Assembly (NCBI GenBank): GCA_003251635.1
Contig: QKEW01000011.1
Location: 39,411-103,410, forward strand
Direction of reading: 5' to 3'
Length of the DNA: 64,000 nt
Source: a bacterium
Lineage (GTDB): Bacteria > Patescibacteriota > Minisyncoccia > Moranbacterales > GWC2-37-73
Part shown: positions 1 to 64,000 of the stretch, one piece after another
How the letters are laid out: each line of letters begins with the position of its first letter
Numbering within the stretch: the stretch's first letter is position 1
Program-made: the position numbers and the translations under genes
The notes under the pieces: generated by a model
Seen by the model: the letters and a program-made list of their open reading frames with translations, nothing else
Database searches by the model: none
What the model was told of the DNA's origin: nothing

Positions 1-75
1 AACTGTAGTTAAGTTTCGTTTGGCTAAAGCGGCTAAAGACGCTGTTTTATAGGCAAAACCTTTCAATATGTTTGA

Positions 76-118
76 AAAATCCCGTGTCGCCAATTGGCGG
101 ATTGCGGGATTTTTTGTG
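76..118 (+). terminator. Rho-independent terminator-like hairpin (AATCCCG ... CGGGATT, followed by a T-run). It probably terminates a gene upstream of the window. The loop contains the palindrome CGCCAATTGGCG.
   Basis: GC-rich stem at 78-84 and 105-111 followed by TTTTTTGTGTTTTG. No ORF spans 1-180. Confidence 0.5.
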
Positions 119-182
119 TTTTGAAATTTTTTGCCAAAAAAGCGAAAGTATGCTAAATTTCCTCTGAAATTAACACAATCCC

Positions 183-752
183 ATGACAGTCGAAAGATTC
201 ATAAAATTGAAGAATAATCGCATTAAATACCACCTAAAAAGCAGTCCAAATTCAAGGCAGATGCGCTTGTCGGTTTCCAGGAGGGGATTTTTTGTTTTGA
301 CTGTTCCGCCAAAAGTGGATTATTTGACGGTGCGACGTTTTATTCTTTCTCAAACTGATTGGATTTTGGAGCGTTTCGATGCTTTGGTGAAAATTAATCA
401 GGGGAAGGCAGTTAGATGTTCCAGGCGAGACTATCTGAAAAACAAGGAATTGGCTCGAAGCTTCATTACGGCAAGGGTTGAATATTTCGCCAGGAAGCAC
501 CGATTCAGATATGGGAGGATCTCGATTCGCAATCAAAGAACTGTTTGGGGCAGCTGTAGTGAGGATGGTAATTTGAATTTCAACTATATTTTGCTTAAGA
601 TGCCTAAAGATATTGCTGATTATATTATTGTGCATGAGCTTTGTCACCTGCGTCATTTTGATCACGGTGAAAAGTTTTGGCAGACGGTCAAAGAAATTTT
701 ACCGGGATATGAAGGAATTCGACAAAAAGCCGACGAAATTATTTTCATGTAA
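183..752 (+). CDS. YgjP-like zinc metallohydrolase (DUF45 / M48-family fold)
   Basis: HExxH-containing motif IIVHELCHLRHFDHGEKFW near the C-terminus, typical of YgjP/DUF45 proteins. Length 189 aa. Confidence 0.65.
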   Translation: MTVERFIKLKNNRIKYHLKSSPNSRQMRLSVSRRGFFVLTVPPKVDYLTVRRFILSQTDWILERFDALVKINQGKAVRCSRRDYLKNKELARSFITARVEYFARKHRFRYGRISIRNQRTVWGSCSEDGNLNFNYILLKMPKDIADYIIVHELCHLRHFDHGEKFWQTVKEILPGYEGIRQKADEIIFM

Positions 753-774
753 AGTGTGAAATATCTATATTGAG

Positions 775-1923
775 TTGTCTATGAAGATTGCTATACAAGC
801 CGCCGATTTGGATGAAAATCGAATCGATGGCACTAGGGTTTATATCTTTAATCTCTTGAAAAGATTCGGACAAATTTCATCGGAAGATGAGTTTTGGATT
901 TATCATAAAAAAGATTTTAATCCGAGTTTAGCTGTTCCGAAATTGGAAAACTATCACTTGGTTCAGAAGAATTCTCCTTTTCTTTGGACCCAAAGTCGTT
1001 TTGCTTGGGAAGTTTATCAAAAGGAAATCGACTCCCTTTGGATGCCGATGCATGACTTACCGCTTTGGCGTCGAAAAGGCATGCGCACGGTGGTAACCAT
1101 TCATGATTTGGCTTTTAAAACTTTTCCGCAATATTTTCCCAAAAAAGATTTGGTTAAAATAAATAGTTTGACCAACTATGTCATTCCCAGGGCGGATGGA
1201 TTGATTGCGATTTCTGAGGTTACCAAGAGAAATATTTTGAAATTTTATCCTCAAATCAAGGAGAAGAAAATCAAGGTTATCCATCATGGTTTTGATGAGG
1301 GAATTTTTCAAAAAGAAATTTCCCAGGAGAAAATCTTGCAGGTTTTAACTGAGTTTGGACTGCAGGATTGTTTGGATAAAAAAAATAATTCCCGATTCAT
1401 TCTTTACGTTGGAGCGATTCAGCCTCGAAAGAATTTGGCGACCTTGTTGGAAGCTTTTGAAGAACTTCGGCAAAAAGAATCAGAATTAAAACTGGTAATT
1501 GCCGGGGCGTCAGCTTGGAACTATGAGTCGATTTTGCAAAAAATTGAAAACAGTCCTTTTCGAAAGGACATTGTGGTTACCGGAACGATTCCTTTTGATT
1601 ATTTACCGGTTTTTTATCAGAAAGCGAGCCTTTTTGTTTTTCCGGAAATTTCTCCAGGATTTGGAATCCCGCTTTTGGAAGCTTTTGCTTCAGGTGTTCC
1701 GGTTTTGGCAAATGATGATCCGGTACTTAGGGAAGTTGGAGGTGAAGCGGCTGAATATTTTTCGTCAAAAGATAGCTCGGAGCTTGCTGGGAAAATTAAA
1801 TCAATTTTAGAGCGAAAAGAAATTGCCCAGGATATGAAACAAAAAGGATTTTTGAGATGCCAAGATTTTTCTTGGGATGAATGTGCCAAAAAGACTCTGG
1901 CGTTTATAAAAAGTGGTTCCTGA
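775..1923 (+). CDS. Glycosyltransferase, family 4 (GT-B, group 1)
   Basis: C-terminal E-x7-E region: FVFPEISPGFGIPLLEAFASGVPVLAND. Length 382 aa is typical of GT4 enzymes. Confidence 0.8.
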   Translation: MSMKIAIQAADLDENRIDGTRVYIFNLLKRFGQISSEDEFWIYHKKDFNPSLAVPKLENYHLVQKNSPFLWTQSRFAWEVYQKEIDSLWMPMHDLPLWRRKGMRTVVTIHDLAFKTFPQYFPKKDLVKINSLTNYVIPRADGLIAISEVTKRNILKFYPQIKEKKIKVIHHGFDEGIFQKEISQEKILQVLTEFGLQDCLDKKNNSRFILYVGAIQPRKNLATLLEAFEELRQKESELKLVIAGASAWNYESILQKIENSPFRKDIVVTGTIPFDYLPVFYQKASLFVFPEISPGFGIPLLEAFASGVPVLANDDPVLREVGGEAAEYFSSKDSSELAGKIKSILERKEIAQDMKQKGFLRCQDFSWDECAKKTLAFIKSGS

Positions 1924-1927
1924 TGAT

Positions 1928-2329
1928 TTATTTTTCATCTAAGAAAATCAGATGATAAAAAACTAGAAAGAAAGTCACGCTTAGGGTGGTGATGATGATA
2001 TTTTGCCAGAGAGCAAATTTCAACAAAGACGTGCCAATTATCAAAAAGAAAAAAATTAAAATTAGCGGCATCAGATGGTGTCGATTTTTTTTGGTGAAAA
2101 CTGAATCAAGTTTGCGGCCCAGAGTTGAAATTCCAGCTACTGTGGCAAATATTAAAAATATTACTATTAGAAATCCGTTATTTTGTGAAACCATGGTTGG
2201 AAGAGCGGTTTCCAATAGCAAGCCGGCCAGAAAAAAAATAATCAAAGAAAGCAGGATATCGTGCAGAAGCTTGTATATCACGAGGGAGAATTGGTGGTTA
2301 TTGAATTTTTGTCGAATTTTTTTGATCAT
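1928..2329 (-). CDS. Small polytopic membrane protein, hypothetical
   Basis: 133 aa with four hydrophobic helices. It is the last gene of a minus-strand run after 3673..5490 and 2334..3668. Confidence 0.4.
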   Translation of the reverse strand: MIKKIRQKFNNHQFSLVIYKLLHDILLSLIIFFLAGLLLETALPTMVSQNNGFLIVIFLIFATVAGISTLGRKLDSVFTKKNRHHLMPLILIFFFLIIGTSLLKFALWQNIIITTLSVTFFLVFYHLIFLDEK

Positions 2330-2333
2330 AAAT

Positions 2334-3668
2334 TTATTGAAGGCTGTAGTTATTGAATACTCGATTTTTTAGAGCAGCTAGAGATTTGAGCAGATTTTCT
2401 TTGTTGGCTATCTGGGTAAATTCAATGTCCAGTTGATCCAATTGGATAGAATTTTCAATTGGAAATGAGAATTGGTAATCATTGCCAGTGAAATTCTCAA
2501 TTGGATTTATTGAGGCTTGGCAATGAAAAAATCCTAGTTCTCTGATATGGGAATGAATTTCACATTCAATGCTTTTTTCCAGACTTTCTTGCTGGACTGT
2601 GACTGGTGCTATGCGCAGATAACTGTCCAGAATTGTTTTATTGGGAATTTCATGTCGCTCCTTGTTTTTAATGTAATAATATTTTTGAGAATCTTGGGCG
2701 TAAAAAATTGTTCCATCGGGGTGAGGACTGTCAATTTTAAAGAGACTGGCTTTTTCATAAATTCCAATTTCTTCACTACTTGCTTGGAGGATTTCATCCC
2801 ATTGATAACCCATTGATTCAAACGTGACAGGATTGTTAACTGGAAGAACCTTGTTATCGCTGACGATATAAACCGATATTCCAGCCGCCAGTAAGGTTCC
2901 ATCAGCGAAACCCAGATAATCCTGGGAGATCGAATAATTTTTTAGGAAATCCGAATTTTTTTCAATAGCTTGATTGGAAGAATATTGAGTCAGATAGGCT
3001 TGTTCGCTAACGAATTTTTGCAAAGTTTCCGGTTTGGTTAGTTGATAGAATTCATCGTCGATCTTGAAAATGGAGCTTTGTGGATAGGGGGAATCGAGAG
3101 TTATTTCTTTGCCCAATGGATTCAAGCCTAGGGAGGCGGGATCAATCATTTGGAAGGCTTCCGGAAAAAAGCCCATTTGAATAGCTGTTTCTGGTGAGGA
3201 AAATTTTCGTAAAGCTCCGGCTGAAACCAGATAATAATCAGATTCATTTTTCAGTAAACTGCCATCCTTAAAGTCCAAAGATTCGCCCAGGGGATAAAAA
3301 AAGGCTTGAAAAGATTTTCTGATTTTGATTTCACCGCTGGGTTTATTGGCTGTTTTTGAGTTTAGGTTGAAATCTATTTTTATTTCAGAATAGTTGCCGG
3401 TCAAGGCGGTGTCGAAAAAAAGATTTCCATTTTTCAAAGTGAGGTTGGGTTGATTTATTTCCTGTTGATCGTCTAGGCGTACATTGGTGACGGAATTTTT
3501 ATTAGAGTTGGGACTTCCAAAAGAAAAAGTGAAACCGGCTAGGGGAAATAAAATTCTGTGTAAAATAATCCAAGCTATCAAAAAAGACAAGATCCAAATC
3601 AAAGCTCTCCAGAGCCAAAACTTTTTTTGCCAAGACTGATTTAATTTTATTTGCGTGCCGGCTTGCAT
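2334..3668 (-). CDS. Hypothetical signal-anchored extracytoplasmic protein
   Basis: N-terminal TM helix (WLWRALIWILSFLIAWIIL) followed by a roughly 400-aa hydrophilic domain. It lies immediately downstream, on the same strand, of a GT-C glycosyltransferase. Confidence 0.55.
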   Translation of the reverse strand: MQAGTQIKLNQSWQKKFWLWRALIWILSFLIAWIILHRILFPLAGFTFSFGSPNSNKNSVTNVRLDDQQEINQPNLTLKNGNLFFDTALTGNYSEIKIDFNLNSKTANKPSGEIKIRKSFQAFFYPLGESLDFKDGSLLKNESDYYLVSAGALRKFSSPETAIQMGFFPEAFQMIDPASLGLNPLGKEITLDSPYPQSSIFKIDDEFYQLTKPETLQKFVSEQAYLTQYSSNQAIEKNSDFLKNYSISQDYLGFADGTLLAAGISVYIVSDNKVLPVNNPVTFESMGYQWDEILQASSEEIGIYEKASLFKIDSPHPDGTIFYAQDSQKYYYIKNKERHEIPNKTILDSYLRIAPVTVQQESLEKSIECEIHSHIRELGFFHCQASINPIENFTGNDYQFSFPIENSIQLDQLDIEFTQIANKENLLKSLAALKNRVFNNYSLQ

Positions 3669-3672
3669 AATT

Positions 3673-5490
3673 TTATCGAGTTAATTTTAGGATATAGCCA
3701 CTTACCTTGATTAGTGATTTTTGAGGATAATCAATGATCGATGTTGAATTCTTGTTTGATGTTTCAGTAAGGCGAGTTGTTTTTAACGTGTATTTATCAG
3801 CGACGGTTAATTTTTCTCCCAGTGAAGTGTTTAGGTAATTGGAGATTTCTTTTTGACCGACCAGGATGTAGACATTTTCAAATTGATCCAAATCCAATTT
3901 GTCTAAATCGTTCGGGTTGAAAAAATAAACAGCATTAAGATTGAAAACAGAGTTTAGTGGTCCAGCCAACAAAGACCAACCATCTCCACTGGAAAGTCGG
4001 TCGACTAATATTAGGTCGTTTGAGGAGAATCGCTTAGCTAATTCTTGGGTTTGTTGAAGCAAATCCTCATTCTCACTGAAAAAAGCGAAGCGTAAAAAAG
4101 GCTTGAGATTAATGAAGATTATCAAGATAATTAATGCTACAGGAAGGAATAGCCAAAAATTTGAGCGGCGATTAGTGTCTATTTTTTTTGCAAGCAGATA
4201 TTTGAGAAAAACGGCGGAATAAAAAATTGATAACGGCAAGATTGAAAAAACAAAGCGACGTAGCATCCAAGGATGGTCAGAGGAAATACTTGAATTTACC
4301 AGATAGATCAATGAAGGACTGGCCAGAAAAAACGGAATTAGAAGTTGCCAATTTTTTTTGAAAAAAGCTGCAATTACTCCGAATAAGCCTAAAATCCAAA
4401 AACTTATTAGACCGTATAGGGTATATATTTGAATCATGCGAAATCCCGGAAAAAACAAATTTTTGGTGATGATTTTTCCATTACTGTTGATTTCAAAAAA
4501 AGAATTGAAAGTAGCTTTGAGGATTTCTTTGAAAAAAGCCCAGTCTTTTTGCAGGTAAAAAAGAAAAATGAAAAAAAGAGACAAAATTAAAATGTTTAGG
4601 AAGCGGATATTTTTTTGCAAAAATTGGCGACTTGTTGGATTAAAAAATAGGATAAGTCCTCCAGTTACTAAAAAGGCGAAGCCCTCGATGCGCGTGAAGG
4701 CCAGCAAACTGGCGGATAAGATGAGGGCTAGAAATTTTTTTCTGTCAGGTTTTTCACTTATCTCGACTAAATTTAAAATGTAAATCCAAAGCAAGGCTAA
4801 AGCTAAATTTTCACTGAGGGTGAATTTAAAAAACCAAATAAAAGAAAAAGAAGACAGGGTGAAGAGTGGCAAAATTAAAGCATAATTTTTTTTGAGCAGC
4901 TTTTTTCCTAGGAGATAGAAAGCACTTAAAAACAGAAAGAGCGCAGCGGCGTTGGCAATTATCAAACCGTTGATTCCAAAAAAACTGTAAAAAGCTGCCA
5001 GCCAGCTGATGTAGCCCAGGGGAAACTGAGTTGTCAGTTGCCCATCTTCGGTATAGTGAAAGCCTGGGAAATTCAGGGCTTTGCCCTCTCCATAGATTTT
5101 GAAAAATTCCACCGAAGCCGGATCGGAAAAGGTCAGCTGGTGATTTTTAGCCAGCTCAATGGCGGCAATGCTTAGTGATCCCTGGTCGCGACCAGTAAAA
5201 ATCGTGGCAGTGGTAAAAAAGGAAAAAATAAAAACGAATGCAAAAAAAGCAAGACTGATTGCTATGTATGCGGGTGAGATTTTAAAATTTAATTTTATTT
5301 TTTTTTGTTCAGGTATGATTCGGAAAGCAAAAAAAATCCCAGCCGACACCAAATAAAGAATCAGGACCCAGCTGTAAAAAAAATCCAACAAGGTTAAGAT
5401 TAAAGCCAGGAAACCAAAAACAACCCAAAATAGGGAAAAGTTCAAGAAAAAATCATAATTATTATTGGTTTGTTTGACTTTATTCATCAA
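3673..5490 (-). CDS. Membrane glycosyltransferase, GT-C fold (ArnT/PMT_2-like, GT39/GT83-like)
   Basis: 605 aa. It has more than 10 TM helices in the N-terminal two thirds and a soluble C-terminal domain. The first-loop motif TGRDQGSLSIAAIELAKN resembles the ArnT/PMT first periplasmic loop. Confidence 0.55.
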   Translation of the reverse strand: MMNKVKQTNNNYDFFLNFSLFWVVFGFLALILTLLDFFYSWVLILYLVSAGIFFAFRIIPEQKKIKLNFKISPAYIAISLAFFAFVFIFSFFTTATIFTGRDQGSLSIAAIELAKNHQLTFSDPASVEFFKIYGEGKALNFPGFHYTEDGQLTTQFPLGYISWLAAFYSFFGINGLIIANAAALFLFLSAFYLLGKKLLKKNYALILPLFTLSSFSFIWFFKFTLSENLALALLWIYILNLVEISEKPDRKKFLALILSASLLAFTRIEGFAFLVTGGLILFFNPTSRQFLQKNIRFLNILILSLFFIFLFYLQKDWAFFKEILKATFNSFFEINSNGKIITKNLFFPGFRMIQIYTLYGLISFWILGLFGVIAAFFKKNWQLLIPFFLASPSLIYLVNSSISSDHPWMLRRFVFSILPLSIFYSAVFLKYLLAKKIDTNRRSNFWLFLPVALIILIIFINLKPFLRFAFFSENEDLLQQTQELAKRFSSNDLILVDRLSSGDGWSLLAGPLNSVFNLNAVYFFNPNDLDKLDLDQFENVYILVGQKEISNYLNTSLGEKLTVADKYTLKTTRLTETSNKNSTSIIDYPQKSLIKVSGYILKLTR

Positions 5491-5568
5491 AGCAATTGTA
5501 GCCTTTTTTAGCTAAGTTGCCAAGTTAAAAGGGATGTTTTAAAATGATAAAAAAGCTTCTTTGGGCTA

Positions 5569-8058
5569 ATGGCGGATGAAAAAACAAAAAGAAAAATAAT
5601 GAAAAAAAATCACGATCCTAATTTTTTTGCCTGGTACTATGAAAAAGGCTTGTTGGAATTTTTGGAAATTTGGAAAAATTTTTTGAAATTCAGCTGGCGT
5701 TTTTTTTCTGTAGGGGAATTAATCTTGACTTGGTTGTCACCTTGGAAGCGGGACATTAGTTTCAAAAATTGGCGCGGTTTTGATCCGCAAAAAACCATCA
5801 GTCTTTTCTTTGGCAATATCGTTTCTCGGTTTTTGGGGGCGATAGTGCGTTCGGCCGTCATCCTGGCAGGCCTATCTATTTTTTCAATTATTTGTCTAGT
5901 TGGCTTGGTTGGTTTAATTTTTTGGTTGATATTTCCATTACTGCTTGTTTGGACTTTATTCAAGGCTTTTGGCGGGTCATTTTTCTTTGTTGAGCTGTTA
6001 GGGTTATTGTTTGTCTATTTGGTTTTGGTGATTTGCGCTTATTATTTGAATTTACGCACTCCCTTTGGTCAGATGAATTTCCAGACTCTTTATTCGCGAC
6101 CGATTTTTGAAAGAATCTGTAACCGATTAGGTTTGGATAAAAAAGACTTATCCAAGAAAGTTCTGAAAAATTCCCAAAAATTGACGGAATTTCTGAAAAG
6201 TAAAAATCTTTCCATGGAGGATTTTGCTTTTTTGGTGAATTGGGAAACTGCGATCTTAGATGAAGAGCGTCTGAAAAAATCTTTTTGGCGCTGGGAAAAT
6301 CTTAGTCGATTGCCGGCTATTGGGGCTGGCTGGAAATATGCCTACACGGTCAAGTTGGATCGTTATTCTCGAGACATTTCCGTCTTTGATGGAAGCGAAT
6401 ATCGGGATCGGAAGTTGGTTGGCCGACAAGATGAAGTTGAGCTTTTGAAATTGATTTTGCAGCGACCCGACCAAAATTGCGCTTTGATAGTTGGCGGCAG
6501 TGGAATTGGAAAAAATACTTTGATCCATGATTTGGCTGCCCGAATTCGGCATAATCAATCTGAAAAATACTTTCTCAACAAAAGGATTTTGGAGTTAGAT
6601 CTGGGTCGGGTTATTTCAGATGCAATCAGTAGCGGCGAAGATTCTGAAAATGCGCTGAGAAATCTTTTTCTGGAAGCGGCTTACGCTGGCAATATCATTT
6701 TGATTATTGATCATTTGGAACAATTTTTGGGTAAAGAAGGAACCATGCTTCACCCAGACATTTCTCCGGTTCTGAATGAGTTTTTATCCCATCCTAATTT
6801 CCAAATCATTGCCACTTCGTCACCCAAAGAATATCATCGCTTGATTGAAAAATATGACCAAATTGCCAAATATTTTGAAGTGATTGAAATGCGCGAGCCT
6901 TCCGAGTCAGACATGTTGAAGATTCTATATAATAATTTCAAGCTCCAAGAAAGCGGTCGGGTCATTTTTACCCATGAAGCCTTCAAATCAATCATCAAAG
7001 AATCTAATCGCTACAATTGGTCATCTCCACTGCCAGAAAGAGCTTTAGATTTGGCTATGGACGTCTTAATGTTTTGGGAGAAAAAATCCGAGAAATATTT
7101 GATCGATCAAGAAGTTTTGGCGGACTTTCTTTCTTTGAAAACTGGCACGGCTCACGGTGAAATTAAAAATGAGGAAAGAAAAAAACTTCTGAATTTGGAG
7201 AAATTTTTACATCGACAGGTCATTGGTCAAGAAGAAGCAGTTAAGCAAGTAGCGGAAGCTCTGCGTCGCTCTCGCAGTGGAATTGCCAACAGTCAAAAAC
7301 CGGTAGGGACGTTCCTTTTTCTGGGACCAACCGGAGTGGGAAAGACTGAAACCGCTAAGGCTTTGGCCAAAATGTATTTTGGGGATGAGAATAAGATGAT
7401 CCGTTTTGATATGAGTGAATTTCAAACTCCTTCATCTATTGATCGGCTTTTAGGCTCATCCCAACTTAATCAGCCAGGGAGATTAACCAGTGAGGTCAAG
7501 GATAACCCCTATTCTTTGGTTTTATTGGATGAAATTGAAAAAGCCTACCCGGAAATTCTGGATGTTTTTTTGCAAATTTTGGATGAGGGTTTTGTGACTG
7601 ATGCTTTTGGAGAGAAAATCAATTTTCGCAACGTTTTGATTATTGCAACTTCCAATGTCGGAGCAGCCTTGATCAAGGAAAGTGTGGAAAAAAATGAGGA
7701 TCCGGAAAAGACCAAACAGCAGGTTATTGATTATGCTGTTTCCAATAATGTCTTTCGGGTGGAATTTTTGAATCGTTTTGATAGTGTGATTTTTTTCCGT
7801 CCGCTCAATGAGAAGGAATTGGAAAGTGTGGTGAAGCTGATGCTAAAAAAATTAGCTCGACGTTTGCAGGAAGAGAAAAATATTGAAATTGAATTCGGGG
7901 AAAATGTCGGGCACAAGATTATTGAAAAGGGTTACAATCCGATTTTTGGAGCTCGCTCAATTGATCATTATATTGAAGATTCAGTCGAAGACTTTCTGTC
8001 CAAAAAAATCATCGCCGGAGAAGTTGAAAAGGGTCAGAAAATTCGAATTGACTTGTGA
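5569..8058 (+). CDS. ClpA/ClpB-family double-AAA+ ATPase with an N-terminal polytopic membrane domain. The D1 Walker motifs are degenerate.
   Basis: The D1 region aligns with ClpB D1 (LVGRQDEVELLKLIL...ALIVGGSGIGKNTLIHDLAARI). Its Walker A reads GKN rather than GKT, and its Walker B reads IIDH rather than DE. D2 is canonical: VIGQEEAV, FLGPTGVGKTETAKALA, LVLLDEIEKA, sensor-2 GARSIDHYIED. The first roughly 190 aa carry about four TM helices. There is no IGL/IGF ClpP-binding loop. Confidence 0.8.
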   Translation: MADEKTKRKIMKKNHDPNFFAWYYEKGLLEFLEIWKNFLKFSWRFFSVGELILTWLSPWKRDISFKNWRGFDPQKTISLFFGNIVSRFLGAIVRSAVILAGLSIFSIICLVGLVGLIFWLIFPLLLVWTLFKAFGGSFFFVELLGLLFVYLVLVICAYYLNLRTPFGQMNFQTLYSRPIFERICNRLGLDKKDLSKKVLKNSQKLTEFLKSKNLSMEDFAFLVNWETAILDEERLKKSFWRWENLSRLPAIGAGWKYAYTVKLDRYSRDISVFDGSEYRDRKLVGRQDEVELLKLILQRPDQNCALIVGGSGIGKNTLIHDLAARIRHNQSEKYFLNKRILELDLGRVISDAISSGEDSENALRNLFLEAAYAGNIILIIDHLEQFLGKEGTMLHPDISPVLNEFLSHPNFQIIATSSPKEYHRLIEKYDQIAKYFEVIEMREPSESDMLKILYNNFKLQESGRVIFTHEAFKSIIKESNRYNWSSPLPERALDLAMDVLMFWEKKSEKYLIDQEVLADFLSLKTGTAHGEIKNEERKKLLNLEKFLHRQVIGQEEAVKQVAEALRRSRSGIANSQKPVGTFLFLGPTGVGKTETAKALAKMYFGDENKMIRFDMSEFQTPSSIDRLLGSSQLNQPGRLTSEVKDNPYSLVLLDEIEKAYPEILDVFLQILDEGFVTDAFGEKINFRNVLIIATSNVGAALIKESVEKNEDPEKTKQQVIDYAVSNNVFRVEFLNRFDSVIFFRPLNEKELESVVKLMLKKLARRLQEEKNIEIEFGENVGHKIIEKGYNPIFGARSIDHYIEDSVEDFLSKKIIAGEVEKGQKIRIDL

Positions 8059-8138
8059 CGGTGCAAATAAATGATCGGATTTTCGTACTAGCCTCAGGCT
8101 TGTTCAAGTTTGAATTCTCTGGTAGGATTATCTGGTAA

Positions 8139-9557
8139 TTGATAAAACTATTTATGAAATCAGAAAAATTTTTTACACCCAAAAAAATAATAATTTTGGT
8201 GATTTTGGTCGCAATTTTCTTTGGCGGTTTTTATTTATTTTCCTATGCCAAAGAAAATAAAAAAACTATCGCTATCAGTTCTTTGGCGGTTTTGAAAAGT
8301 ATTTCCAAATTTTTACCAATCGAAAAGGATACTAAAAAAGAAATTGAAGCTCTCAATACTTTGGTTGAAAAGTTTACCGCCAAAGATGATCAGGAATATT
8401 CTTTCTTGCTTTTGCTGCAAAATAACATGGAGTTGCGACCGGGTGGCGGATTTTTGGGTCAATATGCGGTAATTAAAGTTAAGAATGGAGAAGTGGTTTC
8501 CAGTTTTTTCGAGGACGCTAACTTGCTCGATCAACGTATAACCGCCAGAGTTACTCCACCTTGGCCCCTTACTCAGTACATGCAAATTAAGAAATGGAAA
8601 TTTCGTGACTCTAATTTTTCACCAGATTTTCCGACTAATGTGGAGAAGGCTAAATATTTCTATCGTCTTAGTGGACGCTCCAGTGATGGTTTTGATGGGG
8701 TGATTGCGGTTAATGCCACGGTTCTTGATGATGTGTTGGCACTGACCGGTCCAGTCACGATTCCTGGTTACAATGTGACTTTAACCAAGGACAATGCAGT
8801 TCTAAAATTGGAGGAAATTGTGGAAAAAGCTTATTTGTTAAATGAAGACTTGGATACTCAAAATCGCAAAGCTATCATGAAAAGTTTGACTCCAGCCTTG
8901 ATTGAAAAACTTTTCTCTTTGGGTAACGTTACTAAATTGGCGGATTTTGCTCATGAACAAATCAGTAAAAAAAATATTATGATCAACTTTACTGACAGTC
9001 AGTTGCAAAGTTTGATTGAGGATGTGCATTGGGATGGTTCGGTGGCTCAAGATTGGGATGGGGATTATCTGATGGCGGTGGATGCTAATCTGGGCGCGTT
9101 TAAATCGGATTATTATGTTAAACGCTCTATTTCCTATGATGTTGATTTGACGCAGATTAAACCAGTAGCCACTTTGAAAATCACTTACAATCACACTGCT
9201 ACCTATGCTGATTGGCGCACCACTGATTATCATTCTTACTTGCGGGTTTATGTGCCGGAAGGTTCCAATTTGTTAGAACGTTACATGGTGGGTTATCCGA
9301 CCACTCAGACGGAATTGGGCAAAACCTATTTTGGTTTCAAGGTTGATGTTTTGATGAATCATCAATTGGAAACCATGATCAAATATGAACTCCCGGAAAA
9401 ATTTGCCCAACAAGATTATAAGCTTTTGGTTCAAAAACAATCCGGCTTGGATGATGTGCCGATTGAAATTCATGTCAAAACCAATGACGGGGAATTCAAT
9501 CACAGCGGAATTTTGGAAAAAGACTTGAAATTGGAATTTCAGACGGTTCAGGGGTAA
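8139..9557 (+). CDS. DUF4012 domain protein with an N-terminal TM anchor
   Basis: Signature LLLQNNMELRPGGGFLGQYAVIKV (the ELRPxGGF[IL]G motif of DUF4012). N-terminal TM helix IIILVILVAIFFGGFYLF. Confidence 0.75.
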   Translation: MIKLFMKSEKFFTPKKIIILVILVAIFFGGFYLFSYAKENKKTIAISSLAVLKSISKFLPIEKDTKKEIEALNTLVEKFTAKDDQEYSFLLLLQNNMELRPGGGFLGQYAVIKVKNGEVVSSFFEDANLLDQRITARVTPPWPLTQYMQIKKWKFRDSNFSPDFPTNVEKAKYFYRLSGRSSDGFDGVIAVNATVLDDVLALTGPVTIPGYNVTLTKDNAVLKLEEIVEKAYLLNEDLDTQNRKAIMKSLTPALIEKLFSLGNVTKLADFAHEQISKKNIMINFTDSQLQSLIEDVHWDGSVAQDWDGDYLMAVDANLGAFKSDYYVKRSISYDVDLTQIKPVATLKITYNHTATYADWRTTDYHSYLRVYVPEGSNLLERYMVGYPTTQTELGKTYFGFKVDVLMNHQLETMIKYELPEKFAQQDYKLLVQKQSGLDDVPIEIHVKTNDGEFNHSGILEKDLKLEFQTVQG

Positions 9558-9599
9558 GTATTATTTCTTGAAATATTTTAAAAGATGAAAATTACTTTC

Positions 9600-9630
9600 A
9601 AAACGCCTCTTTTGGCGTTTTAATTTTTCT
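9600..9630 (+). terminator. Intrinsic terminator after the DUF4012 gene
   Basis: AAAACGCC-tcttt-GGCGTTTT followed by AATTTTTCT. Confidence 0.7.
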
Positions 9631-9854
9631 AATTTTGGTAAGGATTATAATACGTATTATTTTTGGAGAGGGATTTTTATTTGACTTGATGCGATTGGAG
9701 TTGGCTTTGCTTTTTTTCCTTATCTATGCAAGAATTTTGTTAGTTATAGGTAGGTCTTTGACAAATTCATATTATTTATTCATTTGTTTCTTGTTTTGCC
9801 CATGGTGGGTCAAAAGTAGGCAAATGAAAAAGACGAAAGAAAGGTTGGTGCTGC

Positions 9855-10400
9855 ATGAATGTTGAATTTGGATTAAAGAAGGTTAATGGAATTTTTTTGT
9901 TTGAATCATTCAGAAACTTTTTTGTTGCAACTGTTTTAGGCTGGCTCTATTATTTGTATGATATATTTTCTTATGTTGTAAGCAATAAATTTAACTTTTT
10001 TTCTTCAGTTTTCATTTTGTCGGCAATCCTTCTTTTATGTTCGCTGATTTTTGTATTTATACATCAGTGGACTAGAAAAAAACGTGGTTATGACATTCTT
10101 GGCTTGGAAAAATTTAATCAATTGAGCCAGGAAGATGTCCAGCGATACAGATTCTTTCGGCGATTCTTAAAGTGGATTATGTGTCGAAGAGTGACGATTT
10201 ATTTTTTAGGTTCTATATTTATCGGTCCACATGTGGTCGCACTGTTATTAAGGAAAAATGAAAAAATGTCGAGCACAATTTGTTTTTATTTGATTCCGAC
10301 AACATTAATTTCAGTGCTAACCTGGGTTTTGATAATGAAGGGGGTTGGATTATTAACTTGGAATCAATATGTGAAACCATTTTTGGATTCAGTCATATAA
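9855..10400 (+). CDS. Hypothetical membrane protein (Trp/Phe-rich, 3-4 TM)
   Basis: 181-aa ORF with several hydrophobic helices, directly upstream of the aminotransferase gene. Its composition is unlike that of the neighbouring genes. Confidence 0.4.
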   Translation: MNVEFGLKKVNGIFLFESFRNFFVATVLGWLYYLYDIFSYVVSNKFNFFSSVFILSAILLLCSLIFVFIHQWTRKKRGYDILGLEKFNQLSQEDVQRYRFFRRFLKWIMCRRVTIYFLGSIFIGPHVVALLLRKNEKMSSTICFYLIPTTLISVLTWVLIMKGVGLLTWNQYVKPFLDSVI

Positions 10401-10427
10401 ATATTCCAATCAGAGGGGGTACGAGAA

Positions 10428-11675
10428 ATGAAAGAAATTTTATTAAAAGAAGCCGGAGAATTTGCAGAATTTAACAGGGGTGGGAGGATCATAAATCCTT
10501 TCACTGTTGGTAGTTTCTATGGAAAGTTTATTGAGACAGAGGGGTGTCGTAGAATAGATCTTACTAGGCTGGATTATCTAGCTTTAGGTTCAACCCCGGA
10601 GATCAAGAGGATATTGCACGGGGCTGTTGAAAGCACCGATCTTGGATGCCCAGCATCCCAAAAAGTTCTCAAGACTTCATTAAATGTCGATCTTGAAAAA
10701 AGTTTGGCTAATTTGCACGGGATGAATCAAACGTTGGTTTTTACTAGTGGTTATGCGGCTAATGATAACTTTATGGAGGCTCTTGCTGCTAGGACTAAAA
10801 TTCCTTATTTAAGCATTTTTCGTTTATGCAAAAACACCAGTAATTTACCCACAATTTTTTTTGTTGACGGTGAAAGTCATTTTTCGCTTCAACACGGGAT
10901 AAGAAGAAGTCGTAGCGTTTTTGGCTCTAAAGCGTTCACATTTCCTTCTGGAAATTATGAAAAGCTTGAGTTATTAATTAAGAAAGCCCCCAAGGAATCG
11001 GTAAGGGTAATTATTAGCGATACTCTTTCTTCGGCAACTGGAGTTGTATTTAATACGGAGTGTCTTTGCGAAATTGCAGCCAAGTATGACTGTCTTCTTT
11101 ACCTTGATGAGGCTCATGCAATCGGGGCACTCGGAAAGAATGGCGCTGGCATAGCCAGCGGTAATTCTAGTTATAATAAATACAAAAATCATGTGATGAT
11201 AATGGGCACTTTAACCAAGGCCCTATGTTCAATGGGTGGATACGTATCGTTAAGCGACGAAAATCTTGCTGATTTTTTCCAATTTTGTTGTCCTCAATAC
11301 ATTTTCTCGGCGCCAATTCCTCCTTGGATGGCAAAATCGTTATCTGGTATTGTTGCCCTTGTTTCGGGGGACTGGGGAGATAAAAGAAGAGAAACATTGG
11401 CGCATTTATCCGCGTATTTGAGAAAGGGATTAATTGATGCAGATTTTGATACAATGAATTCGTCTTCTCACATAGTCCCGGTTTTTGTGGGTGATGATGA
11501 AAAAGCAACCAGGATGTATCGGTTTTTGCAGGGAAAAGGTTTTGAAGTTTCTTGTTTTAGATATCCTGCGGTTGCGGAGTCTTCGGCATTGATAAGAATT
11601 TCGGTTTGTAGTGACCTAGAATTCTGTGAATTGGATGAGTTAGTTCATAACCTTAAAATAGCCAGAAATATTTAA
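10428..11675 (+). CDS. PLP-dependent alpha-oxoamine synthase family enzyme (8-amino-7-oxononanoate synthase / 2-amino-3-ketobutyrate CoA ligase / serine palmitoyltransferase-like)
   Basis: Motifs DEAHAIGALGKNGAG and GTLTKALCSMGGYV (PLP-lysine region), and TSGYAANDNFMEAL. These are typical of the BioF/Kbl/SPT subfamily of class I/II aminotransferases. Confidence 0.75.
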   Translation: MKEILLKEAGEFAEFNRGGRIINPFTVGSFYGKFIETEGCRRIDLTRLDYLALGSTPEIKRILHGAVESTDLGCPASQKVLKTSLNVDLEKSLANLHGMNQTLVFTSGYAANDNFMEALAARTKIPYLSIFRLCKNTSNLPTIFFVDGESHFSLQHGIRRSRSVFGSKAFTFPSGNYEKLELLIKKAPKESVRVIISDTLSSATGVVFNTECLCEIAAKYDCLLYLDEAHAIGALGKNGAGIASGNSSYNKYKNHVMIMGTLTKALCSMGGYVSLSDENLADFFQFCCPQYIFSAPIPPWMAKSLSGIVALVSGDWGDKRRETLAHLSAYLRKGLIDADFDTMNSSSHIVPVFVGDDEKATRMYRFLQGKGFEVSCFRYPAVAESSALIRISVCSDLEFCELDELVHNLKIARNI

Positions 11676-11698
11676 ATAAATACATGTTTCTTTTGCGT

Positions 11699-11752
11699 TC
11701 TATCTCGATATCTGTGATTGTGCTACAATAATCATAGGTATCGAGATTTTTT
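11699..11752 (+). terminator. Terminator-like hairpin (ATCTCGATA ... TATCGAGAT) followed by a T-run
   Basis: 9-bp inverted repeat at 11701-11709 and 11737-11745, then TTTTTTTAT. Confidence 0.45.
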
Positions 11753-11768
11753 TATAATTTTTTAAAAA

Positions 11769-13370
11769 ATGTTGCATTTAATTATATTGTTTTCGGGGAT
11801 ATCCAATCTCATAATGGGCTTTCTTGTTGGTTTCGGAAGTGATGATAAGAAGGGAAAGAAATCTTTTGTATTTTTTTCCATCTCAACCTTTATTTGGGCT
11901 GTATTTGTTTTTCTTATATATGAATATAATTTTCCAATAACTGTTAGGTTGTCTTACTCTGGGGGAGCATTAATGATAACATCATTGCTATTGTGGGTTT
12001 ATAATTTTACTTCCACTAGTGAGGTGAGGAAAAGCAGTTTTTTGAAAATAATTCTACCTGGATTATTTTTTTTATTTGTACCATTTATTGATGGCTTGTT
12101 GATTTGCAACATAAGAGAAAATAGTATTGGAGGTTTTGATGCCGATGATGGAGTTCTTTTTCCTTTATATGCATTTTACATCTTATTTGTATATATATTT
12201 GTAATATTTAGACTTGTTAAACTGTTAAGGGTGACATCTGAAAACAAAAAAAGGCAAGTAAAGGCTATATTAAAGGGTGTTTCCTTGTTTATTGGATTGA
12301 GCATTTTATTTGTTTTTGTTTTGCCGTTATTTGGCTATGATAAGTTTATAGACTTTGACGTTCCTTTTTCTATGTTCTTTGTTGTTTTTGCTGCCTATGC
12401 GATGGTTAAATATAGATTAATGAATATAAAAATCATAACCGTTCAAGTGCTTGCATTGGTAGTTTTGGCCATGTCATTTGTCGATATTTTTTCCACTCAA
12501 AATGTTCAGATGACGTTTTATAAGATATTTATATTCATAACTTTGGCGATTTTATTTTATTTTTTGGTTAAGAGTGTGATTATTGAAATTAATCGTAAAG
12601 AGGAGCTCCAAAAAATGACCGACAGTTTAGCCAAGGCCAATGAAGAGCTGCGAAAATTGGACAATGCTAAGACGGAGTTTATTTCTATTGCTTCCCATCA
12701 ACTGCGAACGCCTCTGACTGCGGTCAAAGGTTTCATTTCTCTGATTCTGGAAGGATCTTATGGTGAAATCAGCAAGGGTGTGCGTGATGCCCTGGAAAAA
12801 GCTTATTCCTCCAGCGAGCGGTTGATTGATTTGGTTGAGGATTTGCTCAATGTTTCGCGAATTGAATCCGGTCGAATGCAATTTATTTTTGCTAAAACTG
12901 ATTTGATAAAAATCATTAAGGATTTGCAAGTTAATTTTGCCATGATTGCCAAGGGAAAAGGTCTTTCTTTGGATTTCAAATTACCCAAAGCTAAAATTCC
13001 TAAACTCTATTTGGATGCTTCCAAGATTCGCGAAGTTGTTTCCAATTTGATTGATAATGCCTTGAAATACACAAAAGAGGGTGGGGTGACAGTGACAGTG
13101 GAAAAAACTTCAAGCAAAACAGTTCGGATAGTGGTTGCGGACACCGGAATTGGAATTCCTCCACAAGAAGCTCCCCATTTGTTCAAAAAGTTTTCTCGAG
13201 GCAAGGATATTGAGCGACTTCACGCCAACGGGACCGGCTTGGGTCTCTATGTTGGTAAAAGCATCATTGATCGTCACTGCGGAAAAATTTGGTTTGAGTC
13301 CGCCGGGGCTGGCAAGGGAACAAAATTTATTATCGAACTGCCAATTAAACGGTCAATTAAGGAAAAATAA
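11769..13370 (+). CDS. Sensor histidine kinase with a polytopic membrane sensor domain
   Basis: About 7 N-terminal TM helices. HisKA box ISIASHQLRTPLTAVKGF. HATPase_c motifs DTGIGIPPQEAPHLFKKFSRG and GTGLGLYVGKSII. Confidence 0.85.
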   Translation: MLHLIILFSGISNLIMGFLVGFGSDDKKGKKSFVFFSISTFIWAVFVFLIYEYNFPITVRLSYSGGALMITSLLLWVYNFTSTSEVRKSSFLKIILPGLFFLFVPFIDGLLICNIRENSIGGFDADDGVLFPLYAFYILFVYIFVIFRLVKLLRVTSENKKRQVKAILKGVSLFIGLSILFVFVLPLFGYDKFIDFDVPFSMFFVVFAAYAMVKYRLMNIKIITVQVLALVVLAMSFVDIFSTQNVQMTFYKIFIFITLAILFYFLVKSVIIEINRKEELQKMTDSLAKANEELRKLDNAKTEFISIASHQLRTPLTAVKGFISLILEGSYGEISKGVRDALEKAYSSSERLIDLVEDLLNVSRIESGRMQFIFAKTDLIKIIKDLQVNFAMIAKGKGLSLDFKLPKAKIPKLYLDASKIREVVSNLIDNALKYTKEGGVTVTVEKTSSKTVRIVVADTGIGIPPQEAPHLFKKFSRGKDIERLHANGTGLGLYVGKSIIDRHCGKIWFESAGAGKGTKFIIELPIKRSIKEK

Positions 13371-13511
13371 CAAAAAATCTTTGTTTTCCGGCAATTTAAT
13401 TGGAAGTGTTTCATTGAATATGCCGATGCTCATTAGAGTTTTTGGTTGATTTTCTTTTAGATTAGAGTAAACTGGGATTAATTAAAGACTTTTAAATATC
13501 CTAGTAAAAAT

Positions 13512-14756
13512 ATGTTGCAATCCAAACTTTTTACCAAAGCTCAAAAACAAGCGCCTGCTGGCGAAGTCAGTTTGAATGCCCAACTTTTGATTCGGGCCGG
13601 ATTTGTGCACAAAGAGATGGCTGGAGTCTACTCTTATCTGCCTTTGGGACTTAGGACTTTGAATAAGATTTCTGACATTATTCGTCAGGAAATGGATGCG
13701 GCCGGTGGTCAGGAAATTTTCATGACGGTTTTGCAAGACCGTGAAACTTGGGAAAAAACTGGGCGTTGGAGCGACGAAGTGGTGGACAATTGGTTCAAAA
13801 CCGAATTGAAAAACGGAACACAATTAGGCCTAGGCTTTACCCATGAAGAGGCGATTGCCAAGATCATGAAAAACTACGTGGCTTCTTACAAGGACTTGCC
13901 TTTCTATGCCTATCAAATTCAAACCAAGTTTCGTAACGAAGCCCGGGCTAAGGCTGGTTTGATGCGTGGTCGGGAGTTTTTCATGAAGGACCTCTATTCT
14001 TTTTCCAAAACCAAAGAGGAGCACGACGAATTTTATGAAAAAATGAAAGAAGTTTACATGAAAGTTTTTTCGCGGCTGGGAATGGGTGACAAAACTTATT
14101 TGACTATTTCTTCCGGCGGTTCTTTTTCTAAATATTCCTATGAATTTCAAACTGTTTCAAAAGCCGGAGAAGATATGATTGCCATTATTGATGAAGAAAA
14201 AAGAATTGCCATTAACAAGGATGATTTGACGGATGAAGTTTTGAAAGATTTTGCAGTCAAAGTTGATCGGGATAAATTGCGCGAGGAAAAATCAATCGAG
14301 GTTGGTGACATTTATTCCTTAGGTTATAAATACTCCGAGGCGTTCAATTTGAAATACAAAGATGAAAGCGGTCAGGACCAGATGGTGTATATGGGTTCTT
14401 ATGGTATGAGTCCATCGCGTCTGATGGGGGCGGTGGTTGAGTTAAATTCGGATGCCAAGGGAATTATTTGGCCTGAGGCGGTGGCTCCTTTTGCGGTGCA
14501 TTTGATCAGTTTGGATCAAAATGAAAAGGCTTTGGAAATTTACAAACAGCTTTCCCAAAAAGGTGTGGAGGTTTTGTGGGATGATCGTCAGATTGGAGCT
14601 GGCGAAAAATTTGCCGAAGCGGATTTGATTGGAATTCCTAATCGAATGGTGATTAGTGCCAAGTCTTTAACTGCGGGTGGAGTTGAATTGAAGAAAAGAG
14701 ATTCTGATCAGGCTGAAATTTTGCCGATTGAAAAACTTTTGGAAAAATTTTCTTAA
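13512..14756 (+). CDS. proS: Proline--tRNA ligase, short form lacking the INS editing insertion
   Basis: N-terminus LFTKAQKQAPAGEVSLNAQLLIRAGFVHKEMAGVYSYLPLGLR is typical of bacterial ProRS. The class II motifs and the C-terminal anticodon-binding region are present. 414 aa against roughly 570 aa for full-length bacterial ProRS. Confidence 0.85.
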   Translation: MLQSKLFTKAQKQAPAGEVSLNAQLLIRAGFVHKEMAGVYSYLPLGLRTLNKISDIIRQEMDAAGGQEIFMTVLQDRETWEKTGRWSDEVVDNWFKTELKNGTQLGLGFTHEEAIAKIMKNYVASYKDLPFYAYQIQTKFRNEARAKAGLMRGREFFMKDLYSFSKTKEEHDEFYEKMKEVYMKVFSRLGMGDKTYLTISSGGSFSKYSYEFQTVSKAGEDMIAIIDEEKRIAINKDDLTDEVLKDFAVKVDRDKLREEKSIEVGDIYSLGYKYSEAFNLKYKDESGQDQMVYMGSYGMSPSRLMGAVVELNSDAKGIIWPEAVAPFAVHLISLDQNEKALEIYKQLSQKGVEVLWDDRQIGAGEKFAEADLIGIPNRMVISAKSLTAGGVELKKRDSDQAEILPIEKLLEKFS

Positions 14757-14793
14757 ATATTCGTATTAAATTTATCCAGTCAAATTTATTTTT

Positions 14794-15681
14794 TTGGAAA
14801 TTTTGTTTATGGAAATAAATCTTTCTAAATATGCCGGTTTTTGTGAGGGCGTGGGGAGGGCTTATCAAATTGTGGAAGAGGCTGTTTTTGATTCCAGGAT
14901 CCCAAAACCAATTGCGGTCTTAGGATCATTGGTTCACAACGCCGACGTGGTAAAAAAAATCCAGCAGTGGGGGGTTTTGAAAGTGGAAGTTGAAAACTCC
15001 TTAGAAGAAACACTCTCTAAAATTAAAGGCAAAGTGAAAACTTTGGTAATTACGGCTCATGGTGCCGGACCTAGAATTTATGAGCTAGCTAAAGAAAAAG
15101 GTTTTGAATTGATTGATGCGACTTGTCCAAAAGTTATCAAGGTTCAAAGATTGGCTCAGACTTTTTGGAAGAAAGGCGCTCAAGTGGTGATTGTTGGAGA
15201 AAAGAAACACAAGGAAGTGCGAGGAATCAATGAATGGGCTTGTGAAAAAGGAATTCTGGTTGAAAACCAGCAGGATTTGAAAAATATTCAATTAAGTAAA
15301 GATGATGAATCGGTACTCTTATCGCAAACAACTCAAAATAGTCAACTGGTTGAAAGAATCGGAAAATCTTTGCAGCAAGAGCATTTGAAGTTGAAAATTT
15401 TTGATACGCTTTGCTTGACAACCCATAATCGTCAGGCGGAAATTCGACAATTGGCCAAGAAAAATGACGCGGTAGTAGTAATCGGTTCACCGGAAAGCTC
15501 CAATTCAAATCGACTTTGGGAAATTGCCAAAGAAGAAAATCCGCGCAGCTTTTTTATAGAAAGAGCTGATCAATTGCAAAAGGACTGGTTTGAGGGTTGT
15601 CAAAAAATTGCCGTTAGTGCTGGCGCCTCTACCCCGGATTGGATTATTCAGGAAGTATTGGAGAATTTAAGAAAATCATGA
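14794..15681 (+). CDS. ispH: 4-hydroxy-3-methylbut-2-enyl diphosphate reductase
   Basis: GFCEGVGRAYQIVEEA, LGSLVHNADVV, ATCPKVIKVQRLA and SSNSNRLWEIA are conserved IspH/LytB blocks carrying the three Cys ligands. Confidence 0.85.
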   Translation: MEILFMEINLSKYAGFCEGVGRAYQIVEEAVFDSRIPKPIAVLGSLVHNADVVKKIQQWGVLKVEVENSLEETLSKIKGKVKTLVITAHGAGPRIYELAKEKGFELIDATCPKVIKVQRLAQTFWKKGAQVVIVGEKKHKEVRGINEWACEKGILVENQQDLKNIQLSKDDESVLLSQTTQNSQLVERIGKSLQQEHLKLKIFDTLCLTTHNRQAEIRQLAKKNDAVVVIGSPESSNSNRLWEIAKEENPRSFFIERADQLQKDWFEGCQKIAVSAGASTPDWIIQEVLENLRKS

Positions 15682-15766
15682 TATTTATCGGGAAATTGGG
15701 GGGTTACTACTTGGCGGTTGTTTTTTCTTTTGTTTATTTTGAAAAAACGGTTAGAAAATTGATTTT

Positions 15767-16621
15767 TTGTTCAATTTGCGATATAATTGCATAAGAAAAG
15801 GATTAAAATTTAAAGAGTCAATGAGTAAAATAATTTTCGTCGAGGATGATCCAATGATTGCTGAGATTTACAAGAGTAAACTGGAATCGTCGGGTTTTGA
15901 GGTGGTTAATGCTAAAACAGGCAGGGAAGCTCTTAAATACGCCGCTCAAGGCGGGTATGATTTGATGCTTTTGGATATGGTTTTGCCAGAGCTTGGTGGA
16001 ATGGAGGTTTTGAAGGAAATTAAGAGTGATTCAAGCTATAATCAAAACTTGAAAATTGTGATTTTTAGTAATTTGAATGAAGCGGAAACCCAGCAAGAGG
16101 CACTAAAAAACGGAGCTGATGGATTTATCAGTAAGATGCAATATTCTCCTTCGGAATTGGTGCAAGAGGTCTCGCGGCTAATTCGTCAGTTTGATCAGCA
16201 AGAAGAAAATCATCAACGTGTTTCTCAAGAGGGAGAAATTGCAAAAAGCGGTCAGAGAATTTTGTTTATTGAAGACGAAGAATCTTTTTTGGAAACATTT
16301 GGCAAGAGTTTGGAGGGTGACGGTTATGTTGTAGCGGTGGCCAGTAAAGGAGATTGGGGTTTAAAAGAAGCCTTGGAGAATGATTATGATTTGATTGTTA
16401 TTGACACGGCTCTGTCGGATGTAAGCGGCATTGAAGTAGTTGGCAAATTAAAAGAGGAAGCTAAAACTCAAAATATTCCGATAGTTATGGTGTCAGCTTC
16501 AGTTACGGATGAAGAATTTGAGCAAATCAAGCAACTTGGGGTGGTGGGATTTTTTCTTAAAAATGAAATTGCGCCAAGCGACTTTTTAAATAGTGTTTCG
16601 GAAATTTTGAAGCAGAATTAA
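15767..16621 (+). CDS. Response regulator with two tandem receiver (REC) domains and no output domain
   Basis: REC1: IIFVEDDPMIAEIY...DLMLLDMVLPELGGMEVLKEIK. REC2: ILFIEDEESFLETF...DLIVIDTALSDVSGIEVVGKLK...IPIVMVSAS. The more likely start is ATG at 15821 (MSKIIFVEDD); the first 18 codons of the track ORF are probably non-coding. Confidence 0.8.
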   Translation: MFNLRYNCIRKGLKFKESMSKIIFVEDDPMIAEIYKSKLESSGFEVVNAKTGREALKYAAQGGYDLMLLDMVLPELGGMEVLKEIKSDSSYNQNLKIVIFSNLNEAETQQEALKNGADGFISKMQYSPSELVQEVSRLIRQFDQQEENHQRVSQEGEIAKSGQRILFIEDEESFLETFGKSLEGDGYVVAVASKGDWGLKEALENDYDLIVIDTALSDVSGIEVVGKLKEEAKTQNIPIVMVSASVTDEEFEQIKQLGVVGFFLKNEIAPSDFLNSVSEILKQN

Positions 16622-16637
16622 TTTTTATAAATGTTAT

Positions 16638-18071
16638 ATGGAGCGGATTTTTATTGAACAAGCAGTTAAAAAAGTTGGGGAAAAAGTAAAGTTGTCTGGA
16701 TGGGTGCATAATCGTCGTGATCATGGTAAGATTATTTTTTTGGATTTGCGTGACAAGACCGGGATTGTTCAGACTGTGATTGTTCCTGACTATGCCCAAG
16801 TTTATGAAGAAGCCAAAAAGATCCGCAGTGAATTTGTGATCGAAATTGAAGGATTGGTTAAGGAACGTCCACAAAGCGCTCGAAATGAAAAATCAGCTAC
16901 CGGCTCAATTGAATTGGAGATTGAAAAATTGATGATTTTGAATGAATGTCAGGGGTTGCCTTTTGAAATCAATAAAGATAGTGCGGAAGTTAACGAGGAA
17001 TTGAGATTGAAATATCGTTATTTGGATTTGCGCACTGAACGGATGAAAAATAATATTTTTAATCGCGGCAAGATCGTAAAGTTTTTTCGCGATCACCTGG
17101 ATGAAGAGGGATTTTTGGAGGTGGAAACTCCAGTTTTAGGCAAATCAACAGCTGAGGGTGCGAGGGACTATATCGTACCGTCGCGAATTTATAAGGGTAA
17201 TTTTTACGCCCTGCCACAATCTCCGCAGCAATATAAGCAGCTTTTGATGGCGGGTGGAGTTGAAAGATATTTTCAAATTGCCAAGTGTTTTCGAGATGAA
17301 GATACACGCGGTGATCGTCAGCCGGAATTTACCCAGCTTGATTTGGAAATGAGTTTTGTTAGGCAAAAGGATGTTATGCAAATCATCGAGCGGATGTTGA
17401 TTGAAATGGTACAGAAAATTTATCCTCAAAAAAGAATCCAACAGGTTCCTTTCCCACATATTTCATATCAGGAAGCGATGGAAAAATATGGAACTGATCG
17501 TCCAGATTTGCGTGAAGACAAAAATGATCCCGATCTGCTAGCTTTTTGCTGGGTAATAGACTTTCCATTTTTTGAAAAAAATGAAGATTCCTCAACCGGA
17601 TGGACTTTTACACATAATCCGTTTTCCAGTCCAAAACCGGAACATTTGGAAATGTTGATGGCTAAAAAAGATGTTGGTCAAATTTTAACCACCCAATATG
17701 ATGTTGTTTTGAATGGTTATGAGATTGGTGGTGGTAGCATCCGGAATCATCAACCGAAAGCTTTGGATAAAGTTCTGGAAATTATCGGAATTCCTAAAAA
17801 GCGAGTGGAGCAGGAATATGGTCATATGTTGGAAGCTTTTGAAATGGGAACGCCTCCGCATGGCGGAATCGCTTTGGGCTTAGACCGAGTTGTTATGATT
17901 TTGCAAAATGAATCAAGTATCCGAGAGGTTATTGCTTTTGCCAAAAACGGTGAAGCTCAAGATTTGTTGATGAATGCTCCGGGCGAAATTGAGAAAAAAC
18001 AACTTTCAGAAGTAGGAATCAGTCTGCTGGCCACCAAGAAGGCAGTCAAAAAATCTTCCAAGAAAGCTTAG
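16638..18071 (+). CDS. aspS: Aspartate--tRNA ligase, bacterial type but short (no GAD insertion)
   Basis: N-terminal OB fold (VKLSGWVHNRRDHGKIIFLDLRDKTGIVQ). Motif 2 FRDEDTRGDRQPEFTQLDLEMSF. Motif 3 GGGSIRNHQ. 477 aa. Confidence 0.85.
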   Translation: MERIFIEQAVKKVGEKVKLSGWVHNRRDHGKIIFLDLRDKTGIVQTVIVPDYAQVYEEAKKIRSEFVIEIEGLVKERPQSARNEKSATGSIELEIEKLMILNECQGLPFEINKDSAEVNEELRLKYRYLDLRTERMKNNIFNRGKIVKFFRDHLDEEGFLEVETPVLGKSTAEGARDYIVPSRIYKGNFYALPQSPQQYKQLLMAGGVERYFQIAKCFRDEDTRGDRQPEFTQLDLEMSFVRQKDVMQIIERMLIEMVQKIYPQKRIQQVPFPHISYQEAMEKYGTDRPDLREDKNDPDLLAFCWVIDFPFFEKNEDSSTGWTFTHNPFSSPKPEHLEMLMAKKDVGQILTTQYDVVLNGYEIGGGSIRNHQPKALDKVLEIIGIPKKRVEQEYGHMLEAFEMGTPPHGGIALGLDRVVMILQNESSIREVIAFAKNGEAQDLLMNAPGEIEKKQLSEVGISLLATKKAVKKSSKKA

Positions 18072-18125
18072 AAAATTTTCTATCTTTGTTTTCCATCTTT
18101 TAATTCAGCCAGTTAAAATTAATTC

Positions 18126-19394
18126 ATGGATAAGTTTTTAAAACATGCCGAGAGGCTGGATCATAAAAAGATAAGGCTTCTTAACTTATTGTCTTTTCTT
18201 ATTGGGATTAGCGGATCAAGTTTAATTTATGTTCTTTCCAGTTATGTTGATGGTTTGGTCGGGGAGGAAAATATGAGTTTGATTTATTCCTTGGCTTATT
18301 TGATTTTATTTTTCTTGCTTTTGAATTTTCACAAATTGATCAACCGTTTTGGGGAAATCAATTTGTTTTTGGGTTTGCAGTTTTTTAAAATTTTGATTTT
18401 GTTTTTTTTGGGATTTTTGCCGCTGATGAATTTCAATGTAGCTTTAGTGATCGGCTATTTGGTGTTTTCCTACATAACTTGGGTCGAGATGGATATTATT
18501 TTGGAAGGCTTTTCGGCTGATCGTATGTCTGGCAGAATTCGTGGTTTTTATTTGACTTTCAATAGTCTCGGCTATTTAGTAGGTCCGCTGATTTCAACTC
18601 AGATATTGGAACACTTTGACTACGCGGGTGTTTTTATATTCGCTTTGATTCTTTCCATGGTTTTTTTCTTGATTACTTTGGTAAGCTTGAATAAGACTAA
18701 GAGTGAGCTGCGCGAGGTTCCTTGTGTCAAAAAGATTCTTCAAAAAATTTTTTCCAACAGTGATTTGCGACGAATTTATTTCGTTTCGGTTTTTTTGGAA
18801 ATTTTCTACGCAGTGGTAGTGGTTTATGTTCCGATTTATTTGTTGAGTCTGGGTGTGAATTGGTCTGAAATTGGAATTTTAATTTCCCTGGCTCATTTGC
18901 CTTTTATTCTTTTGCAATATCCGATCGGGGCGTTGGCTGACAAGAAGATGGGTGAGAAAGAGATTTTGATCTTGGCTTTTTTGATTTTGGGTTTTTCAAC
19001 TTTATTGATCTATTTTATCCAATCTTCCGATCTTTTCGTTTGGGCTATGGTTTTGATGACCACGCGGATCGGAGCGGCATTGATTGAAGTTTTGCGCGAT
19101 TCTTATTTCTATAAAAAAGTTGATGCTCGCGATGTTGATCTGATTAATTTTTTCCGAACTGCCGGTCCGGTCGCTTTCTTTTTGGGGACAGCCCTAGCTT
19201 CTTTTTGCTTGCTATTTTTCTCAACGAAAGCGATATTCATATTGTTTGGAATGATTATATTTTTGGGCATAATTCCAGCGGCTAGACTCAGAGACAATCT
19301 TTCTGAAAAAGAAATAATGCTCAAAAATGGAATTGGTAAAGCTTTGGGCTCTGAAAAACAGCTCGAAACAGAAAAGGTAAAAATTGGCCTATGA
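18126..19394 (+). CDS. MFS-type transporter
   Basis: About 12 predicted TM helices over 422 aa, with a cytoplasmic loop between helices 6 and 7. Confidence 0.6.
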   Translation: MDKFLKHAERLDHKKIRLLNLLSFLIGISGSSLIYVLSSYVDGLVGEENMSLIYSLAYLILFFLLLNFHKLINRFGEINLFLGLQFFKILILFFLGFLPLMNFNVALVIGYLVFSYITWVEMDIILEGFSADRMSGRIRGFYLTFNSLGYLVGPLISTQILEHFDYAGVFIFALILSMVFFLITLVSLNKTKSELREVPCVKKILQKIFSNSDLRRIYFVSVFLEIFYAVVVVYVPIYLLSLGVNWSEIGILISLAHLPFILLQYPIGALADKKMGEKEILILAFLILGFSTLLIYFIQSSDLFVWAMVLMTTRIGAALIEVLRDSYFYKKVDARDVDLINFFRTAGPVAFFLGTALASFCLLFFSTKAIFILFGMIIFLGIIPAARLRDNLSEKEIMLKNGIGKALGSEKQLETEKVKIGL

Positions 19395-20116
19395 CTTATC
19401 AAATAAAAATTGAACAGTTTGAGGGACCGCTTGATTTGCTTTTGCGCTTGATTGAGCAGGAAAAAATGGATGTTACCAAAATCAGTCTTTCAAAAGTGGC
19501 TGATCAATATTTGGAGTACATCAACCAACAAGGAGAAATCTCTTTGGAAAATTTGGCTCAGTTTTTGACAGTAGCTTCGCGATTGCTTTTGATTAAGTCA
19601 CGTGCTTTGTTGCCGCTGCTGGAATTTAGCGAAGAAGAGGAGGAAGAAATTGAGGATTTACAAAATCAACTGATTGAATATAAAAAATTCCGAGATATTT
19701 CCTTGGAGGTTGGAGAGCTTTTTGATTCCAGACAAAATTTTTATGCCAGGGAAGGGGTTTGGGATGATCAAAAAGTTTTTTGTCCACCGGAAAATTTGAA
19801 GGCAGTCGATTTGCAAAAATCTTTCGAAAAAGTTCTGGGCGAAATTCCTTGGACGGAAAAATTGCAGCAGGATATGATTATCGAGGTAATAACCTTGGAA
19901 GAGAAAATCTTGCATTTACAAGACAGACTAAGAACCAGGGCTCAGATGAATTTCTCGGAATTGGTTGAAAAAAGTCAGGACAAGATCGAGGTGGTGGTTT
20001 CTTTTTTGGCTCTGTTGGAATTAGTTAAGCAAAGGATTGTAATAGTTGAGCAGGGTGAATTGTTCGCTGAAATTGAAATGCAGCGGCGGCCAGTTGATTC
20101 GGTGGTGGGGAAATAA
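19391..20116 (+). CDS. scpA: Segregation and condensation protein A
   Basis: N-terminus IKIEQFEGPLDLLLRLIEQEKMDVTKISLSKVADQYLEYI is the ScpA signature. Its start overlaps the previous stop (ATGA). Confidence 0.85.
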   Translation: MTYQIKIEQFEGPLDLLLRLIEQEKMDVTKISLSKVADQYLEYINQQGEISLENLAQFLTVASRLLLIKSRALLPLLEFSEEEEEEIEDLQNQLIEYKKFRDISLEVGELFDSRQNFYAREGVWDDQKVFCPPENLKAVDLQKSFEKVLGEIPWTEKLQQDMIIEVITLEEKILHLQDRLRTRAQMNFSELVEKSQDKIEVVVSFLALLELVKQRIVIVEQGELFAEIEMQRRPVDSVVGK

Positions 20117-20124
20117 GCAACTAA

Positions 20125-20679
20125 ATGACTTTAAAAAATATGGAGATTGAAAAAATCAGATCAGTATTGGAGAGCTTGCTTTTAGTCAGCGGTGATCCTT
20201 TGGACATTTCCAAGTTAGCTAAGATCATTGAGGTTTCTGTGGAAAAAATTCAAGAAGGAATCGTGTCCTTGAAGGATTCTTATTTGAAAAATCAAAGCGG
20301 ACTTGAGCTGGTGCAAAGCGGCAATCAGATTCAATTAGTTTCCAATGCCAACAATGCTCAATTTGTGGAAAAAATGATGAAAATCGAACTGGAAGGTTCT
20401 TTGAGTAACTCTTCGTTGGAGGTGGTTTCAATCATTGCATATCGTGGTCCAATTTCTAAACCAGAAATTGAAGCTATTCGCGGAGTTAATTGTTCCTATG
20501 CGCTGCGTAATCTTTCCATGCGAGGATTAATTGAACGTCAAAGTAATCCCCAGGATTCTCGAGGCTATTTGTATAAAATTTCTTTGGATTTTCTCAAAAA
20601 AATGGGCATTGATCAGGTGGAAAAATTGCCTAAATATGATATACTTTCGAAAGATGAAAGGGTTGGTGACGTTAAGTAG
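20125..20679 (+). CDS. scpB: Segregation and condensation protein B
   Basis: Tandem winged-helix pattern (IESLLLVSGDPLDISKLAKI; IAYRGPISKPEIEAIRGVNCSYALRNLSMRGLIER). It follows scpA. Confidence 0.85.
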   Translation: MTLKNMEIEKIRSVLESLLLVSGDPLDISKLAKIIEVSVEKIQEGIVSLKDSYLKNQSGLELVQSGNQIQLVSNANNAQFVEKMMKIELEGSLSNSSLEVVSIIAYRGPISKPEIEAIRGVNCSYALRNLSMRGLIERQSNPQDSRGYLYKISLDFLKKMGIDQVEKLPKYDILSKDERVGDVK

Positions 20680-20694
20680 CAATAAAAACATTTT

Positions 20695-21705
20695 ATGCAT
20701 TTTTTGGGTTTAATTTTGGCCTTGGTTATTTTTCCGCTCAATTCTCTCTTGTTTTGGGCGGACAGTTCAGCTTGGGGAAAAGAAAGTGAAGATATTTCTC
20801 CGGTTGATCGACCATTGGATTTCAAGTCTGGCAAGGAGCAAGCTAAAATTTGGGGCAACTCATTTCCAATTGCGCAATACCAGCCGGTTCGCAAGGAAAA
20901 TACGCCAGACCTGGTTATCTCCAACGCTCACGCTTCTTTGATTTTGGATGCCGGAAGCGGCACCATTTTACACTATGATCAAGGGCGGCAGGAAAGACAG
21001 ATCGCTTCTTTGACTAAGATTATGACGGCGGTTTTGGTAATGGAAAACATTAAGGATTTGGATGAGTTGGTGACAATTGATGAAGAAGTGGTTTATGTGG
21101 ATGGAACCAAAATCGGTTGTCCGCGCAGCGGTTATTGTATTAGTCAGCGTTTGCGAGTCGGTGAAAAAATCAGTGTGCGCAATTTACTCAAAGCCATGCT
21201 GATCAATAGTGCTAATGACGCCGCCACTGCTTTGGGCAAGCATATCGGCGGCACTGTGGATAATTTTGCTAAAATAATGAATGAAAGAGCTAAGGAATTA
21301 GGTCTGGAGGATTCACATTTTTGTACCCCATCCGGTTTGGAGAAAGATGGAGCCGAAGAGACTTGCTATTCTTCGGCCTATGACATTGCCAGAATCGCAG
21401 CCTACTCTTTGAAGTTTGGAGAAATTTGGAACATTTTCAAATTGCCTAGCAACACGGTTGTGGCTTCGGCTGATGGTCAATATGAGCACACTCTTTTGAA
21501 CACGGATTTGTTGATTGATGAAATGCCCAATCTTATTGGAGGAAAAACCGGATTTACTCCGTTAGCTGGACGTTCATTGCTGATGGCTATTCAGGATGAA
21601 GATCAAAAGCACACCATCATCACAGTTTTATTGGATGACCCCTATCGTTGGCAAGATGTCAAAATTATGGCGGATTGGGCTTTTAGTTCTTTTGAATGGC
21701 AATAA
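20695..21705 (+). CDS. dacA: D-alanyl-D-alanine carboxypeptidase (S11, low-molecular-weight PBP)
   Basis: SxxK (ASLTK), SxN (SANDAA) and KTG (KTGFT) motifs at the correct spacing. N-terminal signal/TM segment. Confidence 0.8.
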   Translation: MHFLGLILALVIFPLNSLLFWADSSAWGKESEDISPVDRPLDFKSGKEQAKIWGNSFPIAQYQPVRKENTPDLVISNAHASLILDAGSGTILHYDQGRQERQIASLTKIMTAVLVMENIKDLDELVTIDEEVVYVDGTKIGCPRSGYCISQRLRVGEKISVRNLLKAMLINSANDAATALGKHIGGTVDNFAKIMNERAKELGLEDSHFCTPSGLEKDGAEETCYSSAYDIARIAAYSLKFGEIWNIFKLPSNTVVASADGQYEHTLLNTDLLIDEMPNLIGGKTGFTPLAGRSLLMAIQDEDQKHTIITVLLDDPYRWQDVKIMADWAFSSFEWQ

Positions 21706-21723
21706 TTTGAAATAAATAATTTT

Positions 21724-22833
21724 ATGGAAATTGCGCAAATAAATACAGTGCCGGAGATAATCAATTTGATCAAAGTGCTTTTTACGGGACTCTTGGCTTT
21801 TGTGTTGGCTTTTTTGTTGACCCCAATTTGGACTCACTTGCTTTATAAGCACAAAATTGGAATCAAAATCAAGAAAACAGATGTGGATGGCAACAAATTG
21901 ACCTACGTTAACAAATTGCATGCCAAAAAAGAAGGAACTCCAACCATGGGCGGAGTGATTGTCTGGTTGTCAGTTTTTATTTTAGTTTTGGCTTCGCACT
22001 ATGTTTTTCCTTTGTTGGCCAACTTTTTTGATATCAGCTTTTTGGCTCGATTGGATTTTTTCTCCCGCTCCCAGGTTTATCTGCCACTTTTTGCTTTGGT
22101 GACAGCCGGAGTCTTGGGTTTTTTTGATGATTGGATGAGCGTGCGGGGTTGGGGCGCCAACAAGGGCGGTGGCATGCGTTTTGCTAAACGTTTTTGGTGG
22201 CTTTTTCTGATTGCAGCCGTGGGGGCTTGGTGGTTTTATTCAAAATTGGGTTGGGATCAAATTCACGTTCCGGCTGTGGGAGATTTTTCGATTGGCCTGT
22301 GGTATGTGCCGCTTTTTATTTTTGTGATTCTTTTCACGGCCATTTCTTCCAATGAAACTGATGGTCTGGATGGTCTCAATGGCGGCATTTTGATCATGGC
22401 TTTTTCGTCTTTTGCTTTGATTTCTTTTTTTCAAAACAAAATTGACTTGGCCGCTTTCTCGGCCGCAATTTCCGGAGCTTTACTGGCTTTTTTGTGGTTT
22501 AATATTTATCCAGCTCGATTTTTTATGGGGGATACTGGAGCTATGAGTTTGGGCACAACCTTGGGAGTAGTGGCTCTTTTGACCAACTCGGTGATTATCT
22601 TGTATATTGTTGTTTTTGTTTATGTTATGGAATCGGCAAGTGTGGTTTTACAACTGGGATCCAAGAAATTTTTAAAGAGAAAAATATTTTTGGCCGCTCC
22701 GCTTCATCATCATTTTGAAGCCAAGGGTTGGCCGGAGCCGAAGATCGTGATGCGGGCTTGGGTTTTCACGGCCATCACCGCTGCTATGGGAATTATTATT
22801 GGAATTTTAGGCATGGGCAAGATTAAGTTTTAG
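21724..22833 (+). CDS. mraY: Phospho-N-acetylmuramoyl-pentapeptide transferase
   Basis: GTPTMGGV, NETDGLDGL, DTGAMSLG and PLHHHFE conserved blocks. Polytopic membrane protein. Confidence 0.9.
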   Translation: MEIAQINTVPEIINLIKVLFTGLLAFVLAFLLTPIWTHLLYKHKIGIKIKKTDVDGNKLTYVNKLHAKKEGTPTMGGVIVWLSVFILVLASHYVFPLLANFFDISFLARLDFFSRSQVYLPLFALVTAGVLGFFDDWMSVRGWGANKGGGMRFAKRFWWLFLIAAVGAWWFYSKLGWDQIHVPAVGDFSIGLWYVPLFIFVILFTAISSNETDGLDGLNGGILIMAFSSFALISFFQNKIDLAAFSAAISGALLAFLWFNIYPARFFMGDTGAMSLGTTLGVVALLTNSVIILYIVVFVYVMESASVVLQLGSKKFLKRKIFLAAPLHHHFEAKGWPEPKIVMRAWVFTAITAAMGIIIGILGMGKIKF

Positions 22834-22864
22834 ATCATTATTTTTAGAGCGAAAAAAAGATGGG

Positions 22865-22900
22865 ACGTACTGACGAACGTACGTACGTTCGTCAGTACGT
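22865..22900. repeat. Perfect 36-bp palindrome ACGTACTGACGAACGTACGTACGTTCGTCAGTACGT (copy 1 of a GTAC/ACGT-rich palindromic element family)
   Basis: It is its own reverse complement. It lies between the mraY stop and the pgk RBS. Related copies sit at 47783-47826 and 58751-58786. Confidence 0.85.
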
Positions 22901-22925
22901 GAGTTTAATTCATAAGGATAAAAAT

Positions 22926-23960
22926 ATGAAAAAGATTCAAGAGGCGGATTTGGTTGGAAAAAAAGTTTTGGTACGAGCGGATTTCAATGTGGGAGTTGTG
23001 GATGGAAAAATTGCGGAAAAATTTAAACTGGAGGCTTGCAAAGAAACTGTTGAGCATTTACTTTCCCAAAGTGAAACCAAGGTGGCCTTGTGTTCTCATT
23101 TGGGTCGGCCAGAAGGACAATTTAATGAAAAATTTTCCTTGAAGCAATTGGCTAGTGAGTTGGAGAATATTTTAACCAAAAAAATTGTTTTTGTGCCGGA
23201 AATTTCAGTGGAAAAAATTCAAGCTGCTTTGGAGGACCTAAATGAAGGAGAAATTTTACTGTTGGAAAATGTGCGTTTTTATCCGGGCGAGGAAAAAAAC
23301 GATAGCGAATTTTCCCAGCAATTGGCTGGAGCTTTTGATGTTTTTGTTAACGAGGCTTTCAGTGTGTGTCACCGGGACCAATCTTCAGTGACTGGCGTGA
23401 CGAAATTTCTGCCCAGCTATGCGGGCTTTTGGCTGCAAAAAGAAGTGGAAAACTTGGATCGAGTTTTAGATAATCCCGCCAAGCCGGCCGTGGCGATCAT
23501 TGGCGGAGCTAAAATTGAAACCAAGCTGCCTTTGATTGAAAAATTCGAAAAAATTTATGATCAGGTTTTGGTGGGTGGCATGGTGGCTAACGAAGCCTTG
23601 GATCAGAAAAAAACTTTTTCCGACAAGGTTATTTTGCCGCAGGATTTCGAGGGTGAGCGTTTGGACATTGGACCAAAAACCTTGGAACAGTTCAAGCAGA
23701 TTGTTGCAACGGCTAAGACCATTGTTTGGAACGGTCCCTTGGGTAAGTTTGAAGAAAAACCTTTTGACCGAGCCACGCGGGAAATTTTGCAGATGGTAGC
23801 TGAAAGCCAAGCTTTCACTTTGGTTGGCGGCGGCGAGTCGGTACAGGTTTTGGAAGAAAATGGCTGGTTGGATAAAATCTCATTTGTCTCCACCGGCGGC
23901 GGCGCCATGCTGGAATACCTCAGCGGCAACCCCATGCCGGGGATTGAGGGGTTGAAATAA
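22926..23960 (+). CDS. pgk: Phosphoglycerate kinase (short form)
   Basis: VLVRADFNVG, SHLGRPEGQ, and the C-terminus GGGESVQVL...VSTGGGAMLEYLSG. RBS AAGGA lies 8 nt upstream of ATG 22926. The 22 codons from 22860 in the ORF track are a read-through of the palindrome. Confidence 0.85.
   Translation: MKKIQEADLVGKKVLVRADFNVGVVDGKIAEKFKLEACKETVEHLLSQSETKVALCSHLGRPEGQFNEKFSLKQLASELENILTKKIVFVPEISVEKIQAALEDLNEGEILLLENVRFYPGEEKNDSEFSQQLAGAFDVFVNEAFSVCHRDQSSVTGVTKFLPSYAGFWLQKEVENLDRVLDNPAKPAVAIIGGAKIETKLPLIEKFEKIYDQVLVGGMVANEALDQKKTFSDKVILPQDFEGERLDIGPKTLEQFKQIVATAKTIVWNGPLGKFEEKPFDRATREILQMVAESQAFTLVGGGESVQVLEENGWLDKISFVSTGGGAMLEYLSGNPMPGIEGLK
23898..23960 (+). repeat. Native pgk 3'-terminal 63 nt (copy A of a direct-repeat triplet). 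It contains the hairpin CAACCCC-N14-GGGGTTG.
   Basis: Near-identical copies occur at 24510-24542 (partial) and 25770-25832 (full length, including the TAA). Confidence 0.85.
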
Positions 23961-24023
23961 GGGATTGAGTTAATGAGAGTCTGTGTAATGTTAATTGTTT
24001 GAATTCATTTTAAGTACAATGAT

Positions 24024-24494
24024 ATGATTGAAAATAATCCATGGAAACCAGAAAATGGACCCGAGAGTCAGCAGAATGAAGAAAACGACAGAGAGAAGAA
24101 TGCTAAGAATAGGTTATTTGAAGGAAGTCTGGGTTTAGGTAGAAATGATCCAATGGCGCTAAAAACATCAAGCGAAAGCGCTTACTGGGTGACTGGTGAG
24201 TCGCAAATTCAAGATATTATTGAAAGTGGCTATATAAGACCGCCTGTTGGTAAATTAAAAGGTGGACACAAGGGAGAGGTTCATTGGTCAAGGGGAGGTG
24301 ATAAATTGTTTTATCGTGATAAAAGACCAGTGTTGGAAATTGATAGGGATAAAATTTTAAATAGGGAAATAGGTGCTTTTAGAATAAGCGATTTGAAAGC
24401 GATCTGGGTGTTTGACGAAGAGAAGGGCACCTATGAGGATAAATTAAATGAAATTTTAGCCAAAAGCAAAAAAACTGATGATTTGGCTGATTAA
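24024..24494 (+). CDS. Hypothetical protein (cargo gene 1 between pgk-end repeats A and B)
   Basis: 156-aa ORF with no recognisable motif. It is bracketed by copies of the pgk 3' end. Confidence 0.45.
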   Translation: MIENNPWKPENGPESQQNEENDREKNAKNRLFEGSLGLGRNDPMALKTSSESAYWVTGESQIQDIIESGYIRPPVGKLKGGHKGEVHWSRGGDKLFYRDKRPVLEIDRDKILNREIGAFRISDLKAIWVFDEEKGTYEDKLNEILAKSKKTDDLAD

Positions 24495-24509
24495 TTTTTA
24501 ATAATTTGA

Positions 24510-24542
24510 AGCGGCAACCTCATGCCGGGGATTGAGGGGTTG
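24510..24542 (+). repeat. Partial degenerate copy (B) of the pgk 3' end
   Basis: AGCGGCAACCTCATGCCGGGGATTGAGGGGTTG matches pgk 23925-23957 with one substitution (C to T). Confidence 0.8.
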
Positions 24543-24588
24543 GGGTAGGGAGAAAGTTCGTACAATAACGAGTTGTGCAAAATTTTGG

Positions 24589-24616
24589 TTGACAAACCAT
24601 ACTTTTATAGTATAAT
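24589..24616 (+). promoter_or_regulatory. Near-consensus sigma-70 promoter (TTGACA, 16-nt spacer, TATAAT) with a downstream inverted repeat TTTACAG-N5-CTGTAAA and a direct repeat TGTAAACTGTAAACT
   Basis: The -35 lies at 24589-24594 and the -10 at 24611-24616. The operator-like inverted repeat at 24620-24645 overlaps the predicted +1 and RBS region of the 24647 gene. Confidence 0.6.
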
Positions 24617-24646
24617 AGTTTACAGTTATCTGTAAACTGTAAACTA

Positions 24647-25624
24647 ATGAAAACATCTGAAAAAATCCTACAATATATAACCGAAAAAAAGCAAGTAACC
24701 GTGCATGAGTTGGTTGACTATTTGGAAATTAGCCGAATGGCGGTTTCCAAACAGCTCAGCAATCTTATATCTGAAGGAAAAATAAATAAAACCGGAAAGC
24801 CACCCAAAGTGTTTTATTTTATTGCTGCTGAAAAAGATGAGTTGGAAAAAGGCAGTATCAAGATTGACCCAAAAATAAAAAATATTATAGAAAAAAACTT
24901 TCTGCTTATAACTCCATTTGGCCAACGATTGGAAGGATTGGAAGGTTTTATTTATTGGTGTCGGAAAACCAATCAATCAATTGAAAAATCGGCCGGTGAA
25001 TATGCGGACACGTGGAAAAAATATGATAAATTTAAGAAAAGCGGTTTGATTGATGGAATGGAAAAATTCAAACAAACTTTCAAGACAATTTATTTGGACA
25101 AGGTTTTTTATTTGGATTTTTACAGTATTGAGCGGTTTGGAAAAACGAAACTTGGCCAACTTTTATTGTATGCCAAACAGAGTCAAAATCGCAAGCTAAT
25201 AAAAGAATTAACTCAAATAATAAAACCGCAGTTGGATCATTTGCTCAAAAAATTCAATATAGACGGGATTGGTTTTATTCCCCCGACGGTAAAGCGCGAA
25301 GTTCAATTTATGAAGGAATTGGAAAAAAATTTACACCCAGACTTAAAAAAAGTATCTATTGTGAAAGTCCAATCAGACATAATGGTTCCCCAAAAAACCC
25401 TGAACAAATTGAAGGATCGTGTTGAAAATGCCAAAAGAACGATTGTTGTTGATGAATCAAGAAATTTTGAAAATATCTTGTTGGTGGATGATGCGATCGG
25501 TTCAGGAGCGACTCTCAATGAAACGGCGGAAAAAATCAGAGCTAGGGGCATTTGCCGAGGAAAAATAATCGGGCTTTCAATAACGGGAAGTTTCAAGGGT
25601 TTTGATGTTATAAATGAAGTTTGA
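24647..25624 (+). CDS. Winged-HTH plus phosphoribosyltransferase (ComF/PRTase type I-like) fusion protein (cargo gene 2)
   Basis: N-terminal wHTH (VTVHELVDYLEISRMAVSKQLSNLISEGKI). C-terminal PRPP-binding motif ILLVDDAIGSGATLNETAEKIRARG. Confidence 0.65.
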   Translation: MKTSEKILQYITEKKQVTVHELVDYLEISRMAVSKQLSNLISEGKINKTGKPPKVFYFIAAEKDELEKGSIKIDPKIKNIIEKNFLLITPFGQRLEGLEGFIYWCRKTNQSIEKSAGEYADTWKKYDKFKKSGLIDGMEKFKQTFKTIYLDKVFYLDFYSIERFGKTKLGQLLLYAKQSQNRKLIKELTQIIKPQLDHLLKKFNIDGIGFIPPTVKREVQFMKELEKNLHPDLKKVSIVKVQSDIMVPQKTLNKLKDRVENAKRTIVVDESRNFENILLVDDAIGSGATLNETAEKIRARGICRGKIIGLSITGSFKGFDVINEV

Positions 25625-25769
25625 CCAGGTCCGAGTCCCTTCGAAGCTTACTTGGCGGTTTTGAAGAGGTGAGAATGGCTGAAATTTGGTGAAAATAAAA
25701 AGGGATTAGATATCTTTATCAATCGTAGTTGTGATATAATTCAAACATAGTTAGTTCTGCCTAGCTTGT

Positions 25770-25832
25770 GGCGGCGCCATGCTGGAGTACCTCAGCGGCA
25801 ATCAAATGCCGGGGATTGAGGGGTTGAAATAA
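25770..25832 (+). repeat. Full-length degenerate copy (C) of the pgk 3' end, including the stop codon
   Basis: In the pgk frame it translates to GGAMLEYLSGNQMPGIEGLK*, against native GGAMLEYLSGNPMPGIEGLK*. Confidence 0.85.
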
Positions 25833-25855
25833 TTTTGTTTAGCTTAAAAATAAAA

Positions 25856-26611
25856 ATGAATAAAAAAACAAAAATAATCAGTGTGGTCGTGGTTATGGTT
25901 CTGCTGTTAGCATCTTCCTTGTATTTTCTTTTTCTGACAAAAAATAAGGAAAATAAAAACGAGGAAAATGGTGTGGCTGAAGCTGAGGCAGTAAAAGTGA
26001 ATGAAGAAAATTTTTGTTTGAAGTTTAATGAAAAAGGAGTTGAATATGTTGATCAGGAAATCGAAGCTTTAGTGAGTAGATATGCAAGTGCCAATGGTTC
26101 AGTTATTTCAAAAAACGAAATCTGTGCTTCTTTGTTGGCTGGTCGTGATTTGGCCTCGGACCTTGGAGATGAAGAGTTTTATAGTAAAGTGTTTACAGGT
26201 GAACCTGAAATTGAAGAGGGGATTATAAATAAATTGGAAGTATATATTGGGAGAACCAGAGCCGAAGAGGTTACTGAAGAATTATTTAGAGAAGCCAATG
26301 ATAAAAATGAGGAGCTCTTACTTAAAACACAAATCATTATGACATCTCCATATGCATTATTGTGTATTAGGGACAAAGGGTTTCTCACGGAGCCAAAATC
26401 AGGAGATCCTATATGTTTAAATAAAGTGAATGCTGATGATGTCTGGCCGAAAATAGAAGAAGAATATGGAGCCCAGTGGGGCGGGTGTGATTTTGCTATA
26501 GATAAAAGCAACAATACTTTTCAATACTGCGCAAAGGATATAAAGAATGACATTCTTTATAAATGCACGGAGAGTGGATGTGAAGAGGTGGTTGATACGG
26601 AGGATTTTTAA
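25856..26611 (+). CDS. Hypothetical exported Cys-rich protein with a signal-anchor
   Basis: N-terminal TM (IISVVVVMVLLLASSLYFLFL), then an acidic domain with about 8 Cys. The track start at 25835 is a TTG; ATG 25856 is more likely. An extended -10 (TGATATAAT) sits at 25732-25740. Confidence 0.5.
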   Translation: MNKKTKIISVVVVMVLLLASSLYFLFLTKNKENKNEENGVAEAEAVKVNEENFCLKFNEKGVEYVDQEIEALVSRYASANGSVISKNEICASLLAGRDLASDLGDEEFYSKVFTGEPEIEEGIINKLEVYIGRTRAEEVTEELFREANDKNEELLLKTQIIMTSPYALLCIRDKGFLTEPKSGDPICLNKVNADDVWPKIEEEYGAQWGGCDFAIDKSNNTFQYCAKDIKNDILYKCTESGCEEVVDTEDF

Positions 26612-26720
26612 TACGTATTATAATCATTACATGGTTTATTGCGGGGTGTATATTTTTTTGACTTTCACCCCGATTCAAGCTACAATTGGGCCAAGATAAG
26701 CTTGAATTTAATCAGGAAAA

Positions 26721-28577
26721 ATGGAGAAAAAAGAATCCGGTGAGTTTGAAAAATACCGCCAGGAAGTTGAAAAAGAGGTAGCGGCGGTCAAGATAAAAAT
26801 CGAAAAAGCCAGAAAGGAGTCCATTGGAATCAAATGGGCTGATTATGTTTTGGAAAAAATTCGCCAAGAGATTAAGGATAGTCTTGGCAGTGATTTGACC
26901 TTGAAAGATGATTTGATTGAATTGGTTTTGCCGCCCGCCCATGTTAAAGACGCTGATCTGTCTTGGGCGATTTTTGAGCTGGCTAAAAAAAATCAGGAAA
27001 ATCCAGCCAAGCTGGCAGAAAAAATTGCGCAAAAATTGAATGATTCCGAAGGTGATTTGATTGGAGAGGTTCAAACGGCCGGAGCTTTTGTTAATCTGAA
27101 ATTGCAAGTTGATAAGGTTTATTCTCAAATAATTTTGCAAATTTCCCGGTTAGGTGAAGACTATGGTCAAAGCGACTTGAATCAGGGAAAAGTGGCGGTG
27201 ATTGATTATTCCTCACCCAACATTGCCAAGCCGATCGGGGTGGGTCATTTGCGCTCCACTATTATTGGGCAAGCATTGGCTAATCTCTATCGTCGAACCG
27301 GCTATCAGGTTGTTTGTGATAATCACTTGGGAGATTGGGGCACCCAATTCGGCTCATTGATTTGGGCCTATCAAAATTGGGGCGACGAGGAAAAAATCGT
27401 TCAAAATCCAATTGAGGAATTGAAGAATCTCTATGTTAGGTTTCACGGTGAGTCTCAAGAAAAACCGGAAATTAAGGATGAAGCGCGCGAACTTTTTGCC
27501 CGATTGGAAAATGGTGATGCTAAAATGCTGGAACTTTGGAAACGTTTTCGAGATCTGAGCCTTCAGGATTTTGGTCGGGTCTATGAAAAATTGGGAGTGA
27601 AATTTGATTTGAATATTGGCGAAAGTTATTTTGTTGATCAGGCGGATGGATTGGTGGAGGAGTGTTTGAAAAAAGGCCTTTGCCAGAAAGCCCAAGACAG
27701 TGATGCGATTGTGGTTGAAGACTTGGACGGGTTGCCTTCATTTTTGCTGCGAAAAAATGATGGAACGAGCTTGTATTTATCACGTGACTTGGCGACCTTG
27801 ATTTTTCGTATCCAAAATTTTCAGCCCGAATCAATTCTCTATGTGGTTGGCAGCGAACAAGATTTAAATTTCAAACAATTTTTTGCTTTGGCTAAAAAGG
27901 CTGGTTATCTGTCAGACGGAGTTGAAGCTAAGCATATTAGCTTTGGTATGGTGACGGTGAATGGCAAGAAAATGTCGACTCGTCGGGGAACTTTGATTGA
28001 GTTGGATAAATTGATGGCTGAGTCGATTCAAAAATCGCGAGAGATTTTGCAAACCAAAGGCGAAGAGACTGACCCGGTTGAGTTGGAAAAAACAGCTGAA
28101 GTGGTTGGAATCGGGGCGATTATTTATAATGATCTGCGTCAATCTCGAGTTAAAAACATTTCTTTTGATTGGAAAAGGATGCTGGATCTGGAAGGAGCCA
28201 GTGCGGTTTATTTGCAATATTCCTATGTTCGAATTCAGTCGATTTTACGCAAGGCAACTGATGGATTTTCAGGCGATTTTGAGCAAAAGATTGAAAGGGC
28301 TAATTTTGAAAAGAGGTGCGAATTTGATTTGGCTCGCAAGCTGATGTTTTTTCCTGAAATTATCGCTAGGGCGCAAAAGACAGACGGTCCGCATCATTTG
28401 TGCGGTTATCTGGAGGAGTTGGCCATTTTGTTTAACAGTTTTTATAATGAAGTTCCGATTTTGAAAACTGAAGATGAGATTTTGCGCAGTTCTCGCTTGA
28501 GTTTGAGTTGGAGCGTGAGCAAGGTTTTGAAAATTGGTCTAAATTTGCTTAGTATTGATTTGCCGGAAAGGATGTAA
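26721..28577 (+). CDS. argS: Arginine--tRNA ligase
   Basis: Class I HIGH-region analogue PNIAKPIGVGHLRSTIIG, the MSTRRG (KMSKS-equivalent) motif, and a C-terminal DALR anticodon-binding domain. 618 aa. Confidence 0.85.
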   Translation: MEKKESGEFEKYRQEVEKEVAAVKIKIEKARKESIGIKWADYVLEKIRQEIKDSLGSDLTLKDDLIELVLPPAHVKDADLSWAIFELAKKNQENPAKLAEKIAQKLNDSEGDLIGEVQTAGAFVNLKLQVDKVYSQIILQISRLGEDYGQSDLNQGKVAVIDYSSPNIAKPIGVGHLRSTIIGQALANLYRRTGYQVVCDNHLGDWGTQFGSLIWAYQNWGDEEKIVQNPIEELKNLYVRFHGESQEKPEIKDEARELFARLENGDAKMLELWKRFRDLSLQDFGRVYEKLGVKFDLNIGESYFVDQADGLVEECLKKGLCQKAQDSDAIVVEDLDGLPSFLLRKNDGTSLYLSRDLATLIFRIQNFQPESILYVVGSEQDLNFKQFFALAKKAGYLSDGVEAKHISFGMVTVNGKKMSTRRGTLIELDKLMAESIQKSREILQTKGEETDPVELEKTAEVVGIGAIIYNDLRQSRVKNISFDWKRMLDLEGASAVYLQYSYVRIQSILRKATDGFSGDFEQKIERANFEKRCEFDLARKLMFFPEIIARAQKTDGPHHLCGYLEELAILFNSFYNEVPILKTEDEILRSSRLSLSWSVSKVLKIGLNLLSIDLPERM

Positions 28578-28617
28578 TTTTTCCACAATTATTGTGATTT
28601 AAATTAGTTTTGAAGAT

Positions 28618-29799
28618 ATGAAAAAAAAGAAACAGCGAAAAAAAGATTTGCTGGCCACCTTTTTTCTAATAGGCTGCGCTTTGTTTAGCTTGGGGGCCTA
28701 TTATTTTTTGGCGAGTGAAAAAAAGACTAATATTTTAGACGGTCGCGAAGTTGAAATTGAAAATATTGAACAAAGCGGATTGGGAATAATGGATGAAATT
28801 GAAGAGGAAATTCTGGAAAACGATGCTGAAAATTTACAAGTAATTGAATTGGATGAAGAAAGTGAAACGGAGACGGAAAATCCAGCAATAGAAGTGGGAG
28901 GATTGGAGGTGGATGAATCTTTGATTGGAGATAATGTTCTTTTTCCGGCCAGGGCTTTCTCGGTCCCTAAAGTCAAAAGAAATGATCCAGATGAAATTCG
29001 AATCGGTTTTATTACTGATTTGCATGTTCGCAGTGATGCGGATGAGATTGGCAATCGTTATTTTAAGCAAAGATTTACTGATCGAATCAACTATTTTGTG
29101 GAAAAAATGAATGATGATTTTGTGCCCAATTTTATTTTGGTTGATGGGGATTTGATTGAAGGCACCAATGTTTCTCCGGACAAGGGTTTTGTGGAGTTGT
29201 CTTTAATAAAGCAACTTTTTGATCAAACTATTTTGTCAAAATATTGGGTGATTGGTAATCATGATTTGCGCTCGGTAAACAAAGAACAATTCAAAAAAGC
29301 TTTGGATATTGATTATACTAGTAAAGCTTTTGAAGTTGGAAATTATAAGATTATAATTTTGGATAGTAATTTTGATGAAAATGACGAAGATATTGTTCCG
29401 GGTGAATATTATACGCGCGGGCATCTGTCCCAATATCAGATTAATTTTCTCGAGAATGAGTCGAAAAATACCGACAAGCGAGTTTTGGTTTTTGTTCATC
29501 ATCCAATACTGTGGGATATGAACGGCTTGTCTAATAACAAGTTTCCAGATAATACACTGAAAGTTCGGGAAATTTTTTCTGAAAATAGCGTCCTGGGAGT
29601 TTTCTCTGGGCATATCGAAGATTTATTTTTTGGTAAAATGGACGGAGTGAACTATTTCGTTTCACCTGGAATTGAGAAAAATGAGAAATACCAAGGAACT
29701 TTCTGTGAAATTACCATCAAAAAAAGCAAAATAACCATTGAAATGACTTATCTGAAAAAAGGTAAATATAAAACTGTGAAAATTGAAAGAGAGGAATAA
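28618..29799 (+). CDS. Membrane-anchored calcineurin-like metallophosphoesterase
   Basis: N-terminal TM. Metal-binding motifs GFITDLH, VDGDLIEG, VIGNHD, VFVHHP and GHIE. Confidence 0.75.
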   Translation: MKKKKQRKKDLLATFFLIGCALFSLGAYYFLASEKKTNILDGREVEIENIEQSGLGIMDEIEEEILENDAENLQVIELDEESETETENPAIEVGGLEVDESLIGDNVLFPARAFSVPKVKRNDPDEIRIGFITDLHVRSDADEIGNRYFKQRFTDRINYFVEKMNDDFVPNFILVDGDLIEGTNVSPDKGFVELSLIKQLFDQTILSKYWVIGNHDLRSVNKEQFKKALDIDYTSKAFEVGNYKIIILDSNFDENDEDIVPGEYYTRGHLSQYQINFLENESKNTDKRVLVFVHHPILWDMNGLSNNKFPDNTLKVREIFSENSVLGVFSGHIEDLFFGKMDGVNYFVSPGIEKNEKYQGTFCEITIKKSKITIEMTYLKKGKYKTVKIEREE

Positions 29800-29822
29800 A
29801 TCTTTTTTCTGGCCTTTTATTC

Positions 29823-29850
29823 TTGACATTTTCAAAAGACCTGTTAATAT
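29823..29850 (+). promoter_or_regulatory. Strong sigma-70 promoter (TTGACA, 16 nt, TGtTAATAT extended -10) driving the ncRNA candidate
   Basis: The -35 lies at 29823-29828. The TGn at 29842-29843 plus TAATAT at 29845-29850 form an extended -10. Confidence 0.6.
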
Positions 29851-29857
29851 AGTTGCA

Positions 29858-30210
29858 GATCTTTTTCATAACGAGGTCGTGGCCTTTGGTCACGGTTTTA
29901 TCTAGTGATCGGGGGCTCTTCGGGTAGGGGGGATTGCTAGATAAAATGGAATTGGGTGTGTCTAGGTTTATTTTTTAGCTCATCCAATTCTACCTCGGCC
30001 GTTTAAAGTCTTGCTTGCGCGCTATTACTTCCAAACCGTTCGGTTGTTCGATTAACAACACCTGCTAGCGGAATTGGTCTGTTAGAGGGGTGTGCGAAGT
30101 GTGCGCGCAAGCAAGTTAATGAAAAAACAAACCTTGATAGGTCAACATGGGGTTCATGATTTGAACCCGTAATGTTATCGTTGAAGCTATCAAGGTTTTT
30201 ATTTTTGCTT
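29858..30210 (+). ncRNA. Structured ncRNA candidate of about 350 nt, family unassigned. It is GC-rich and multi-domain, bounded by its own promoter and an intrinsic terminator.
   Basis: Nested long-range helices: CGAGGT/ACCTCG (29872-77 with 29993-98), ATCTAG/CTAGAT, a 13-bp helix CTTGCTTGCGCGC/GCGCGCAAGCAAG (30001-13 with 30093-105), and an 11-bp terminal helix AACCTTGATAG/CTATCAAGGTT (30140-50 with 30188-98) followed by TTTTATTTTT. A C-UUCG-G tetraloop is present. No long ORF in sense. GC is well above the window average. Strand is inferred from the promoter and terminator. Confidence 0.5.
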
Positions 30211-30254
30211 GAAACCCTTGGGACCTTTTGAGGATTTTGAAAAAATGATATAAT

Positions 30255-31382
30255 TTGAACATGAAAATCGGAATTGATGCGCGTTTTTTCGGACCCATTG
30301 GCAAGGGTCTGGGACGCTATGCGCAAAAACTAATTGAAAATCTGGAGAAAGTTGATCAGGAAAATGACTATGTCATTTTTTTGCGCAAGGAAAATTTTGC
30401 CGACTATGTGCCAAAATCACCAAACTTTAAGAAGGTCTTAGCTGATTATCGCTGGTATGGTTTTGGTGAACAACTTTTTTTTCCAATTTTGCTCTATCGG
30501 CAACGTCTGGATGTCATGCATTTTCCGCATTTCAATGTCCCGCTTTTGTATCGCAAAAAAATAATAGTGACCATTCATGATCTGATTTTGTTGCATTTCC
30601 CAACTTTGCGAGGCACAACCTTGAGCCCGCTTTGGTATAAGATAAAATTTTTAGCCTACAAGCTAACGATCGGATCTGCTTTGCGTCGAGCCCGAAAAAT
30701 TATTGCAGTTTCCCAGTCGACTAAAAAAGACATTTTGAAAAATTATTCGATAAGTCCGGAAAAAATTGATGTGACTCATGAGGCGGTTGATCCTCTTTGC
30801 TATTTTTCGCTAGAGTCGACAGATAAAGTTTTGGAAAGATATGGAATAATTGGCCCCTATCTTCTCTATGTTGGCAATGCTTATCCGCATAAAAATTTGG
30901 AAAAATTGATCGAGGTTTTTGCTCGGTTGAGAAAAAATAAATCTGAAATGAATTTAGTTTTGGTTGGAAAGGAAGATTTTTTTTATCGACGACTCAAGGA
31001 GTTGGTCGAGAAAAATGAAATCAAGGGGGTGATTTTTCCTGGGTTTATTTCAGATGAGGATTTGAGTTCGGTTTATCGCCGGTGTGAAGCCTATGTTTTT
31101 CCTTCTTTGTATGAGGGGTTTGGTTTGCCGCCGTTGGAAGCAATGCTTTTGGGGGTGCCAGTTTTGAGCAGCGATCATTTTTGTATGAAAGAGGTTTTAG
31201 GCGAAAGTGCACTTTTTTGTGACGCAAAAAATAACGAATCATTATTGAAAGGCCTGGAAAGAATAATAGATGATCAAGCTCTGCGAAAGAATTTGATTGA
31301 AAAAGGTTATCTCCAGAGTCTTTTATATAGTTGGCAACAGATGGCTGGGCAAACGCAAAAAAATTACCAGGAAATAAAATAA
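30255..31382 (+). CDS. Glycosyltransferase, family 4
   Basis: YVFPSLYEGFGLPPLEAMLLGVPVLSSD (EX7E motif). The track start is a TTG; ATG 30261 (MKIGIDARFF) is more likely. Confidence 0.8.
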   Translation: MNMKIGIDARFFGPIGKGLGRYAQKLIENLEKVDQENDYVIFLRKENFADYVPKSPNFKKVLADYRWYGFGEQLFFPILLYRQRLDVMHFPHFNVPLLYRKKIIVTIHDLILLHFPTLRGTTLSPLWYKIKFLAYKLTIGSALRRARKIIAVSQSTKKDILKNYSISPEKIDVTHEAVDPLCYFSLESTDKVLERYGIIGPYLLYVGNAYPHKNLEKLIEVFARLRKNKSEMNLVLVGKEDFFYRRLKELVEKNEIKGVIFPGFISDEDLSSVYRRCEAYVFPSLYEGFGLPPLEAMLLGVPVLSSDHFCMKEVLGESALFCDAKNNESLLKGLERIIDDQALRKNLIEKGYLQSLLYSWQQMAGQTQKNYQEIK

Positions 31383-31395
31383 AAACAGAAAGATT

Positions 31396-33969
31396 GTGAG
31401 CAAGAAAAGAATAATAAAACCTATGTTTGATATTCGTCCGGTTGATCCTAAGACCGGTGATTTGGATTGGGAAAAAATAAGAAAAGTTAGTCAAAATGCC
31501 AACATTAGGAATTTTGTTCGTGAATATAATAAAAGCGCAAAACCCAGCTCGGCTGATCTTTCGAAAAAAAATCTTGAAAATGGTTCCAGGGAAAAAATAA
31601 ATAAAAAAACCTCCAAAGATAATAAATTCCAAAAAATTAAAGAGGTGGCTCGAAATCAGGAGAATATAGATAATGCTCCGCCAGTTCATCCAGCCTTTTT
31701 TGATAAAAAGAGAAAAACAGTCCCAGCTGCCAAATTGGATCGCATAAGAAAAAGGGCGGAAAAAAAGTTTCTAAAAAGTCAAAAAAATCAAGAAAAATTT
31801 GCTCGCAACTTTCATAAAAGAAAAGAGAAAGAACGAAAACGATTTGAAAAACAACTTTCTCACGAAGAAAAGAAGAAAAATAAAAAATTATCCAAGTTTG
31901 AAAAAAAGAACCCTCAAAAAGATTCGATCGGCCGCCTTTTTTTCGAGGACATGGCATTTTCTTTCAAAAAAGAAAGTCGTGGAAACCAAAAGAGTTTTAG
32001 GATTTTTATCGTTTTGCTTTTATTTTTTGCTTTACTGATTGGTTTGCTTTCTTTGGGTTACTGGGGATTAAAGATAAAAAACAACGCTTTAATTTTTAGT
32101 CAGGACGGATATTTCAATATAAAATTAGCCGTAAGTCAGGTTAGTCGGCAAAACTTTGAAGACTCTCAGAAAAATTTTTCACAGGCTGCCATTTCCTTCC
32201 AAAAAGCTTCAGAGGAGGTCGGTCAGATGGGAACTGTCGTGGAAAAAGTTTCTCGTTTCTTTCCCTATCTTTCCAAAGTTTCTTCTGCTAAGAATGTTTT
32301 AGAGGCGGCTAATCATCTTTCTTTGGCTGGAACTAAAATCAACGAAATTGTCGAGGAGGTTTTTGCGCTCAAGAATCTTTCGGATAAAGGACAGATTTCC
32401 ATGTTGGAAGAGTTGAAGAAAGCGACTTTGAAGTTGGAGACAGTGCGATCCGAGTTGTCAGTGGCTCAGAAAAATATCGATTTGGTTAAAGTGGATGATT
32501 TGCCTGAAGAATTTCGAGAAAAGTTTGTTTTACTAAAAACCGAATTGCCAGACATGATCAGTTTGACGGATTCCTTTTTGAATAATGGTTATATTTTTTC
32601 CGACATGCTTGGTAGTCAAGGCCCGCGAAAATATCTATTTTTATTTCAAAACAACAATGAGATGAGAGCTACGGGCGGATTTATCGGAAGTTATGGTCTT
32701 TTGGATATTTCCAATGGTCGAGTGAAAAATTTTTTTATTGACGGGATTTTTAATCCGGATGGACAATTGATTGATAAGGTTGTTCCGCCAGAGCCAATTC
32801 AGAAGATTAGTGCCGCTTGGAGTTTGCACGATAGTAATTGGTTTGCTGATTTTCCAACTTCAGCTCAGGAGGCGATTGTGTTTTACGAGAAAACCGGTGG
32901 TCCAACCGTTGATGGCGTGATCACCTTGACGCCGACAGTTTTGCAAAAATTATTGAAAGTCACCGGGCCAATTGAAATGCCTGACTATGATGTGATTTTA
33001 GATAGTGATAATTTCATAGAAAAAACCCAATATGAAGTTGAAGTTGATTATGATAAAGAAGAAAATAAGCCCAAAGAAATTTTATCTGATCTGGCTCCAA
33101 TATTGTTGGATAGAATTTCCAAAACAACTGAGCCGGAAAAGGTTTTGGGATTTTTGAAGGTTTTATCGGATAGTCTCAAGGAAAAACACATTTTGATTTA
33201 TTCGGAGAATGCTGATTTGCAAAAAATAATTTCCCAGCAGGGCTGGTCGGGTGAAATTCTTGATTCTCAAAAAGATTACCTGAGTGTGGTAAACACGAAT
33301 ATAAATGGATTCAAAACGGATGGAGTTATTGAGGAAGATATTAATCAGGAGGTTGAAATTTCTGATGACGGGTCGATTGTGGATACGGTTTCCATTACGC
33401 GGCGGCATAATGGCGGAGACACTCCCTATGAATGGTGGAACAAGGTTAATGCTAATTATTTAAGAATTTATGTCCCCTTAGATTCGGAGCTGATTAGCGT
33501 TGAAGGCCAAACTCGCGAATTTGTTGAGCCGCCTTTGGATTATGACAAACTGGGATTCAAACGAGACGAAGCGGTTCAGCAAGAAGCAGATTCTATTTTA
33601 CTCGACGAGCAAACTAACACGCGAATTTATCAGCAAAATGGCAAGACGGTTTTTGCTAATTGGACTTATGTTAGTCCAGGAGAAGAAGTAACAGTGGTTT
33701 ATAAATATAAATTACCTTTCCGTCTTTTTTCAGCCATGTTCAATTCTTCCTTAAAAAATCAGGTTGATTCCTACTCATTATTAGTGCAAAAACAATCCGG
33801 TAGCTTGGGAAGTGATTTCAATTTGAATTTAACCTATCCTTCAAACTATCAAATTGATTGGACTCAACCGAATAATTCTTCTCAGGAAAGTCAGACTTTT
33901 TCATTGACTGAAAAGCTGGATATTGATAGATTTATCGGAGTTGTTTTTGAGAAAGATTTGGAAAATTAA
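31396..33969 (+). CDS. DUF4012 domain protein with a long lysine-rich cytoplasmic N-terminal tail and a TM anchor
   Basis: DUF4012 signature LFLFQNNNEMRATGGFIGSYGLLDISNG. Residues 40-190 are highly basic (KKRK.., KEKERKRFEK.., KKKNKKLSKFEKK). TM helix IFIVLLLFFALLIGLLSLGYW. GTG start; the ATG at 31423 is an alternative start. Confidence 0.75.
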   Translation: MSKKRIIKPMFDIRPVDPKTGDLDWEKIRKVSQNANIRNFVREYNKSAKPSSADLSKKNLENGSREKINKKTSKDNKFQKIKEVARNQENIDNAPPVHPAFFDKKRKTVPAAKLDRIRKRAEKKFLKSQKNQEKFARNFHKRKEKERKRFEKQLSHEEKKKNKKLSKFEKKNPQKDSIGRLFFEDMAFSFKKESRGNQKSFRIFIVLLLFFALLIGLLSLGYWGLKIKNNALIFSQDGYFNIKLAVSQVSRQNFEDSQKNFSQAAISFQKASEEVGQMGTVVEKVSRFFPYLSKVSSAKNVLEAANHLSLAGTKINEIVEEVFALKNLSDKGQISMLEELKKATLKLETVRSELSVAQKNIDLVKVDDLPEEFREKFVLLKTELPDMISLTDSFLNNGYIFSDMLGSQGPRKYLFLFQNNNEMRATGGFIGSYGLLDISNGRVKNFFIDGIFNPDGQLIDKVVPPEPIQKISAAWSLHDSNWFADFPTSAQEAIVFYEKTGGPTVDGVITLTPTVLQKLLKVTGPIEMPDYDVILDSDNFIEKTQYEVEVDYDKEENKPKEILSDLAPILLDRISKTTEPEKVLGFLKVLSDSLKEKHILIYSENADLQKIISQQGWSGEILDSQKDYLSVVNTNINGFKTDGVIEEDINQEVEISDDGSIVDTVSITRRHNGGDTPYEWWNKVNANYLRIYVPLDSELISVEGQTREFVEPPLDYDKLGFKRDEAVQQEADSILLDEQTNTRIYQQNGKTVFANWTYVSPGEEVTVVYKYKLPFRLFSAMFNSSLKNQVDSYSLLVQKQSGSLGSDFNLNLTYPSNYQIDWTQPNNSSQESQTFSLTEKLDIDRFIGVVFEKDLEN

Positions 33970-33975
33970 ATAAAT

Positions 33976-35619
33976 ATGATCAGTAAATTAGCGAAAAACA
34001 ATTTTTTTAATGGCCGAGCTATCGGATCAATTGTGCAAGCTGCCATGATAATTTCTTTGATGGGAATAGCCAGTCGAGTCCTGGGTCTTTTTCGTGATCG
34101 AATCTTGGCTTCAACTTTTGGCGCTGGAGACATTTTGGATGCTTACTACGCTGCTTTTCGGGTTCCTGATTTGATTTATAGTCTTTTGATTTCCGGAGCT
34201 TTGAGCGCAGCTTTTATTCCGGTTTTTACTCAATTGATTTCTCATGGAAAAGAAAAGAAAGCTTGGGATTTAGCCAGTGGTATTTTGAATATCCAAATTG
34301 TTTTTATGGGTCTTTTGGCTTTGATTTTGTCCTTGTTTGCACCTTTTCTGATGAAATTGATCACACCTGGTTTTGAGGGTCCGAAAATGGATCTGACCGT
34401 TAACTTAACCAGAATCATGTTTTTAAGTCCGATAATTTTGGGGATTAGCGGAATTTTTGGCGGAATTCTAGTTTCGATGAAGAAATTTTTTGTCTATTCT
34501 TTGGCGCCGATAATGTATAATTTAGGAATAATTTTCGGGGCGGTTTTTTTGGTTAAGATTTTGGGTCCAGCTGGTTTGGCCTGGGGTGTGGTTTTAGGGG
34601 CTGTTCTTCATATGCTAATTCAATATCCAGCGGTAAAATTTTCCGGTTTCAATTTGAGGGTGAATTTTTCCCAGATTTTTCACAGCAAAGAAGCTTTGCA
34701 AATTTTCCACTTGATGATTCCAAGAGTGTTGGGGGTAGCCATAAACCAGGTTAATTTTTTGGTTATTACGATTTTTGCCTCAACTTTGGCGGCGGGCAGT
34801 TTGGCTATTTTTAATTTTGCTAACAATATCCAAAGCGTACCCCTGGGTCTTTTTGGAATATCTTTTGCCATTGCAGCTTTTCCAACTTTAAGTACCCATT
34901 ATGCCAAAAATGAGGAGAAAGAATTTATCAATGTTTTTTCTAAAACTTTGCGCCAAATTCTTTTTTTTGTGATTCCTTTCAGTGTTTTGATTTATGTGCT
35001 TAGAGCTCAAATTGTTCGGGTTATTTTGGGTAGTGGAAATTTTGACTGGGAAGATACGATTTTAACTTTCAACACGCTGGGAATTTTGGCCTTGAGTTTA
35101 TTTGCCCAATCCTTGATTCCGCTTTTAGCTCGGGCTTTTTATGCTATTTGCAATACCAAGACACCTTTTTATGTGGCGCTTTTTTCCGAAGCGATTAACA
35201 TTGCTCTGGTTGTTTGGCTTATCGGTGAGTATAAAATTTTGGGTCTGGCCATAGCTTTTTCAGTCTCCAGTTTGGTCAACATGCTTTTGTTGGTTGTTTT
35301 GTTGGGTAAAAAATTTCATTACTTAAAAGAAATTAATAGCAAACAAACAATTTTAAAGATAATTTTGGCTTCTTTGCTGGCTGGCTTGGCGGCTCAAATT
35401 GGAAAAATTTTAGTTGGGACGCGAGGCGAGCTGGATACTTTTTTGGAAATCCTAGTTCAGCTGATTTTGGCTGGAGGACTAGGTTTTGGAATCTTTGCTA
35501 TAAGTTGCTATTTTTTAAAGGTGGAAGAATTTTTCAGTTTTGCCAATTCGATCGGTCGAAAAATTTTTCGAAGTAAAAAATACATAAATGAAAGCACAAC
35601 GGATGTTACGGGACTTTAG
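33976..35619 (+). CDS. murJ: Lipid II flippase MurJ (MviN)
   Basis: FGAGDILDAYYAAFRVPDLIYSLLISGALSAAFIPVF is the MurJ N-terminal signature. About 14 TM helices. Confidence 0.85.
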   Translation: MISKLAKNNFFNGRAIGSIVQAAMIISLMGIASRVLGLFRDRILASTFGAGDILDAYYAAFRVPDLIYSLLISGALSAAFIPVFTQLISHGKEKKAWDLASGILNIQIVFMGLLALILSLFAPFLMKLITPGFEGPKMDLTVNLTRIMFLSPIILGISGIFGGILVSMKKFFVYSLAPIMYNLGIIFGAVFLVKILGPAGLAWGVVLGAVLHMLIQYPAVKFSGFNLRVNFSQIFHSKEALQIFHLMIPRVLGVAINQVNFLVITIFASTLAAGSLAIFNFANNIQSVPLGLFGISFAIAAFPTLSTHYAKNEEKEFINVFSKTLRQILFFVIPFSVLIYVLRAQIVRVILGSGNFDWEDTILTFNTLGILALSLFAQSLIPLLARAFYAICNTKTPFYVALFSEAINIALVVWLIGEYKILGLAIAFSVSSLVNMLLLVVLLGKKFHYLKEINSKQTILKIILASLLAGLAAQIGKILVGTRGELDTFLEILVQLILAGGLGFGIFAISCYFLKVEEFFSFANSIGRKIFRSKKYINESTTDVTGL

Positions 35620-35756
35620 GGATTTTTTGCGGATAATCTTTTAGCTATTTCATGCTTTCTTTTTTGTTTTTTTAGTTTTTTGAATTTTGTGCTAAAATAA
35701 TATTGAAAGTCAGCTCGATTTTTGTCTGATTTGAAATAAAAAGTAAAAGGAAAAGC

Positions 35757-37031
35757 ATGGATAAAATAAAGGAGATATTTGGAAGAGAAATTTTAGATTC
35801 ACGTGGAAATCCAACGGTTGAAGTTACTGTGGAGCTGGAGAGCGGAATTTTAGCTACAGCAGCTGTTCCATCTGGAGCATCAACCGGTAGTTTTGAGGCT
35901 TGGGAGCTGCGTGATGAAGATGAAAATCGTTATGGGGGAAAAGGAGTTTTGAAAGCTTTGGAGAATATTGAAAAAATTATCCAGCCGGCGTTGATTGGAA
36001 AAAGCGTTAGAAATCAGCGAGAGATCGACGAAAAGATGCTGGAATTGGATGGGACTGAAAATAAGTCGAAATTGGGAGCCAATGCTATTTTGGGTGTTTC
36101 TCTGGCTGTTTGCAAGGCAGCAGCTCTTTTTGAAAAAAAACCTTTATATGAATATATCGCTGAAATTTTTGGTAACAGTGGACAGAAGTTGACCCTGCCA
36201 ATCCCGATGTTTAATGTGTTAAATGGCGGACAACATGCTGATTCTGGTTTGAGTATTCAGGAATTCAAGGTGGTTCCGAATGGAATTGAAACTTTTACTA
36301 AAAAACTACAAGCTGGCAGTGAAATTTTTCATCAGTTGCAAAAAATTTTAAAGGAACAGGGTTATAGCACGGGAGTTGGTGATGAAGGTGGTTTTGCTCC
36401 GAAATTGGAAAGCAATTCTAAAGCTTTGGAAGTTATAAATTTGGCAATTGAAAAAAGCGGATATGCCTTGGGCGGCCAAGTTAATTTAGGCTTGGACGTG
36501 GCAGCTAATTCTTTTTATCGAACTGACGAGAATAACTATTTGCTTAAGCCTGAAGAAAAAACATTAAGCAAAGAAGAATTAGTTAATCTTTATGAGCAGT
36601 GGATTGAAAAATATCACATAATTTCCATCGAAGATGGTTTGAATGAAGACGATTGGCAAGGTTGGGCTCAAATGCGGAAAGAATTTGAGCAAAAATTGGG
36701 AGGAAAGGATATTATGTTGATTGGGGATGATCTTTTAGTGACCAATGTTAATCGTCTGAAAAAAGCAATTGAAAATGGTTCTTGTAATAGTGTGTTGATT
36801 AAGGTTAATCAGATTGGTTCATTGTCGGAAACTTTTGACTGTATCCATTTGGCTCAGGAAAATAAAATGCGAACAGTAATTTCTCATCGAAGCGGAGAGA
36901 CTACTGATGAGTTTATTGCGGATTTGGCAGTGGGGGTCGGAGCGGAATTTATTAAATCAGGTTCACTTTCTCGAGGGGAGAGAATTTGTAAATATAATCG
37001 ATTGCTAAAAATCGAACAAGAAATTAGTTGA
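35757..37031 (+). CDS. eno: Enolase
   Basis: EILDSRGNPTVEV, SGASTG, IKVNQIGSLSET and SHRSGETTDEFIADLAVG conserved blocks. Confidence 0.9.
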   Translation: MDKIKEIFGREILDSRGNPTVEVTVELESGILATAAVPSGASTGSFEAWELRDEDENRYGGKGVLKALENIEKIIQPALIGKSVRNQREIDEKMLELDGTENKSKLGANAILGVSLAVCKAAALFEKKPLYEYIAEIFGNSGQKLTLPIPMFNVLNGGQHADSGLSIQEFKVVPNGIETFTKKLQAGSEIFHQLQKILKEQGYSTGVGDEGGFAPKLESNSKALEVINLAIEKSGYALGGQVNLGLDVAANSFYRTDENNYLLKPEEKTLSKEELVNLYEQWIEKYHIISIEDGLNEDDWQGWAQMRKEFEQKLGGKDIMLIGDDLLVTNVNRLKKAIENGSCNSVLIKVNQIGSLSETFDCIHLAQENKMRTVISHRSGETTDEFIADLAVGVGAEFIKSGSLSRGERICKYNRLLKIEQEIS

Positions 37032-37046
37032 GTTAACTTAATCAAG

Positions 37047-38120
37047 ATGATTAAAGGCTTTTTTTCTCAAACAAAAAGAAAAAATAAAAAAAAATCAAAA
37101 TCAAAGAAAAGCAGTGACATGGTGATTTGCGTGGGTTCGTCTTCGAAAGATATTTTTTTTCCGACAAGCAAGGGTCTTATTTTGGAAACTCCTGAAGATT
37201 TGATTTCTCAGAGGAAGTTTGCTTTTGAGTTGGGAGCGAAATATCAAGTTGATCAGCGTTTTGAAGCTTTGGGTGGATGCGCGGCCAATGTCGCTTGCGG
37301 CTTGGCTAAATTGGGAGCAAGGGTTGAGTGTCTAACTAAGGTTGGCGATGATGATTTAGGAGAATGGATTCAGGAAGAATTGTTGGAAAACGGCGTTGGA
37401 ATAGAAATTTTGCAAATCGAAAAGAAATGTCAAAGCGACCTATCTCTGATATTGGTAGATGAAAAAAGCGGAGAACATGTAATTTTTTCCGATCGTGATG
37501 CTAATGAGAAATTAAAAATTTATCCCGCTAAATTAAAAAAAGCTAATTGGTTATTTGTAAGTTCACTTAATGGTGATTGGGAAAATAATCTGGAGCAATT
37601 GATTGATTTTGCTCAGAAGCGAAAAATAAAAATAGCTTTTAATCCCGGTCAGAAAAATATAGCTCAAGGAAAGACGGCAATTCAAGCAGCTATTGCCAAA
37701 ACTGATTTATTAATTTTAAACAAGGACGAGGCGACAGAAGTGGTTTCGCAGAATTTTCCGAAAGCTGGAGTTGAACATCTGAAAAGTGAAATTTTCCTAG
37801 TCAATCAATTGAGAAAAATGGGAGCTAAAACATTTTTGTTAACTGCCGGAGCGGCCGGAGCGTGGGTTGGATATGAAAAAAATATTTTTCAAGCCAAAGC
37901 TTTATTGGTTAAGGCTTTGGATACGACTGGGGCTGGAGATGCTTTTACTAGCGGTTTTTTCGGAGCTTTCGTGAAGAATAAAAAAATTGAGGAATGTTTG
38001 GCTTGGGGAGTAATCAATAGTAGTAGCAGTGTTGGGGAATATGGAGGGCAAGCTGGATTGCTGCGTGAAAATCAGATCTGCAAAATAGTAAAAAAAATAA
38101 AAATTAAAAAAGTAAGTTGA
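37047..38120 (+). CDS. PfkB-family (ribokinase-like) carbohydrate kinase
   Basis: DTTGAGDAFTSGF anion-hole/ATP motif, with GG and NxxE regions. The Lys-rich N-terminal 24 aa may be 5' UTR (alternative start ATG 37119). Confidence 0.7.
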   Translation: MIKGFFSQTKRKNKKKSKSKKSSDMVICVGSSSKDIFFPTSKGLILETPEDLISQRKFAFELGAKYQVDQRFEALGGCAANVACGLAKLGARVECLTKVGDDDLGEWIQEELLENGVGIEILQIEKKCQSDLSLILVDEKSGEHVIFSDRDANEKLKIYPAKLKKANWLFVSSLNGDWENNLEQLIDFAQKRKIKIAFNPGQKNIAQGKTAIQAAIAKTDLLILNKDEATEVVSQNFPKAGVEHLKSEIFLVNQLRKMGAKTFLLTAGAAGAWVGYEKNIFQAKALLVKALDTTGAGDAFTSGFFGAFVKNKKIEECLAWGVINSSSSVGEYGGQAGLLRENQICKIVKKIKIKKVS

Positions 38121-38127
38121 TTGATTT

Positions 38128-39393
38128 ATGGCCTTTTTTTCTAAACTTGTTTCCAGTGGAAAAAGCGAAAATTTAATAGCCCTAGATATTGGAACGGAGT
38201 TTGTTAAAGCTTTGGTTTTCAGGACGAAAGTTAAGGGTGAGGAGGTTTTTGGCGAAGTGTTGGGCGTGGGACGCAGTCGACAAGAACAAGGAAATATGCA
38301 AAGTGGTGCAGTTTCTGATATTTCCGGGGTTATTAAAACTTGCCGGGATTCAATTTTACAAGCTCAGGAGCAAGCTGGAATTAAAAAAATCAAAAAGACC
38401 ATAATTGGTATTGCGGGAGAATTGGTGCGGGGGACAACTACGATTGTTCATTATGAAAGAGCCAAGTCGGAGAGCCGAATCGATTTGGCTGAATTAAAAG
38501 TCATTATTCAGAGAGTTCAAAACAAAGCTTTTGAAAGGATCAAAAAACAAATTGCTTGGGATACTGGTCAAGATGATATTGATATCAAGCTGATAAATGC
38601 AGCGATTGTGGATGTTCGAATTGACGGATATCAAGTGAAAAATCCGATTGGTTTTCAAGGAAAGGATGTATCAGTCAGTATTTTCAATGCCTATGCGCCC
38701 ATGATCCATTTGGGAGCTATTCAATCTATTGCAGATGAGCTGGGGTTGGAAATTATGAACATCGCTGCTGAACCTTACGCGGTGGCTCGAAGTATTGATT
38801 ATGATGATGTTTTAGATTTCAATGCAATTTTTATTGATATTGGTGGTGGAACCACAGATATCGCAGTGGTACGCAACGGCGGTTTGGAAGGAACCAAGAT
38901 GTTTGCTTTTGGTGGACGAGCTTTTACTAAAAAACTTTCCCACGAGTTGGAAATATCTTTTGAAGAAGCGGAAAATTTGAAAATAAATTATGCTGAAAAA
39001 AAATTAGGTGCGGATGTTTGTGATAAAATAGATCAGATGTTTGATGTAGATTGTCAGATTTGGCTCAGTGGAGTCGAGCTTTCTTTGGCTGAATTTGCCG
39101 AGGCGGATGTTTTGCCTTCCAAAATTTTACTTTGTGGAGGAGGCAGTGCTTTGCCGGGAGTTAAAAAAGCGCTAAGTTCTCAAAACTGGATCAAGAATCT
39201 GCCATTTGCTAAGGCGCCAAATGTTAGCTTTTTGCAACCAAAAGATGTCGTGAGGATTGTTGACCAAACCGGTTTATTGAAAGACCCCCAAGATGTGACT
39301 CCGATGGGATTGGCTAATTTGGCACTAGATTTAGCGGTGGAAGAAAAATTGATGGCTGGAATTTTGCGTCGAATCGTTCAAAATATAGATTAG
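38128..39393 (+). CDS. ftsA: Cell division protein FtsA (actin-like ATPase)
   Basis: LIALDIGTEFVKALVF (phosphate 1), DIGGGTTDIAVV (phosphate 2), LCGGGSALPGVKK (adenosine motif). Confidence 0.75.
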   Translation: MAFFSKLVSSGKSENLIALDIGTEFVKALVFRTKVKGEEVFGEVLGVGRSRQEQGNMQSGAVSDISGVIKTCRDSILQAQEQAGIKKIKKTIIGIAGELVRGTTTIVHYERAKSESRIDLAELKVIIQRVQNKAFERIKKQIAWDTGQDDIDIKLINAAIVDVRIDGYQVKNPIGFQGKDVSVSIFNAYAPMIHLGAIQSIADELGLEIMNIAAEPYAVARSIDYDDVLDFNAIFIDIGGGTTDIAVVRNGGLEGTKMFAFGGRAFTKKLSHELEISFEEAENLKINYAEKKLGADVCDKIDQMFDVDCQIWLSGVELSLAEFAEADVLPSKILLCGGGSALPGVKKALSSQNWIKNLPFAKAPNVSFLQPKDVVRIVDQTGLLKDPQDVTPMGLANLALDLAVEEKLMAGILRRIVQNID

Positions 39394-39437
39394 TTTTTAA
39401 AAATCAATTTTGATAAGTAGTAAGAATATCTAAAAAT

Positions 39438-41516
39438 ATGCATCAAACTTTTTATGTCGAAGTTGACGAAGAAATTTCTTCGGTTATTGGAAAACTGAAC
39501 GGTTCTTTGGCGGCTGACAATTATTTTGTAGTTACCAAAAGGGCGTCAATTTCGCAGAGCATTGTCAATTTAAAGTTGTTCAAACGAGAGGCTGATAGAT
39601 TAAAGAAAAACATAGTCATTGTTTCGACTGATGAACAAACTCTAAAAATTGCCGAGAGAGCTGGAATTACCACTCAGACATCCATGAATGGTTTGGAGTT
39701 TTCCGAGGATGAGAAAGTTAAGATCAAGGAAGCTGAAAGTCCCAGTCAATCCGGTTTGGCTGAACAAAAAAGAGCGCGCTTAACTCGACTGGGAACATCT
39801 GACTATCATAATGAATCCCAATTGGGATCTGAAATTACTTCTGTTGCGGAGGAATCACTAAATTCTTTAGCAGCGCCAAAAAGTGATTTTAGGACAAAGG
39901 GCGGTTTGGGATCAGCCGGCTCAATTTCAAATTTGAATAATTTTTCAAAATCAGCTAAAGCCACTATTGGAGATCAAAGAAGATCGGTTGCGACTGACAT
40001 TGCGAGACCAACCAAGGAAGCGGCTTCTCTGTCAGGAAATCTGAATAAAATTTCATCGGGTTTTGAGCAGAATTTGGATCCTCGCTATGGAATGAATTAT
40101 GGAGAATTTCCTCAAACTCCGGAACTTGGAATCCGAGGTGGAATCGGTGTCTCAGGTAAAGCCATAAGACAAAGCAATCAGTCGCCAGGACAGTCTTTAG
40201 AAGAATTTTTAGATCCGGAAAAAGAAAAAAAGTTTGAAAAAATATTTAACGGAAGTCAGGCTAAGTCTTCTATGGCTGCCAATCCTGCTGAATTGTCGCC
40301 AGAAAATCGAGATTCAAATCAAAGAAGAAAAGATGAAAAAGGTCAGGGTGGCAGTTGGGGTAAATTTTTTCTATATTTAACTTTTATTTTTATTTTGGTA
40401 GCCGCTTTGGGTGGAGCCTATTTTTTCCTTCCAACTGCCAAGATAAATGTTTATTTGGAAAACGAAAATGAAAAAGATAATCTGGTCCTGAAGGCTTCGA
40501 CCAATCAGAACGAAGTTGATAGTGAGGGCTTGGTTATTCCTGCTCGCTTAATTGAAAAGGAAGGTGAAATAACCTTAGCTAATGAGACGACCGGAGTTAG
40601 CGAATCTTCAGGCCAGAAAGCTCGAGGTAAGTTGACGATTTATAATGAATATAGTGGGTCAGCTCAAGCACTGATTGCAACTACTCGTTTCGAGACCTCC
40701 GACGGGAAGATATTCCGTCTGGTTAAGGGTGTTTCGGTACCAGGATCAACCCAAGTTAGTGGAGAAACTAAACCCGGATCCGTTGAAGTTGAGGTTGTTG
40801 CCGATATGCCAGGCGATGATTATAACATTGAAGCAACTTCTTTTACTATTCCTGGTTTTGAAGGTTCGGAGCGTTTCGAAAAGATATATGCTAAGTCATC
40901 TGAATCCATGACAGGTGGAGGTCTTTCAGCCGATGCGGTTAGGATTGTCAATCAAAGTGATTTGGATAGTGCCAAAGAAAGAACTCAAGCGGCCTTGATT
41001 GAAAAAATCAATGATTCTATTCAAAGCGAATTGACTGAAAATGAAATGACAGTGGTAGAATCTTTCAGTTTGGATGTCATTGATGAAGCAGCTTTTGCTA
41101 AGGTAGGCGATTTGAAAAATTCTTTTGATTATCAAATAAAAGGAAAGGCTAAAGTTTTTGTGGTTTCACATTCGGATATTGAAAAAGTCGCCCAAGCGCA
41201 ATATGCCAAGAAAAATAGCAAGGGTTATAAATATTCTTTTTCCAAAACTGACTTTATCTTGGAAGATGTTGAGGCCAAATTTGATAGCGGAGAATTGGAT
41301 TTGAAAGTTCTTGCTCAAATTGGGACCAAAGCTGATTTTGATCAGACGAAGTTCAAGGAAAAACTGGTATTTAAAAGCGAAGATCAGATCAAGGAGGTTA
41401 TGCAACAATATCCTCAAATCCGTAATTTGGAAGTTAATGTTTGGCCATCCTTTTTTCCAACCACTCCTCGTTTAGTTGATCGAATAAAGATCGAAGTTTC
41501 TGATTTTAGTGAATAA
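39438..41516 (+). CDS. Hypothetical bitopic membrane protein. It has a cytoplasmic N-domain with a Ser/Gly/Asn-rich linker, one TM helix, and a roughly 370-aa extracytoplasmic domain.
   Basis: TM helix FFLYLTFIFILVAALGGAYFFL at about residue 310. No recognisable catalytic motifs. It sits directly after ftsA. Confidence 0.5.
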   Translation: MHQTFYVEVDEEISSVIGKLNGSLAADNYFVVTKRASISQSIVNLKLFKREADRLKKNIVIVSTDEQTLKIAERAGITTQTSMNGLEFSEDEKVKIKEAESPSQSGLAEQKRARLTRLGTSDYHNESQLGSEITSVAEESLNSLAAPKSDFRTKGGLGSAGSISNLNNFSKSAKATIGDQRRSVATDIARPTKEAASLSGNLNKISSGFEQNLDPRYGMNYGEFPQTPELGIRGGIGVSGKAIRQSNQSPGQSLEEFLDPEKEKKFEKIFNGSQAKSSMAANPAELSPENRDSNQRRKDEKGQGGSWGKFFLYLTFIFILVAALGGAYFFLPTAKINVYLENENEKDNLVLKASTNQNEVDSEGLVIPARLIEKEGEITLANETTGVSESSGQKARGKLTIYNEYSGSAQALIATTRFETSDGKIFRLVKGVSVPGSTQVSGETKPGSVEVEVVADMPGDDYNIEATSFTIPGFEGSERFEKIYAKSSESMTGGGLSADAVRIVNQSDLDSAKERTQAALIEKINDSIQSELTENEMTVVESFSLDVIDEAAFAKVGDLKNSFDYQIKGKAKVFVVSHSDIEKVAQAQYAKKNSKGYKYSFSKTDFILEDVEAKFDSGELDLKVLAQIGTKADFDQTKFKEKLVFKSEDQIKEVMQQYPQIRNLEVNVWPSFFPTTPRLVDRIKIEVSDFSE

Positions 41517-41530
41517 ATTTAGAATGTTTT

Positions 41531-43186
41531 TTGAATTTAAACAAAAATAAATTTAAAATGAAAAGCAAAAATAAAATTGATGTGGCCTATTTCTCGATGG
41601 AGTTTGGCTTTAGCGGGAGAGTTCCGAATTATGCGGGGGGCTTAGGGATTTTGGCGGCGGATATAATTTTCTCAGCAGCAGATTTGGGAAAAAAAGTGGT
41701 TGGAATTTCTTTGATTTATCACAAATCAGACGATCCAACTCAAGCTTTCCCGATTAATAATTTTTTGAAAAAGACCGATCATTATGTCTGGGTCAAGATT
41801 GAAGATCGAGACGTTAAATTGGCGATTTGGAAGGTTGAAATTCCGGGAGTCAAAGGAACAGTGCCGATTTATTTCCTCAGCTCATATTTGCTAGAAAATC
41901 AACCCTGGGATCGTGATTTGACTAAAAACTTATATTCATCTGATGGTTATACCCGTTTTTGCCAGGAAGTTATTTTGGGTGTTGGAGGTGTTCGTGCTTT
42001 GGAGGAACTGGGGTATCAAGTTGATAAATATCATTTAAATGAAGGCCATTGTTCTTTTTTAACTTTGGAATTGCTCAAAAAAAAGAATTATGATGAAAAT
42101 GAAGTCAAAAAAATTTGCAGTTTTACCACACACACTCCGGTGGCCTCAGGGCACGATCAATTTGGTTATGATTTGGCTTATCGAGTTGCCAATGATATCT
42201 TACCCTGGAATATTCGAGAATTGGCCGGACAAGATAATTTGAGCATGACTAAACTGGCCCTAAGTCTAAGTGGGAAATCAAATGGAGTTTCTCAAAGACA
42301 TGGCGAGGTTTGTCGACAAATGTTTCCTGAATATGAAATCGACAGCATAACCAATGGTATATATCATCCTCGTTGGATTGGGGCTCACATGGAGCTTCTT
42401 TTCAATAAGCACTTAAAAGGTTGGCGCCAAAATCCGGAAATTTTAGCTAGGGCCACAGAAGTTTTGCCGGACCGAGAGCTTTTGGAGGCTCGAGCTTTGG
42501 AAAAAAGGGATTTTATAGAATGGGTGAATCGTAATAGCAATTTTTTTCCACTGATGGATGTTAATGCCAAAGATTGTTTGAAAGAGAATGTTTTGACAGT
42601 TGGTTTTGCTCGGCGATTCGTGCCCTATAAGCGTCCGGACATGATCTTTAGTGATTTGCAAAAATTAAAAAAAATCGCCGGCAAAAAACTTCAACTAGTT
42701 TTTGCGGGTAATTGCAATCCGACGGATGATTTTTGCCATGATGTTATGAGAACTATCGGACGTTATGCTCAGGAATTAAGAGGGGAAATAAGAGTGGCGT
42801 TGATTCCGTATTACGATATTGAAATAGCTAAAAAATTGGTTAAAGGTGTCGATGTTTGGATGAATACGCCGATTCCGCCAAAAGAAGCCAGTGGAACCAG
42901 CGGTATGAAAACTTCTCTTAATGGTTGTTTGAATCTTTCAATTTTGGATGGTTGGTGGATTGAGGGTTATCAAAAATATCCGCTAAGCGGATGGGCTTTT
43001 GGTGGCGAAACAAATGTGGAAAATCAGCAGGACGAAAAGGCTTTGGTGGAAAAAATGGAGGACGTGATTGATTGTTACTATAATCATCAAGAGCAGTGGG
43101 TTGAGCGAATGAAAAATGCGATTGCTCTGGCGTCCTTTTTCAATACTCATCGAGTAGTGAAAGAGTATTTCGAAAAGATGTGGTAG
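41531..43186 (+). CDS. Alpha-glucan phosphorylase (GT35, short archaeal-type glycogen/maltodextrin phosphorylase)
   Basis: YFSMEFGFSGRVPNYAGGLGILAAD N-terminal block, and the PLP-lysine block EASGTSGMKTSLNGCLNLSILDGWWIEG. Confidence 0.8.
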   Translation: MNLNKNKFKMKSKNKIDVAYFSMEFGFSGRVPNYAGGLGILAADIIFSAADLGKKVVGISLIYHKSDDPTQAFPINNFLKKTDHYVWVKIEDRDVKLAIWKVEIPGVKGTVPIYFLSSYLLENQPWDRDLTKNLYSSDGYTRFCQEVILGVGGVRALEELGYQVDKYHLNEGHCSFLTLELLKKKNYDENEVKKICSFTTHTPVASGHDQFGYDLAYRVANDILPWNIRELAGQDNLSMTKLALSLSGKSNGVSQRHGEVCRQMFPEYEIDSITNGIYHPRWIGAHMELLFNKHLKGWRQNPEILARATEVLPDRELLEARALEKRDFIEWVNRNSNFFPLMDVNAKDCLKENVLTVGFARRFVPYKRPDMIFSDLQKLKKIAGKKLQLVFAGNCNPTDDFCHDVMRTIGRYAQELRGEIRVALIPYYDIEIAKKLVKGVDVWMNTPIPPKEASGTSGMKTSLNGCLNLSILDGWWIEGYQKYPLSGWAFGGETNVENQQDEKALVEKMEDVIDCYYNHQEQWVERMKNAIALASFFNTHRVVKEYFEKMW

Positions 43187-43208
43187 ATATATTGTTGAAA
43201 AACGAAAA

Positions 43209-44450
43209 TTGAATATGAGAAATATGCGAATCTTGATGTTTGGCTGGGAATTTCCACCGCACAATAGCGGTGGCTTAGGTGTGGCCTGTTTTGGTTTAAC
43301 TAGGGCCTTGTCTCGTTTGGGCGCCGAGATTACTTTTGTTTTACCTTCCAATATTCAGACCAATGTCGATTACATGAAAGTAATTTTGGCTAAGGAAAAA
43401 ATGAACCAACAAGTGGGCGTTAAAATTTTTTCTTCTCCACTTCATCCCTATGCTACCGCCGAATCTTATTGCCAAAAGCTTGAAATGATGGATGAAAATT
43501 CAACAATTTATGCTGATGATCTGCAATCGGAAGTTTTGCGCTATGCAATTGAAGCTAAGGAAATCGCGCTTGGTGAAAATTTTGACATAATTCACGCTCA
43601 CGATTGGTTGACTTTTCTGGCTGGAATTGCGGCTAAGAAAGTTAGTCAAAAACCTTTGGTCATTCATGTTCATTCAACCGAATACGACCGGTCCGGTGGT
43701 GGTAATTGCAATCAATTTGTTTTTGAGATTGAAAAAAGGGGAATGGAGGAGGCGGACAAAATTATTGCCATTAGTCAGCACACTAAAAATACGTTAGTTT
43801 CCAAATATCAAGTTGATCCCAGCAAAATTGAAGTAATTCACAACGGAGTAGATCAGGATAAAAACGAAATGATTGTGCGCGAGGATGGAGTTTTGAGTCA
43901 ACTGAAAAAATCCGGCAAGTTCATCGTGTTTTTCTTGGGTCGTCTGACTATTCAAAAAGGTGTGGACTATTTTTTGAAAATGGCCCAAAAGGTTTTGGAA
44001 AAAAGAAAAGATGTGGTTTTTGTGGTTGCCGGTTCAGGCGATATGGAGCGTCAATTGATTATGCTGGCGGCCGATTTGGGAATTTCCGATAAAGTTTTTT
44101 TTGTTGGTTTTTTGCGTGGCGATCAAGCCAATGAAATGTTTAGCATGGGTGATCTTTTTGTAATGCCGTCAATTTCCGAACCTTTCGGTTTGGTGGCTTT
44201 GGAATCAATGCTGCACGAAACCCCGGTTATAGTTTCCAAGCAATCCGGAGTTTGTGAAACTGTCAGTCATGCCTTGAAAGTTGATTTTTGGGATGTGGAT
44301 GAAATGGCCAATAAAACTCTCAGTGTCTTGTCTCACGCTTCTTTGAAGACGCAACTTTCGGATTTTGGCAAAAATGAAGCCTTGAAACTGGATTGGAATC
44401 GAAGCGCTCAAAAAGTCTTGCGCCTGTTTCAGCAACTAATCAAAGTGTGA
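43209..44450 (+). CDS. Glycogen/starch-synthase-like glycosyltransferase (GT4/GT5, GT-B)
   Basis: N-terminus RILMFGWEFPPHNSGGLGVACFGLTRAL (analogue of the KxGGL-type ADP-sugar motif), and FVMPSISEPFGLVALESMLHETPVIVS. Confidence 0.7.
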   Translation: MNMRNMRILMFGWEFPPHNSGGLGVACFGLTRALSRLGAEITFVLPSNIQTNVDYMKVILAKEKMNQQVGVKIFSSPLHPYATAESYCQKLEMMDENSTIYADDLQSEVLRYAIEAKEIALGENFDIIHAHDWLTFLAGIAAKKVSQKPLVIHVHSTEYDRSGGGNCNQFVFEIEKRGMEEADKIIAISQHTKNTLVSKYQVDPSKIEVIHNGVDQDKNEMIVREDGVLSQLKKSGKFIVFFLGRLTIQKGVDYFLKMAQKVLEKRKDVVFVVAGSGDMERQLIMLAADLGISDKVFFVGFLRGDQANEMFSMGDLFVMPSISEPFGLVALESMLHETPVIVSKQSGVCETVSHALKVDFWDVDEMANKTLSVLSHASLKTQLSDFGKNEALKLDWNRSAQKVLRLFQQLIKV

Positions 44451-44481
44451 TATAATTTGGATATATTCATAAAAATACAAA

Positions 44482-45714
44482 ATGCCTTCAGTTTGCTTTT
44501 ATTTTCAAGTACATCAACCCTATCGAGTGAAAAAATATCGTTTTTTTGACATTGGCAAAGATCATAGTTATTTCAATGACAAATCCGATACCAGTTTGAA
44601 TAATGAAAAAATCCTGGAAAAAGTTTCTCTTAAGTCTTATTTGCCAGCCAATGCTTTGATTTTGGAACTTTTGCAAAAGCATCCTGAATTTCGAGCCAGC
44701 TATTCTTTTTCGGGAGTTTTTTTAGAGCAAATTGAAAAAAAATTTCCGCATGTTTTGGAATCTTTTCAAAAATTGGTAAAAACCGGACAGGTGGAAGTTC
44801 TCAGTGAAACTTACTATCATTCCCTATCTTTTCTTTATTCGCGCCAAGAATTTGAAAAGCAAGTTGAATTGCATCGCAAAAAAATCAAAAAACTTTTCGG
44901 GGTTGTTCCTAAAGTTTTTCGCAACACTGAATTGATTTATAGCAACGAAATTGCCAAGGTGGCTGAGGAGATGGGATTTGATGCCATTTTAGCTGAAGGA
45001 GCTGATCATATTTTGGATTGGCAGTCTCCTAATTTTGTTTACCAGCCGGTTGGAACTGAAAAAATTAAGTTGCTTTTGAAAAATTATCGTCTTTCTGATG
45101 ATATCGCTTTTCGTTTTTCGGAAAAAAGTTGGAGTCATCATCCTTTGACAGCGGAAAAATTTTCCGATTGGGTTTCGAGTCATAATGGCAATGGGGAGGT
45201 TGTTAATTTATTTATGGATTACGAAACTTTCGGGGAGCATCAATGGGAAGATTCAGGCATATTTGATTTTCTAAGATCATTGCCGGATAAGATATTGAAA
45301 AATCCTCACAATGGATTCGTGACTCCATCAGAAGCAATCAAGAAATATCCGGTTCGCGGAAGTTTGAATGTCGAGCACTATGTTTCTTGGGCTGATGTTG
45401 AAAGAGATCTTTCGGCTTGGAAATCAAATGCGATTCAGGAAGACGCGCTCAAAAGAATCTATGCCCTGGAGGAAAAAATTGGAAAGGTTAAAAATAGAAA
45501 ATTAACAGAAGATTGGCGAAAATTGCAAACTTCCGATCATTTCTATTATATGTGTACCAAATATTTTGCCGATGGCGATATTCACAAATATTTCAGTCCC
45601 TATGAGTCACCCTATGACGCTTTTATTGCCTATATGAATGCTTTGCAGGATTTGGAGATGCGAATCGAAAAAGCCCTGGGTAATTTTTCGGTTGAAAAAG
45701 TTGGCGTAAAATAG
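44482..45714 (+). CDS. Glycoside hydrolase family 57 (alpha-amylase / branching-enzyme-like)
   Basis: N-terminal FYFQVHQPYR block. The length and the EHQWED region fit the GH57 catalytic domain. Confidence 0.7.
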   Translation: MPSVCFYFQVHQPYRVKKYRFFDIGKDHSYFNDKSDTSLNNEKILEKVSLKSYLPANALILELLQKHPEFRASYSFSGVFLEQIEKKFPHVLESFQKLVKTGQVEVLSETYYHSLSFLYSRQEFEKQVELHRKKIKKLFGVVPKVFRNTELIYSNEIAKVAEEMGFDAILAEGADHILDWQSPNFVYQPVGTEKIKLLLKNYRLSDDIAFRFSEKSWSHHPLTAEKFSDWVSSHNGNGEVVNLFMDYETFGEHQWEDSGIFDFLRSLPDKILKNPHNGFVTPSEAIKKYPVRGSLNVEHYVSWADVERDLSAWKSNAIQEDALKRIYALEEKIGKVKNRKLTEDWRKLQTSDHFYYMCTKYFADGDIHKYFSPYESPYDAFIAYMNALQDLEMRIEKALGNFSVEKVGVK

Positions 45715-45747
45715 TTTTTCAAAAAAATAACAAATACAAAAAATAAA

Positions 45748-47703
45748 ATGGCTAGATCGTTGGTTTTGGGAAATGGAAAAATTCTGGTTTGTTTGGATCA
45801 GTTCGGGCAAGTTAAGGATTTCTATTTTCCCTATGCTGGTTTGGAAAATCATATTGGTGAAAAGTGCGTTCACAGAATCGGAATTTCTATTGATGGAAAT
45901 TTTGGCTGGATTGATGGTGGTCAATGGGAGATTGAAATTGACTATGTCGGCCACACCATGCTTTCTTGGATTAAAGCTCGACATCGACAAAGGAAAATAG
46001 TCCTGGAATTTTTTGATGTGGTTTACAACGAAAAGGATATTTTCATACGCGAAATAAAAATTCGAAATAATGAAGAAAATAAATGCCAAATCAAAATTTT
46101 CTTCAATCAGGAATTTTTCATCTATGGTACCGCCAGGGGAGACACTGCTTATTTTGAGCCGAATAAAAATATCCTGGTTCACTATGAAGGTCGGCGGGTT
46201 TTTGTGGTTTCAGCTATGAGTGAGGGTAAGTTTTTTGATGATTACAGTGTTGGTATTTTTGGCGATGAGGGAAAAGCGGGAACTTGGAAAGATGCGGAAG
46301 ATTCTCGCTTGGAGAAAAATCCAATCGAGCATGGAACGGTTGATTCGGTTTTGGCTTTGACAGTGGAAGTTGACCCGGGTAAAACTAAAAAGGCTCACTA
46401 TTGGATTTCGGTGGCTAAGAAATTTAAAGATGCTATCAGTCTTTATGAATATGTTTTGCAAAAAAATCCGGAGCACTTGATCAAGACGACGGCTAATTTC
46501 TGGAAAGCTTGGACCGATAAGTCGCATGTGGATTTTGTTGATCTCAACGAAGAGACAGTCAATTTATACAAGCGCTCCTTGCTCATCATGCGGACCCATT
46601 TCAGCGAAAATGGATCAATAATTGCCAGTGGCGATTCGGACATGCCGCGCGGTGGTCGTGACACCTATGCCTACGTTTGGCCGCGGGACGCCGCTTTCAT
46701 TATGCGTGCTTTTGATCGAGCCGGTTATTTTGATTTGTCGCGTAAGTTCTTTGAATTTTGCGAGGATGTGATCAGTCGCGAAGGTTATTTGATGCACAAA
46801 TATCGACCAGACCGTTCCATGGGCAGTTCTTGGCATCCGTGGATTAAAGATCAAAAAAAACAATTGCCGATTCAGGAAGATGAAACAGCTTTGGTGATTT
46901 GGGCGCTGTGGCAACATTATGAAGAGAATTTGGATTTGGAATTTATAGAAAAACTCTACAACCCCTTAATTAAAAAGTCCGCTGACTTCATGTGCCATTA
47001 CATTGATCCACAAACTAACTTGCCGTTGGATAGCTATGATATTTGGGAAGAGAAATCCGGAATTGCCACTTTTACGGCAGCTGGTGTCTATGGGGGATTG
47101 GTGGCGGCTCAAAAATTTGCCCAGCTTTTGGGTAAAAAATCCGATCAAAGAGAGTATGGCACAACGGCTTTGTTGGTTAAAAACGCGATTATTCAAAAAC
47201 TTTTCAATCAGCAGCGCGAGTTTTTTTATCGAATGTTGGATCGGGGCGGCGAAAAAGAAGAATTGATTGATACTTTGGATGTGAGCAGCTTTTTGGGTGT
47301 GTTTCGATTCGGAGTTTTGAAAAGTAGCGATTCGAAATTGAAAAAGATCGTTGATGTGATTGAAGACCAGCTCTATGTTAAAAATGGAATCGGCGGAATC
47401 ATGCGCTATCAAGGCGACCGTTATTTTCAGGTTGATCCGACAAATACGGAAAATCCCTGGTTTATTACCACGCTGTGGGTGGCGCAGTATTACATTGCCA
47501 AAGCTAAAAGCCGAAAGGAACTGAGATCGTGTATAAAATATTTGGACTGGGTGGTTAGTTTCGCTCAAAAATCCGGAATTTTGTCTGAGCAATTGGATCG
47601 TAATAGTGGTCAACAGCTTTCAGTGGCACCGCTCATTTGGAGCCATGCCGAGTTTGTTTTGACTGTGCAGGATTATTTGAAAAAATATCGGAAATTGGAT
47701 TAA
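45748..47703 (+). CDS. Glycoside hydrolase family 15 (glucoamylase/glucodextranase, prokaryotic type)
   Basis: YAYVWPRDAAFIMRAF and TLWVAQYYI blocks of the (alpha/alpha)6 catalytic domain, with an N-terminal beta-sandwich domain. Confidence 0.75.
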   Translation: MARSLVLGNGKILVCLDQFGQVKDFYFPYAGLENHIGEKCVHRIGISIDGNFGWIDGGQWEIEIDYVGHTMLSWIKARHRQRKIVLEFFDVVYNEKDIFIREIKIRNNEENKCQIKIFFNQEFFIYGTARGDTAYFEPNKNILVHYEGRRVFVVSAMSEGKFFDDYSVGIFGDEGKAGTWKDAEDSRLEKNPIEHGTVDSVLALTVEVDPGKTKKAHYWISVAKKFKDAISLYEYVLQKNPEHLIKTTANFWKAWTDKSHVDFVDLNEETVNLYKRSLLIMRTHFSENGSIIASGDSDMPRGGRDTYAYVWPRDAAFIMRAFDRAGYFDLSRKFFEFCEDVISREGYLMHKYRPDRSMGSSWHPWIKDQKKQLPIQEDETALVIWALWQHYEENLDLEFIEKLYNPLIKKSADFMCHYIDPQTNLPLDSYDIWEEKSGIATFTAAGVYGGLVAAQKFAQLLGKKSDQREYGTTALLVKNAIIQKLFNQQREFFYRMLDRGGEKEELIDTLDVSSFLGVFRFGVLKSSDSKLKKIVDVIEDQLYVKNGIGGIMRYQGDRYFQVDPTNTENPWFITTLWVAQYYIAKAKSRKELRSCIKYLDWVVSFAQKSGILSEQLDRNSGQQLSVAPLIWSHAEFVLTVQDYLKKYRKLD

Positions 47704-47724
47704 TATTCGGACTTTTTTGCTGTC

Positions 47725-47752
47725 AAACCGCTTTTTTGAAGCGGTTTTTATT
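47725..47752 (+). terminator. Intrinsic terminator after the GH15 gene
   Basis: AAACCGCTT-tttt-GAAGCGGTTT followed by TTATTG. Confidence 0.75.
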
Positions 47753-47782
47753 GTCTAAAATAATAAAATAGGCTAAACTGAA

Positions 47783-47826
47783 GTCAGTACGCACGTACTG
47801 ACGAACGTACGTACGTTCGTACTGAC
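47783..47826. repeat. GTAC/ACGT-rich compound palindrome (copy 2): GTCAGTACGCACGTACTGACGAACGTACGTACGTTCGTACTGAC
   Basis: It shares the 28-nt core ACGTACTGACGAACGTACGTACGTTCGT with copy 1. Its outer arms GTCAGTACG and CGTACTGAC are reverse complements of each other. Confidence 0.8.
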
Positions 47827-47860
47827 AAAAATAATTATTTTTATTGGCAGTCTCTCGAAA

Positions 47861-48052
47861 GTGGGATTGGATAAAATCAAAAACAAAATGCAAAAATTTG
47901 AAAGAAAGCTGGGAAAAACTTCCAGTCATAGCTATAACATAGTGATTCCCAAGGAAATTGTTGAAAAATATGGTTGGAAAGAGAAACAAAAAATTTCCAT
48001 TGTGGATAAGGGTCATGGCAAGATTGAGATTAGGGACTGGAAAAAACGTTGA
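47861..48052 (+). CDS. Small SpoVT/AbrB-like (looped-hinge helix) DNA-binding protein; orphan antitoxin-like
   Basis: 63 aa. YNIVIPKEIVEKYGWKEKQKISI resembles the AbrB/MazE swapped-hairpin motif. No adjacent toxin gene. Confidence 0.45.
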   Translation: MGLDKIKNKMQKFERKLGKTSSHSYNIVIPKEIVEKYGWKEKQKISIVDKGHGKIEIRDWKKR

Positions 48053-48096
48053 CAAATTAATTGCCTCAAGGTGCTTTAATGGTTATGATCTTTCAT

Positions 48097-48136
48097 AAAA
48101 CGGACTGTCGTTACAACGATAGCCCGTTTTGTTTTG
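48097..48136. terminator. Bidirectional terminator between convergent genes
   Basis: AAAACGG...CCGTTTT stem enclosing an inner imperfect hairpin. It has T-runs on both strands and lies between 47861..48052 (+) and 48156..50006 (-). Confidence 0.55.
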
Positions 48137-48155
48137 GAAGAAATTTTGTTTTTTA

Positions 48156-50006
48156 TTACTCTACATCATCCACATAGTAAACCAAAATAGAGGTGCCGAT
48201 TTGATAGCGGGGTTGATATTGAGTGATCCAGCGCCAAGACTGCTCGTCTGGTTTTTTCATGGTTCCATCGCTATTGAGGCGGGTGTCATAGATGCTGCCT
48301 TGAAGTTGGTTGACGCTGACTGCGTACCAGCCATTTTCCAGCGGTCGCTTGCTGTCCCACCAATCAATGAAACGATCTCCCAAATAGAAGCGCGGATTGC
48401 CACCACCAAAATAATTCAAGCGGATCTGGTCAATTTCAGGATGTTGATTTATGAAGGTTACAAATCTTTCCAAATCTTGGCCCCAATCAGCGTTGGAGTC
48501 GGTGACGTAGTGGTAGCCATTTTTTGGTCCGCCGGCTAATTCATTGAAATAGGATAGATAATATGGATAGGCCATAAGAGTTTCAGAAAGAATCCAGATA
48601 AGCAGAAATCCCAACACGTATTTGAAGAAAAATAATTGATGTGGTTGGAAGCGTGTGAAAAAATCGTGGATTTTCTTGGCCAGTAAGATATAGATGAAGG
48701 GAAAAATTGGAAAGAGGTGGCGCAAGCCAATGTTGAGATTGCCGGTAATGCTCAAATAAGAATAGACGACGATGAAGCCAAACAGAGTGTATTCAACAAC
48801 GTTGGAACGAAGCCAAGACAGAACTCTTTTTCCGTTGGTATGCAAAAAGTCCTGGGTCTTGAGATGGATCTTGGAAAAAATTTGCCAAAGGGTGAAAATG
48901 GTCATGGCGATGATTAGAATCAGCAAAGGCAATGTTTCTTTGAGAATAAAAACAGTTGGGAAGTAAGCAGGGAAGGCGTTGTCGGAAACTTGGCCAATAA
49001 AGTAGGCGCCGTTGCCGCCAGCCACGCGCTTGAAAACCATGCCCATGCCCAGGACATATTCAGCCATTGGTCGCAAGCTCGAGTGGTCATTCATGGCCAA
49101 CATCAAATCGCGAGCCCTGAGACTATTTGGATTGGAATCATTGGCTGGAAAATAGAAATTGATAGTTTTTTCAAATACGACCGGATCGGTTTTATAGGTA
49201 TTGGGCAGATAGACCAACCAAACCAAAACCATAGAAACAGCAAAAGCTACCAAGCCTTTTCCTAGGTAAGAGAACCAAACCCGGATTCTCTTTTGGTTGG
49301 CGTTGATTTTTTTTATCAACGGGTAGCCGACTAAGATTAATCCGAAAATCGGCAAAGTGGTGATGGAGGAAAATTTAGCCACGTGCAAAAGTCCCCAAAA
49401 TATTCCGCCCACCAGGGCATTTTTCCAAGTCGGATTTTTGATGAATTTGAGGAAATAATAAAAAGAAAAAGTTAAAAAAGCCATGACGCCAATGTCAGTG
49501 GTGACATAGTGGTTGTGTCCCAAAACATTTGGGTCAAGCGCATAGAAAAATAAAGCCAAAAGTCCAGCCAAAACCCCAGCCAATTCTTTGACCCACTTGA
49601 AAATAAACAGTCCGGCAATCAAAGAAATCAGCACGATTGGCAGGCGTGACCAAAAAAGAATCGCGTCTGGATTGTTGCCAGCCTCCCAAAGCAAATACTT
49701 GCCGGCATTCCATTGACCAGTATCATTGAGTTCATTCTGCCAGAAGCTTAAATTGGTATCAAAATTCAAGTTTAGAAATAGTAAAGGCAGAGCAGCTAAA
49801 TCTTTGATGAGGGGTGGATGTTCGGGATTGAGGCGCATGTCGTGCTGGGTTAAGTAGGAGTAGCCAGCCGGGATGTGGGCGATTTCGTCAAAAGTAGCAC
49901 TGTCGCTGGCGGCATTGTGCAATGAAACCACAAACATAAAAGCCAGTAAGGAGAAGACGATTTTCCACTGATGTTTTTTGAGCCAATCCTCGATTTTTTC
50001 TTTCAT
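48156..50006 (-). CDS. Membrane glycosyltransferase, GT-C fold (ArnT / PMT_2 family, GT39/GT83-like)
   Basis: First-loop motif DEIAHIPAGYSYLTQHDMRLNPEHPPLIKDL is typical of the ArnT/PMT family. More than 11 TM helices plus a C-terminal soluble domain. Confidence 0.75.
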   Translation of the reverse strand: MKEKIEDWLKKHQWKIVFSLLAFMFVVSLHNAASDSATFDEIAHIPAGYSYLTQHDMRLNPEHPPLIKDLAALPLLFLNLNFDTNLSFWQNELNDTGQWNAGKYLLWEAGNNPDAILFWSRLPIVLISLIAGLFIFKWVKELAGVLAGLLALFFYALDPNVLGHNHYVTTDIGVMAFLTFSFYYFLKFIKNPTWKNALVGGIFWGLLHVAKFSSITTLPIFGLILVGYPLIKKINANQKRIRVWFSYLGKGLVAFAVSMVLVWLVYLPNTYKTDPVVFEKTINFYFPANDSNPNSLRARDLMLAMNDHSSLRPMAEYVLGMGMVFKRVAGGNGAYFIGQVSDNAFPAYFPTVFILKETLPLLILIIAMTIFTLWQIFSKIHLKTQDFLHTNGKRVLSWLRSNVVEYTLFGFIVVYSYLSITGNLNIGLRHLFPIFPFIYILLAKKIHDFFTRFQPHQLFFFKYVLGFLLIWILSETLMAYPYYLSYFNELAGGPKNGYHYVTDSNADWGQDLERFVTFINQHPEIDQIRLNYFGGGNPRFYLGDRFIDWWDSKRPLENGWYAVSVNQLQGSIYDTRLNSDGTMKKPDEQSWRWITQYQPRYQIGTSILVYYVDDVE

Positions 50007-50022
50007 AATCTTTTATTATATT

Positions 50023-51591
50023 TTAATTTTTTATTTCCCAAAATTTGTCCCCAGGAAAAAATTCGTATTCAAAAACGGAGGCTTGAGGATAGATGGCTTG
50101 AACTTTTTCAATAACTTCTTCATATCTTTCGCCCATGAGAATCGCAAAATTATTTTCAATTTGGAAATTGGAATCTAGAAATTCCTCTTTGTTTTGATAG
50201 GTAATGTTGGGTAAATCGGGATTGAGGAATTTGACCGGAATCCTTTCCATGTTGGGGGTGATCAGGAATTTGGAAGTTTGCGGATCCAAAGTTTTGATGT
50301 AATAGGCGATGTCTTTGAAATTAGCGTTAAAAGAGCCGTGTTGTTTGGGATTATCTTTGAAAAAGACGAAATATTTGATCGGATTGAAAAGGCCGATGAA
50401 AATAAAAGAACCGACAAAAAGGGAAATCAGGAAAATTTTCAGTGAAACATAATTTTGATCAGATAATTTTTTCAAAATCCAAAGAAATGGCACGGTGGCC
50501 ATGATCATAACAACCGGTTGGGTTCCGATGGCGCGCAAGGCGTGAGGCAAACCTTCGGCGGTCATGAATTCCGGTGCAAGCATTCCAAAAAACCAAGCTA
50601 ATAAGAAAAAATAGAGATAGAGTTTTTCATTGTGGACGTCATGTCGAAAACGCAGCCAAAGCAACTGCAAAGCTTTTCCAATCAGATAGATTAGGCCGGT
50701 CAGGAAAGCGGCGCCCATGATTGGATCCAGGATTGGATAGGGCGGGTAGTTGTGACGCCAATTTTGATCGCCCCAAAAATTATATTTAGCCAAGCTTAGA
50801 CCCAGACTGCGAAAAGCGGTTTGAATCAAATGACCCTCATTCATTTCGGGTGAAAAAATTGAGATTGAGGCTGAGCGCGAACTGAGATATTCCGGATGAA
50901 CGTGAAATTCCCAAAGGATTGGTGCAAGAGTTATGAATGTGCCGATAGAAAAAATCAGCAGTTGTTTCCAGAAAGTTTTCAGGAAATCTTTTTGAGTGAT
51001 CCACATGAAAAACCAAAGAACCAAAATAATGGCCGGAGCAATACGAAAAGCAATGTAGGTGTGAAATCCGAGCCCGAAAATCAAACCGCTGATTAGAAAT
51101 GGAAAAATTTTGCGAGTGCGAAAACCTTTTAGCAAGAAGTAAAAAGAAAAAGTCAAAATGGTCGGAATCATGATAGCTCGGAATCCGATGCGCGAAAAAT
51201 TGATAGCCCAATAAGAAAAGGCCATCAAATAGGCACTAATGAGACCGGCGCGCGGGCTTTGAAAAATTTCTTTGGAAAGAAGATAGACTCCCCAGACCGC
51301 CAAGGTGCCGCAAATGATTGAGCAGATTTTCAAAGCCAAAATTGTGTTGCCAAAAAAATGAATTCCCAGAGCGATCAGATTTATGAAAAGTCCTTCGCGC
51401 CCGTTGTTGTCTGTGTAGAAAAGTTGGTAATTGCCACTGGCAAGAGCGTGTTGGGCATCAATGCCATTGACAGCTTCGTCAGGATAAATTCCGCTGGGAG
51501 CATTTTCGATATCAAAAATTCGCAGACCGAAAGCGGTAACCAAAATCAATAAAAGCAAGGAAAACTGCCACAAGCGGAAACTTTTTTTCAT
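50023..51591 (-). CDS. Membrane glycosyltransferase, GT-C fold (ArnT / PMT_2 family), paralogue of 48156..50006
   Basis: DEAVNGIDAQHALASGNYQLFYTDNNGREGLFINL first-loop motif. Polytopic. Confidence 0.7.
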   Translation of the reverse strand: MKKSFRLWQFSLLLLILVTAFGLRIFDIENAPSGIYPDEAVNGIDAQHALASGNYQLFYTDNNGREGLFINLIALGIHFFGNTILALKICSIICGTLAVWGVYLLSKEIFQSPRAGLISAYLMAFSYWAINFSRIGFRAIMIPTILTFSFYFLLKGFRTRKIFPFLISGLIFGLGFHTYIAFRIAPAIILVLWFFMWITQKDFLKTFWKQLLIFSIGTFITLAPILWEFHVHPEYLSSRSASISIFSPEMNEGHLIQTAFRSLGLSLAKYNFWGDQNWRHNYPPYPILDPIMGAAFLTGLIYLIGKALQLLWLRFRHDVHNEKLYLYFFLLAWFFGMLAPEFMTAEGLPHALRAIGTQPVVMIMATVPFLWILKKLSDQNYVSLKIFLISLFVGSFIFIGLFNPIKYFVFFKDNPKQHGSFNANFKDIAYYIKTLDPQTSKFLITPNMERIPVKFLNPDLPNITYQNKEEFLDSNFQIENNFAILMGERYEEVIEKVQAIYPQASVFEYEFFPGDKFWEIKN

Positions 51592-51758
51592 AGAAAATTA
51601 GTTCACAAACAACCGGGAGGATTTCCGGATGAAGGAAAATTTATTTTTGTTTTTTTGATGATTTGATTATAGCACTTTTTAGATTTTTTTGACAGAAATT
51701 TTTTGGGGATTTGAAAGGAGATGTGGTATAATTATTAAAAAGTTTTAATCAATTTGAA

Positions 51759-54674
51759 ATGAGCGAAATGTCTGGCGATAATTTAGATAATAAAGATGAA
51801 AAAAATAAAAAACCAGATGGAAATTCTGTTGAGGCTGTTGATGCGGAAATGATAGGGGATGTTGAAAGTGGCCCTGACAAAGAAGAATCCAGAGAAGATC
51901 CGATGGAAAAATGGAAAGACGACGCTGGTCTTTATTTGAAACCGGAAGATTTTGATAAGTTAGCGAGATTGCTTGGCGACAAATTTAATTGGAAAGAATT
52001 TTTTGATTTCTTTACGAGCCGGACAAATGACAAAATAAGAACATGGGAGAAAAAAAGGACAAAAATAGAGAATTACGACAGCTTTAAGCTTGATGTTGCT
52101 AGCCTCATGGAAGAATTTTTTAGGGGTAAGGTAGAAAATGTTGGTGAATTTTTAGTTGAAAATAAAGACTTAATGGATAAACTAAAAAATCTTGTTAAGG
52201 AAAAACATCCCTCCGCAAATACATTGAAAGCTTTTTTTGAGGGGAGAATAAAAAACTATGACTCTAGAAAAGAATTAATTAAAAAGGATGATTTTTTCGG
52301 TTTGGTTGGAAAAATTTTTCCAGGTATATTTGATGATTTTGAAGAAAGTGTAATAGAAGAGTTTTTGAAAAGTCAAGAATCTGGCACTAGCGATAAAATT
52401 AAAAGTCTTTTAGAAGATTATTTTGCTAAGAATTTAGGAAAAAATCCAAACAAGGAAGCGGCTACAAAATGTGTTCAAGATTTTTGTCGTGATCCTGAAA
52501 TTCTTACGAAAATAAAGGAGGAAATTTCACCAGATGATTCAGAAGTTTTTGGAGCTATCAGTGATTTAATTTCTGCAATTGGTCAGAAGGATATTCAAAA
52601 AGTTTTACTTCAACATAAAGAGTTAGAAAAAGATAAACAAAAGAAAGCTGAACCTGAAGATAAGCCAAATCAGGATGGTCAACCAAATTCTCGGCAGCCA
52701 GTTCAGGAGCCGGGAAATGCGCCAGCCTCGAATCCAAATCCAGATCCGATTCAACAATCGCAGCCTAATTCGCAACCGCAACCGCAAGAAGCGCAACCGC
52801 AAGAAACTCAAATTCAAGAGCCGCAACCGCAGGAGCTTCGACCACAGCAGCCAGCTCGAGTGGAAAGTTCCAATCCAAATCCTGAACTAAGTCCGGAGCA
52901 GGAAAAAGCCAAGCACGAGCAGGAGCGAAAAAATTTGAAGGCTGATATTGAAGCTACACGCCAAGACTATCTCGAAGCTTATTACCAAAAAAGAACTTGG
53001 ATCGGAAAATTCAAAAGCGCTCTTTGGGATAATGTCAGTCCGGTGGAGGCAGAAAATCGAAGCAGGGATGTCATGCGTCAGGACCTGGACTTTTTCAAAA
53101 GCAGATATGACCAAGCTCTCAAAAAATATCAAGAATTTTTGGTGGAGGAAGCTAAGATAGATGATCCTGCTTCTGCTAGTGGTGGAAAAATGATCGACAA
53201 CAAAAAATTTGCTGAGATTGCTAAAATTTTCAATCTGGAAGCTAAAGTAGAATTGGCTAAAAATTATAATGAGCTGAAGGCTGGCAAAATAGAGGGCCGG
53301 GTTCTGGGGTGGCTGCGCAAAGCTTCCAAGGGATATGGTGAATTAGTCAAAAAGCATCCTGTTATGGTTGGGCTAACTTCTTTGGCCTTAGTTTTGACTA
53401 ACCCAGCCTTGGGAGTTGGAATTGGAGGCAAAGCAGTTTCGGTTTTGTTTGTTAAAAAAATGTTAGTGGCTGGTTTGACTGGCGGAAGAGTTTTGGATTG
53501 GGCAGAGGAAAAAACCCAAAAAAATCGAGAAAAAGAAGCTAAAAAAGATGAGGCAGACTTAGAAAAAGAATTGAAGGGAGTTAATAGTTTAGAGAGCTTA
53601 ACTAAGCTTAATGAAAAACTGGATGGAATTATTTCGCAAGATAAGAACAGAATTGTTGATACGGCTAAAAATAAACAGCTCCGCAACATTTTGGCCGGAT
53701 CTGCGGTTGGTGGAACTTTGGGATTTTGGATCTTAAATCAATATGCGGAGAAATTTTTTGGAGCCGATCTTCACGGTAGTAAGGAGATTTTGAGATCCAA
53801 ACTGGAAACGGTGACGATAACTCAAGGCAGTGGAAATGGAACCAGTTTTGAACAGGTCTTAACTAAATATGTTAGAGGCAGGGAGTCTTGGTTGGTTGAT
53901 AAATATCCGGATTTGAAAGGGCTAAACACACAGCAAATTGTTGCGCGTATATCTTCGGATTATCGAATTGATCACCACGGCGGATATCCCGGAATGCTTA
54001 ATTCGGGTGATAAATTGAAAATTAATTTTGATTTTCAACAGGGTCAACCTTTTGAGAACGGAATTAGGATTGACGTAGTCAGGGGTGAAGCTCCGGTTAA
54101 TTTGGCAGCTGAGACGGCTCAAGATCATTCAGTTCACGAGGCAGTCTCAAATCATGCTAACAAGGCAGCTGATTTAGATGGACAAAAACCATCGGCGACA
54201 ACAGAAAAAGTAGCTAATGGTGCAGATTCAAAAATGCATTTCAAGTCGGAAGCTCTTAATGGCAAGCATCAGGATTTTCTACGTTGGAGTGACACTGTTT
54301 CCTGGCAAGATTATAGTCGGGGTTTTGGCAGAGGGATTATGCCGGATAGCTATTTATTGAGTGAAGCAAAAGCCTTGAAAGTTTTGGAAGGAAACCCTGA
54401 AGAATGGGGTAAATTTAAAGAGTTTGTGCGCAGAATTAGATATGATATTAGCGGTGAGAATCTAGCCAGATGGCAGCTAATTGGGGATATGCCAGCAAAC
54501 AGAATTGCTGCGATTGAGGACCATTTGTCTGGAAGTGGAAAAGAATTGTTTGAAAGATTTATGAATGACCCACACACTCCAAAGCCATTAAACGGGGAAC
54601 CGTTCAGTTATTATTTGCGTCGGGCGGTTCGAGTTTCTCTAGAGCAACGCAGAGCCGAATCATTAGCTGGATAA
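51759..54674 (+). CDS. Large hypothetical protein (971 aa) with an acidic N-terminus, a Pro/Gln-rich tandem-repeat linker and two internal hydrophobic segments
   Basis: Residues about 300-365: PNSQPQPQEAQPQETQIQEPQPQELRPQQP, which in DNA is CAACCGCAA-type repeats at about 52660-52860. Hydrophobic stretches VMVGLTSLALVLTNPALGVGIGG and AGSAVGGTLGFWIL. No catalytic motif recognised. Confidence 0.55.
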   Translation: MSEMSGDNLDNKDEKNKKPDGNSVEAVDAEMIGDVESGPDKEESREDPMEKWKDDAGLYLKPEDFDKLARLLGDKFNWKEFFDFFTSRTNDKIRTWEKKRTKIENYDSFKLDVASLMEEFFRGKVENVGEFLVENKDLMDKLKNLVKEKHPSANTLKAFFEGRIKNYDSRKELIKKDDFFGLVGKIFPGIFDDFEESVIEEFLKSQESGTSDKIKSLLEDYFAKNLGKNPNKEAATKCVQDFCRDPEILTKIKEEISPDDSEVFGAISDLISAIGQKDIQKVLLQHKELEKDKQKKAEPEDKPNQDGQPNSRQPVQEPGNAPASNPNPDPIQQSQPNSQPQPQEAQPQETQIQEPQPQELRPQQPARVESSNPNPELSPEQEKAKHEQERKNLKADIEATRQDYLEAYYQKRTWIGKFKSALWDNVSPVEAENRSRDVMRQDLDFFKSRYDQALKKYQEFLVEEAKIDDPASASGGKMIDNKKFAEIAKIFNLEAKVELAKNYNELKAGKIEGRVLGWLRKASKGYGELVKKHPVMVGLTSLALVLTNPALGVGIGGKAVSVLFVKKMLVAGLTGGRVLDWAEEKTQKNREKEAKKDEADLEKELKGVNSLESLTKLNEKLDGIISQDKNRIVDTAKNKQLRNILAGSAVGGTLGFWILNQYAEKFFGADLHGSKEILRSKLETVTITQGSGNGTSFEQVLTKYVRGRESWLVDKYPDLKGLNTQQIVARISSDYRIDHHGGYPGMLNSGDKLKINFDFQQGQPFENGIRIDVVRGEAPVNLAAETAQDHSVHEAVSNHANKAADLDGQKPSATTEKVANGADSKMHFKSEALNGKHQDFLRWSDTVSWQDYSRGFGRGIMPDSYLLSEAKALKVLEGNPEEWGKFKEFVRRIRYDISGENLARWQLIGDMPANRIAAIEDHLSGSGKELFERFMNDPHTPKPLNGEPFSYYLRRAVRVSLEQRRAESLAG

Positions 54675-54698
54675 GTTTATAATTAATCAAGAAATAAA

Positions 54699-55016
54699 AT
54701 GGATAATATCAACGAAGATTTGAAAAAAAAGGCTCTCGACCAGTTGGTTGAGGATCTGGGTATGAATGATTTACCGCAAGATAAAAAGGATGAACTTTTG
54801 GCCAAGATATCTGAAGCTTTTTTGGGTCGAATTTTTGTGGAGGTTATGGAAAAAATTGGCGAAGATGGTCGGGATGAATATGAGAAGTTGATGGAAAAAA
54901 ATCCCGAGCCACAGGAGGTGGACAAATTTTTTGCCAGCAAGATTGAGAATTATGATGGATTTGTAACTAAAGTTGCTCAAGATTTTAAAGAGGAATTAAC
55001 CAATGATCAGTTATAA
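54699..55016 (+). CDS. Small acidic hypothetical protein (105 aa)
   Basis: Tightly spaced between the 971-aa gene and the next acidic protein. High D/E content. Confidence 0.45.
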   Translation: MDNINEDLKKKALDQLVEDLGMNDLPQDKKDELLAKISEAFLGRIFVEVMEKIGEDGRDEYEKLMEKNPEPQEVDKFFASKIENYDGFVTKVAQDFKEELTNDQL

Positions 55017-55034
55017 TAATTAAGACAAAAGATT

Positions 55035-55469
55035 ATGGAACCAGTAGTAAATCAAGATCCGAAAGAATCTTCCGAAAAAATTGAATTTAAGATGGAAACT
55101 TTGTCTGATGAGTCTCCAAATAAAGAAATTTTTGCTGACGAAAAAGAAAAGGTTTCTGAGAAAAGTTCGGCGGAAAAGGATGCGGCCTACAATCAAATCC
55201 TTTCCAAGCTTAGTGACGATGATGATAGTGATGATAAAAAAGGTTCCGGAGATGTGATCGGTGATGCTGAAAAAGCTTCGCAAAAAACTGACGCAGCTTC
55301 GCAAATTCAGCACTTGGTGGACGTCGCTTCAGTTAAAGGCGTTGTGCACGCGGTTAAGGTGGCGCGACATTTGGAAGATAATTATGTGCTCGATGCTTTT
55401 CATGATAAGTTGATGGCTGATGAGCTGCATGATGCTTTGGTGAAAAAGGGTTTATTGAAAAATTCCTAA
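55035..55469 (+). CDS. Small acidic hypothetical protein (144 aa) with a poly-Asp/Ser stretch
   Basis: SDDDDSDDKKGSGD low-complexity region with a conserved-looking C-terminal helical segment. It immediately precedes the P-loop ATPase. Confidence 0.45.
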   Translation: MEPVVNQDPKESSEKIEFKMETLSDESPNKEIFADEKEKVSEKSSAEKDAAYNQILSKLSDDDDSDDKKGSGDVIGDAEKASQKTDAASQIQHLVDVASVKGVVHAVKVARHLEDNYVLDAFHDKLMADELHDALVKKGLLKNS

Positions 55470-55511
55470 GCATATTTTTTAGGTTAATAAAAATAAAAAT
55501 ACAAAAACAAG

Positions 55512-57980
55512 ATGGATTTTTTTGATTTTAATTTGATTCTGGTGCCACTCTCAATTTTATTGGCTTTCGCTACTTTTATTGTGGGCGGACTTTTGGTTTT
55601 GAAGAGCTTTTTTGGTTTTCGAGGTGAGATCAGTCGTTCGGTCAATATGGATCTGGAAATGGTCAAAATCGCCAAGGTTTTTCGAAACAAAAAAGAGCAC
55701 GAAAATCCAGAGACTTGGAAGGAAGAGATTGGAGCCATGGAGCAACTCCTAGGGACGTTAGCTAATATGAAAGATAAGTCCTCCATGATCCGTCATTTTT
55801 TCTACGGCAGTCCCCATGTGAGTTTGGAACTGGCTCAGCCGGCTAATAGTGAAGAGATCCTTTTCTATTTAGCGGTGCCAAAAAGATTTCGCGAAAGTAT
55901 TGAAAAACAGATTCATAGTTATTTTCCGGAAGCGTCTATTGAAAAAGTTTCTGATTATACGATTTTTTCTCCCGGTAGTTTCACAGCCTGTGCTACACTG
56001 GGCTTAAAAAACACTTTCGCTTTGCCGGTGGTCACTTATGAAGATATGGATGTTGATCCTCTCAGTGAAATTTCCAACGCTCTGAGTAAATTGCATGATT
56101 TTGAAGAGGGAGCAGTGATTCAATTGGTTTTGCGACCGGCTGGAATTTCTTGGCGAACCAAGGGTCGGGAAATTGCCCATAAGATGCAACAAGGCAAGCA
56201 GCTTAAAGATGCCTACAATAGTTCGTTTCTTTGGGATTTGGGCAAGGATGTGGTAAAAACCATGCAAGCAAAACCAGGAGAAATGGTTAAAAGTCCAGAG
56301 TCTGTCCAATTAACTCCGGAGGAGCAAGAATTAGTCAAAGATATTGAAAGAAAATCCAGCAAAGTAGCTTTTCGGGCCAATGTCAGAATTTTGGCTTCAG
56401 CTAAAACTCAGCAAAGAGCTGACGATATTTTGTCGCATTTGGAAAATTCTTTTTCCCAGTTTGAAAATGCCGGAGTCAATCATTTCACTATTCGAACTCG
56501 AACTAAAGACAAGAAAATTGCTTTTGATTATATCTTCCGTAATTTTAATGAAGAAAACGCCATGATTTTGGGAGTGGAGGAAATTGCCAGTATTTTTCAT
56601 TTTCCAATTTCTACTACCGAAACTCCAAAAATCAAATGGCTTAAGGCTGGTGCGGCTCCGCCTCCGCCCAATGTTCCCAAAGAAGGTTTGCTTTTGGGTT
56701 ATAATGATTATCGCGGACTCAAGACGGATATTCGCATGACGGATAATGATCGGCGCCGACATCTCTATACTATCGGTCAAACTGGAGCGGGGAAATCAAA
56801 TTTCTTGCAAGAACTGGCCAAGCAAGATGCTAAGAATGGCAAAGGATTTTGTTTTATTGATCCGCATGGAGACGCAATTGAAGATATTTTGACCGCTATT
56901 CCAAAGGAACGGGCTGAAGATGTGATTGTTTTTGATCCTTCGGATGTGGAGCGTCCTTTTGGTTTGAATATGTTGGAATATGATCCAGCTAATCCTCAAC
57001 AGAAAACTTTCGTAGTCAATGAGATGATTGGAATCTTTGATCAACTCTATGATTTGAAAGCGACCGGTGGTCCAATGTTTGAACAATACGTGCGCAATGC
57101 CATGCTTTTGATTATGGAGGATCCTGAGTCCGGTTCAACTTTGATGGAAATTTCCAAGGTTTTGGCGGATGAAGAATTTCGTCGCATGAAACTGTCCAAA
57201 TGCACCAATCCGGTAGTGCGAGATTTTTGGATCAAGGAAGCGGAAAAGGCTGGGGGCGAGGCGGCTTTGGCTAATATGGTGCCCTACATTACTTCAAAAT
57301 TGACTAGCTTCATTTCCAATGACATGATGCGTCCGATTATTGCTCAACAAAAAAGCACTTTGAATTTTCGCGAAATCATGGATACCGGTAAGATTTTATT
57401 GGTCAAGCTTTCCAAAGGGAAGATTGGCGAAATCAACGCTCATCTGCTCGGTATGGTGATTGTGGGCAAGATTTTGATGAACGCTTTGGCTCGAGTGGAT
57501 ATACCAGAAAATCAGCGGCGGGATTTTTATCTTTATTTGGATGAGTTTCAAAATGTGACTACGAATTCAATTTCGCAGATTCTCTCGGAAGCTCGTAAAT
57601 ATCGTTTGTGCCTGGTTATTGCGCACCAATTCATCGGACAGCTTAGTGAAGAAATTTCCAAGGCGGTTTTCGGTAACGTTGGTTCAATGTGTGTTTTTCG
57701 AGTCGGTCCGGAGGATGGGGAATTTTTGGAAAAGCAGTTTTCGCCGGTTTTTGCAGCCGATGATCTGGTGAATGTTGATAATTACAATTGTTTCACTAAA
57801 ATGTTGATTAATAATGAACTTTCCAAGCCATTCAGCATGAAAACCTATCCGCCGACTGAAGGTGATCAAAAAATTGCCAATTATCTCAAGGAACTTTCAC
57901 GCCTCAAATATGGCCGTGACGCCAAGATTGTGAACATGGAAATTATTGAGAGGACCAAATTGGCGGAGAGTGTTAGATAA
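55512..57980 (+). CDS. Membrane-anchored FtsK/HerA-superfamily P-loop ATPase, most similar in motif layout to type IV coupling proteins (VirD4/TraG/TraD-like)
   Basis: Two N-terminal TM helices. Walker A RRHLYTIGQTGAGKSNFL, followed by CFIDPHGD. Walker B FYLYLDEFQNV. Q/arginine-finger region RLCLVIAHQFIGQL. 822 aa. Confidence 0.65.
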   Translation: MDFFDFNLILVPLSILLAFATFIVGGLLVLKSFFGFRGEISRSVNMDLEMVKIAKVFRNKKEHENPETWKEEIGAMEQLLGTLANMKDKSSMIRHFFYGSPHVSLELAQPANSEEILFYLAVPKRFRESIEKQIHSYFPEASIEKVSDYTIFSPGSFTACATLGLKNTFALPVVTYEDMDVDPLSEISNALSKLHDFEEGAVIQLVLRPAGISWRTKGREIAHKMQQGKQLKDAYNSSFLWDLGKDVVKTMQAKPGEMVKSPESVQLTPEEQELVKDIERKSSKVAFRANVRILASAKTQQRADDILSHLENSFSQFENAGVNHFTIRTRTKDKKIAFDYIFRNFNEENAMILGVEEIASIFHFPISTTETPKIKWLKAGAAPPPPNVPKEGLLLGYNDYRGLKTDIRMTDNDRRRHLYTIGQTGAGKSNFLQELAKQDAKNGKGFCFIDPHGDAIEDILTAIPKERAEDVIVFDPSDVERPFGLNMLEYDPANPQQKTFVVNEMIGIFDQLYDLKATGGPMFEQYVRNAMLLIMEDPESGSTLMEISKVLADEEFRRMKLSKCTNPVVRDFWIKEAEKAGGEAALANMVPYITSKLTSFISNDMMRPIIAQQKSTLNFREIMDTGKILLVKLSKGKIGEINAHLLGMVIVGKILMNALARVDIPENQRRDFYLYLDEFQNVTTNSISQILSEARKYRLCLVIAHQFIGQLSEEISKAVFGNVGSMCVFRVGPEDGEFLEKQFSPVFAADDLVNVDNYNCFTKMLINNELSKPFSMKTYPPTEGDQKIANYLKELSRLKYGRDAKIVNMEIIERTKLAESVR

Positions 57981-58197
57981 AAATACTTTATTTTAAGATT
58001 TTTCTTTTCGTGTTTTTTTAACTGGGCTCCGATTGACTTTCGGCTTATTTTTGCTATGATTATCTGAATAATAAAGGGTTCGTTAACAAGTTCTAAAAAA
58101 GACAGATTTAAAATTGAATGATGGATGATATTTCAAGCCATTGTTGTCTGACTGTTTGTCATGGTTGTGTCATTTTTTGAATTAAAGGAGAAATTGG

Positions 58198-58599
58198 GTG
58201 CCAAATAAAAATGAATTGGTTGGTGTTGGATCTTTTGTTTATTTATGTGAGCAAAAGATAATTCTTTACATAGAAGAAGCAACGCGGGAGAAAGACGGAA
58301 TTTTTGCCAAATGTTTGTCGTTGGATAATTTTGAGCGACACGAGTTGTCTTTTTCGTTTCCAAAAGGCGAAAGGTGCAAATCGGGAACCGTCCTAGTTTG
58401 TCATTTTGAAGGAGTGAAAATGGCATTGGATTGGGAAATTAAAAAAATAAGGCGAGGTAGGCTAGGCCAAGTGGCCGAGAAAAATCTACCTAAATATGTT
58501 GCAAGATTAAATGAGTTTTTTATCAACAAAAACTTAGCGAAAAAAAATTTATTTTCTCTGGAGATTCTAAAAAAAGATTTATATCAACCTGTTTGGTAA
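58198..58599 (+). CDS. Hypothetical protein (133 aa)
   Basis: ORF followed by the terminator-like hairpin AGCGATTCGGG-aaaaa-CCCGGTCGCT and a T-run at about 58690-58730. Confidence 0.4.
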   Translation: MPNKNELVGVGSFVYLCEQKIILYIEEATREKDGIFAKCLSLDNFERHELSFSFPKGERCKSGTVLVCHFEGVKMALDWEIKKIRRGRLGQVAEKNLPKYVARLNEFFINKNLAKKNLFSLEILKKDLYQPVW

Positions 58600-58750
58600 A
58601 AAGGAGGATTGGTGTGACATATGAAAGGATAGACTTAATTTTAGCCCCTGGCCCAGGCAAGATGAGTAAAGTTTGTATCGCAAGCGAAATAAAGCGATTC
58701 GGGAAAAACCCGGTCGCTTTTTTTATTTTAATTTTAGATTGATCTTGGAG

Positions 58751-58786
58751 CACGTACGTACGTCCGTCAGTACGTTCGTACGTACG
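58751..58786. repeat. GTAC/ACGT-rich palindromic element (copy 3): CACGTACGTACGTCCGTCAGTACGTTCGTACGTACG
   Basis: It shares a 20-mer with copy 1 at 19 of 20 positions (ACGTACGT[T/C]CGTCAGTACGT) and is flanked by self-complementary CGTACGTACG units. Confidence 0.75.
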
Positions 58787-58810
58787 AAAATAAAATCATT
58801 AAATTAAAAA

Positions 58811-58835
58811 ATCGCCACAGCGGCGATTTCTGGCT
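58811..58835 (-). terminator. Intrinsic terminator for the minus-strand 766-aa gene
   Basis: AATCGCC-acagc-GGCGATT hairpin. On the minus strand it is followed by TTTTTTAATTT. Confidence 0.6.
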
Positions 58836-58881
58836 TTAAGTAAAGGTAATTTTAAGGAATAGAAAATAAGGGTAAATTTTT

Positions 58882-61182
58882 TTATTCTGGCTTGAATGCC
58901 AAGATGGTTTTATCTAAGTTTAGGTAGATTTTTTTATTTTCTTCGTCGAAGGCCAGGTTTTGGGCTTGACCAATTTTTTCGTTTTGGAATTGTCGGACAA
59001 TTTGACCGCTGCTGTTAAATTCTATCAAGCGGGAGTTTTCGCGATCTAAAATAAAAATTCGCGCTTCATCTTCACTGGCAATGACTTGATCGAAATTGAT
59101 TAGTGTTTGAGAATCTTCAAATTTGAGGTTTGTTTGGCGTCCCTGGGATAATTGGAGTAGTTTATTTTTTTGAGCCAATAGCAGATTCTCACTAACTGCC
59201 AAATCTTGAGTTGAGTTCAAATCAATCTTGTCCTTGAGCCAGTCAGTTTTTTGTCCAAAGCCGCCTTCAGCTCGCGGAAAGCGGTAAATTTGATTGTTTT
59301 GAGCATCTAACAAATAAATATAGGTCAGATAGGTGGCGATGAATTTTATTTTACTATCGGAAGGAATATCAATCGATTCGGTCTTGATTTCTTTGGATAA
59401 GGGGGAAAAGGAAATGAGCTGGTTTTGATCAGTTAAGGTGAAAACCAAATTTAGATCAGGCATGAATGTGGCGGCTTGAAACTTTCCGCTTTCAGCGGGA
59501 AAATCAAAAGTCTGCCAATTTTTTGAGTTTTGATCAAAAATAGATACGCTTTTGTCGTTGACCGCCAAAAGAGAATCTTGGGGGGCAAATATTTTTTTTG
59601 CTGCAATTGAAGTCGGAATGCTTTCGAAGTTTGAATCTTCTAGAAAAGCCATGTTTTTTTCCTGGTCATATTTTGAAGTTGGATTCGTGGCGGTTGGCGC
59701 GGTTTCGATGTTCTCAATGGAGTTGGAATTTTTTTGTTCGGAATCGGATCGGGAGAAAAACATTGGCAAGAAAATGATTAAGGCCAATGCGATCAAGGCA
59801 TAGAGCTTTTGTTTTTTACTCAGTTTTAGAAATAAATTGGCGATTTTTTTCAGGTGAGGCAAGGCGAAGCTGGAAATTTTTTGAAAGAAGCGAGTCAGTT
59901 TTGTGGTGATTGGATCGGATTTGAATTGCAGATTGAAAGATTGGATCGAGGGTGTTTCAATGCCATTTATTTTTTCAGATGATTGTGGATGACCGGGCTT
60001 TTCTTGTTGGTAGGACTCAAAATCGGTATTTTTAGTTTTTTTTTCTAACTCGGAAAAATCATTTTTTGTTTTGAGTGAATCAAGTTTATTTTTTGCAGCC
60101 TCAATATGGGATTTGTAGTCATGAGAGTAGACGTCTTGGAAAAACTTTTTGGTTTTGCGTCTGAGCCAATTGAATTGTTTGCGTAGGGAAATTTTGAGGT
60201 TGTCGAAAAAATTGAAAGTAAGCTCTTGGAATATTTGCCAGTTTTCATTCAAGCGACTTTCTTTATTTTCACCAGATTTGTTTTCATCCGGACTTTGAAT
60301 GTAGATGTGGCCAGTTTTTTTGTCGGTATATTCAGCGGCTTCTTGTTTCGAAATAGCATCTTCAATGGTTTGTTCCCGGTAATTGGGATCGCCATTTTCA
60401 CTCTGTCGGTTTTGTACAAAAGCTTTTTGACTAAAAACATTCAAGTCGTCAGCTTTCTTTTGGGATTTATTTGCGCCAAAGGTTGCGGACGCTTCATTCT
60501 TGGGCGGCTCACTGATGTCAACAACCACGGTGCCGGCCAGATCCAGTTCGTTCGTTAGGGCTGTTTTGAGGAATTGAACAAACTTTTCTTTTTCTAGGCG
60601 AGCCAAGTTTTTCTTTAATTCCTTTATAGAAAGGATTTGAAAAATATCATCAGAAGTTATGACTAGTCTGTCATCTTTTTCCAGGCGGCCACTGGAAACA
60701 TTGATGAAAGTTTCCAAAGGATTGAGTTTTTCGGGTGATTCCTCGGCTAGATCGGCTGTGATTTCTGTTAGAAAGTTATTGCGAAAAAGTAAAATCTTAG
60801 CTTTGCCGGTAACGGCAAAATGCAAGTTGTTTTTTTCCAAAACACAAATAGCACTGTCTAGTTTTCCTAGCCACTTGATGTTTCCGTGTTTGGCCAGCTC
60901 AGAAAGAGCAAGGTTAACCTTGTTTAGGGCAGCATCAAAGCTTTCTACTACCGGTCTTTTGCTGTTTAAATAATACTCCTTTTTTAAAACGGAATTGAGA
61001 AAATTGACGATATAGGCGCTTTCTTCGCTATATTCGCGAATTTCAAACAATCCAGTCAAGCAGCCCAATTGTTTTTGGGTAATGTTTTCTGGAGCATATT
61101 GAAAAATTTCGATGTAGGGCTTGAGGTTTTTGTTATTAACCACCAAAATAGGGGAAATTTCTTTTTCCATAGTTTGAGTCAC
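58882..61182 (-). CDS. Hypothetical bitopic membrane protein with a cytoplasmic degenerate PP2C/SpoIIE-like N-domain, a central coiled/charged region, a TM helix and an extracytoplasmic repeat-like C-domain
   Basis: The N-terminal about 200 aa follow the PP2C block order (..SAICVLEKNNLHFAVTGKAKILLFRNN..ITSDDIFQIL) but lack the metal-binding Asp residues. TM helix LYALIALALIIFLPMFF at about residue 465. 766 aa. Confidence 0.45.
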   Translation of the reverse strand: MTQTMEKEISPILVVNNKNLKPYIEIFQYAPENITQKQLGCLTGLFEIREYSEESAYIVNFLNSVLKKEYYLNSKRPVVESFDAALNKVNLALSELAKHGNIKWLGKLDSAICVLEKNNLHFAVTGKAKILLFRNNFLTEITADLAEESPEKLNPLETFINVSSGRLEKDDRLVITSDDIFQILSIKELKKNLARLEKEKFVQFLKTALTNELDLAGTVVVDISEPPKNEASATFGANKSQKKADDLNVFSQKAFVQNRQSENGDPNYREQTIEDAISKQEAAEYTDKKTGHIYIQSPDENKSGENKESRLNENWQIFQELTFNFFDNLKISLRKQFNWLRRKTKKFFQDVYSHDYKSHIEAAKNKLDSLKTKNDFSELEKKTKNTDFESYQQEKPGHPQSSEKINGIETPSIQSFNLQFKSDPITTKLTRFFQKISSFALPHLKKIANLFLKLSKKQKLYALIALALIIFLPMFFSRSDSEQKNSNSIENIETAPTATNPTSKYDQEKNMAFLEDSNFESIPTSIAAKKIFAPQDSLLAVNDKSVSIFDQNSKNWQTFDFPAESGKFQAATFMPDLNLVFTLTDQNQLISFSPLSKEIKTESIDIPSDSKIKFIATYLTYIYLLDAQNNQIYRFPRAEGGFGQKTDWLKDKIDLNSTQDLAVSENLLLAQKNKLLQLSQGRQTNLKFEDSQTLINFDQVIASEDEARIFILDRENSRLIEFNSSGQIVRQFQNEKIGQAQNLAFDEENKKIYLNLDKTILAFKPE

Positions 61183-61335
61183 AAAAAACTGATTTTGTTC
61201 TTTGGATATTATATAATAATTTTATCTCAATGCCAAACAATTCGGTAATTTTTTTCAGACGAACAATGTTTACTTTTTTGTTTGGCGCCTTTATAATGTA
61301 AATAAGGTGTAATTTCTAAGAATTTCATTAAAGAT

Positions 61336-61938
61336 ATGTCGGAAACTCTCGAGGTATTGTTTGGTTCTAAAGCTAAAACTAGGATTTTGCGGTGTTTTTT
61401 GCTCAATCCGGAAACTGAATTTTCTGCGACTCAGTTGGCTAAGAAAAATATGCTAACTCCTTTGCAGGTGCGCAAGGAATTGAATGTTTTAAAAAAAATA
61501 AGATTTGTTAATCAAAAAAACCGCCGAAAACAAAATGTTTATAGTTTGAATAATGATTTTCATTTCTGCGCCGAATTAAAAAGTTTGTTTGCCAAATCCA
61601 ATAGTCATCCTCAAAGTAAAAATTTGAGCAAGATCAAGATGATCGGAGACGTCAGATTGGTTTTGATTAGTGGGATATTTCTTAATTATTCCAAGGGTAA
61701 AGTCGATATGATTTTGGTTATCAATAATGTTGATCGCGCCAAGTTGAAAAAATTCATGAGCGCTTTGGAGGCTGAAATTGGCAGGGAGGTTGGTTTTGTT
61801 TTAATGAATACTGATGAATTCAAATATCGTTTGGACATGCTGGATCGTTTCTTGATTGATTTCCTGGAGGGTCCTTATAGTGAAATTGTCAACAAAATTC
61901 CAGGTTTAAAGAGGTTTGTGATGGGTCTTAGAAAATAA
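61336..61938 (+). CDS. Winged-helix DNA-binding protein with a C-terminal alpha/beta domain (hypothetical regulator)
   Basis: N-terminal wHTH TRILRCFLLNPETEFSATQLAKKNMLTPLQVRKELNVLKKIRFV. 200 aa. Confidence 0.4.
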   Translation: MSETLEVLFGSKAKTRILRCFLLNPETEFSATQLAKKNMLTPLQVRKELNVLKKIRFVNQKNRRKQNVYSLNNDFHFCAELKSLFAKSNSHPQSKNLSKIKMIGDVRLVLISGIFLNYSKGKVDMILVINNVDRAKLKKFMSALEAEIGREVGFVLMNTDEFKYRLDMLDRFLIDFLEGPYSEIVNKIPGLKRFVMGLRK

Positions 61939-61951
61939 TAAAAAACGCGTT

Positions 61952-63079
61952 ATGTTTTTGAATATAATTTTAATCGCTTTAGTTTTTTTGGTTCTGACTT
62001 TAGGCTGGATTATTTTTACGATTAAAAATAAGTTGGATGAAGGCGGTAATGATCAGCAGGCCAAAGAAAAAATAGCCGTGATTTTGGATCGACTCCAAGC
62101 GATTGGTCAACAAAATCAGAGTTTGCGTCGGGAGCTTGATGAAAAGCTATCCCAAACCCACCAAGCAACTCAGCGTCAAATGAGTGAGACAATCAGAACG
62201 GTTCAAGGCATCACTGGACAATCAGCCAAGTTGATTGGTGATGTGACTGAAAGACTGACCAAGCTGGACGAAACCAATAAGCAGATTGTCAATTTTTCAG
62301 CCCAGCTTCAGAATTTGCAAGACATTTTGAAAAATCCAAAACAAAGAGGGGTTTTGGGTGAATATTTTTTGGAAGAAACTTTGAAAAATGTTTTGCCACC
62401 CAATTCCTATCAGATGCAATACAAATTAGGAAGAGATGAAAAGACGGACAAAGATCTGATCGTTGACGCGGTGGTTTTTGTTAAGGAAAAAATCATCCCG
62501 GTTGATTCAAAGTTTTCTTTGGAAAATTATGAAAAAATTCTCAACACTAAAGATCAGGCTGAAAAGGAGCGTTTGGAAAAATTGTTCAAGCAGGATTTGA
62601 AAAACAGAATTGACGAAACATCCAAATATATCCAACCGGAAAAGGGCACTATGGATTTTGCTTTCATGTTCATTCCTTCGGAAGCTATTTATTATGATCT
62701 TTTGGTCAATCGGGTTGGAGCAGTTCAGGTTAATACTCGCGATTTGATTGAATATGCCTTTCAGGAGAAAAAGGTGATTATCGTTTCCCCAACTTCTTTC
62801 TTAGCCTACTTGCAAACGGTTCTGCAGGGATTGAGGGCTTTGCAAATTGAGGAAAGTGCCAAACAAATCAGAACTAACGTGGAAAAACTAGGCAAACATA
62901 TCGTGGCTTTCGAGGAATTTATGAAAAAAGTCCATGGTAGCTTGGGAACAACCGTGAATCATTTCAATTCGGCTTATCGGGAGCTGGGAAAAATCGATAA
63001 GGATGTTTCCAAGATAGCTGATAGCGAGAGGCAAATAGAACCATTGGTTTTAGAAAAACCATCAGCAGAAAATTCGTAG
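61952..63079 (+). CDS. rmuC: DNA recombination protein RmuC
   Basis: N-terminal TM, a coiled-coil region, and the C-terminal nuclease-like block DFAFMFIPSEAIYYDLL...VIIVSPTSFLAYLQTV typical of RmuC. Confidence 0.75.
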   Translation: MFLNIILIALVFLVLTLGWIIFTIKNKLDEGGNDQQAKEKIAVILDRLQAIGQQNQSLRRELDEKLSQTHQATQRQMSETIRTVQGITGQSAKLIGDVTERLTKLDETNKQIVNFSAQLQNLQDILKNPKQRGVLGEYFLEETLKNVLPPNSYQMQYKLGRDEKTDKDLIVDAVVFVKEKIIPVDSKFSLENYEKILNTKDQAEKERLEKLFKQDLKNRIDETSKYIQPEKGTMDFAFMFIPSEAIYYDLLVNRVGAVQVNTRDLIEYAFQEKKVIIVSPTSFLAYLQTVLQGLRALQIEESAKQIRTNVEKLGKHIVAFEEFMKKVHGSLGTTVNHFNSAYRELGKIDKDVSKIADSERQIEPLVLEKPSAENS

Positions 63080-63106
63080 AACTTAAAATAAGCTGAAAAA
63101 ATTTTC

Positions 63107-63469
63107 ATGCGTCCCAAATTTTTTTCTCAAGATTTTTTTCGAAATTCGGTTGTTCATTGGATGTTGATTGCTTCCATTTTGTTAAACTTGGGATGTTGGG
63201 GTGTTTTGCTTTTTTTTGTGCGGCCAGTTGATTTTCCTATCATTTTGCATTATAATGTTTACTTCGGGGTGGATATTATTGGAATTTGGTGGCAAGCCTA
63301 TTTCTTCCCCCTGATTTCCTTGGCGATTATGCTTATAAATACGGTTTTGGCCTATTTTGCCTTTTCTAGCCAAGAGAGAATTATCAGCTATGTTTTATTG
63401 CTTAGTGCTTTATTGGTGCAAATTGGAGCATTGATTGTGGCTGCCAGCATTATCTTAATCAACTATTAA
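63107..63469 (+). CDS. Small polytopic membrane protein, hypothetical
   Basis: 120 aa with four hydrophobic helices. Confidence 0.4.
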   Translation: MRPKFFSQDFFRNSVVHWMLIASILLNLGCWGVLLFFVRPVDFPIILHYNVYFGVDIIGIWWQAYFFPLISLAIMLINTVLAYFAFSSQERIISYVLLLSALLVQIGALIVAASIILINY

Positions 63470-63482
63470 TATATATCTAAGA

Positions 63483-64000
63483 ATGTTTGAATTTCCGAAT
63501 CCGCGGACCGAGAATATTCGCGAAAGAAAAATTCAGAGGATTTTGGAAATTATTCCAGGCACTTTGACCTGGGTAACTCTTTTGGGTATGTTTTTTCTTT
63601 CTTTTTTGCTGCCGGTTTGGGTGGCTGTTTTTATCATAGCTTTTGATGTCTATTGGATTTATCGCACAATTTTTATTACCACTTATTCGACATTGGCTTA
63701 CCGAAAATTTTGTCGGGGTAAAAATACGGATTGGTGGGAGAGATGCCAAAATATTATTCATCCGTCTCAATATGTCAAAGATTTGTCTGATAGGATTGAA
63801 AATTTAAAAAATCAACGGAAAAGTGTTTTTAATCCTCTAAAGAGACGAAAAATCGGCCAGGAAATTAGGATTCAAAAGACCTTTTTGGAAAGTGTCAAAG
63901 AAATTGAAAAGAATAAGGACGAAGTTTGGGATTGGCGTCAAATAGTTCATGTGGTAATGCTTCCGACCGCCAACGAACCGGCTGAGATAATCGATCCGGC
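63483..64000 (+). CDS. Partial CDS (5' part, runs off the window end): membrane glycosyltransferase, probably family 2
   Basis: ATG at 63483 opens a frame with no stop to position 64000 (MFEFPNPRTENIRE...VVMLPTANEPAEIIDP). Two TM helices are followed by the GT2-like start of a catalytic domain (vvmLPTaNEp). It is absent from the ORF track because it has no stop inside the window. Confidence 0.5.
   Translation, partial: MFEFPNPRTENIRERKIQRILEIIPGTLTWVTLLGMFFLSFLLPVWVAVFIIAFDVYWIYRTIFITTYSTLAYRKFCRGKNTDWWERCQNIIHPSQYVKDLSDRIENLKNQRKSVFNPLKRRKIGQEIRIQKTFLESVKEIEKNKDEVWDWRQIVHVVMLPTANEPAEIIDP

Follow-up and report, generated by a model that had tools for sequence, protein, structure and literature searches.

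A membrane-anchored Clp/Hsp100-derived AAA+ family of CPR bacteria with a degenerate D1 tier and a possible role in envelope biogenesis

The locus and its Clp-like protein

The 64-kb window, by which we mean the whole stretch of DNA analysed here, contains an open reading frame for an 829-aa protein of the Clp/Hsp100 type, which faces a divergent operon of membrane and glycosyltransferase genes. The features of this protein and of its neighbourhood are collected in Table 1. Translation may truly start at M11 (position 5599), since homologues begin at this position and the AF2 model gives pLDDT below 50 for residues 1–14. An identical gene is present in an independent assembly.

Table 1. Features of the Clp-like gene and its neighbours (positions in the window)
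Feature	Position	Strand	Basis
GT4 glycosyltransferase flanking the operon	775..1923	+	45 loci
p133, small membrane protein with 4 TM helices, gene 3 of the divergent operon	1928..2329	-	35 loci
p444, N-terminally anchored extracytoplasmic protein, no assigned fold, co-operonic with p605	2334..3668	-	present in 45–50 loci
p605, GT-C-fold glycosyltransferase, invariant R101-D102 in first loop, conserved divergent partner	3673..5490	-	AF2, Foldseek, synteny
Divergent intergenic region, 78 nt, back-to-back sigma70-like sites sharing palindrome TTGCCAA	5491..5568	.	consensus matches only
Whole ORF, membrane-anchored Clp/Hsp100-like double-AAA+ protein, 829 aa	5569..8058	+	ATG start
N-module cytoplasmic head (aa 17–94), conserved FF.WYY, PW.RD, N..SR.iG..VR	5617..5850	+	homology to stand-alone ~125-aa CPR proteins; no Pfam match
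TM1, long hydrophobic helix (aa 95–131), conserved W119...P123, C-terminal part of N-module	5851..5961	+	hydropathy; AF2 helix 73–134, pLDDT >90
TM2 (aa 138–160), brings the chain back to the cytoplasm	5980..6048	+	hydropathy, AF2
Helical juxtamembrane linker (aa 165–258), ends in conserved FW.wENL...iG.qW.YgYT.LD	6061..6342	+	hydropathy, AF2; no Clp_N match
Predicted D1 pseudo-ATPase AAA+ tier (aa 259–505)	6343..7083	+	ClpC alignment, fold comparison
D1 degenerate Walker A GGSGIGKN (aa 309–316); family consensus G..GiGK[K/S/R/N]T	6493..6516	+	alignment
D1 pore-loop position (aa 349–360, ISDAISSGEDSE), lacks canonical KYRG tyrosine	6613..6648	+	alignment
D1 degenerate Walker B LIIDH (aa 378–382); family consensus lvIE[H/N]	6700..6714	+	alignment
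D1 arginine-finger positions, K434-Y435 where canonical is RR	6868..6873	+	alignment
D2 AAA_2 ATPase module (aa 577–739)	7297..7785	+	Pfam, conservation
D2 Walker A GPTGVGKT	7324-7347	+	conserved
D2 pore-loop-1 site (aa 629–637, GSSQLNQPG), canonical GYVG tyrosine removed by 4-residue deletion	7453..7479	+	alignment
D2 Walker B LLDE	7516-7533	+	conserved
ClpB_D2-small lid domain with sensor-2 GAR (R796)	7804..8049	+	Pfam, conservation
DUF4012 protein downstream of the Clp-like gene	8139..9557	+	13–15 of the closer loci

The protein belongs to class I of the Clp/Hsp100 proteins, having tandem AAA+ modules, a Clp-type AAA_2 domain in D2 and a ClpB_D2-small lid. In the 829-aa protein Pfam places AAA_2 at residues 577–739 (4e-48) and ClpB_D2-small at 746–827 (6e-22) and finds only generic P-loop matches in D1, while residues 1–250 give no match to Clp_N (PF02861) even at E≤10. 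The best matches in the PDB sequence search are of the ClpC/ClpB/ClpA class (E 3e-104), and D1 aligns with the D1 of ClpC at 1.3e-26. The AF2 monomer (pLDDT 87.5, pTM 0.81) likewise matches the cores of ClpC, ClpB and ClpC1 in Foldseek with TM values of 0.82–0.86. A sequence-only reading had described a Clp-like double-AAA+ protein with an odd D1 and a hydrophobic N-terminus, without a long M-domain and without a ClpP-docking IGL/IGF loop, and the open reading frame, the alignments and the Pfam result (AAA_2 and ClpB_D2-small, no Clp_N) agree with this description. When phmmer aligns the protein with B. subtilis ClpC structures, ClpC residues 396–451, which carry the M-domain, have no counterpart, and the VGF docking loop of ClpC lies opposite KESVEKNEDPEK, which holds no docking motif. 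Relatives are labelled ClpC, ClpA or "AAA-2 ATPase" in the databases.

The N-terminal module, gene fusion and genomic setting

The tether to the membrane that had been read from the sequence is borne out by an AF2 helical hairpin which coincides with the hydropathy segments at the N-terminus. The estimate of about four TM helices in place of the N-domain was right in that the region is hydrophobic and is not a Clp_N, and wrong in its layout; hydropathy and AF2 give instead a cytoplasmic head, one hairpin made of two hydrophobic segments (95–131 and 138–160) and a helical linker of about 90 residues. The TM count (two versus three) is based on AF2, hydropathy and topological reasoning rather than on a dedicated predictor.

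Comparison across genomes of the candidate phyla radiation (CPR), whose members are ultra-small bacteria, indicates that the window protein is a fusion of two genes that are adjacent elsewhere in CPR. In most other CPR lineages a gene for a protein of about 125 aa lies directly upstream of, and often overlaps, a gene for a TM-anchored Clp-like protein of about 800–870 aa. In the small protein a conserved head in the cytoplasm is followed by a single long TM helix, and the large one has two TM helices of its own, a degenerate D1 and a D2 with intact ATPase motifs. A profile of the N-domain collects 1395 proteins, many of them stand-alone and 110–140 aa long, and neither this domain nor the stand-alone proteins are assigned to any family in Pfam or NCBIfam. 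A scan of metagenomes with a degenerate DNA pattern yields complete open reading frames of 91 stand-alone and 14 fused versions. At 60 of 76 stand-alone loci the next open reading frame matches residues ~190–828 at E<1e-10, and contig ends cut 10 of the 16 others; in Berkelbacteria CP011213 and in a Hainich contig the called genes of the small and the large protein overlap. The pair is recognizable by W..Y, PW.R, N..SR..G...R and a hydrophobic tail with W...P in the small protein, followed by a degenerate D1 and a D2 lacking GYVG. The family is present in Moranbacteria, Paceibacteria, Portnoybacteria, Berkelbacteria and many unassigned CPR contigs. At a single locus (L006) the small gene precedes a 404-aa relative that lacks D2 and has only a D1 whose P-loop is erased.

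In Moranbacteria and some other lineages the small protein would have been fused onto the ATPase, its TM helix taking the place of the first TM helix of the ATPase, and this would leave a two-TM hairpin. TM2 of the fused protein thus appears to be the counterpart of the second TM helix in the large split-form proteins, and the linker is a shortened remnant of their longer N-domain. Such a fusion is evidence of the Rosetta-stone type for a joint function of the small protein and the ATPase.

The genomic setting points to the envelope, and its details differ among lineages. The GT-C gene that the sequence-only reading had placed next to the Clp-like gene, together with DUF4012, is supported by structure, as AF2 and Foldseek give p605 a GT-C fold with ALG12, ALG9, ArnT and PglB as top matches, and the pairing holds in about 50 of 79 species loci. 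The divergent adjacency was counted at 59 of 85 loci by tblastn and at 50–52 of the 79 species loci by clustering. Profiles of p605 and p444 find nothing significant among PDB sequences, and p444 and p133 have no family match in Pfam or NCBIfam; an assignment of p133 as GtrA was rejected, having no Pfam support. In Moranbacteria the Clp-like gene and the GT-C operon sit in a surface-glycan cluster rich in glycosyltransferases (GT4, epimerase, DUF4012), to which two loci add a Wzm/Wzt-type ABC transporter. The association with GT-C is absent from split-form loci and from about one third of the fused-form loci, and may therefore reflect lineage-specific gene placement and not functional coupling. 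Divergent orientation makes co-regulation possible and gives no indication of complex formation; the palindromic -35 element shared by the two promoter-like sites is not conserved (6 of 28 loci). Split-form gene pairs often lie upstream of mraZ-rsmH, with MraZ at most two genes downstream at 15 of 36 loci, and this adjacency could be inherited synteny within one subclade. The 64-kb window holds no MraZ, RsmH or canonical Clp paralogue.

The two AAA+ tiers

Conservation was examined in 114 aligned sequences and in a wider-family alignment of 86 members, comprising 42 fused representatives and 44 split-form proteins; the losses described below recur in more than 110 orthologues at 39–70% identity and in 132 species genomes. 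The substitutions GKN and DH, which had been noticed in D1, are reproduced by the phmmer alignment to the B. subtilis ClpC structures, where GGSGIGKN stands opposite GEPGVGKT and H382 opposite E280, the Walker B residue that was changed to Ala in 3j3t. They are neither a sequencing error nor peculiar to this genome, since both positions are non-canonical throughout the family: the canonical Thr position is occupied by K in 77 of the 114 sequences, S in 10, R in 9, N in 5 and T in only 2, and the catalytic Glu position by H in 62 and N in 43. The losses go beyond what had been noticed, family-wide. A working D1 would have GK[TS], DE and trans arginine fingers, whereas the query has GKN, DH and KY and the family GK[K/S/R/N], E[H/N] and KY, so that the canonical RR is replaced by KY. 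The pore loop reads ISSGED, and the aromatic residue of KYRG is missing in all 86 members. D1 is thus a predicted conserved pseudo-ATPase that has lost the Walker A Thr, the Walker B Glu, the arginine fingers and the pore-loop Tyr. Nevertheless G309, G312 and G314 are invariant and K315 is nearly so, a pattern suggesting that the geometry of the P-loop is still under selection. Of the earlier prediction that D1 is impaired in ATP binding and dead in hydrolysis, the second half therefore agrees with the lost catalytic residues, and the first may be too strong.

By alignment, every ATPase motif of D2 is kept, but its GYVG pore loop is gone. The conserved elements are Walker A and B, sensor 1 (TSN), the arginine finger R736 and sensor 2, and to this extent D2 is the canonical module that it had been taken for; a deletion of four residues takes away the GYVG loop, which is missing from D2 in all 86 members (42 fused, 44 split-form). 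Retention of the trans arginine finger R736 implies active sites between subunits. Neither ring, therefore, has an aromatic pore loop 1 (KYRG in D1, GYVG in D2). It had been suggested that the protein, as a tethered Hsp100, might act on membrane or envelope substrates; the family-wide deletion of the gripping loop in D2 argues against threading of the Hsp100 type on membrane substrates. Translocation may still be compatible with non-aromatic loops.

Proposed mechanism, alternatives and known systems

We tentatively regard the protein as the fused version of a membrane-embedded, Clp/Hsp100-derived AAA+ family which is spread across CPR, has not been described and may act in envelope biogenesis. 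A literature search brought up no report of a CPR Clp that is TM-anchored and lacks the pore loops. The family is probably an envelope-associated machine new to description rather than a chaperone, and its mode of action is probably that of a D2-powered, non-threading membrane remodeller tied to envelope biogenesis. The protein would form a hexamer, in which the dead D1 ring would be a rigid scaffold beside the membrane and the distal D2 ring the sole motor. Because neither ring has an aromatic pore loop, polypeptide threading is improbable; ATP-driven movement of D2 would instead be passed through D1 to a ring of TM hairpins and N-modules, which would remodel or gate a membrane-embedded partner. 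In Moranbacteria the likeliest partner would be the divergent operon of the GT-C glycosyltransferase, p444 and p133. A role in envelope biogenesis is proposed on the grounds of the glycan-cluster setting in Moranbacteria and of the division and cell-wall cluster beside the split-gene operons.

Quality control of membrane proteins is unlikely, though it accounts for part of the evidence. In this scenario the protein would be an unfoldase or extractase like Msp1/ATAD1 or the AAA part of FtsH, pulling through D2 alone with non-aromatic loops, and a ring-type AAA+ at the cytoplasmic membrane face with the Clp/Hsp100 core fold retained and Walker A/B, sensor 1, arginine finger and sensor 2 of D2 intact could do so, as other two-tier AAA+ proteins (NSF and PEX1/6) also run with one dead ring. 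However, the tyrosines of both GYVG in D2 and KYRG in D1 are gone in every family member examined, and there is neither a protease domain nor a ClpP loop nor an adaptor-binding Clp_N; a dedicated, conserved small membrane partner and synteny with glycan clusters would also be unexpected for general quality control. It is doubtful, too, that the family stands for a new mechanistic class, universal or near-universal in CPR, in which a loop-less D2 motor, a dead D1 scaffold and a membrane ring with its small subunit would serve a non-classical client, gating or powering GT-C or handling lipid-linked envelope precursors instead of unfolding proteins.

We consider it quite improbable that the ATPase powers a device for export or translocation, in which a pore of 12 TM helices (18 where the genes are split) would share its axis with the AAA+ channel and a polymer or a folded client would be moved across the membrane, by analogy with HSP101-EXP2 in PTEX or with Bcs1. 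TM hairpins joined directly to a ring-forming ATPase, a conserved small membrane subunit and a setting of surface-glycan and secretion-related genes would suit such a device, but each protomer has few helices, which carry no conserved polar residues that could line a pore, gripping residues are missing from the pore loops, and these loci and the window already contain dedicated exporters, Wzm/Wzt and MurJ. A decaying or mis-sequenced ClpC/ClpB with strain-specific damage, as the names ClpC, ClpA and "AAA-2 ATPase" given to its relatives might suggest, is effectively refuted by conservation, the same losses recurring in the more than 110 orthologues and 132 species genomes beside many invariant family-specific residues, an identical gene in the independent assembly and high AF2 confidence. 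Equally far-fetched is the ATPase of a Dodola DolB-like anti-phage defence system, which was rejected: the PADLOC DolB model does match residues 528–697 at 2.8e-36, but this is generic homology confined to the D2 core of Clp proteins, none of the neighbours is hit by a PADLOC model, DolA thus being absent nearby, and a defence island would not be expected to keep stable synteny with housekeeping genes of the envelope across species.

The envelope-linked remodeller that we favour would be of interest for two fields. A large part of bacterial diversity belongs to the CPR/Patescibacteria, and there is as yet no explanation for the biology of their envelope or for much of the gene content that they conserve; since the family is routinely annotated as ClpC, ClpA or AAA-2 ATPase, it is probably counted wrongly in metabolic reconstructions, as a ClpP partner or as a disaggregase, and the defining features of both are missing from it. 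To the study of AAA+ proteins it offers a natural experiment, namely an Hsp100 that has a dead D1, an aromatic pore loop in neither ring, a membrane anchor and a dedicated small partner.

Among known systems, ClpC, ClpB and ClpA (e.g., B. subtilis ClpC, PDB 3j3t/7abr) share with the family the tandem D1-D2 core, the D2-small lid and identical D2 ATPase motifs. The family differs from them in being membrane-anchored, without Clp_N and without an M-domain, and hence without a coupling site for Hsp70 or MecA; it also lacks the VGF/IGF loop for ClpP, its D1 is predicted to be dead and has no arginine fingers, and the tyrosines of both pore loops are lost. Scores against the NCBIfam equivalog models place the protein well outside the established groups: 414.6 bits against a cut-off of 1232 for the ClpB/Hsp104 disaggregases (TIGR03346), with the M-domain region skipped; 378 against 993 for ClpA/ClpC (TIGR02639), with VEKNEDP opposite the VGF of ClpC; and 343.8 against 885 for ClpV/TssH (TIGR03345), with no T6SS genes among the neighbours. 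ClpV/TssH and Plasmodium HSP101 in PTEX are likewise Clp/Hsp100 proteins in membrane-associated machines, but are soluble, have canonical pore loops and an active D1, and are recruited through partner proteins. FtsH and Msp1/ATAD1 resemble the family in that an N-terminal TM anchor holds a hexameric AAA+ ring at the cytoplasmic side of the membrane, whereas they have a single AAA module and aromatic pore loops, and FtsH also has an M41 protease domain; no Peptidase_M41 domain is found in the window protein. Human CLPB/Skd3, whose D2 is matched at about 1e-40 in the PDB search, is another Clp-type motor relying on D2 only, with a hydrophobic stretch in its precursor. It differs in lacking a D1 tier and in having ankyrin repeats; its pore-loop Tyr is kept, and it works as an active disaggregase. 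NSF, PEX1/PEX6 and p97-type proteins keep one tier as a non-hydrolysing scaffold and use the other as motor; these are soluble members of another AAA+ clade, whose active ring retains aromatic pore loops. The PDB sequence search returned no Torsin chain at E≤0.001. Torsin with LAP1/LULL1 is related to Clp D2, is membrane-associated, lacks aromatic pore loops, works with a membrane-anchored dead AAA-like partner and is thought to remodel rather than thread. It is eukaryotic, resides in the ER lumen and forms a single tier, in which the dead partner donates the arginine finger within the same ring. In the CPR family, by comparison, the dead module forms a tier of its own, the stacked D1, and D2 has retained an arginine finger. 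The likeness to Torsin is a functional one.

Clp core and the two AAA+ tiers

The ORF beginning at 5569 is real, and its 829-aa product carries a Clp-type D2 with its small lid (see table), while in Pfam D1 is matched by generic P-loop models alone and Clp_N is not found. The nearest NCBIfam models are ClpB, ClpA, TssH and ClpK/G (344–415 bits, against equivalog cut-offs of 885–1232); among solved structures, ClpC, ClpB and ClpC1 match best (E about 1e-104). An AlphaFold2 model made from 113 homologues is confident (pLDDT 87.5, pTM 0.81) and superposes on the cores of these three with TM 0.82–0.86. The sequence-only reading had described a protein aligning with Clp D1 without the usual N-domain, M-domain or ClpP loop, and the ClpC alignment agrees: it covers D1, passes over the M-domain (ClpC residues 396–451) and places VEKNEDP opposite the VGF ClpP loop. 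No second Clp homologue was found in the 64-kb window.

The same reading noted GKN for GKT and DH for DE in D1, and indeed GGSGIGKN lies opposite ClpC GEPGVGKT and H382 opposite E280, the Walker B glutamate that is changed to Ala in entry 3j3t. A protein search gave about 117 full-length relatives at 39–70% identity, the named ones being Moranbacteria, Parcubacteria or Patescibacteria. In an alignment of 114 sequences, including two outgroups, the position of the canonical Walker A Thr is occupied by K (77), S (10), R (9), N (5) or T (2), and the Walker B pair reads E (100) or D (9), then H (62) or N (43). The D1 substitutions are a family property. Moreover, K434-Y435 replaces the canonical RR arginine fingers, and ISSGED, which has no aromatic residue, replaces the KYRG pore loop. 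G309, G312 and G314 do not vary and K315 hardly does, thus the P-loop shape is still selected; D1 may keep structural nucleotide or phosphate binding, yet is predicted to be unable to hydrolyse. The earlier claim of a dead D1 therefore stands for hydrolysis and may have to be softened for ATP binding.

The canonical D2 stands in its ATPase motifs (GPTGVGKT, LLDEIEK, TSN, the NR Arg finger and the GAR sensor 2, all nearly invariant) but not in pore loop-1, where GYVG is lost through a 4-residue deletion (GSSQLNQPG versus canonical GAPPGYVGYEEGG). The losses of the D1 Arg fingers and of both pore-loop aromatics go beyond what was first seen, and the whole pattern with intact D2 is repeated in 42 wider fused-family representatives and 44 split-form proteins.

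Features of the window (nucleotides unless marked aa)
Feature	Position	Strand	Size or match
p133, small membrane protein	1928..2329	-	
p444	2334..3668	-	
p605, divergent neighbour	3673..5490	-	
Intergenic region	5491..5568		back-to-back sigma70-like promoter matches, 10/12 each
Shared palindromic -35 element TTGCCAA	5517-5523		
Clp-like ORF	5569..8058	+	829 aa
AAA_2 (Clp-type D2)	aa 577-739		Pfam 4e-48
D2-small lid	aa 746-827		Pfam
Second, larger DUF4012 protein	31396..33969	+	857 aa, Pfam 6e-32
MurJ lipid II flippase	33976..35619	+	5e-96
PMT_2/GT-C paralogue	48156..50006	-	Pfam 2.8e-9
PMT_2/GT-C paralogue	50023..51591	-	Pfam 3.8e-12
Large ORF	51759..54674		971 aa, no Pfam match
ORF, TrwB type IV coupling-protein domain	55512..57980	+	822 aa, weak match (5.6e-8)
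Large ORF	58882..61182		766 aa, no Pfam match

The membrane module as part of a gene and as a gene

Residues 1–250 match no Pfam family. The proposed N-terminal membrane anchor is supported, but not its four or so TM helices: hydropathy gives two hydrophobic segments (aa 95–131 and 138–160), and the model places helices at 19–45, 48–56 and 73–134, with 138–162 packed as a hairpin. Two TM helices are the best reading of both, though a break in the long helix at the conserved W119...P123 could make it three. The family-conserved motifs FF.WYY, PW.RD and N..SR.iG..VR and the net positive charge of residues 17–94 are consistent with a cytoplasmic head, and a helical linker (165–258) ends in FW.wENL...G.qW.YgYT.LD.

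A profile of residues 1–250, searched against 1.84 billion representatives (E<=1e-3), matched 1395 proteins, among them about 45 fused proteins (770–893 aa) and many stand-alone proteins of 110–140 aa covering profile positions ~5–120. None of the latter has a Pfam family, and the only name that any of them carries is 'hypothetical protein', in Patescibacteria, Paceibacterota or Berkelbacteria. A metagenome scan with a degenerate DNA pattern encoding FS[IV]xxLx[KR]T[LF]F[SA]PW yielded 120 loci and 105 complete ORFs, 91 of 118–169 aa and 14 of 632–904 aa. Where a stand-alone gene had a downstream ORF, the latter matched query residues ~190–828 in 60/76 loci (E<1e-10, typically 1e-100 to 1e-156), and 10 of the 16 others are cut off by contig ends; complete downstream ORFs encode 788–874 aa, with one exception of 528 aa. 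In independent gene calls the two genes share 11 nt in Berkelbacteria (closed genome CP011213); on a contig from Hainich groundwater the overlap is 4 nt. The large split-form proteins have two N-terminal TM helices of their own, a longer helical N-domain, degenerate D1 P-loops (GESGSGRST, GEPGTGRIS, GQAGSGRKS) and a D2 that is canonical but lacks GYVG.

Since the stand-alone gene lies upstream of the ATPase gene elsewhere, the window protein is, judged from these sequences, a fusion of both. An N-in/C-out small protein whose TM helix stands in for TM1 of the ATPase would fit the topology. As the split form is met more often and in a wider range of taxa, fusion is probably the derived state; longer fused forms (870–900 aa) retaining the long N-domain also occur. 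At one locus (L006:397-1996, GCA_034680565.1) a 127-aa stand-alone gene is followed 1 nt downstream by a gene for a 404-aa protein homologous only to the linker and D1 large subdomain (BLASTP 4e-18), with its P-loop erased (VVGDDEDERLG) and no D2, and then by a Peptidase_S11 gene; this pair may represent the system without its motor.

Genomic neighbourhoods of both forms

Scanned with a pattern, the GTDB species genomes gave 132 species with the fused form, predominantly Moranbacteria alongside some Paceibacteria, Portnoybacteria and Parcubacteria. Several such loci with typical Moranbacteria synteny (L012, L023, L024, L026 and others) bear the NCBI titles 'uncultured Bdellovibrionales', 'Micavibrio' or 'Pseudobdellovibrionaceae', probably through taxonomic mislabelling of CPR bins. 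A p605 homologue is upstream and divergent in 59/85 loci by tblastn and 50–52/79 by clustering, followed by p444 (45–50 loci) and a p133-like protein (35 loci); the pairing is kept down to about 35% ATPase identity and is missing in about a third of loci. Downstream are GT4 glycosyltransferases (45 loci), an epimerase (15) and DUF4012 (13–15), and fuller annotations add Wzm/Wzt-type ABC transporter genes. PMT_2 matches of p605 are sub-threshold only, and the top Foldseek matches of its model (pLDDT 87.3, pTM 0.90) are all GT-C enzymes (ALG12 at 7.8e-7, then ALG9, ArnT, PglB, STT3, AftA and Emb), with R101-D102 invariant in the first loop; the DUF4012 and GT-C envelope neighbours named earlier are upheld. 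Neither p444 nor p133 could be placed in a family by Pfam or NCBIfam.

The 64-kb window is rich in envelope genes, including at least three GT-C enzymes with p605. The second DUF4012 gene ends 6 nt before murJ, which suggests a link between the organism's DUF4012 proteins and the export of envelope precursors. The palindrome between the divergent genes occurs in only 6/28 orthologous intergenic regions. A 100% identical database entry exists for p605 (P0270), the 829-aa protein has no match above 70% identity in the protein search, and a Logan contig (L088, SRR7216773) carries its gene in identical form. No tRNA genes or Rfam matches were found in the whole 64 kb; with GC skew positive throughout and almost every gene on the + strand, the stretch fits a single replichore of a small CPR genome.

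Neither p605 nor p444 was found in split-form loci. There, MraZ (Pfam 3.8e-40) is downstream in 15/36 loci with a downstream neighbour, RsmH/MraW (1.3e-102) and an FtsL-like protein recur, and a Peptidase_S11 carboxypeptidase appears in 2–3. The division/cell-wall cluster, which begins with mraZ-rsmH-ftsL, often follows the operon directly (loci L089-L208, e.g., L099, L138, L151).

Possible mechanism and known systems

The protein combines a Clp/Hsp100 core with a D1 predicted to be dead and a D2 predicted to be motor-competent, its trans Arg finger retained; both gripping loops, the M-domain, the ClpP loop and Clp_N are gone and a membrane anchor is present. The small membrane partner is obligate, here fused, and the envelope-gene neighbourhoods are conserved. 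We tentatively favour a D2-driven hexameric, non-threading remodeller or gate of a membrane-embedded client, a reading with a little under an even chance. In such a hexamer D1 would form a scaffold beside the membrane and D2 the sole motor, whose ATP-driven movements would pass to TM hairpins and N-modules arranged as a ring, so that the client would be remodelled or gated and no polypeptide threaded. The main rival, an extractase that does thread its client, is unlikely for a protein with neither gripping loop, and an export motor is quite improbable. Decay or artefact is effectively excluded by substitutions across 114 sequences, occurrence in 132 species and the identical Logan gene, and a defence system is effectively excluded as well.

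Databases name the relatives ClpC, ClpA or AAA-2 ATPase, and no description of a TM-anchored, pore-loop-less Clp-type protein was found in the full-text literature searched, a Patescibacteria genetics paper included. On that search, the architecture of TM anchor, small partner and absent pore-loop aromatics would be new for the superfamily. The window protein is clearly Clp/Hsp100-derived, yet it lacks the functional features that define each of ClpB, ClpA/C and ClpV. Torsin is a membrane-associated Clp-D2-like ATPase without an aromatic pore loop, partnered by the dead AAA-like LAP1/LULL1; as a likeness that implies no kinship, Torsin with LAP1/LULL1 would be the closest known functional analogy to the window protein.

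What the first reader, a model, noticed from the sequence alone, without database searches (positions are those of the whole stretch)
22865..22900. Family of GTAC/ACGT-rich palindromic elements in three intergenic regions (copy 1 is a perfect 36-bp palindrome upstream of pgk)
ACGTACTGACGAACGTACGTACGTTCGTCAGTACGT is an exact reverse-complement palindrome lying between mraY and pgk. Related compound palindromes occur at 47783-47826 and 58751-58786. These are built from the same GTCAGTAC, CGTACG and ACGT units. Copy 2 shares a 28-nt core with copy 1. Copy 3 shares a 20-mer with one mismatch. In this AT-rich genome such GC-containing palindromes, stacked with RsaI (GTAC), BsiWI (CGTACG) and SnaBI-like sites, stand out. 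All three lie in 5' or intergenic positions: before pgk, before an AbrB-like gene, and between convergent genes. Candidate roles are a miniature REP or MITE-like mobile palindrome, an RNA stability hairpin, or the operator of a dimeric regulator.
Basis: seen in the sequence. Interest (0 to 1): 0.6.

Follow-up and report, generated by a model that had tools for sequence, protein, structure and literature searches.

The report
Short GTAC-based palindromic repeat family
Three closely related 36-44 bp hairpin-forming DNA repeats, built from GTAC-like four-base units, sit in non-coding gaps of an uncultured Moranbacteria (CPR) genome; they are real and lineage-specific and most resemble the small "selfish" extragenic palindromes (REP-like repeats) of other bacteria, but no function or mobilising enzyme could be shown.

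Summary
A perfect 36-nt palindrome lies at 22865-22900, with related compound palindromes at 47783-47826 and 58751-58786. The shared 20-mer, the octamer GTCAGTAC and every CGTACG site of the window occur only there, far above chance. I found no further or decayed copy in 83 kb of this genome.

All three copies keep a 4-nt register, as degenerate (GTAC)n arrays. Each reads as a stretch of one periodic master sequence, which is copy 1 repeated head to tail. They differ from it only by one or two substitutions and one indel of 12 or 8 nt.

The host is a Moranbacteria (CPR) bacterium. Copy 1 is a lineage-specific insertion: the conserved mraY-pgk junction is 21-37 nt in the closest relatives and 92 nt here. 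About 190 kb of related DNA holds nothing similar. Copies 2 and 3 lie just beyond canonical terminators, and copy 3 lies between convergent terminators.

My best reading, at moderate confidence, is a young REP/REPIN-like extragenic palindromic repeat family. It was copied as DNA and diversified by slippage in the 4-nt register. The agent is unidentified, since no transposase is present in the 83 kb.

An operator for the adjacent AbrB/MazE-like gene, or a selected RNA hairpin, remains possible but fits copy 3 poorly. The interest is modest.

The parts
22865..22900 (.). Copy 1: a perfect 36-nt palindrome, made of the 18-nt unit ACGTACTGACGAACGTAC followed by its reverse complement. In 4-nt units it reads GTAC TGAC GAAC GTAC GTAC GTTC GTCA GTAC.
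   Evidence: The DNA hairpin is -19 kcal/mol, z = -6.7. TRF gives period 4 with 9 copies.
47783..47826 (.). Copy 2: a 44-nt compound palindrome. Positions 47793-47820 equal the first 28 nt of copy 1. It carries three GTCAGTAC/GTACTGAC octamers. It matches the head-to-tail repeat of copy 1 at 43 of 44 positions with one 12-nt deletion.
   Evidence: The DNA hairpin is -13.9 kcal/mol, z = -4.2.
58751..58786 (.). Copy 3: a 36-nt imperfect palindrome. Positions 58752-58775 equal copy 1 positions 13-36 with one mismatch. It matches the head-to-tail repeat of copy 1 at 34 of 36 positions with one 8-nt deletion.
   Evidence: The DNA hairpin is -13.6 kcal/mol, z = -3.7.
21724..22833 (+). The mraY-type glycosyltransferase gene upstream of copy 1.
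   Evidence: It hits PF00953. Its synteny with pgk is conserved in all relatives.
22926..23960 (+). pgk. The real start is at 22926, with an AAGGA ribosome-binding site at 22914-22918. The upstream in-frame ATG at 22860 reads through copy 1.
   Evidence: Relatives start with MKKIQ/MKRIQ and are 344-349 aa long.
22834..22925 (+). The mraY-pgk spacer. It is 92 nt here and 21-37 nt in the closest relatives, so it holds the inserted copy 1.
   Evidence: L085-L091.
47725..47752 (+). The canonical intrinsic terminator of the GH15 gene, about 30 nt upstream of copy 2.
47888..48052 (+). A 54-aa SpoVT/AbrB (MazE-type) small DNA-binding protein gene, 61 nt downstream of copy 2. The alternative GTG start is at 47861.
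   Evidence: It hits PF04014 and TIGR01439 at 24.3 bits, below that model's cut-off. The ORF is listed.
58694..58724 (+). The canonical intrinsic terminator downstream of the 133-aa gene, about 26 nt upstream of copy 3.
   Evidence: Read directly in the sequence and partly called by the scan.
58800..58827 (-). The intrinsic terminator of the convergent 766-aa gene: ATCGCC-GCTGT-GGCGAT followed by TTTTTT on the minus strand. Its stem ends 25 nt from copy 3.
   Evidence: Read directly in the sequence. The scan did not list it.

Best explanation
The three sites are copies of one short extragenic palindromic repeat that is specific to this lineage. It is comparable to REP/REPIN elements.

**Anatomy**
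- The basic unit is an 18-mer, GTACGTTCGTCAGTACGT.
- Two units in inverted orientation give the 36-nt perfect hairpin of copy 1.
- Copies 2 and 3 are stretches of the same periodic sequence, changed by one or two substitutions and one indel that is a multiple of 4 nt.

**Shown**
- The copies have a common origin.
- All copies lie outside genes.
- Copy 1 is an insertion into an otherwise tight and conserved mraY-pgk junction.
- All copies can form hairpins.
- The family is absent from relatives.

**Inferred**
- The element was copied as DNA into selectively tolerated gaps: an operon spacer, the stretch after a terminator, and the stretch between convergent terminators.
- The copying agent was either a hairpin-recognising transposase encoded elsewhere in the genome or recombination and template switching.
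- The copies then diversified by slipped-strand and hairpin template switching in the self-complementary GTAC register.
- The family is young, because the copies are nearly identical and no decayed relics were found.
- Any effect on neighbouring genes is probably incidental. One example is the stem-loop that accounts for most of a predicted -36 kcal/mol fold of the mraY-pgk spacer, 25 nt before the pgk start codon.
For: **Family and common origin**
- The copies share 28 of 28 identical bases (copy 1 with copy 2) and 23 of 24 (copy 1 with copy 3).
- Copy 2 matches the head-to-tail repeat of copy 1 at 43 of 44 positions with a 12-nt gap. Copy 3 matches at 34 of 36 with an 8-nt gap.
- Period 4 is detected by TRF only at these loci.

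**Placement**
- Coding density is 94%. Intergenic stretches of at least 40 nt make up 5.4% of the window, yet all three copies lie in them. Random placement would give about 1.6e-4.

**Insertion**
- The gene order ...ScpA-ScpB-S11 peptidase-mraY-pgk... is conserved in L085-L091, with spacers of 21-37 nt against 92 nt here.
- No GTAC array occurs in about 190 kb of Moranbacteria/Parcubacteria loci or in the other 1.2 Mb fetched.
- The 20-mer has 0 hits in 185,579 species-representative genomes. An 18-mer core of it has 0 hits in IMG/VR.

**Structure and position**
- The hairpins are significant against shuffles.
- Distances to promoters and start codons differ between copies, and copy 3 lies between two terminators.
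- No relics appear even at 5 mismatches to the 18-mer in 83 kb.

**Definition used**
- REPINs are two inverted REPs that form a hairpin and are mobilised in trans by a single-copy RAYT (PMC3337134 abstract).
Against: - No Y1/HUH transposase, RAYT, IS element or recombinase appears in the 83 kb examined.
- Only three copies are known, and the genome-wide copy number could not be tested.
- There is no target-site duplication, no conserved flank and no GTAG head as in classical REPs.
- No close relative (above 73% PGK identity) exists in the databases, so presence/absence polymorphism at the strain level could not be tested.
- The copies lack defined common ends. They differ in which stretch of the periodic sequence they hold, which is unusual for a transposed unit.
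- High sequence identity could also reflect selection for a binding site.
Confidence: 0.45

Rival explanations
1. Array-type operator. The GTAC-register boxes (8-bp units such as GTCAGTAC, GAACGTAC and GTACGTTC) would be bound cooperatively by a small dimeric or tetrameric regulator. The most obvious candidate is the AbrB/MazE-family protein encoded 61 nt downstream of copy 2. The regulator would control its own gene and pgk.
For: - Copy 2 lies directly upstream of the PF04014 gene. Copy 1 lies 25 nt upstream of the pgk start.
- Copy 2 is a compound palindrome whose middle can pair with either flank. This recalls the 'alternating palindrome' of the E. coli mazEF promoter (Marianovsky 2001, cited in PMC5888573).
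- Array operators such as the MetJ metboxes tolerate variable box numbers (from my own knowledge).
- The octamer is strongly over-represented and confined to these sites.
Against: - Copy 3 lies between two convergent terminators, with no start codon or predicted promoter to control.
- The number, orientation and spacing of octamers differ at every site: 24 bp inverted in copy 1, 12 and 24 bp in copy 2, and a single octamer in copy 3.
- Identity of 28 of 28 bases is far higher than is usual between operators of one regulon.
- No such site stands upstream of pgk in any relative.
- The AbrB-like gene lies in a region that is not syntenic with the closest relative.
Confidence: 0.15
2. Selected RNA element. 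The hairpins would act in transcripts, for example as an intercistronic stabiliser or processing site that uncouples pgk from mraY expression, as a 5'-UTR hairpin of the abrB-like mRNA, or as back-up terminators.
For: - The predicted RNA structures are very stable. The copy 1 region folds at -35.9 kcal/mol with z = -7.3.
- Copy 1 lies inside a conserved co-oriented gene string with no other terminator.
- The lenient terminator scan flags copy 1 on both strands.
- A weak promoter-like site at 47736-47764 would place copy 2 at the 5' end of a transcript.
Against: - Copies 2 and 3 follow canonical terminators, so they are probably little transcribed.
- No proper U-tract follows the whole-element hairpins of copies 2 and 3.
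- No Rfam family matches.
- The element is absent in relatives, whose mraY-pgk junction works without it.
Confidence: 0.12
3. Split integration site. A copy-1-like palindrome would have been the attachment target of a 10.9-kb element at 47821-58751. That element carries the AbrB-like gene, two PMT_2 genes, a 971-aa protein, DUF5663, a VirD4/TraD-like ATPase and others. Copies 2 and 3 would then be the attL and attR halves, sharing a 16-nt core.
For: - Joining 47793-47820 to 58768-58775 across the shared core ACGTACGTACGT(T/C)CGT rebuilds copy 1 exactly, and both truncated sides face the segment.
- Copy 2 lies at a synteny break relative to the closest GH15 locus.
- The 822-aa ATPase matches a phage-associated family over its full length (phrog_5156, 5e-87) and weakly matches conjugative coupling proteins.
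- This genome shows other att-like duplications, at the pgk 3' end.
Against: - No integrase or recombinase is detectable in the segment.
- Because the element is a palindrome, the orientation coincidence alone has a chance of about 1 in 4.
- The family octamer GTACTGAC straddles the inner junction of copy 2, and both copies carry extra family-like units on their outer sides.
- The G+C content of the segment (0.397) does not differ from its surroundings.
- No relatives were found in IMG/VR.
Confidence: 0.12
4. Independent local growth of (GTAC)n tetranucleotide microsatellites. Their palindromic character would be a trivial result of the self-complementary unit, and no copying between loci would be involved.
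For: - Period 4 runs throughout, and all indels are multiples of 4.
- The hairpin of copy 3 rests almost entirely on plain GTAC runs.
- An unrelated metagenome contig, L001, shows an ACGT/ACGG microsatellite with the same 20-mer.
Against: - The same non-GTAC variant units appear in the same order over 28 nt (copies 1 and 2) and 24 nt (copies 1 and 3), which independent decay would not produce.
- No shorter or simpler GTAC runs occur anywhere else in 83 kb.
- GTAC is the rarest palindromic tetramer of the window.
Confidence: 0.08
5. Sequencing, assembly or deposition artefact, such as synthetic filler or a chimeric junction.
For: Obviously artificial ACGTACGT.../TGCATGCA/ACTGACTG filler does exist in some public records, for example the phage record MN218775.2.
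Against: - The elements appear identically in an independent assembly of the raw reads (Logan, SRR7216773), which is seen in two samples.
- That assembly breaks at copy 1 exactly as a real perfect palindrome longer than k = 31 requires.
- All three lie cleanly between intact genes and terminators.
Confidence: 0.02

Closest known systems
REP / REPIN elements (repetitive extragenic palindromes mobilised by RAYT transposases; BIME mosaics in enterobacteria)
   Same: - They are short (about 20-40 nt) imperfect or perfect palindromes.
- Two units in inverted orientation form one hairpin.
- They are strictly extragenic, and often lie after terminators, between convergent genes or in operon spacers.
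- Units occur in alternating orientation in mosaic arrangements.
- The family is lineage-specific.
   Different: - No RAYT gene was found in 83 kb.
- There is no GTAG head.
- Only three copies are known.
- The unit is built from a 4-nt self-complementary register.
- The copies differ in which stretch of a periodic sequence they hold, and do not share defined ends.
- REPIN-RAYT systems are described mainly in Proteobacteria. One full-text search found no paper describing REP elements in CPR bacteria.
The mazEF promoter 'alternating palindrome', and array operators of ribbon-helix-helix or swapped-hairpin (AbrB/MazE/MraZ) regulators
   Same: - Copy 2 is a compound palindrome whose middle part can pair with either flank.
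- It lies directly upstream of a MazE/AbrB-family gene.
- It consists of repeated short boxes in a fixed register.
   Different: - No toxin gene follows.
- The same sequence also lies between convergent terminators and inside an operon spacer.
- Identity between the sites is far higher than is usual among operators.
- Binding has not been tested.
Tetranucleotide microsatellites (contingency-locus repeats)
   Same: - The period is 4.
- Length changes come in multiples of 4 nt.
   Different: - The arrays are degenerate, with at most 3 perfect units.
- They lie in non-coding DNA with no evident phase-variable gene.
- The copies share an ordered pattern of variant units, which indicates common descent.
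Core attachment sites of tyrosine recombinases (dif, loxP-type arm-spacer-arm sites)
   Same: - Copy 1 can be read as 15-nt inverted arms around the 6-bp centre TACGTA.
- Copies 2 and 3 each keep one arm plus the centre, and they flank a 10.9-kb segment.
   Different: - No recombinase gene was found.
- A fully symmetric centre would give the site no direction.
- The support is weak, because the orientation coincidence has a chance of about 1 in 4.

Membership tests
REP/REPIN-RAYT | A short palindromic unit, with two inverted units forming one hairpin | tested here: met
   An 18-nt unit plus its reverse complement gives the 36-nt perfect palindrome. The hairpins are -13.6 to -19 kcal/mol as DNA, with z from -3.7 to -6.7.
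REP/REPIN-RAYT | Extragenic location | tested here: met
   All three copies lie in the 5.4% of the window that is intergenic.
REP/REPIN-RAYT | Tens to hundreds of copies per genome | not testable with these tools
   Only 83 kb of the genome could be reached, and it holds 3 copies and no relics. The source contig of 123 kb and the rest of the genome could not be fetched.
REP/REPIN-RAYT | A cognate single-copy RAYT (Y1/HUH transposase) gene, usually flanked by REPs | tested here: inconclusive
   No gene called in the 83 kb has a Y1_Tnp or other transposase domain. The remainder of the genome was not seen.
REP/REPIN-RAYT | A conserved GTAG tetranucleotide at the foot of the hairpin (classical REPs; from my own knowledge) | tested here: not met
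   The elements start and end with ACGT/GTAC units and contain no GTAG.
MITE | Terminal inverted repeats flanked by a target-site duplication, with a length of 50-500 bp | tested here: not met
   The elements are 36-44 bp. The flanks GGG|GAG, GAA|AAA and AGC|AAA show no duplication, and the copies share no flank.
Intrinsic terminator | A G+C-rich hairpin followed directly by a U-tract, at the end of a transcription unit | tested here: inconclusive
   Copy 1 passes a lenient scan on both strands, with the weak tails GAGTTTAATT and CCCATCTTTT. The whole-element hairpins of copies 2 and 3 do not pass. Each of those two copies lies next to a canonical terminator that already ends the neighbouring gene.
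Operator of an AbrB/MazE-type regulator | Specific binding by the regulator, and a position overlapping a promoter it controls | not testable with these tools
   Only copy 2 lies upstream of the regulator gene. Copy 3 has no promoter context, and the octamer arrangement differs at each site. Binding needs an experiment.
Tetranucleotide microsatellite | Head-to-tail repeats of one 4-nt unit with high purity | tested here: inconclusive
   TRF calls period 4 with 8.8-9 copies, but only 68-80% matches. At most three perfect GTAC units are adjacent.
Known RNA families (Rfam 15) | A score at or above the family gathering threshold | tested here: not met
   There were no matches at gathering score in the window. 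The permissive search gave only generic hairpin hits far below threshold.

The most novel reading that the evidence does not exclude
The palindrome would be a functional DNA site, not junk. In this reading it is the attachment or target site of an integrative element in a CPR bacterium. Copy 1 would be an empty site. Copies 2 and 3 would be the two halves of an occupied site, flanking a 10.9-kb island that carries a VirD4/TraD-like ATPase and the AbrB-like regulator. Precise excision would rebuild the perfect 36-nt palindrome. A related alternative is that the family is the first REPIN-like self-propagating repeat described in the Candidate Phyla Radiation.
Probability: 0.15. Interest if true: 0.55.

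Novelty: new variant of a known kind. Interest (0 to 1): 0.3.

Why it matters
- CPR/Patescibacteria genomes are tiny and densely packed, and are generally thought to be poor in repeats and mobile DNA. A young, self-copying palindromic repeat in a Moranbacteria genome would show that REP-like intragenomic replicators, or their mobilising enzymes, also exist there.
- Such a repeat would provide a marker for strain typing.
- It has practical effects on assembly and annotation. The perfect palindrome breaks k-mer assemblies. It also misleads gene callers into a 22-residue false N-terminal extension of PGK (P0001).
- If the split-site reading were right, it would identify an integration target for mobile islands in CPR bacteria.
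- With only three copies in the 83 kb that could be reached, and no agent or function shown, the finding is a modest curiosity for now.

Tried and rejected
**External searches for the element**
- The exact 20-mer (with Y at the variable base) gave 0 hits in GTDB species-representative genomes.
- In JGI metagenomes it gave 2 hits. One is a eukaryote-like ACGT/ACGG microsatellite. The other is a GC-rich contig with its own GTAC-rich structure. About one to two chance hits are expected in that collection (my own estimate), so these two hits are no evidence that the family occurs elsewhere.
- An 18-mer core of the motif gave 0 hits in IMG/VR.
- BLAST of the element against plasmids and phages gave only chance hits. 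It also found artificial ACGT/TGCA/ACTG filler in three E. coli phage records. This is irrelevant, apart from prompting the artefact check.
- I used the translated palindrome peptides as a word search against 5.8 billion proteins. It returned only TYVR-repeat ORFs from microsatellites. The E-value ceiling of 10 is too strict for 12-aa matches, so the result is uninformative.

**Reaching more of the genome**
- Extension beyond the window gave 9.8 kb upstream and 9.5 kb downstream with no further copy. Two other look-ups failed on start-codon differences.
- Look-ups with the short PGK form and with P0001 found no record.

**Alternative identities checked and dropped**
- Canonical parS was not found above chance, so the elements do not accompany recognisable parS sites.
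- LexA/Cheo box: the centre reads CGAAC-N8-GTTCG, not N4. Rejected by eye.
- Sigma-54, CIRCE, Rex and cre motifs show no resemblance.

**Other tests**
- The orthologous locus for copy 2 could not be compared. In the closest relative GH15 is followed by a FecR-like gene, not abrB, so synteny is broken there.
- A search for a recombinase or transposase in and around the elements with Pfam, PHROGs and NCBIfam found none.
- The 822-aa ATPase has no close relatives in IMG/VR.
- Literature searches found nothing on REP-like repeats in CPR bacteria, on the run accession, or on the decamer CGTACGTACG.
- My recollection that d(CGTACGTACG) crystallises as Z-DNA could not be verified and is not used as evidence.

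Full report
**1. Observation**

The sequence at 22865-22900 is ACGTACTGACGAACGTACGTACGTTCGTCAGTACGT, and it is its own reverse complement. The related elements are at 47783-47826 and 58751-58786.

These sites stand far above chance.
- The 20-mer ACGTACGTTCGTCAGTACGT at up to three mismatches occurs only at these loci. It gave four matches at three loci, against none in 100 shuffles.
- The octamer GTCAGTAC occurs six times, all inside the elements, against 0.18 expected.
- All eight CGTACG sites of the window are inside the elements.
- So are 14 of 40 GTAC sites and 4 of 7 TACGTA sites.
- A perfect 36-nt palindrome is expected about once per 10^6 windows of this size (simple probability).

**2. 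Anatomy**

All three elements keep one 4-nt register.
- Copy 1: GTAC TGAC GAAC GTAC GTAC GTTC GTCA GTAC.
- Copy 2: GTCA GTAC GCAC GTAC TGAC GAAC GTAC GTAC GTTC GTAC TGAC.
- Copy 3: GCAC GTAC GTAC GTCC GTCA GTAC GTTC GTAC GTAC.

Tandem Repeats Finder independently calls period 4, with 8.8-9 copies and 68-80% matches, only at these three places in the window. A score against (GTAC)n gives 26-28 of 32 for the copies, and the background maximum in 83 kb is 21.

The variant units come in reverse-complement pairs: TGAC with GTCA, GAAC with GTTC, and GGAC with GTCC.

Copy 1 is an 18-nt unit followed by its reverse complement. Aligned to a head-to-tail repeat of copy 1, copy 2 matches at 43 of 44 positions with one 12-nt gap. 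Copy 3 matches at 34 of 36 with one 8-nt gap. The copies therefore share descent. They are different stretches of one periodic sequence, and their indels are multiples of four.

Each copy folds into a hairpin spanning the whole element. As DNA the energies are -19, -13.9 and -13.6 kcal/mol, with z-scores of -6.7, -4.2 and -3.7. The RNA folds are correspondingly stable. The hairpin of copy 3 rests mostly on plain GTAC runs, which is a trivial result of the self-complementary unit. The hairpins of copies 1 and 2 also use the variant units.

**3. Reality of the sequence**

Logan contigs assembled from the run SRR7216773 carry copies 2 and 3 identically. They break at copy 1. The left contig ends with the k-mer 22864-22894 and the right contig starts with 22871-22901. 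A k=31 de Bruijn graph must behave this way at a true perfect palindrome longer than k.

Public phage records with obviously typed-in ACGT/TGCA/ACTG filler came up in BLAST. They prompted this check but are unrelated to the window.

**4. Organism and context**

PGK and its neighbours place the window in Candidatus Moranbacteria (Patescibacteria/CPR). The closest PGK is 73% identical, and the source is a 123,301-bp contig held by NCBI and JGI.

Coding density is 94%. Intergenic stretches of at least 40 nt add up to 3,437 nt, or 5.4% of the window, and all three copies lie in them.

- **Copy 1** lies in the mraY-pgk spacer. The real pgk start is 22926, which has an AAGGA ribosome-binding site and aligns with the N-termini of relatives. 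The upstream ATG at 22860, used in public gene calls (P0001, 366 aa), reads through the palindrome.
- **Copy 2** lies about 30 nt after the canonical terminator of a GH15 gene. It is 61 nt before a 54-aa SpoVT/AbrB (PF04014) gene.
- **Copy 3** lies between the terminators of two convergent genes.

No transposase, RAYT or recombinase domain appears in any gene of the window or of the 19 kb added at its ends. Rfam gives nothing.

**5. Comparative evidence**

In seven loci from the three closest lineages, the gene string aspS-MFS-scpA-scpB-S11 peptidase-mraY-pgk is conserved. There the mraY-pgk spacer is 21-37 nt, against 92 nt in the window. Copy 1 is therefore a lineage-specific insertion into a tight junction.

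None of about 190 kb of Moranbacteria/Parcubacteria DNA, nor the other loci fetched, holds a GTAC array or the octamer in clusters.

The 20-mer has no hit in 185,579 representative genomes. An 18-mer core of it has none in IMG/VR. The 20-mer has two hits in JGI metagenomes, which about equals the chance expectation.

The locus orthologous to copy 2 could not be compared. In the closest relative (GH15 66% identical) the glycogen gene cluster is conserved, but a FecR-like gene follows it. Copy 2 therefore lies at a synteny break.

Within the 83 kb of this genome that could be stitched together there are only these three copies. No decayed relics appear, even at five mismatches to the 18-mer.

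**6. Interpretation**

These features describe a young family of short extragenic palindromic repeats of the REP/REPIN kind:
- near-identity between copies, 28 of 28 and 23 of 24 bases;
- strictly extragenic and otherwise unrelated positions;
- proven insertion at one site;
- a hairpin made of two inverted units;
- absence from relatives.

REPINs are defined as two REPs in inverted orientation that form a hairpin and are mobilised by a RAYT (PMC3337134). Membership in the REP-RAYT family cannot be claimed. No RAYT was seen, the classical GTAG head is absent, the copy number is unknown, and the copies lack common ends.

I therefore describe it as "works like a REP-like repeat". In my reading it was copied as DNA by an unidentified agent and later diversified by slippage or hairpin template switching in the 4-nt register. 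My confidence is about 0.45.

**7. Rivals**

- **Operator for the adjacent AbrB/MazE-type protein.** This is attractive for copy 2, which is a compound palindrome like the mazEF "alternating palindrome" (Marianovsky 2001, cited in PMC5888573). It is conceivable for copy 1. It does not explain copy 3 between two terminators, the different octamer geometry at each site, the very high identity, or the absence from relatives.
- **Selected RNA hairpin.** This is plausible for copy 1 only, because copies 2 and 3 lie behind canonical terminators.
- **Independent microsatellite growth.** This is contradicted by the shared ordered pattern of variant units.
- **Split attachment site (a more novel reading).** Joining the left part of copy 2 (47793-47820) to the right part of copy 3 (58768-58775) across a shared 16-nt core rebuilds copy 1 exactly. 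The truncated sides of both copies face the 10.9-kb segment between them. That segment encodes a VirD4/TraD-like ATPase matching phrog_5156 over its full length. However, no recombinase is present. The orientation coincidence has a chance of about one in four because the element is a palindrome. A family octamer also straddles the inner junction. I give this reading about 0.12-0.15.

**8. Verdict**

The element is a new variant of a known kind, namely short extragenic palindromic repeats, in a phylum where one full-text search found none described. Only three copies are known, and no agent or function has been shown. I score the interest at 0.3.

Two computations could not be run here and would decide the matter. 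One is a whole-genome copy count together with a transposase search. The other is a read-level search for empty or occupied sites.

Noticed in passing
window 23898-23960, 24508-24548, 25770-25832: The last 63 nt of pgk, including its stop codon, are repeated directly at 25770-25832 (94% identity). About 40 nt of them are also repeated at 24508-24548. This looks like att-type duplication from two small islands inserted in tandem at the pgk 3' end. One island carries a 156-aa ORF with no family hit. The other carries a 325-aa HTH_11 + PRTase-CE protein behind a strong TTGACA-17-TATAAT promoter and an inverted repeat. Relatives have pgk followed directly by a 197-aa gene and enolase.
   Followed up: partly
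window 22860-22925: Public gene calls (P0001, 366 aa; NCBI and JGI) start PGK at the ATG at 22860 and translate the palindrome as MGRTDERTYVRQYVSLIHKDKN. Relatives are 344-349 aa long and start at the residue that matches 22926, which has a ribosome-binding site. The longer call is probably a wrong start caused by the stop-free palindrome.
   Followed up: yes
L003 end (window 22894) and L004 record start (window 22871): The Logan k=31 assembly of SRR7216773 breaks exactly at the perfect palindrome of copy 1. It runs straight through the imperfect copies 2 and 3. Perfect palindromes longer than k therefore fragment such assemblies.
   Followed up: yes
L002 1573-1640 (JGI contig Ga0209542_10140421): A GC-rich, unrelated contig carries GTACGTACGTCCGTCAGTACGT, which is identical to 22 nt of copy 3. 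A second ACGTACGTCAGTACGT follows 30 nt later. The two flank the palindrome TATACGCGCGTATA. The structure lies after a terminator and upstream of a short thrS gene. It may be chance or a wider GTAC-array phenomenon.
   Followed up: partly
window 47827-58750: The 10.9-kb segment between copies 2 and 3 encodes an AbrB-like protein, two PMT_2 glycosyltransferases, a 971-aa protein with no family hit, DUF5663, a 144-aa protein, and an 822-aa DUF8128/VirD4-TraD-like ATPase. The ATPase matches phrog_5156 over its full length (5e-87). The segment begins at a synteny break relative to the closest GH15 locus.
   Followed up: partly
window 24000-35700 and 41500-47700: Compared with the closest relatives (pgk-197aa-eno-pfkB-pilM-633aa-infA-rpsM...), the window has about 11 kb of extra genes between pgk and eno. 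These are the HTH-PRTase gene, argS, a metallophosphoesterase, GT4, DUF4012 and murJ. A glycogen gene cluster follows the 692-aa gene where relatives have the infA-rpoA ribosomal cluster.
   Followed up: no
window 61952-63079: An RmuC-family gene lies 3 kb from copy 3. In E. coli, RmuC limits inversions at short inverted repeats (from my own knowledge). There is no evidence of a link to the palindromes.
   Followed up: no
L005 2880-2990 and L006 9885-9995: In two more distant Moranbacteria/Parcubacteria genomes (PGK 64% identical) the mraY-pgk spacer is also enlarged, to about 110 nt. The extra sequence is an unrelated AT-rich stretch with ATATAACA/TGTTATAT inverted repeats. This junction may be a recurrent place for small insertions.
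   Followed up: partly
MN218775.2 (L095) 6365-6412 and 35655-35690; also MN518893.2 and MN518894.2: Three deposited E. coli phage genomes contain runs such as ACGTACGT...TGCATGCATGCA and ACTGACTGACTGACGTACGT.... These look like artificial filler and overlap annotated CDS ends. It appears to be a problem of record quality.
   Followed up: partly
whole window: GTAC is the rarest palindromic tetranucleotide, with 40 occurrences, 26 of them outside the elements. About 210 would be expected from base composition. GTAC is similarly scarce in related genomes. Trinucleotide frequencies account for it (Markov expectation 38.7), so specific restriction avoidance is not shown.
   Followed up: partly

What the first reader, a model, noticed from the sequence alone, without database searches (positions are those of the whole stretch)
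23898..25832. The pgk 3' end is present three times, bracketing two inserted genes; this looks like tandem site-specific insertions into the end of pgk
The last 63 nt of pgk, including its TAA, recur at 25770-25832. That copy differs from the native end at five positions and, read in the pgk frame, still encodes GGAMLEYLSGNQMPGIEGLK*. A 33-nt partial copy sits at 24510-24542. Between copies A and B lies a 156-aa hypothetical gene. Between B and C lies a wHTH-PRTase fusion gene carrying its own near-consensus promoter. Duplication of the 3' end of a target gene, so that the ORF is restored, is the classic footprint of integrative elements that use a gene end as their attachment site. Here two small cargo units appear to have landed successively. 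The repeat also contains a 7-bp-stem hairpin (CAACCCC...GGGGTTG), which could be the recombination or recognition core. No integrase is present, so the element may be a decayed islet or one mobilised in trans.
Basis: seen in the sequence. Interest (0 to 1): 0.7.

Follow-up and report, generated by a model that had tools for sequence, protein, structure and literature searches.

The report
Gene cassettes stacked behind pgk
In an uncultured Moranbacteria (CPR) genome, two small defence-type genes were inserted one after the other at the very end of the glycolysis gene pgk. Each insertion left a duplicate of the pgk tail, and the same regulator-enzyme cassette is bracketed by duplicated local sequence in five of six other genomes, which hints at an undescribed way of moving single genes.

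Summary
The last 63 nt of pgk (23898-23960) recur at 25770-25832 (59/63 identical, four differences rather than five). A 33-nt part recurs at 24510-24542 and is followed by GGG TAG, an in-frame stop. Nothing else in the window repeats like this. Nine distinct Moranbacteria relatives have MraY-pgk-(~200-aa membrane gene)-enolase with no duplicate, so the genes behind pgk here are derived.

The cargo is a rare 156-aa protein with a weak ADP-ribosyltransferase-like fold, and a self-promoted wHTH-PRTase (ComF-like PRTase). No integrase or transposase gene was found among the window's ORFs of 120 aa or more.

The main new result is that orthologous wHTH-PRTase cassettes lie at seven different loci in seven genomes. 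In six of them the cassette is bracketed by 28-60-nt direct repeats of unrelated local sequence (3 of 84 control genes; p about 1e-6). The pgk tail is therefore most likely a duplicated target, not an attachment site carried by the element.

The insertion reading is supported. The "classic att site with hairpin core" reading is not. The mechanism is inferred: a target-duplicating insertion carried out by factors encoded elsewhere. Moderately interesting; a new variant of a known kind.

The parts
22926..23960 (+). pgk (phosphoglycerate kinase), 344 aa from the ATG at 22926. The ORF list extends it to 22860, inside a palindrome.
   Evidence: Pfam PGK 4.1e-110. The N-terminus MKKIQEADL matches relatives.
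23898..23960 (+). Copy A: the functional pgk tail, ...GGAMLEYLSGNPMPGIEGLK*.
23961..23969 (+). Mini-copy: GGGATTGAG, 9 nt of the tail core repeated immediately after the pgk stop. It may be a junction scar or a short templated insertion.
   Evidence: 7 occurrences in the window against 0.89 expected, 4 of them in this locus.
24024..24494 (+). Cassette X: 156-aa protein with no Pfam or PADLOC hit. It is rare (8 homologues) and has a weak ADP-ribosyltransferase-like fold.
24510..24548 (+). Copy B: 33-nt pgk-tail repeat plus GGGTAG, with an in-frame stop at the pgk stop position. It reads SGNLMPGIEGLG*.
24589..24616 (+). Perfect sigma-70-type promoter (TTGACA-16-TATAAT) of the wHTH-PRTase cassette.
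   Evidence: A TTGACA-containing promoter-like stretch sits at the same place in 4 of the 5 other repeat-flanked cassettes (L162, L165, L176, L181); none was recognised in L183.
24618..24644 (+). Operator-like inverted/direct repeat GTTTACAG-TTAT-CTGTAAAC-TGTAAAC. It travels with the gene in relatives and is the probable autoregulation site of the wHTH domain (inferred).
   Evidence: This is the only part of the left arm conserved in L162, L165, L176 and L181; L183 has a diverged version and gave no match.
24647..25624 (+). Cassette Y: 325-aa wHTH-PRTase. The N-terminus is an ArsR/MarR-like winged helix. The C-terminus is a ComF-like / PRTase-CE domain.
25625..25769 (+). Right arm of cassette Y: 145 nt non-coding, with no homology to pgk or to any fetched locus.
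25770..25832 (+). Copy C: displaced 63-nt pgk tail, GGAMLEYLSGNQMPGIEGLK*. A stop lies 6 codons upstream, so it is not translated as pgk.
25839..25857 (+). TTAGCTTAAAAATAAAAAT leader-like motif. It is identical to the sequence right after the pgk stop in the closest relative (L168), so it weakly marks the ancestral pgk-downstream junction.
   Evidence: Caveat: a 15-nt version lies upstream of pgk in L166.
25856..26611 (+). Cys-rich 251-aa protein with an N-terminal TM segment. It is the first gene of the further 9.9 kb that separates pgk from enolase only in this lineage. It is context and is not bracketed by the repeats.

Best explanation
The triple pgk tail is the footprint of two nested, target-duplicating insertions of single-gene, conflict-type cassettes at the extreme 3' end of pgk in a Moranbacteria genome. 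The self-promoted, probably autoregulated wHTH-PRTase cassette went in first and duplicated about 57-63 nt of the pgk tail (today's C and the ancestor of A/B). The 156-aa ART-like gene then went in at the same point and duplicated 33-39 nt (today's A and B). Because every copy ends with an in-frame stop, pgk stayed functional throughout. The duplicated sequence belongs to the target, not to the element. The same wHTH-PRTase cassette (about 1.05-1.25 kb: promoter, operator, ORF, short tail) has landed at different loci in other Patescibacteria, and there it is bracketed by 28-60-nt direct repeats of whatever lay at that site. The islet encodes no recombinase, so the insertion was done by factors encoded elsewhere. 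I consider the most likely route to be a staggered-break and fill-in, or replication template-switch, type of event at gene ends that often can form hairpins. Shown: the repeat anatomy, the derived state relative to relatives, the recurrence of flanking repeats, and the absence of a detectable recombinase gene. Inferred: the order of events, the duplicative mechanism, and the action of factors encoded elsewhere.
For: 1. Repeats are real, unique in the window and reproduced by an independent assembly.
2. Thirteen loci from nine distinct Moranbacteria relatives show MraY-pgk-(549-940 nt)-enolase with a single pgk tail. Here the gap is 11,797 nt and the ~200-aa gene is absent.
3. Over the shared 33 nt, A-B differ at 1 position while A-C and B-C differ at 3. 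This fits C being older and A/B younger.
4. The insert has lower GC: 0.35-0.38 against 0.44 in pgk.
5. X has only 8 homologues, the best (69% identity) in a Magasanikbacteria genome and all in unrelated contexts.
6. Y has more than 3000 homologues at up to 70% identity, and the seven I could inspect lie in seven different contexts.
7. In 6 of these 7 contexts the gene is flanked by significant direct repeats of unrelated sequence. Scores are 40-92 against shuffle means of 19-23 (sd 2-3, max 34). Only 3 of 84 other genes in the same loci reach 40, and two of those are the genes adjacent to Y that share its repeat family. Fisher p = 8.6e-7.
8. No integrase or transposase Pfam family was found in any window ORF of 120 aa or more that was scanned, and none is called in the other contexts. 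Five ORFs in the 120-200 aa range (e.g. 58198-58599, 61336-61938, 63107-63469) were not scanned.
9. A 9-nt piece of the tail is re-copied exactly at the A/X junction, as expected from template switching.
10. Independent duplications at pgk ends occur in L159 and L085.
Against: 1. If the repeats arose as identical target duplications, B's last six bases (GGGTAG against AAATAA, four A>G changes in 6 nt and only one change in the preceding 33) are hard to explain by drift. Otherwise both inserts entered after GGGGTTG and each happened to supply one codon plus a stop.
2. All three copies differ at the one codon that is hypervariable among pgk orthologues (P/L/Q), and 2 of the 3 codons that differ between A and C are silent. 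This looks more like three functional alleles than like decay of a dead copy.
3. Target duplications of 30-60 nt are unusual for known bacterial insertion mechanisms.
4. Some flanking repeats in other genomes (L162, L176, L181) are hairpins and could belong to genome-wide terminator or REP-like families rather than insertion footprints.
5. No empty site from a near-identical strain is available; the closest pgk is 73% identical.
6. One of the seven contexts (L178) has no flanking repeat.
Confidence: 0.5

Rival explanations
1. One reading: classic site-specific integration. Two small circular elements, each carrying a pgk-tail-like attP, were integrated in tandem into attB at the pgk 3' end by a tyrosine or serine integrase encoded elsewhere, or since deleted. 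The islet is then a decayed, integrase-less (CIME-like) array.
For: 1. All three copies keep an in-frame stop at the same position, and B ends GLG* as a complete alternative tail.
2. A 21-nt block is identical in all copies while the flanks differ.
3. The differences are concentrated at synonymous sites and at the hypervariable codon, as expected for alleles that were each once functional.
4. The distal copy C abuts a leader motif also found right after pgk in the closest relative.
5. Successive integrations that push older elements outward, leaving partial-target repeats and degenerate elements, are documented for tycheposons (10.1101/2020.12.28.424599).
Against: 1. No integrase was found among the scanned window ORFs of 120 aa or more, or in any of six other cassette contexts.
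2. Related cassettes use unrelated repeats and unrelated targets, which is not expected for one integrase/att family.
3. The pgk-like nucleotides of B and C match this lineage exactly where all database relatives differ, so there is no portable, conserved attP.
4. B and C have different left boundaries, 24 nt apart.
5. No pgk-tail-bearing or cassette-bearing contig was found in IMG/VR, and no relative of the wHTH-PRTase protein in the phage or plasmid collections.
6. The hairpin 'core' is not conserved.
Confidence: 0.28
2. Homology-driven (RecA, Campbell-type or transformation-mediated) acquisition from sister strains. DNA from closely related Moranbacteria carried their own pgk-tail alleles next to accessory genes and recombined into pgk through the 33-63-nt tail homology, stacking allelic tails.
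For: 1. There are three allele-like tails (NP, NL, NQ; K* or G*) with lineage-specific nucleotides.
2. No recombinase gene was found.
3. Homology ends exactly at the stop codon.
4. From my own knowledge, not tested here: CPR bacteria generally encode competence machinery.
Against: 1. This only moves the problem elsewhere, because something must first have placed a pgk tail on both sides of the cargo.
2. Homology of 33-63 nt at 94-97% identity is marginal for RecA.
3. It does not explain why the same cassette is flanked by unrelated repeats in other genomes.
4. Normal double-crossover exchange between syntenic strains would leave no duplication.
Confidence: 0.12
3. The repeats are a functional cis element, such as a terminator, an attenuator or a protein-binding site reused after each gene, rather than a footprint of insertion.
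For: In some other genomes the repeats flanking the cassette are terminator-like hairpins (L162, L176, L181).
Against: 1. No Rfam match.
2. No significant structure, and no T-tract after the stem.
3. The reader's hairpin is lost in C.
4. The sequence is simply the pgk coding tail, and it is single-copy in 13 relatives' loci.
5. The conserved operator of the wHTH gene is a different sequence.
Confidence: 0.04
4. Assembly artefact: tails from co-existing strains were concatenated by the assembler.
For: The sample is a metagenome, the three tails look allelic, and the Logan contig breaks 55 nt upstream of the pgk start (window 22871, inside the palindrome 22865-22900).
Against: 1. Two assemblies agree at 100% over 10.7 kb including every junction.
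2. Identical stretches are 27 nt or shorter, below usual k-mer sizes.
3. The junctions X-end/B and right arm/C are unique sequences that must exist in reads.
4. The break is at the 36-nt palindrome, not at the repeats.
Confidence: 0.03

Closest known systems
Prophages and elements that integrate into the 3' end of a protein gene and carry a surrogate end (phage 21 / e14 in icd; ICESt1/ICESt3 in fda). Recalled from my own knowledge.
   Same: The direct repeat consists of the target gene's 3' end. The ORF is restored and a displaced tail fragment remains at the far end. The differences between copies are mostly silent. The target is a central-metabolism gene.
   Different: Those elements encode their own integrase and use one conserved att core. 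Here there is no integrase, the inserts are 0.55 and 1.25 kb single genes, and related cassettes use unrelated repeats elsewhere.
CIMEs / tandem accretion, and tycheposon islands (10.1101/2020.12.28.424599)
   Same: Successive insertions at one site push older units outward. Arrays of partial-target repeats bracket cargo that lacks an integrase. The cargo is defence or adaptation genes.
   Different: Those arrays depend on a cognate integrase-bearing element and on a fixed att (tRNA or gene end). No such partner or fixed att was found here.
Integron gene cassettes / CALINs, and Xer-dependent pdif modules (recalled from my own knowledge)
   Same: Single-gene units without their own recombinase, bounded by short repeats that are often able to form hairpins, and moved by an enzyme encoded elsewhere.
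   Different: attC sites (R''/R' cores) and pdif sites (11-6-11 Xer sites) have defined motifs. By inspection, the pgk tail and the other flanking repeats show neither. This cassette also carries its own promoter, unlike most integron cassettes.
Insertion mechanisms with long, variable target duplications: IS1634/IS1549-type IS, CRISPR repeat duplication by Cas1-Cas2, and replication template switching (MMBIR/FoSTeS). Recalled from my own knowledge.
   Same: Direct repeats of tens of nucleotides, of variable length, derived from the target. A short templated re-copy lies at a junction (GGGATTGAG).
   Different: There are no terminal inverted repeats, no transposase and no Cas1. Template switching is not known to favour one particular gene.
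PRTase effectors of conflict systems: retron type III-A (PMC7736814, PMC12746101), ShosT/PsyrT (PMC12961424), Pfam PRTase-CE; and ComFC (PDB 7p0h)
   Different: The gene stands alone, with no RT/ncRNA and no DprA-like or RecQ-like partner. The wHTH is N-terminal. The Pfam PRTase-CE score is below the curated cut-off.

Membership tests
Site-specific integrative element at a gene 3' end (integrase/att) | Direct repeats at both ends that include the target gene's 3' end and keep the ORF intact | tested here: met
   A/B/C alignment, with in-frame stops in all copies.
Site-specific integrative element at a gene 3' end (integrase/att) | Integrase (tyrosine or serine recombinase) encoded in or next to the element | tested here: not met
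   No recombinase Pfam family in the window ORFs of 120 aa or more that were scanned. Five ORFs of 120-200 aa and the rest of the 123-kb contig were not examined.
Site-specific integrative element at a gene 3' end (integrase/att) | Related elements share the att core and target | tested here: not met
   Seven wHTH-PRTase contexts with seven different neighbourhoods; the six flanking repeats are unrelated in sequence.
Site-specific integrative element at a gene 3' end (integrase/att) | Unoccupied site in relatives, and a circular or excised form | tested here: inconclusive
   Relatives have a single pgk tail, but they are at most 73% identical and differ in the downstream genes. Circular forms need reads.
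CIME / integrase-less cis-mobilisable element | att-flanked, lacks recombination genes, and a cognate integrase-bearing element is present in the same population | tested here: inconclusive
   The first two conditions are met. No cognate element was found in the window or in IMG/VR, and no relative of the wHTH-PRTase protein in the phage or plasmid collections.
Integron cassette / CALIN | attC with RYYYAAC ... GTTRRRY cores and bulged hairpin; IntI | tested here: not met
   By inspection, the tail has CAACCCC...GGGGTTG with the opposite polarity and no RYYYAAC/GTTRRRY pair. The fold is not significant. No IntI was found.
Xer-dependent module (IMEX / pdif) | 28-bp dif-like 11-6-11 site flanking the module | tested here: not met
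   No dif-like dyad is seen in the repeats. Cumulative GC skew rises monotonically across the locus, so this is not the replication terminus. The motif comparison was done by eye only.
IS / DDE transposon | Terminal inverted repeats, a transposase, and a short fixed-length target duplication | tested here: not met
   The cassette ends are not conserved or inverted among six copies. No transposase was found. Repeat length varies from 28 to 63 nt.
Diversity-generating retroelement (VR/TR pair) | A reverse transcriptase nearby, and mismatches confined to template adenines | tested here: not met
   No RT family in the scanned window ORFs. The A/C mismatches include C/T and A/G in opposite directions.
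PRTase conflict effectors (retron III-A, ShosTA/PsyrTA, PRTase-CE), for the 325-aa protein | PRTase-CE-type domain scoring above family threshold | tested here: inconclusive
PRTase conflict effectors (retron III-A, ShosTA/PsyrTA, PRTase-CE), for the 325-aa protein | Partner genes present (RT plus ncRNA, or a DprA-like/helicase antitoxin) | tested here: not met
   The neighbours are pgk, the 156-aa gene and the Cys-rich gene. There is no RT, DprA or helicase, and there are no constant neighbours across the seven contexts.
ADP-ribosyltransferase superfamily, for the 156-aa protein | ART fold with a catalytic triad (H-Y-E or R-S-E) | tested here: inconclusive

The most novel reading that the evidence does not exclude
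The wHTH-PRTase gene of Patescibacteria is the cargo, or even the active agent, of a previously undescribed class of recombinase-less, single-gene mobile cassette. It inserts next to gene ends and duplicates 30-60 nt of the target. The pgk tail triplication would then be one instance, in which a second gene re-used the same entry point. The ComF-like PRTase plus winged-helix protein could itself take part in DNA handling during insertion.
Probability: 0.2. Interest if true: 0.85.

Novelty: new variant of a known kind. Interest (0 to 1): 0.55.

Why it matters
CPR/Patescibacteria have tiny genomes and very few recognisable mobile elements, so how they gain accessory and defence genes is poorly understood. 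This locus shows accessory genes being stacked at the end of an essential glycolytic gene without disrupting it and without any recognisable recombinase. One very widespread cassette (more than 3000 homologues) repeatedly carries the same kind of footprint at unrelated sites. If the footprint reflects a dedicated mechanism, it would be a new route of gene mobility in a major part of bacterial diversity, and a practical marker (duplicated gene ends) for finding recent insertions in MAGs. If it reflects replication template switching, it documents a recombinase-independent way in which streamlined genomes reshuffle single genes.

Tried and rejected
1. Empty-site comparison. The genome and metagenome scans with pgk and the protein search found no relative closer than 73%, so no near-isogenic empty site exists in these collections.

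2. Remnant of the ancestral ~200-aa gene. tblastn against the window found nothing.

3. Element-borne attP. The exact 21-nt core, a degenerate pgk-tail pattern, both cargo proteins and a wHTH-PRTase profile gave no hit in IMG/VR. A tblastn search with the wHTH-PRTase protein found nothing in plasmids or phages.

4. Regulatory RNA or attenuator. No Rfam hit near threshold, and the folds are not better than shuffles.

5. DGR. Rejected: no RT, and the mismatches are not adenine-specific.

6. Integron attC and dif/Xer sites. No motif was seen; this check was by inspection only.

7. Simple tandem duplication, as in L159. Rejected because the sequences following A, B and C are unrelated.

8. The 19-nt motif after C as proof of the ancestral junction. 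Downgraded, because a 15-nt version also lies upstream of pgk in L166/L167, so it may be a generic leader.

9. Flanking repeats around homologues of the 156-aa gene. None were found, so the footprint is tied to the wHTH-PRTase cassette and to this site, not to gene X.

10. Conserved cassette termini. Only the promoter-operator region is conserved; there are no inverted terminal repeats.

Full report
**1. Observation**

The window comes from a Moranbacteria (CPR/Patescibacteria) genome: the best pgk matches are Moranbacteria MAGs. pgk runs from 22926 to 23960 (Pfam PGK 4e-110).

- Its last 63 nt (copy A, 23898-23960) recur at 25770-25832 (copy C) with 59/63 identity. That is four differences, not five: GAA>GAG, AAC>AAT and CCC>CAA.
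- A 33-nt part recurs at 24510-24542 (copy B). It is 32/33 identical to A and 30/33 to C.
- B is followed by GGG TAG, so in the pgk frame it reads SGNLMPGIEGLG*, with the stop exactly at the pgk stop position.
- The 21-nt core ATGCCGGGGATTGAGGGGTTG occurs three times in the window and never in 100 shuffles.
- This is the top direct-repeat family of the whole 64 kb.
- A fourth 9-nt piece, GGGATTGAG, sits directly after the pgk stop at 23961-23969. The window holds 7 copies of this 9-mer against 0.89 expected, and four of them are in this locus.
- A Logan assembly of SRR7216773 is 100% identical over 10,754 nt, including all junctions. The longest stretch identical between copies is 27 nt. I therefore regard an assembly artefact as unlikely.
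No Rfam family matches.

**2. What lies between the copies**

*Between B and C: the 325-aa wHTH-PRTase (24647-25624).*
- It has a perfect TTGACA-16-TATAAT promoter at 24589-24616.
- An operator-like repeat, GTTTACAG..CTGTAAACTGTAAAC, lies at 24618-24644. It is conserved with the gene in four of the five other repeat-flanked cassettes and diverged in L183.
- Sequence matches are HTH_11/ArsR-type families, a sub-threshold PRTase-CE hit, and PADLOC PsyrT at 5.5e-14.
- PRTase domains joined to winged helices are effectors of type III-A retrons (PMC7736814), and the ShosT/PsyrT toxins also carry a PRTase domain (PMC12961424). Here none of the partner genes of those systems is present.
- Both cargo genes therefore look like conflict or defence genes. 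Their exact activities are not established.

**3. Comparative context**

- Thirteen loci from nine distinct Moranbacteria relatives all have ...ScpA-ScpB-S11 peptidase-MraY-pgk-(~200-aa membrane protein)-enolase-PfkB-FtsA/PilM. The distance from pgk to enolase is 549-940 nt, and each has a single pgk tail.
- In the window the same upstream and downstream blocks are present, but pgk and enolase are 11,797 nt apart.
- The ~200-aa gene is absent. In its place are X, Y, a Cys-rich 251-aa gene, ArgRS, a metallophosphatase, a GT4, a DUF4012 protein and MurJ.
- Only the first 1.87 kb of this stretch is bracketed by pgk tails.
- The closest pgk in any collection is 73% identical, so no near-isogenic empty site can be shown.
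- The 19 nt after C (25839-25857) are identical to the sequence right after the pgk stop in the closest relative, L168. This suggests that C sits at the ancestral junction. A 15-nt version also lies upstream of pgk in L166, so I treat this as weak support only.
- The codon that differs in A, B and C (P, L, Q) is the one position of the tail that is hypervariable among orthologues (E, K, L, D, I, P).
- The core nucleotides shared by A, B and C differ from every relative at several positions. All three tails therefore derive from this lineage.

**4. The key new result**

The wHTH-PRTase family is large: 3132 hits, with the best non-self hits at 60-70% identity. I could inspect seven independent genomic contexts: the window, L162, L165, L176, L178, L181 and L183. 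Every neighbourhood is different. Two of them place the gene next to AbiEii toxin-antitoxin genes.

For each context I aligned the 450 nt upstream of the gene against the 450 nt downstream.

| Context | Flank-alignment score |
|---|---|
| window | 51 |
| L162 | 43 |
| L165 | 40 |
| L176 | 92 |
| L181 | 44 |
| L183 | 57 |
| L178 | 24 (no repeat) |

- Shuffle controls give means of 19-23, sd 2-3 and a maximum of 34.
- The repeats are 28-60 nt long, 75-97% identical, and unrelated in sequence between genomes.
- They hug the cassette closely. In four cases the right repeat starts 5-20 nt after the stop codon. The left repeat lies 64-139 nt upstream of the ATG.
- Among 84 other genes in the same loci, only three reach a score of 40. 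Two of them are the 156-aa gene in the window and the EamA gene in L162. Both are adjacent to the cassette and share its repeat family, giving the same three-copy architecture. The third is a 23S-rRNA-IVP gene in L181.
- Fisher's exact p is 8.6e-7.
- Only the promoter-operator part of the cassette flanks is conserved. There are no terminal inverted repeats.
- No recombinase gene is called in any context, and none was detected in the window ORFs that were scanned.
- Neither cargo protein nor the pgk tail occurs in IMG/VR contigs, and the wHTH-PRTase protein has no match in the plasmid or phage collections.

**5. Interpretation**

The simplest account of all these data is that the pgk tail is a duplicated target, not an attachment site brought by an element. 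In this account the wHTH-PRTase cassette inserted at the end of pgk with a 57-63-nt duplication, giving C and the ancestor of A/B. The 156-aa gene later entered at the same point with a 33-39-nt duplication, giving A and B.

- The distances agree with this order: A-B differ at 1 of 33 positions, and A-C and B-C at 3 of 33.
- The re-copied GGGATTGAG at the A/X junction is the kind of short templated insertion expected from template switching.
- Independent duplications at pgk ends occur elsewhere. L159 has a 158-nt tandem duplication that starts at the same GGnGGnGCC codons. L085 has five stacked allelic pgk 5' ends with palindromic elements.
- I therefore favour (confidence about 0.5) a target-duplicating insertion performed by functions not encoded in the islet.

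Three things this account does not explain well:
- B's terminal GGGTAG. This is either four clustered A>G changes, or both inserts entered after GGGGTTG and each supplied one codon plus a stop.
- The allele-like pattern of differences between the copies.
- The unusual length of the duplications.

A homology-driven stacking of sister-strain tails also remains possible (about 0.12). A regulatory role (about 0.04) and an assembly artefact (about 0.03) are unlikely.

**6. Relation to known systems**

It works like elements that integrate at gene 3' ends and restore the gene (phage 21/e14 at icd, ICESt/CIME at fda; from my own knowledge). It also resembles tycheposon islands, where repeated integration leaves arrays of partial-target repeats (10.1101/2020.12.28.424599).

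It fails two membership tests for that family: there is no integrase, and related cassettes do not share an att. It also lacks the motifs of integron attC sites and Xer/pdif sites, the termini and transposase of an IS, and the RT and adenine bias of a DGR. I class it as a new variant of a known kind, namely repeat-bracketed cassettes without their own recombinase.

**7. Verdict**

The finding gains interest from the recurrent footprint around a very widespread CPR gene. The mechanism remains inferred, and it needs read-level data and large-scale empty-site analysis.

Noticed in passing
L085 7780-8470 (Ga0172374_1000409, Moranbacteria-like): Five head-to-tail copies of the pgk 5' end (72-78 nt, three different alleles; the last is the real gene start). 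Each is preceded by a palindromic element, CCAGTCGAGGACCGTCCTCGAC, plus a leader. This mirrors the 3'-end stacking in the window, but without cargo genes.
   Followed up: partly
L159 9117-9432 (JAESFJ010000259.1): A 158-nt tandem duplication of the pgk 3' end plus a downstream hairpin. It begins at the same GGnGGnGCC codons as window copy C and has GGTGGTGG microhomology at both borders.
   Followed up: partly
window 22863-22906, 47791-47834, 58750-58801: A family of ACGT-rich palindromic intergenic repeats. The copy at 22865-22900 is a perfect 36-nt palindrome 26 nt upstream of the pgk ATG. The independent Logan contig breaks exactly there.
   Followed up: partly
window 23961-35756: 11.8 kb lie between pgk and enolase only in this lineage. 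They hold essential genes (ArgRS at 26721, MurJ at 33976) plus a metallophosphatase, a GT4 and a DUF4012 protein. They replace the ~200-aa membrane-protein gene found in all relatives. Beyond copy C the block has no flanking repeats.
   Followed up: partly
L162 4872-7054: Three copies of a terminator-like repeat (AACCTCGC...GCGAGGTTTTTTGATA) bracket an EamA gene and the wHTH-PRTase gene. This is the same three-copy, two-cassette architecture as at pgk.
   Followed up: partly
L181 6863-7433: A 23S-rRNA intervening-sequence-protein gene (PF05635) is also flanked by a ~60-nt direct repeat. It is the only control gene not adjacent to a wHTH-PRTase that shows the footprint.
   Followed up: no
L178 2457-3248 and L181 3066-3863: In two independent contexts the wHTH-PRTase gene lies directly downstream of an AbiEi/AbiEii-type toxin-antitoxin pair, which suggests defence-islet neighbourhoods.
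   Followed up: no
L176 5985-6005 and L085 palindromes: A similar imperfect palindrome, CGAGGACCGTCCT(C/T)G, appears next to the wHTH-PRTase cassette in L176 and at every pgk 5'-copy junction in L085. It may be a shared recombination-prone or REP-like element in Moranbacteria.
   Followed up: no
window 55512-57980: An 822-aa protein with weak TrwB/TraG (type IV coupling protein) and HerA-like matches. It is the only conjugation- or DNA-translocation-like gene seen in the window.
   Followed up: no
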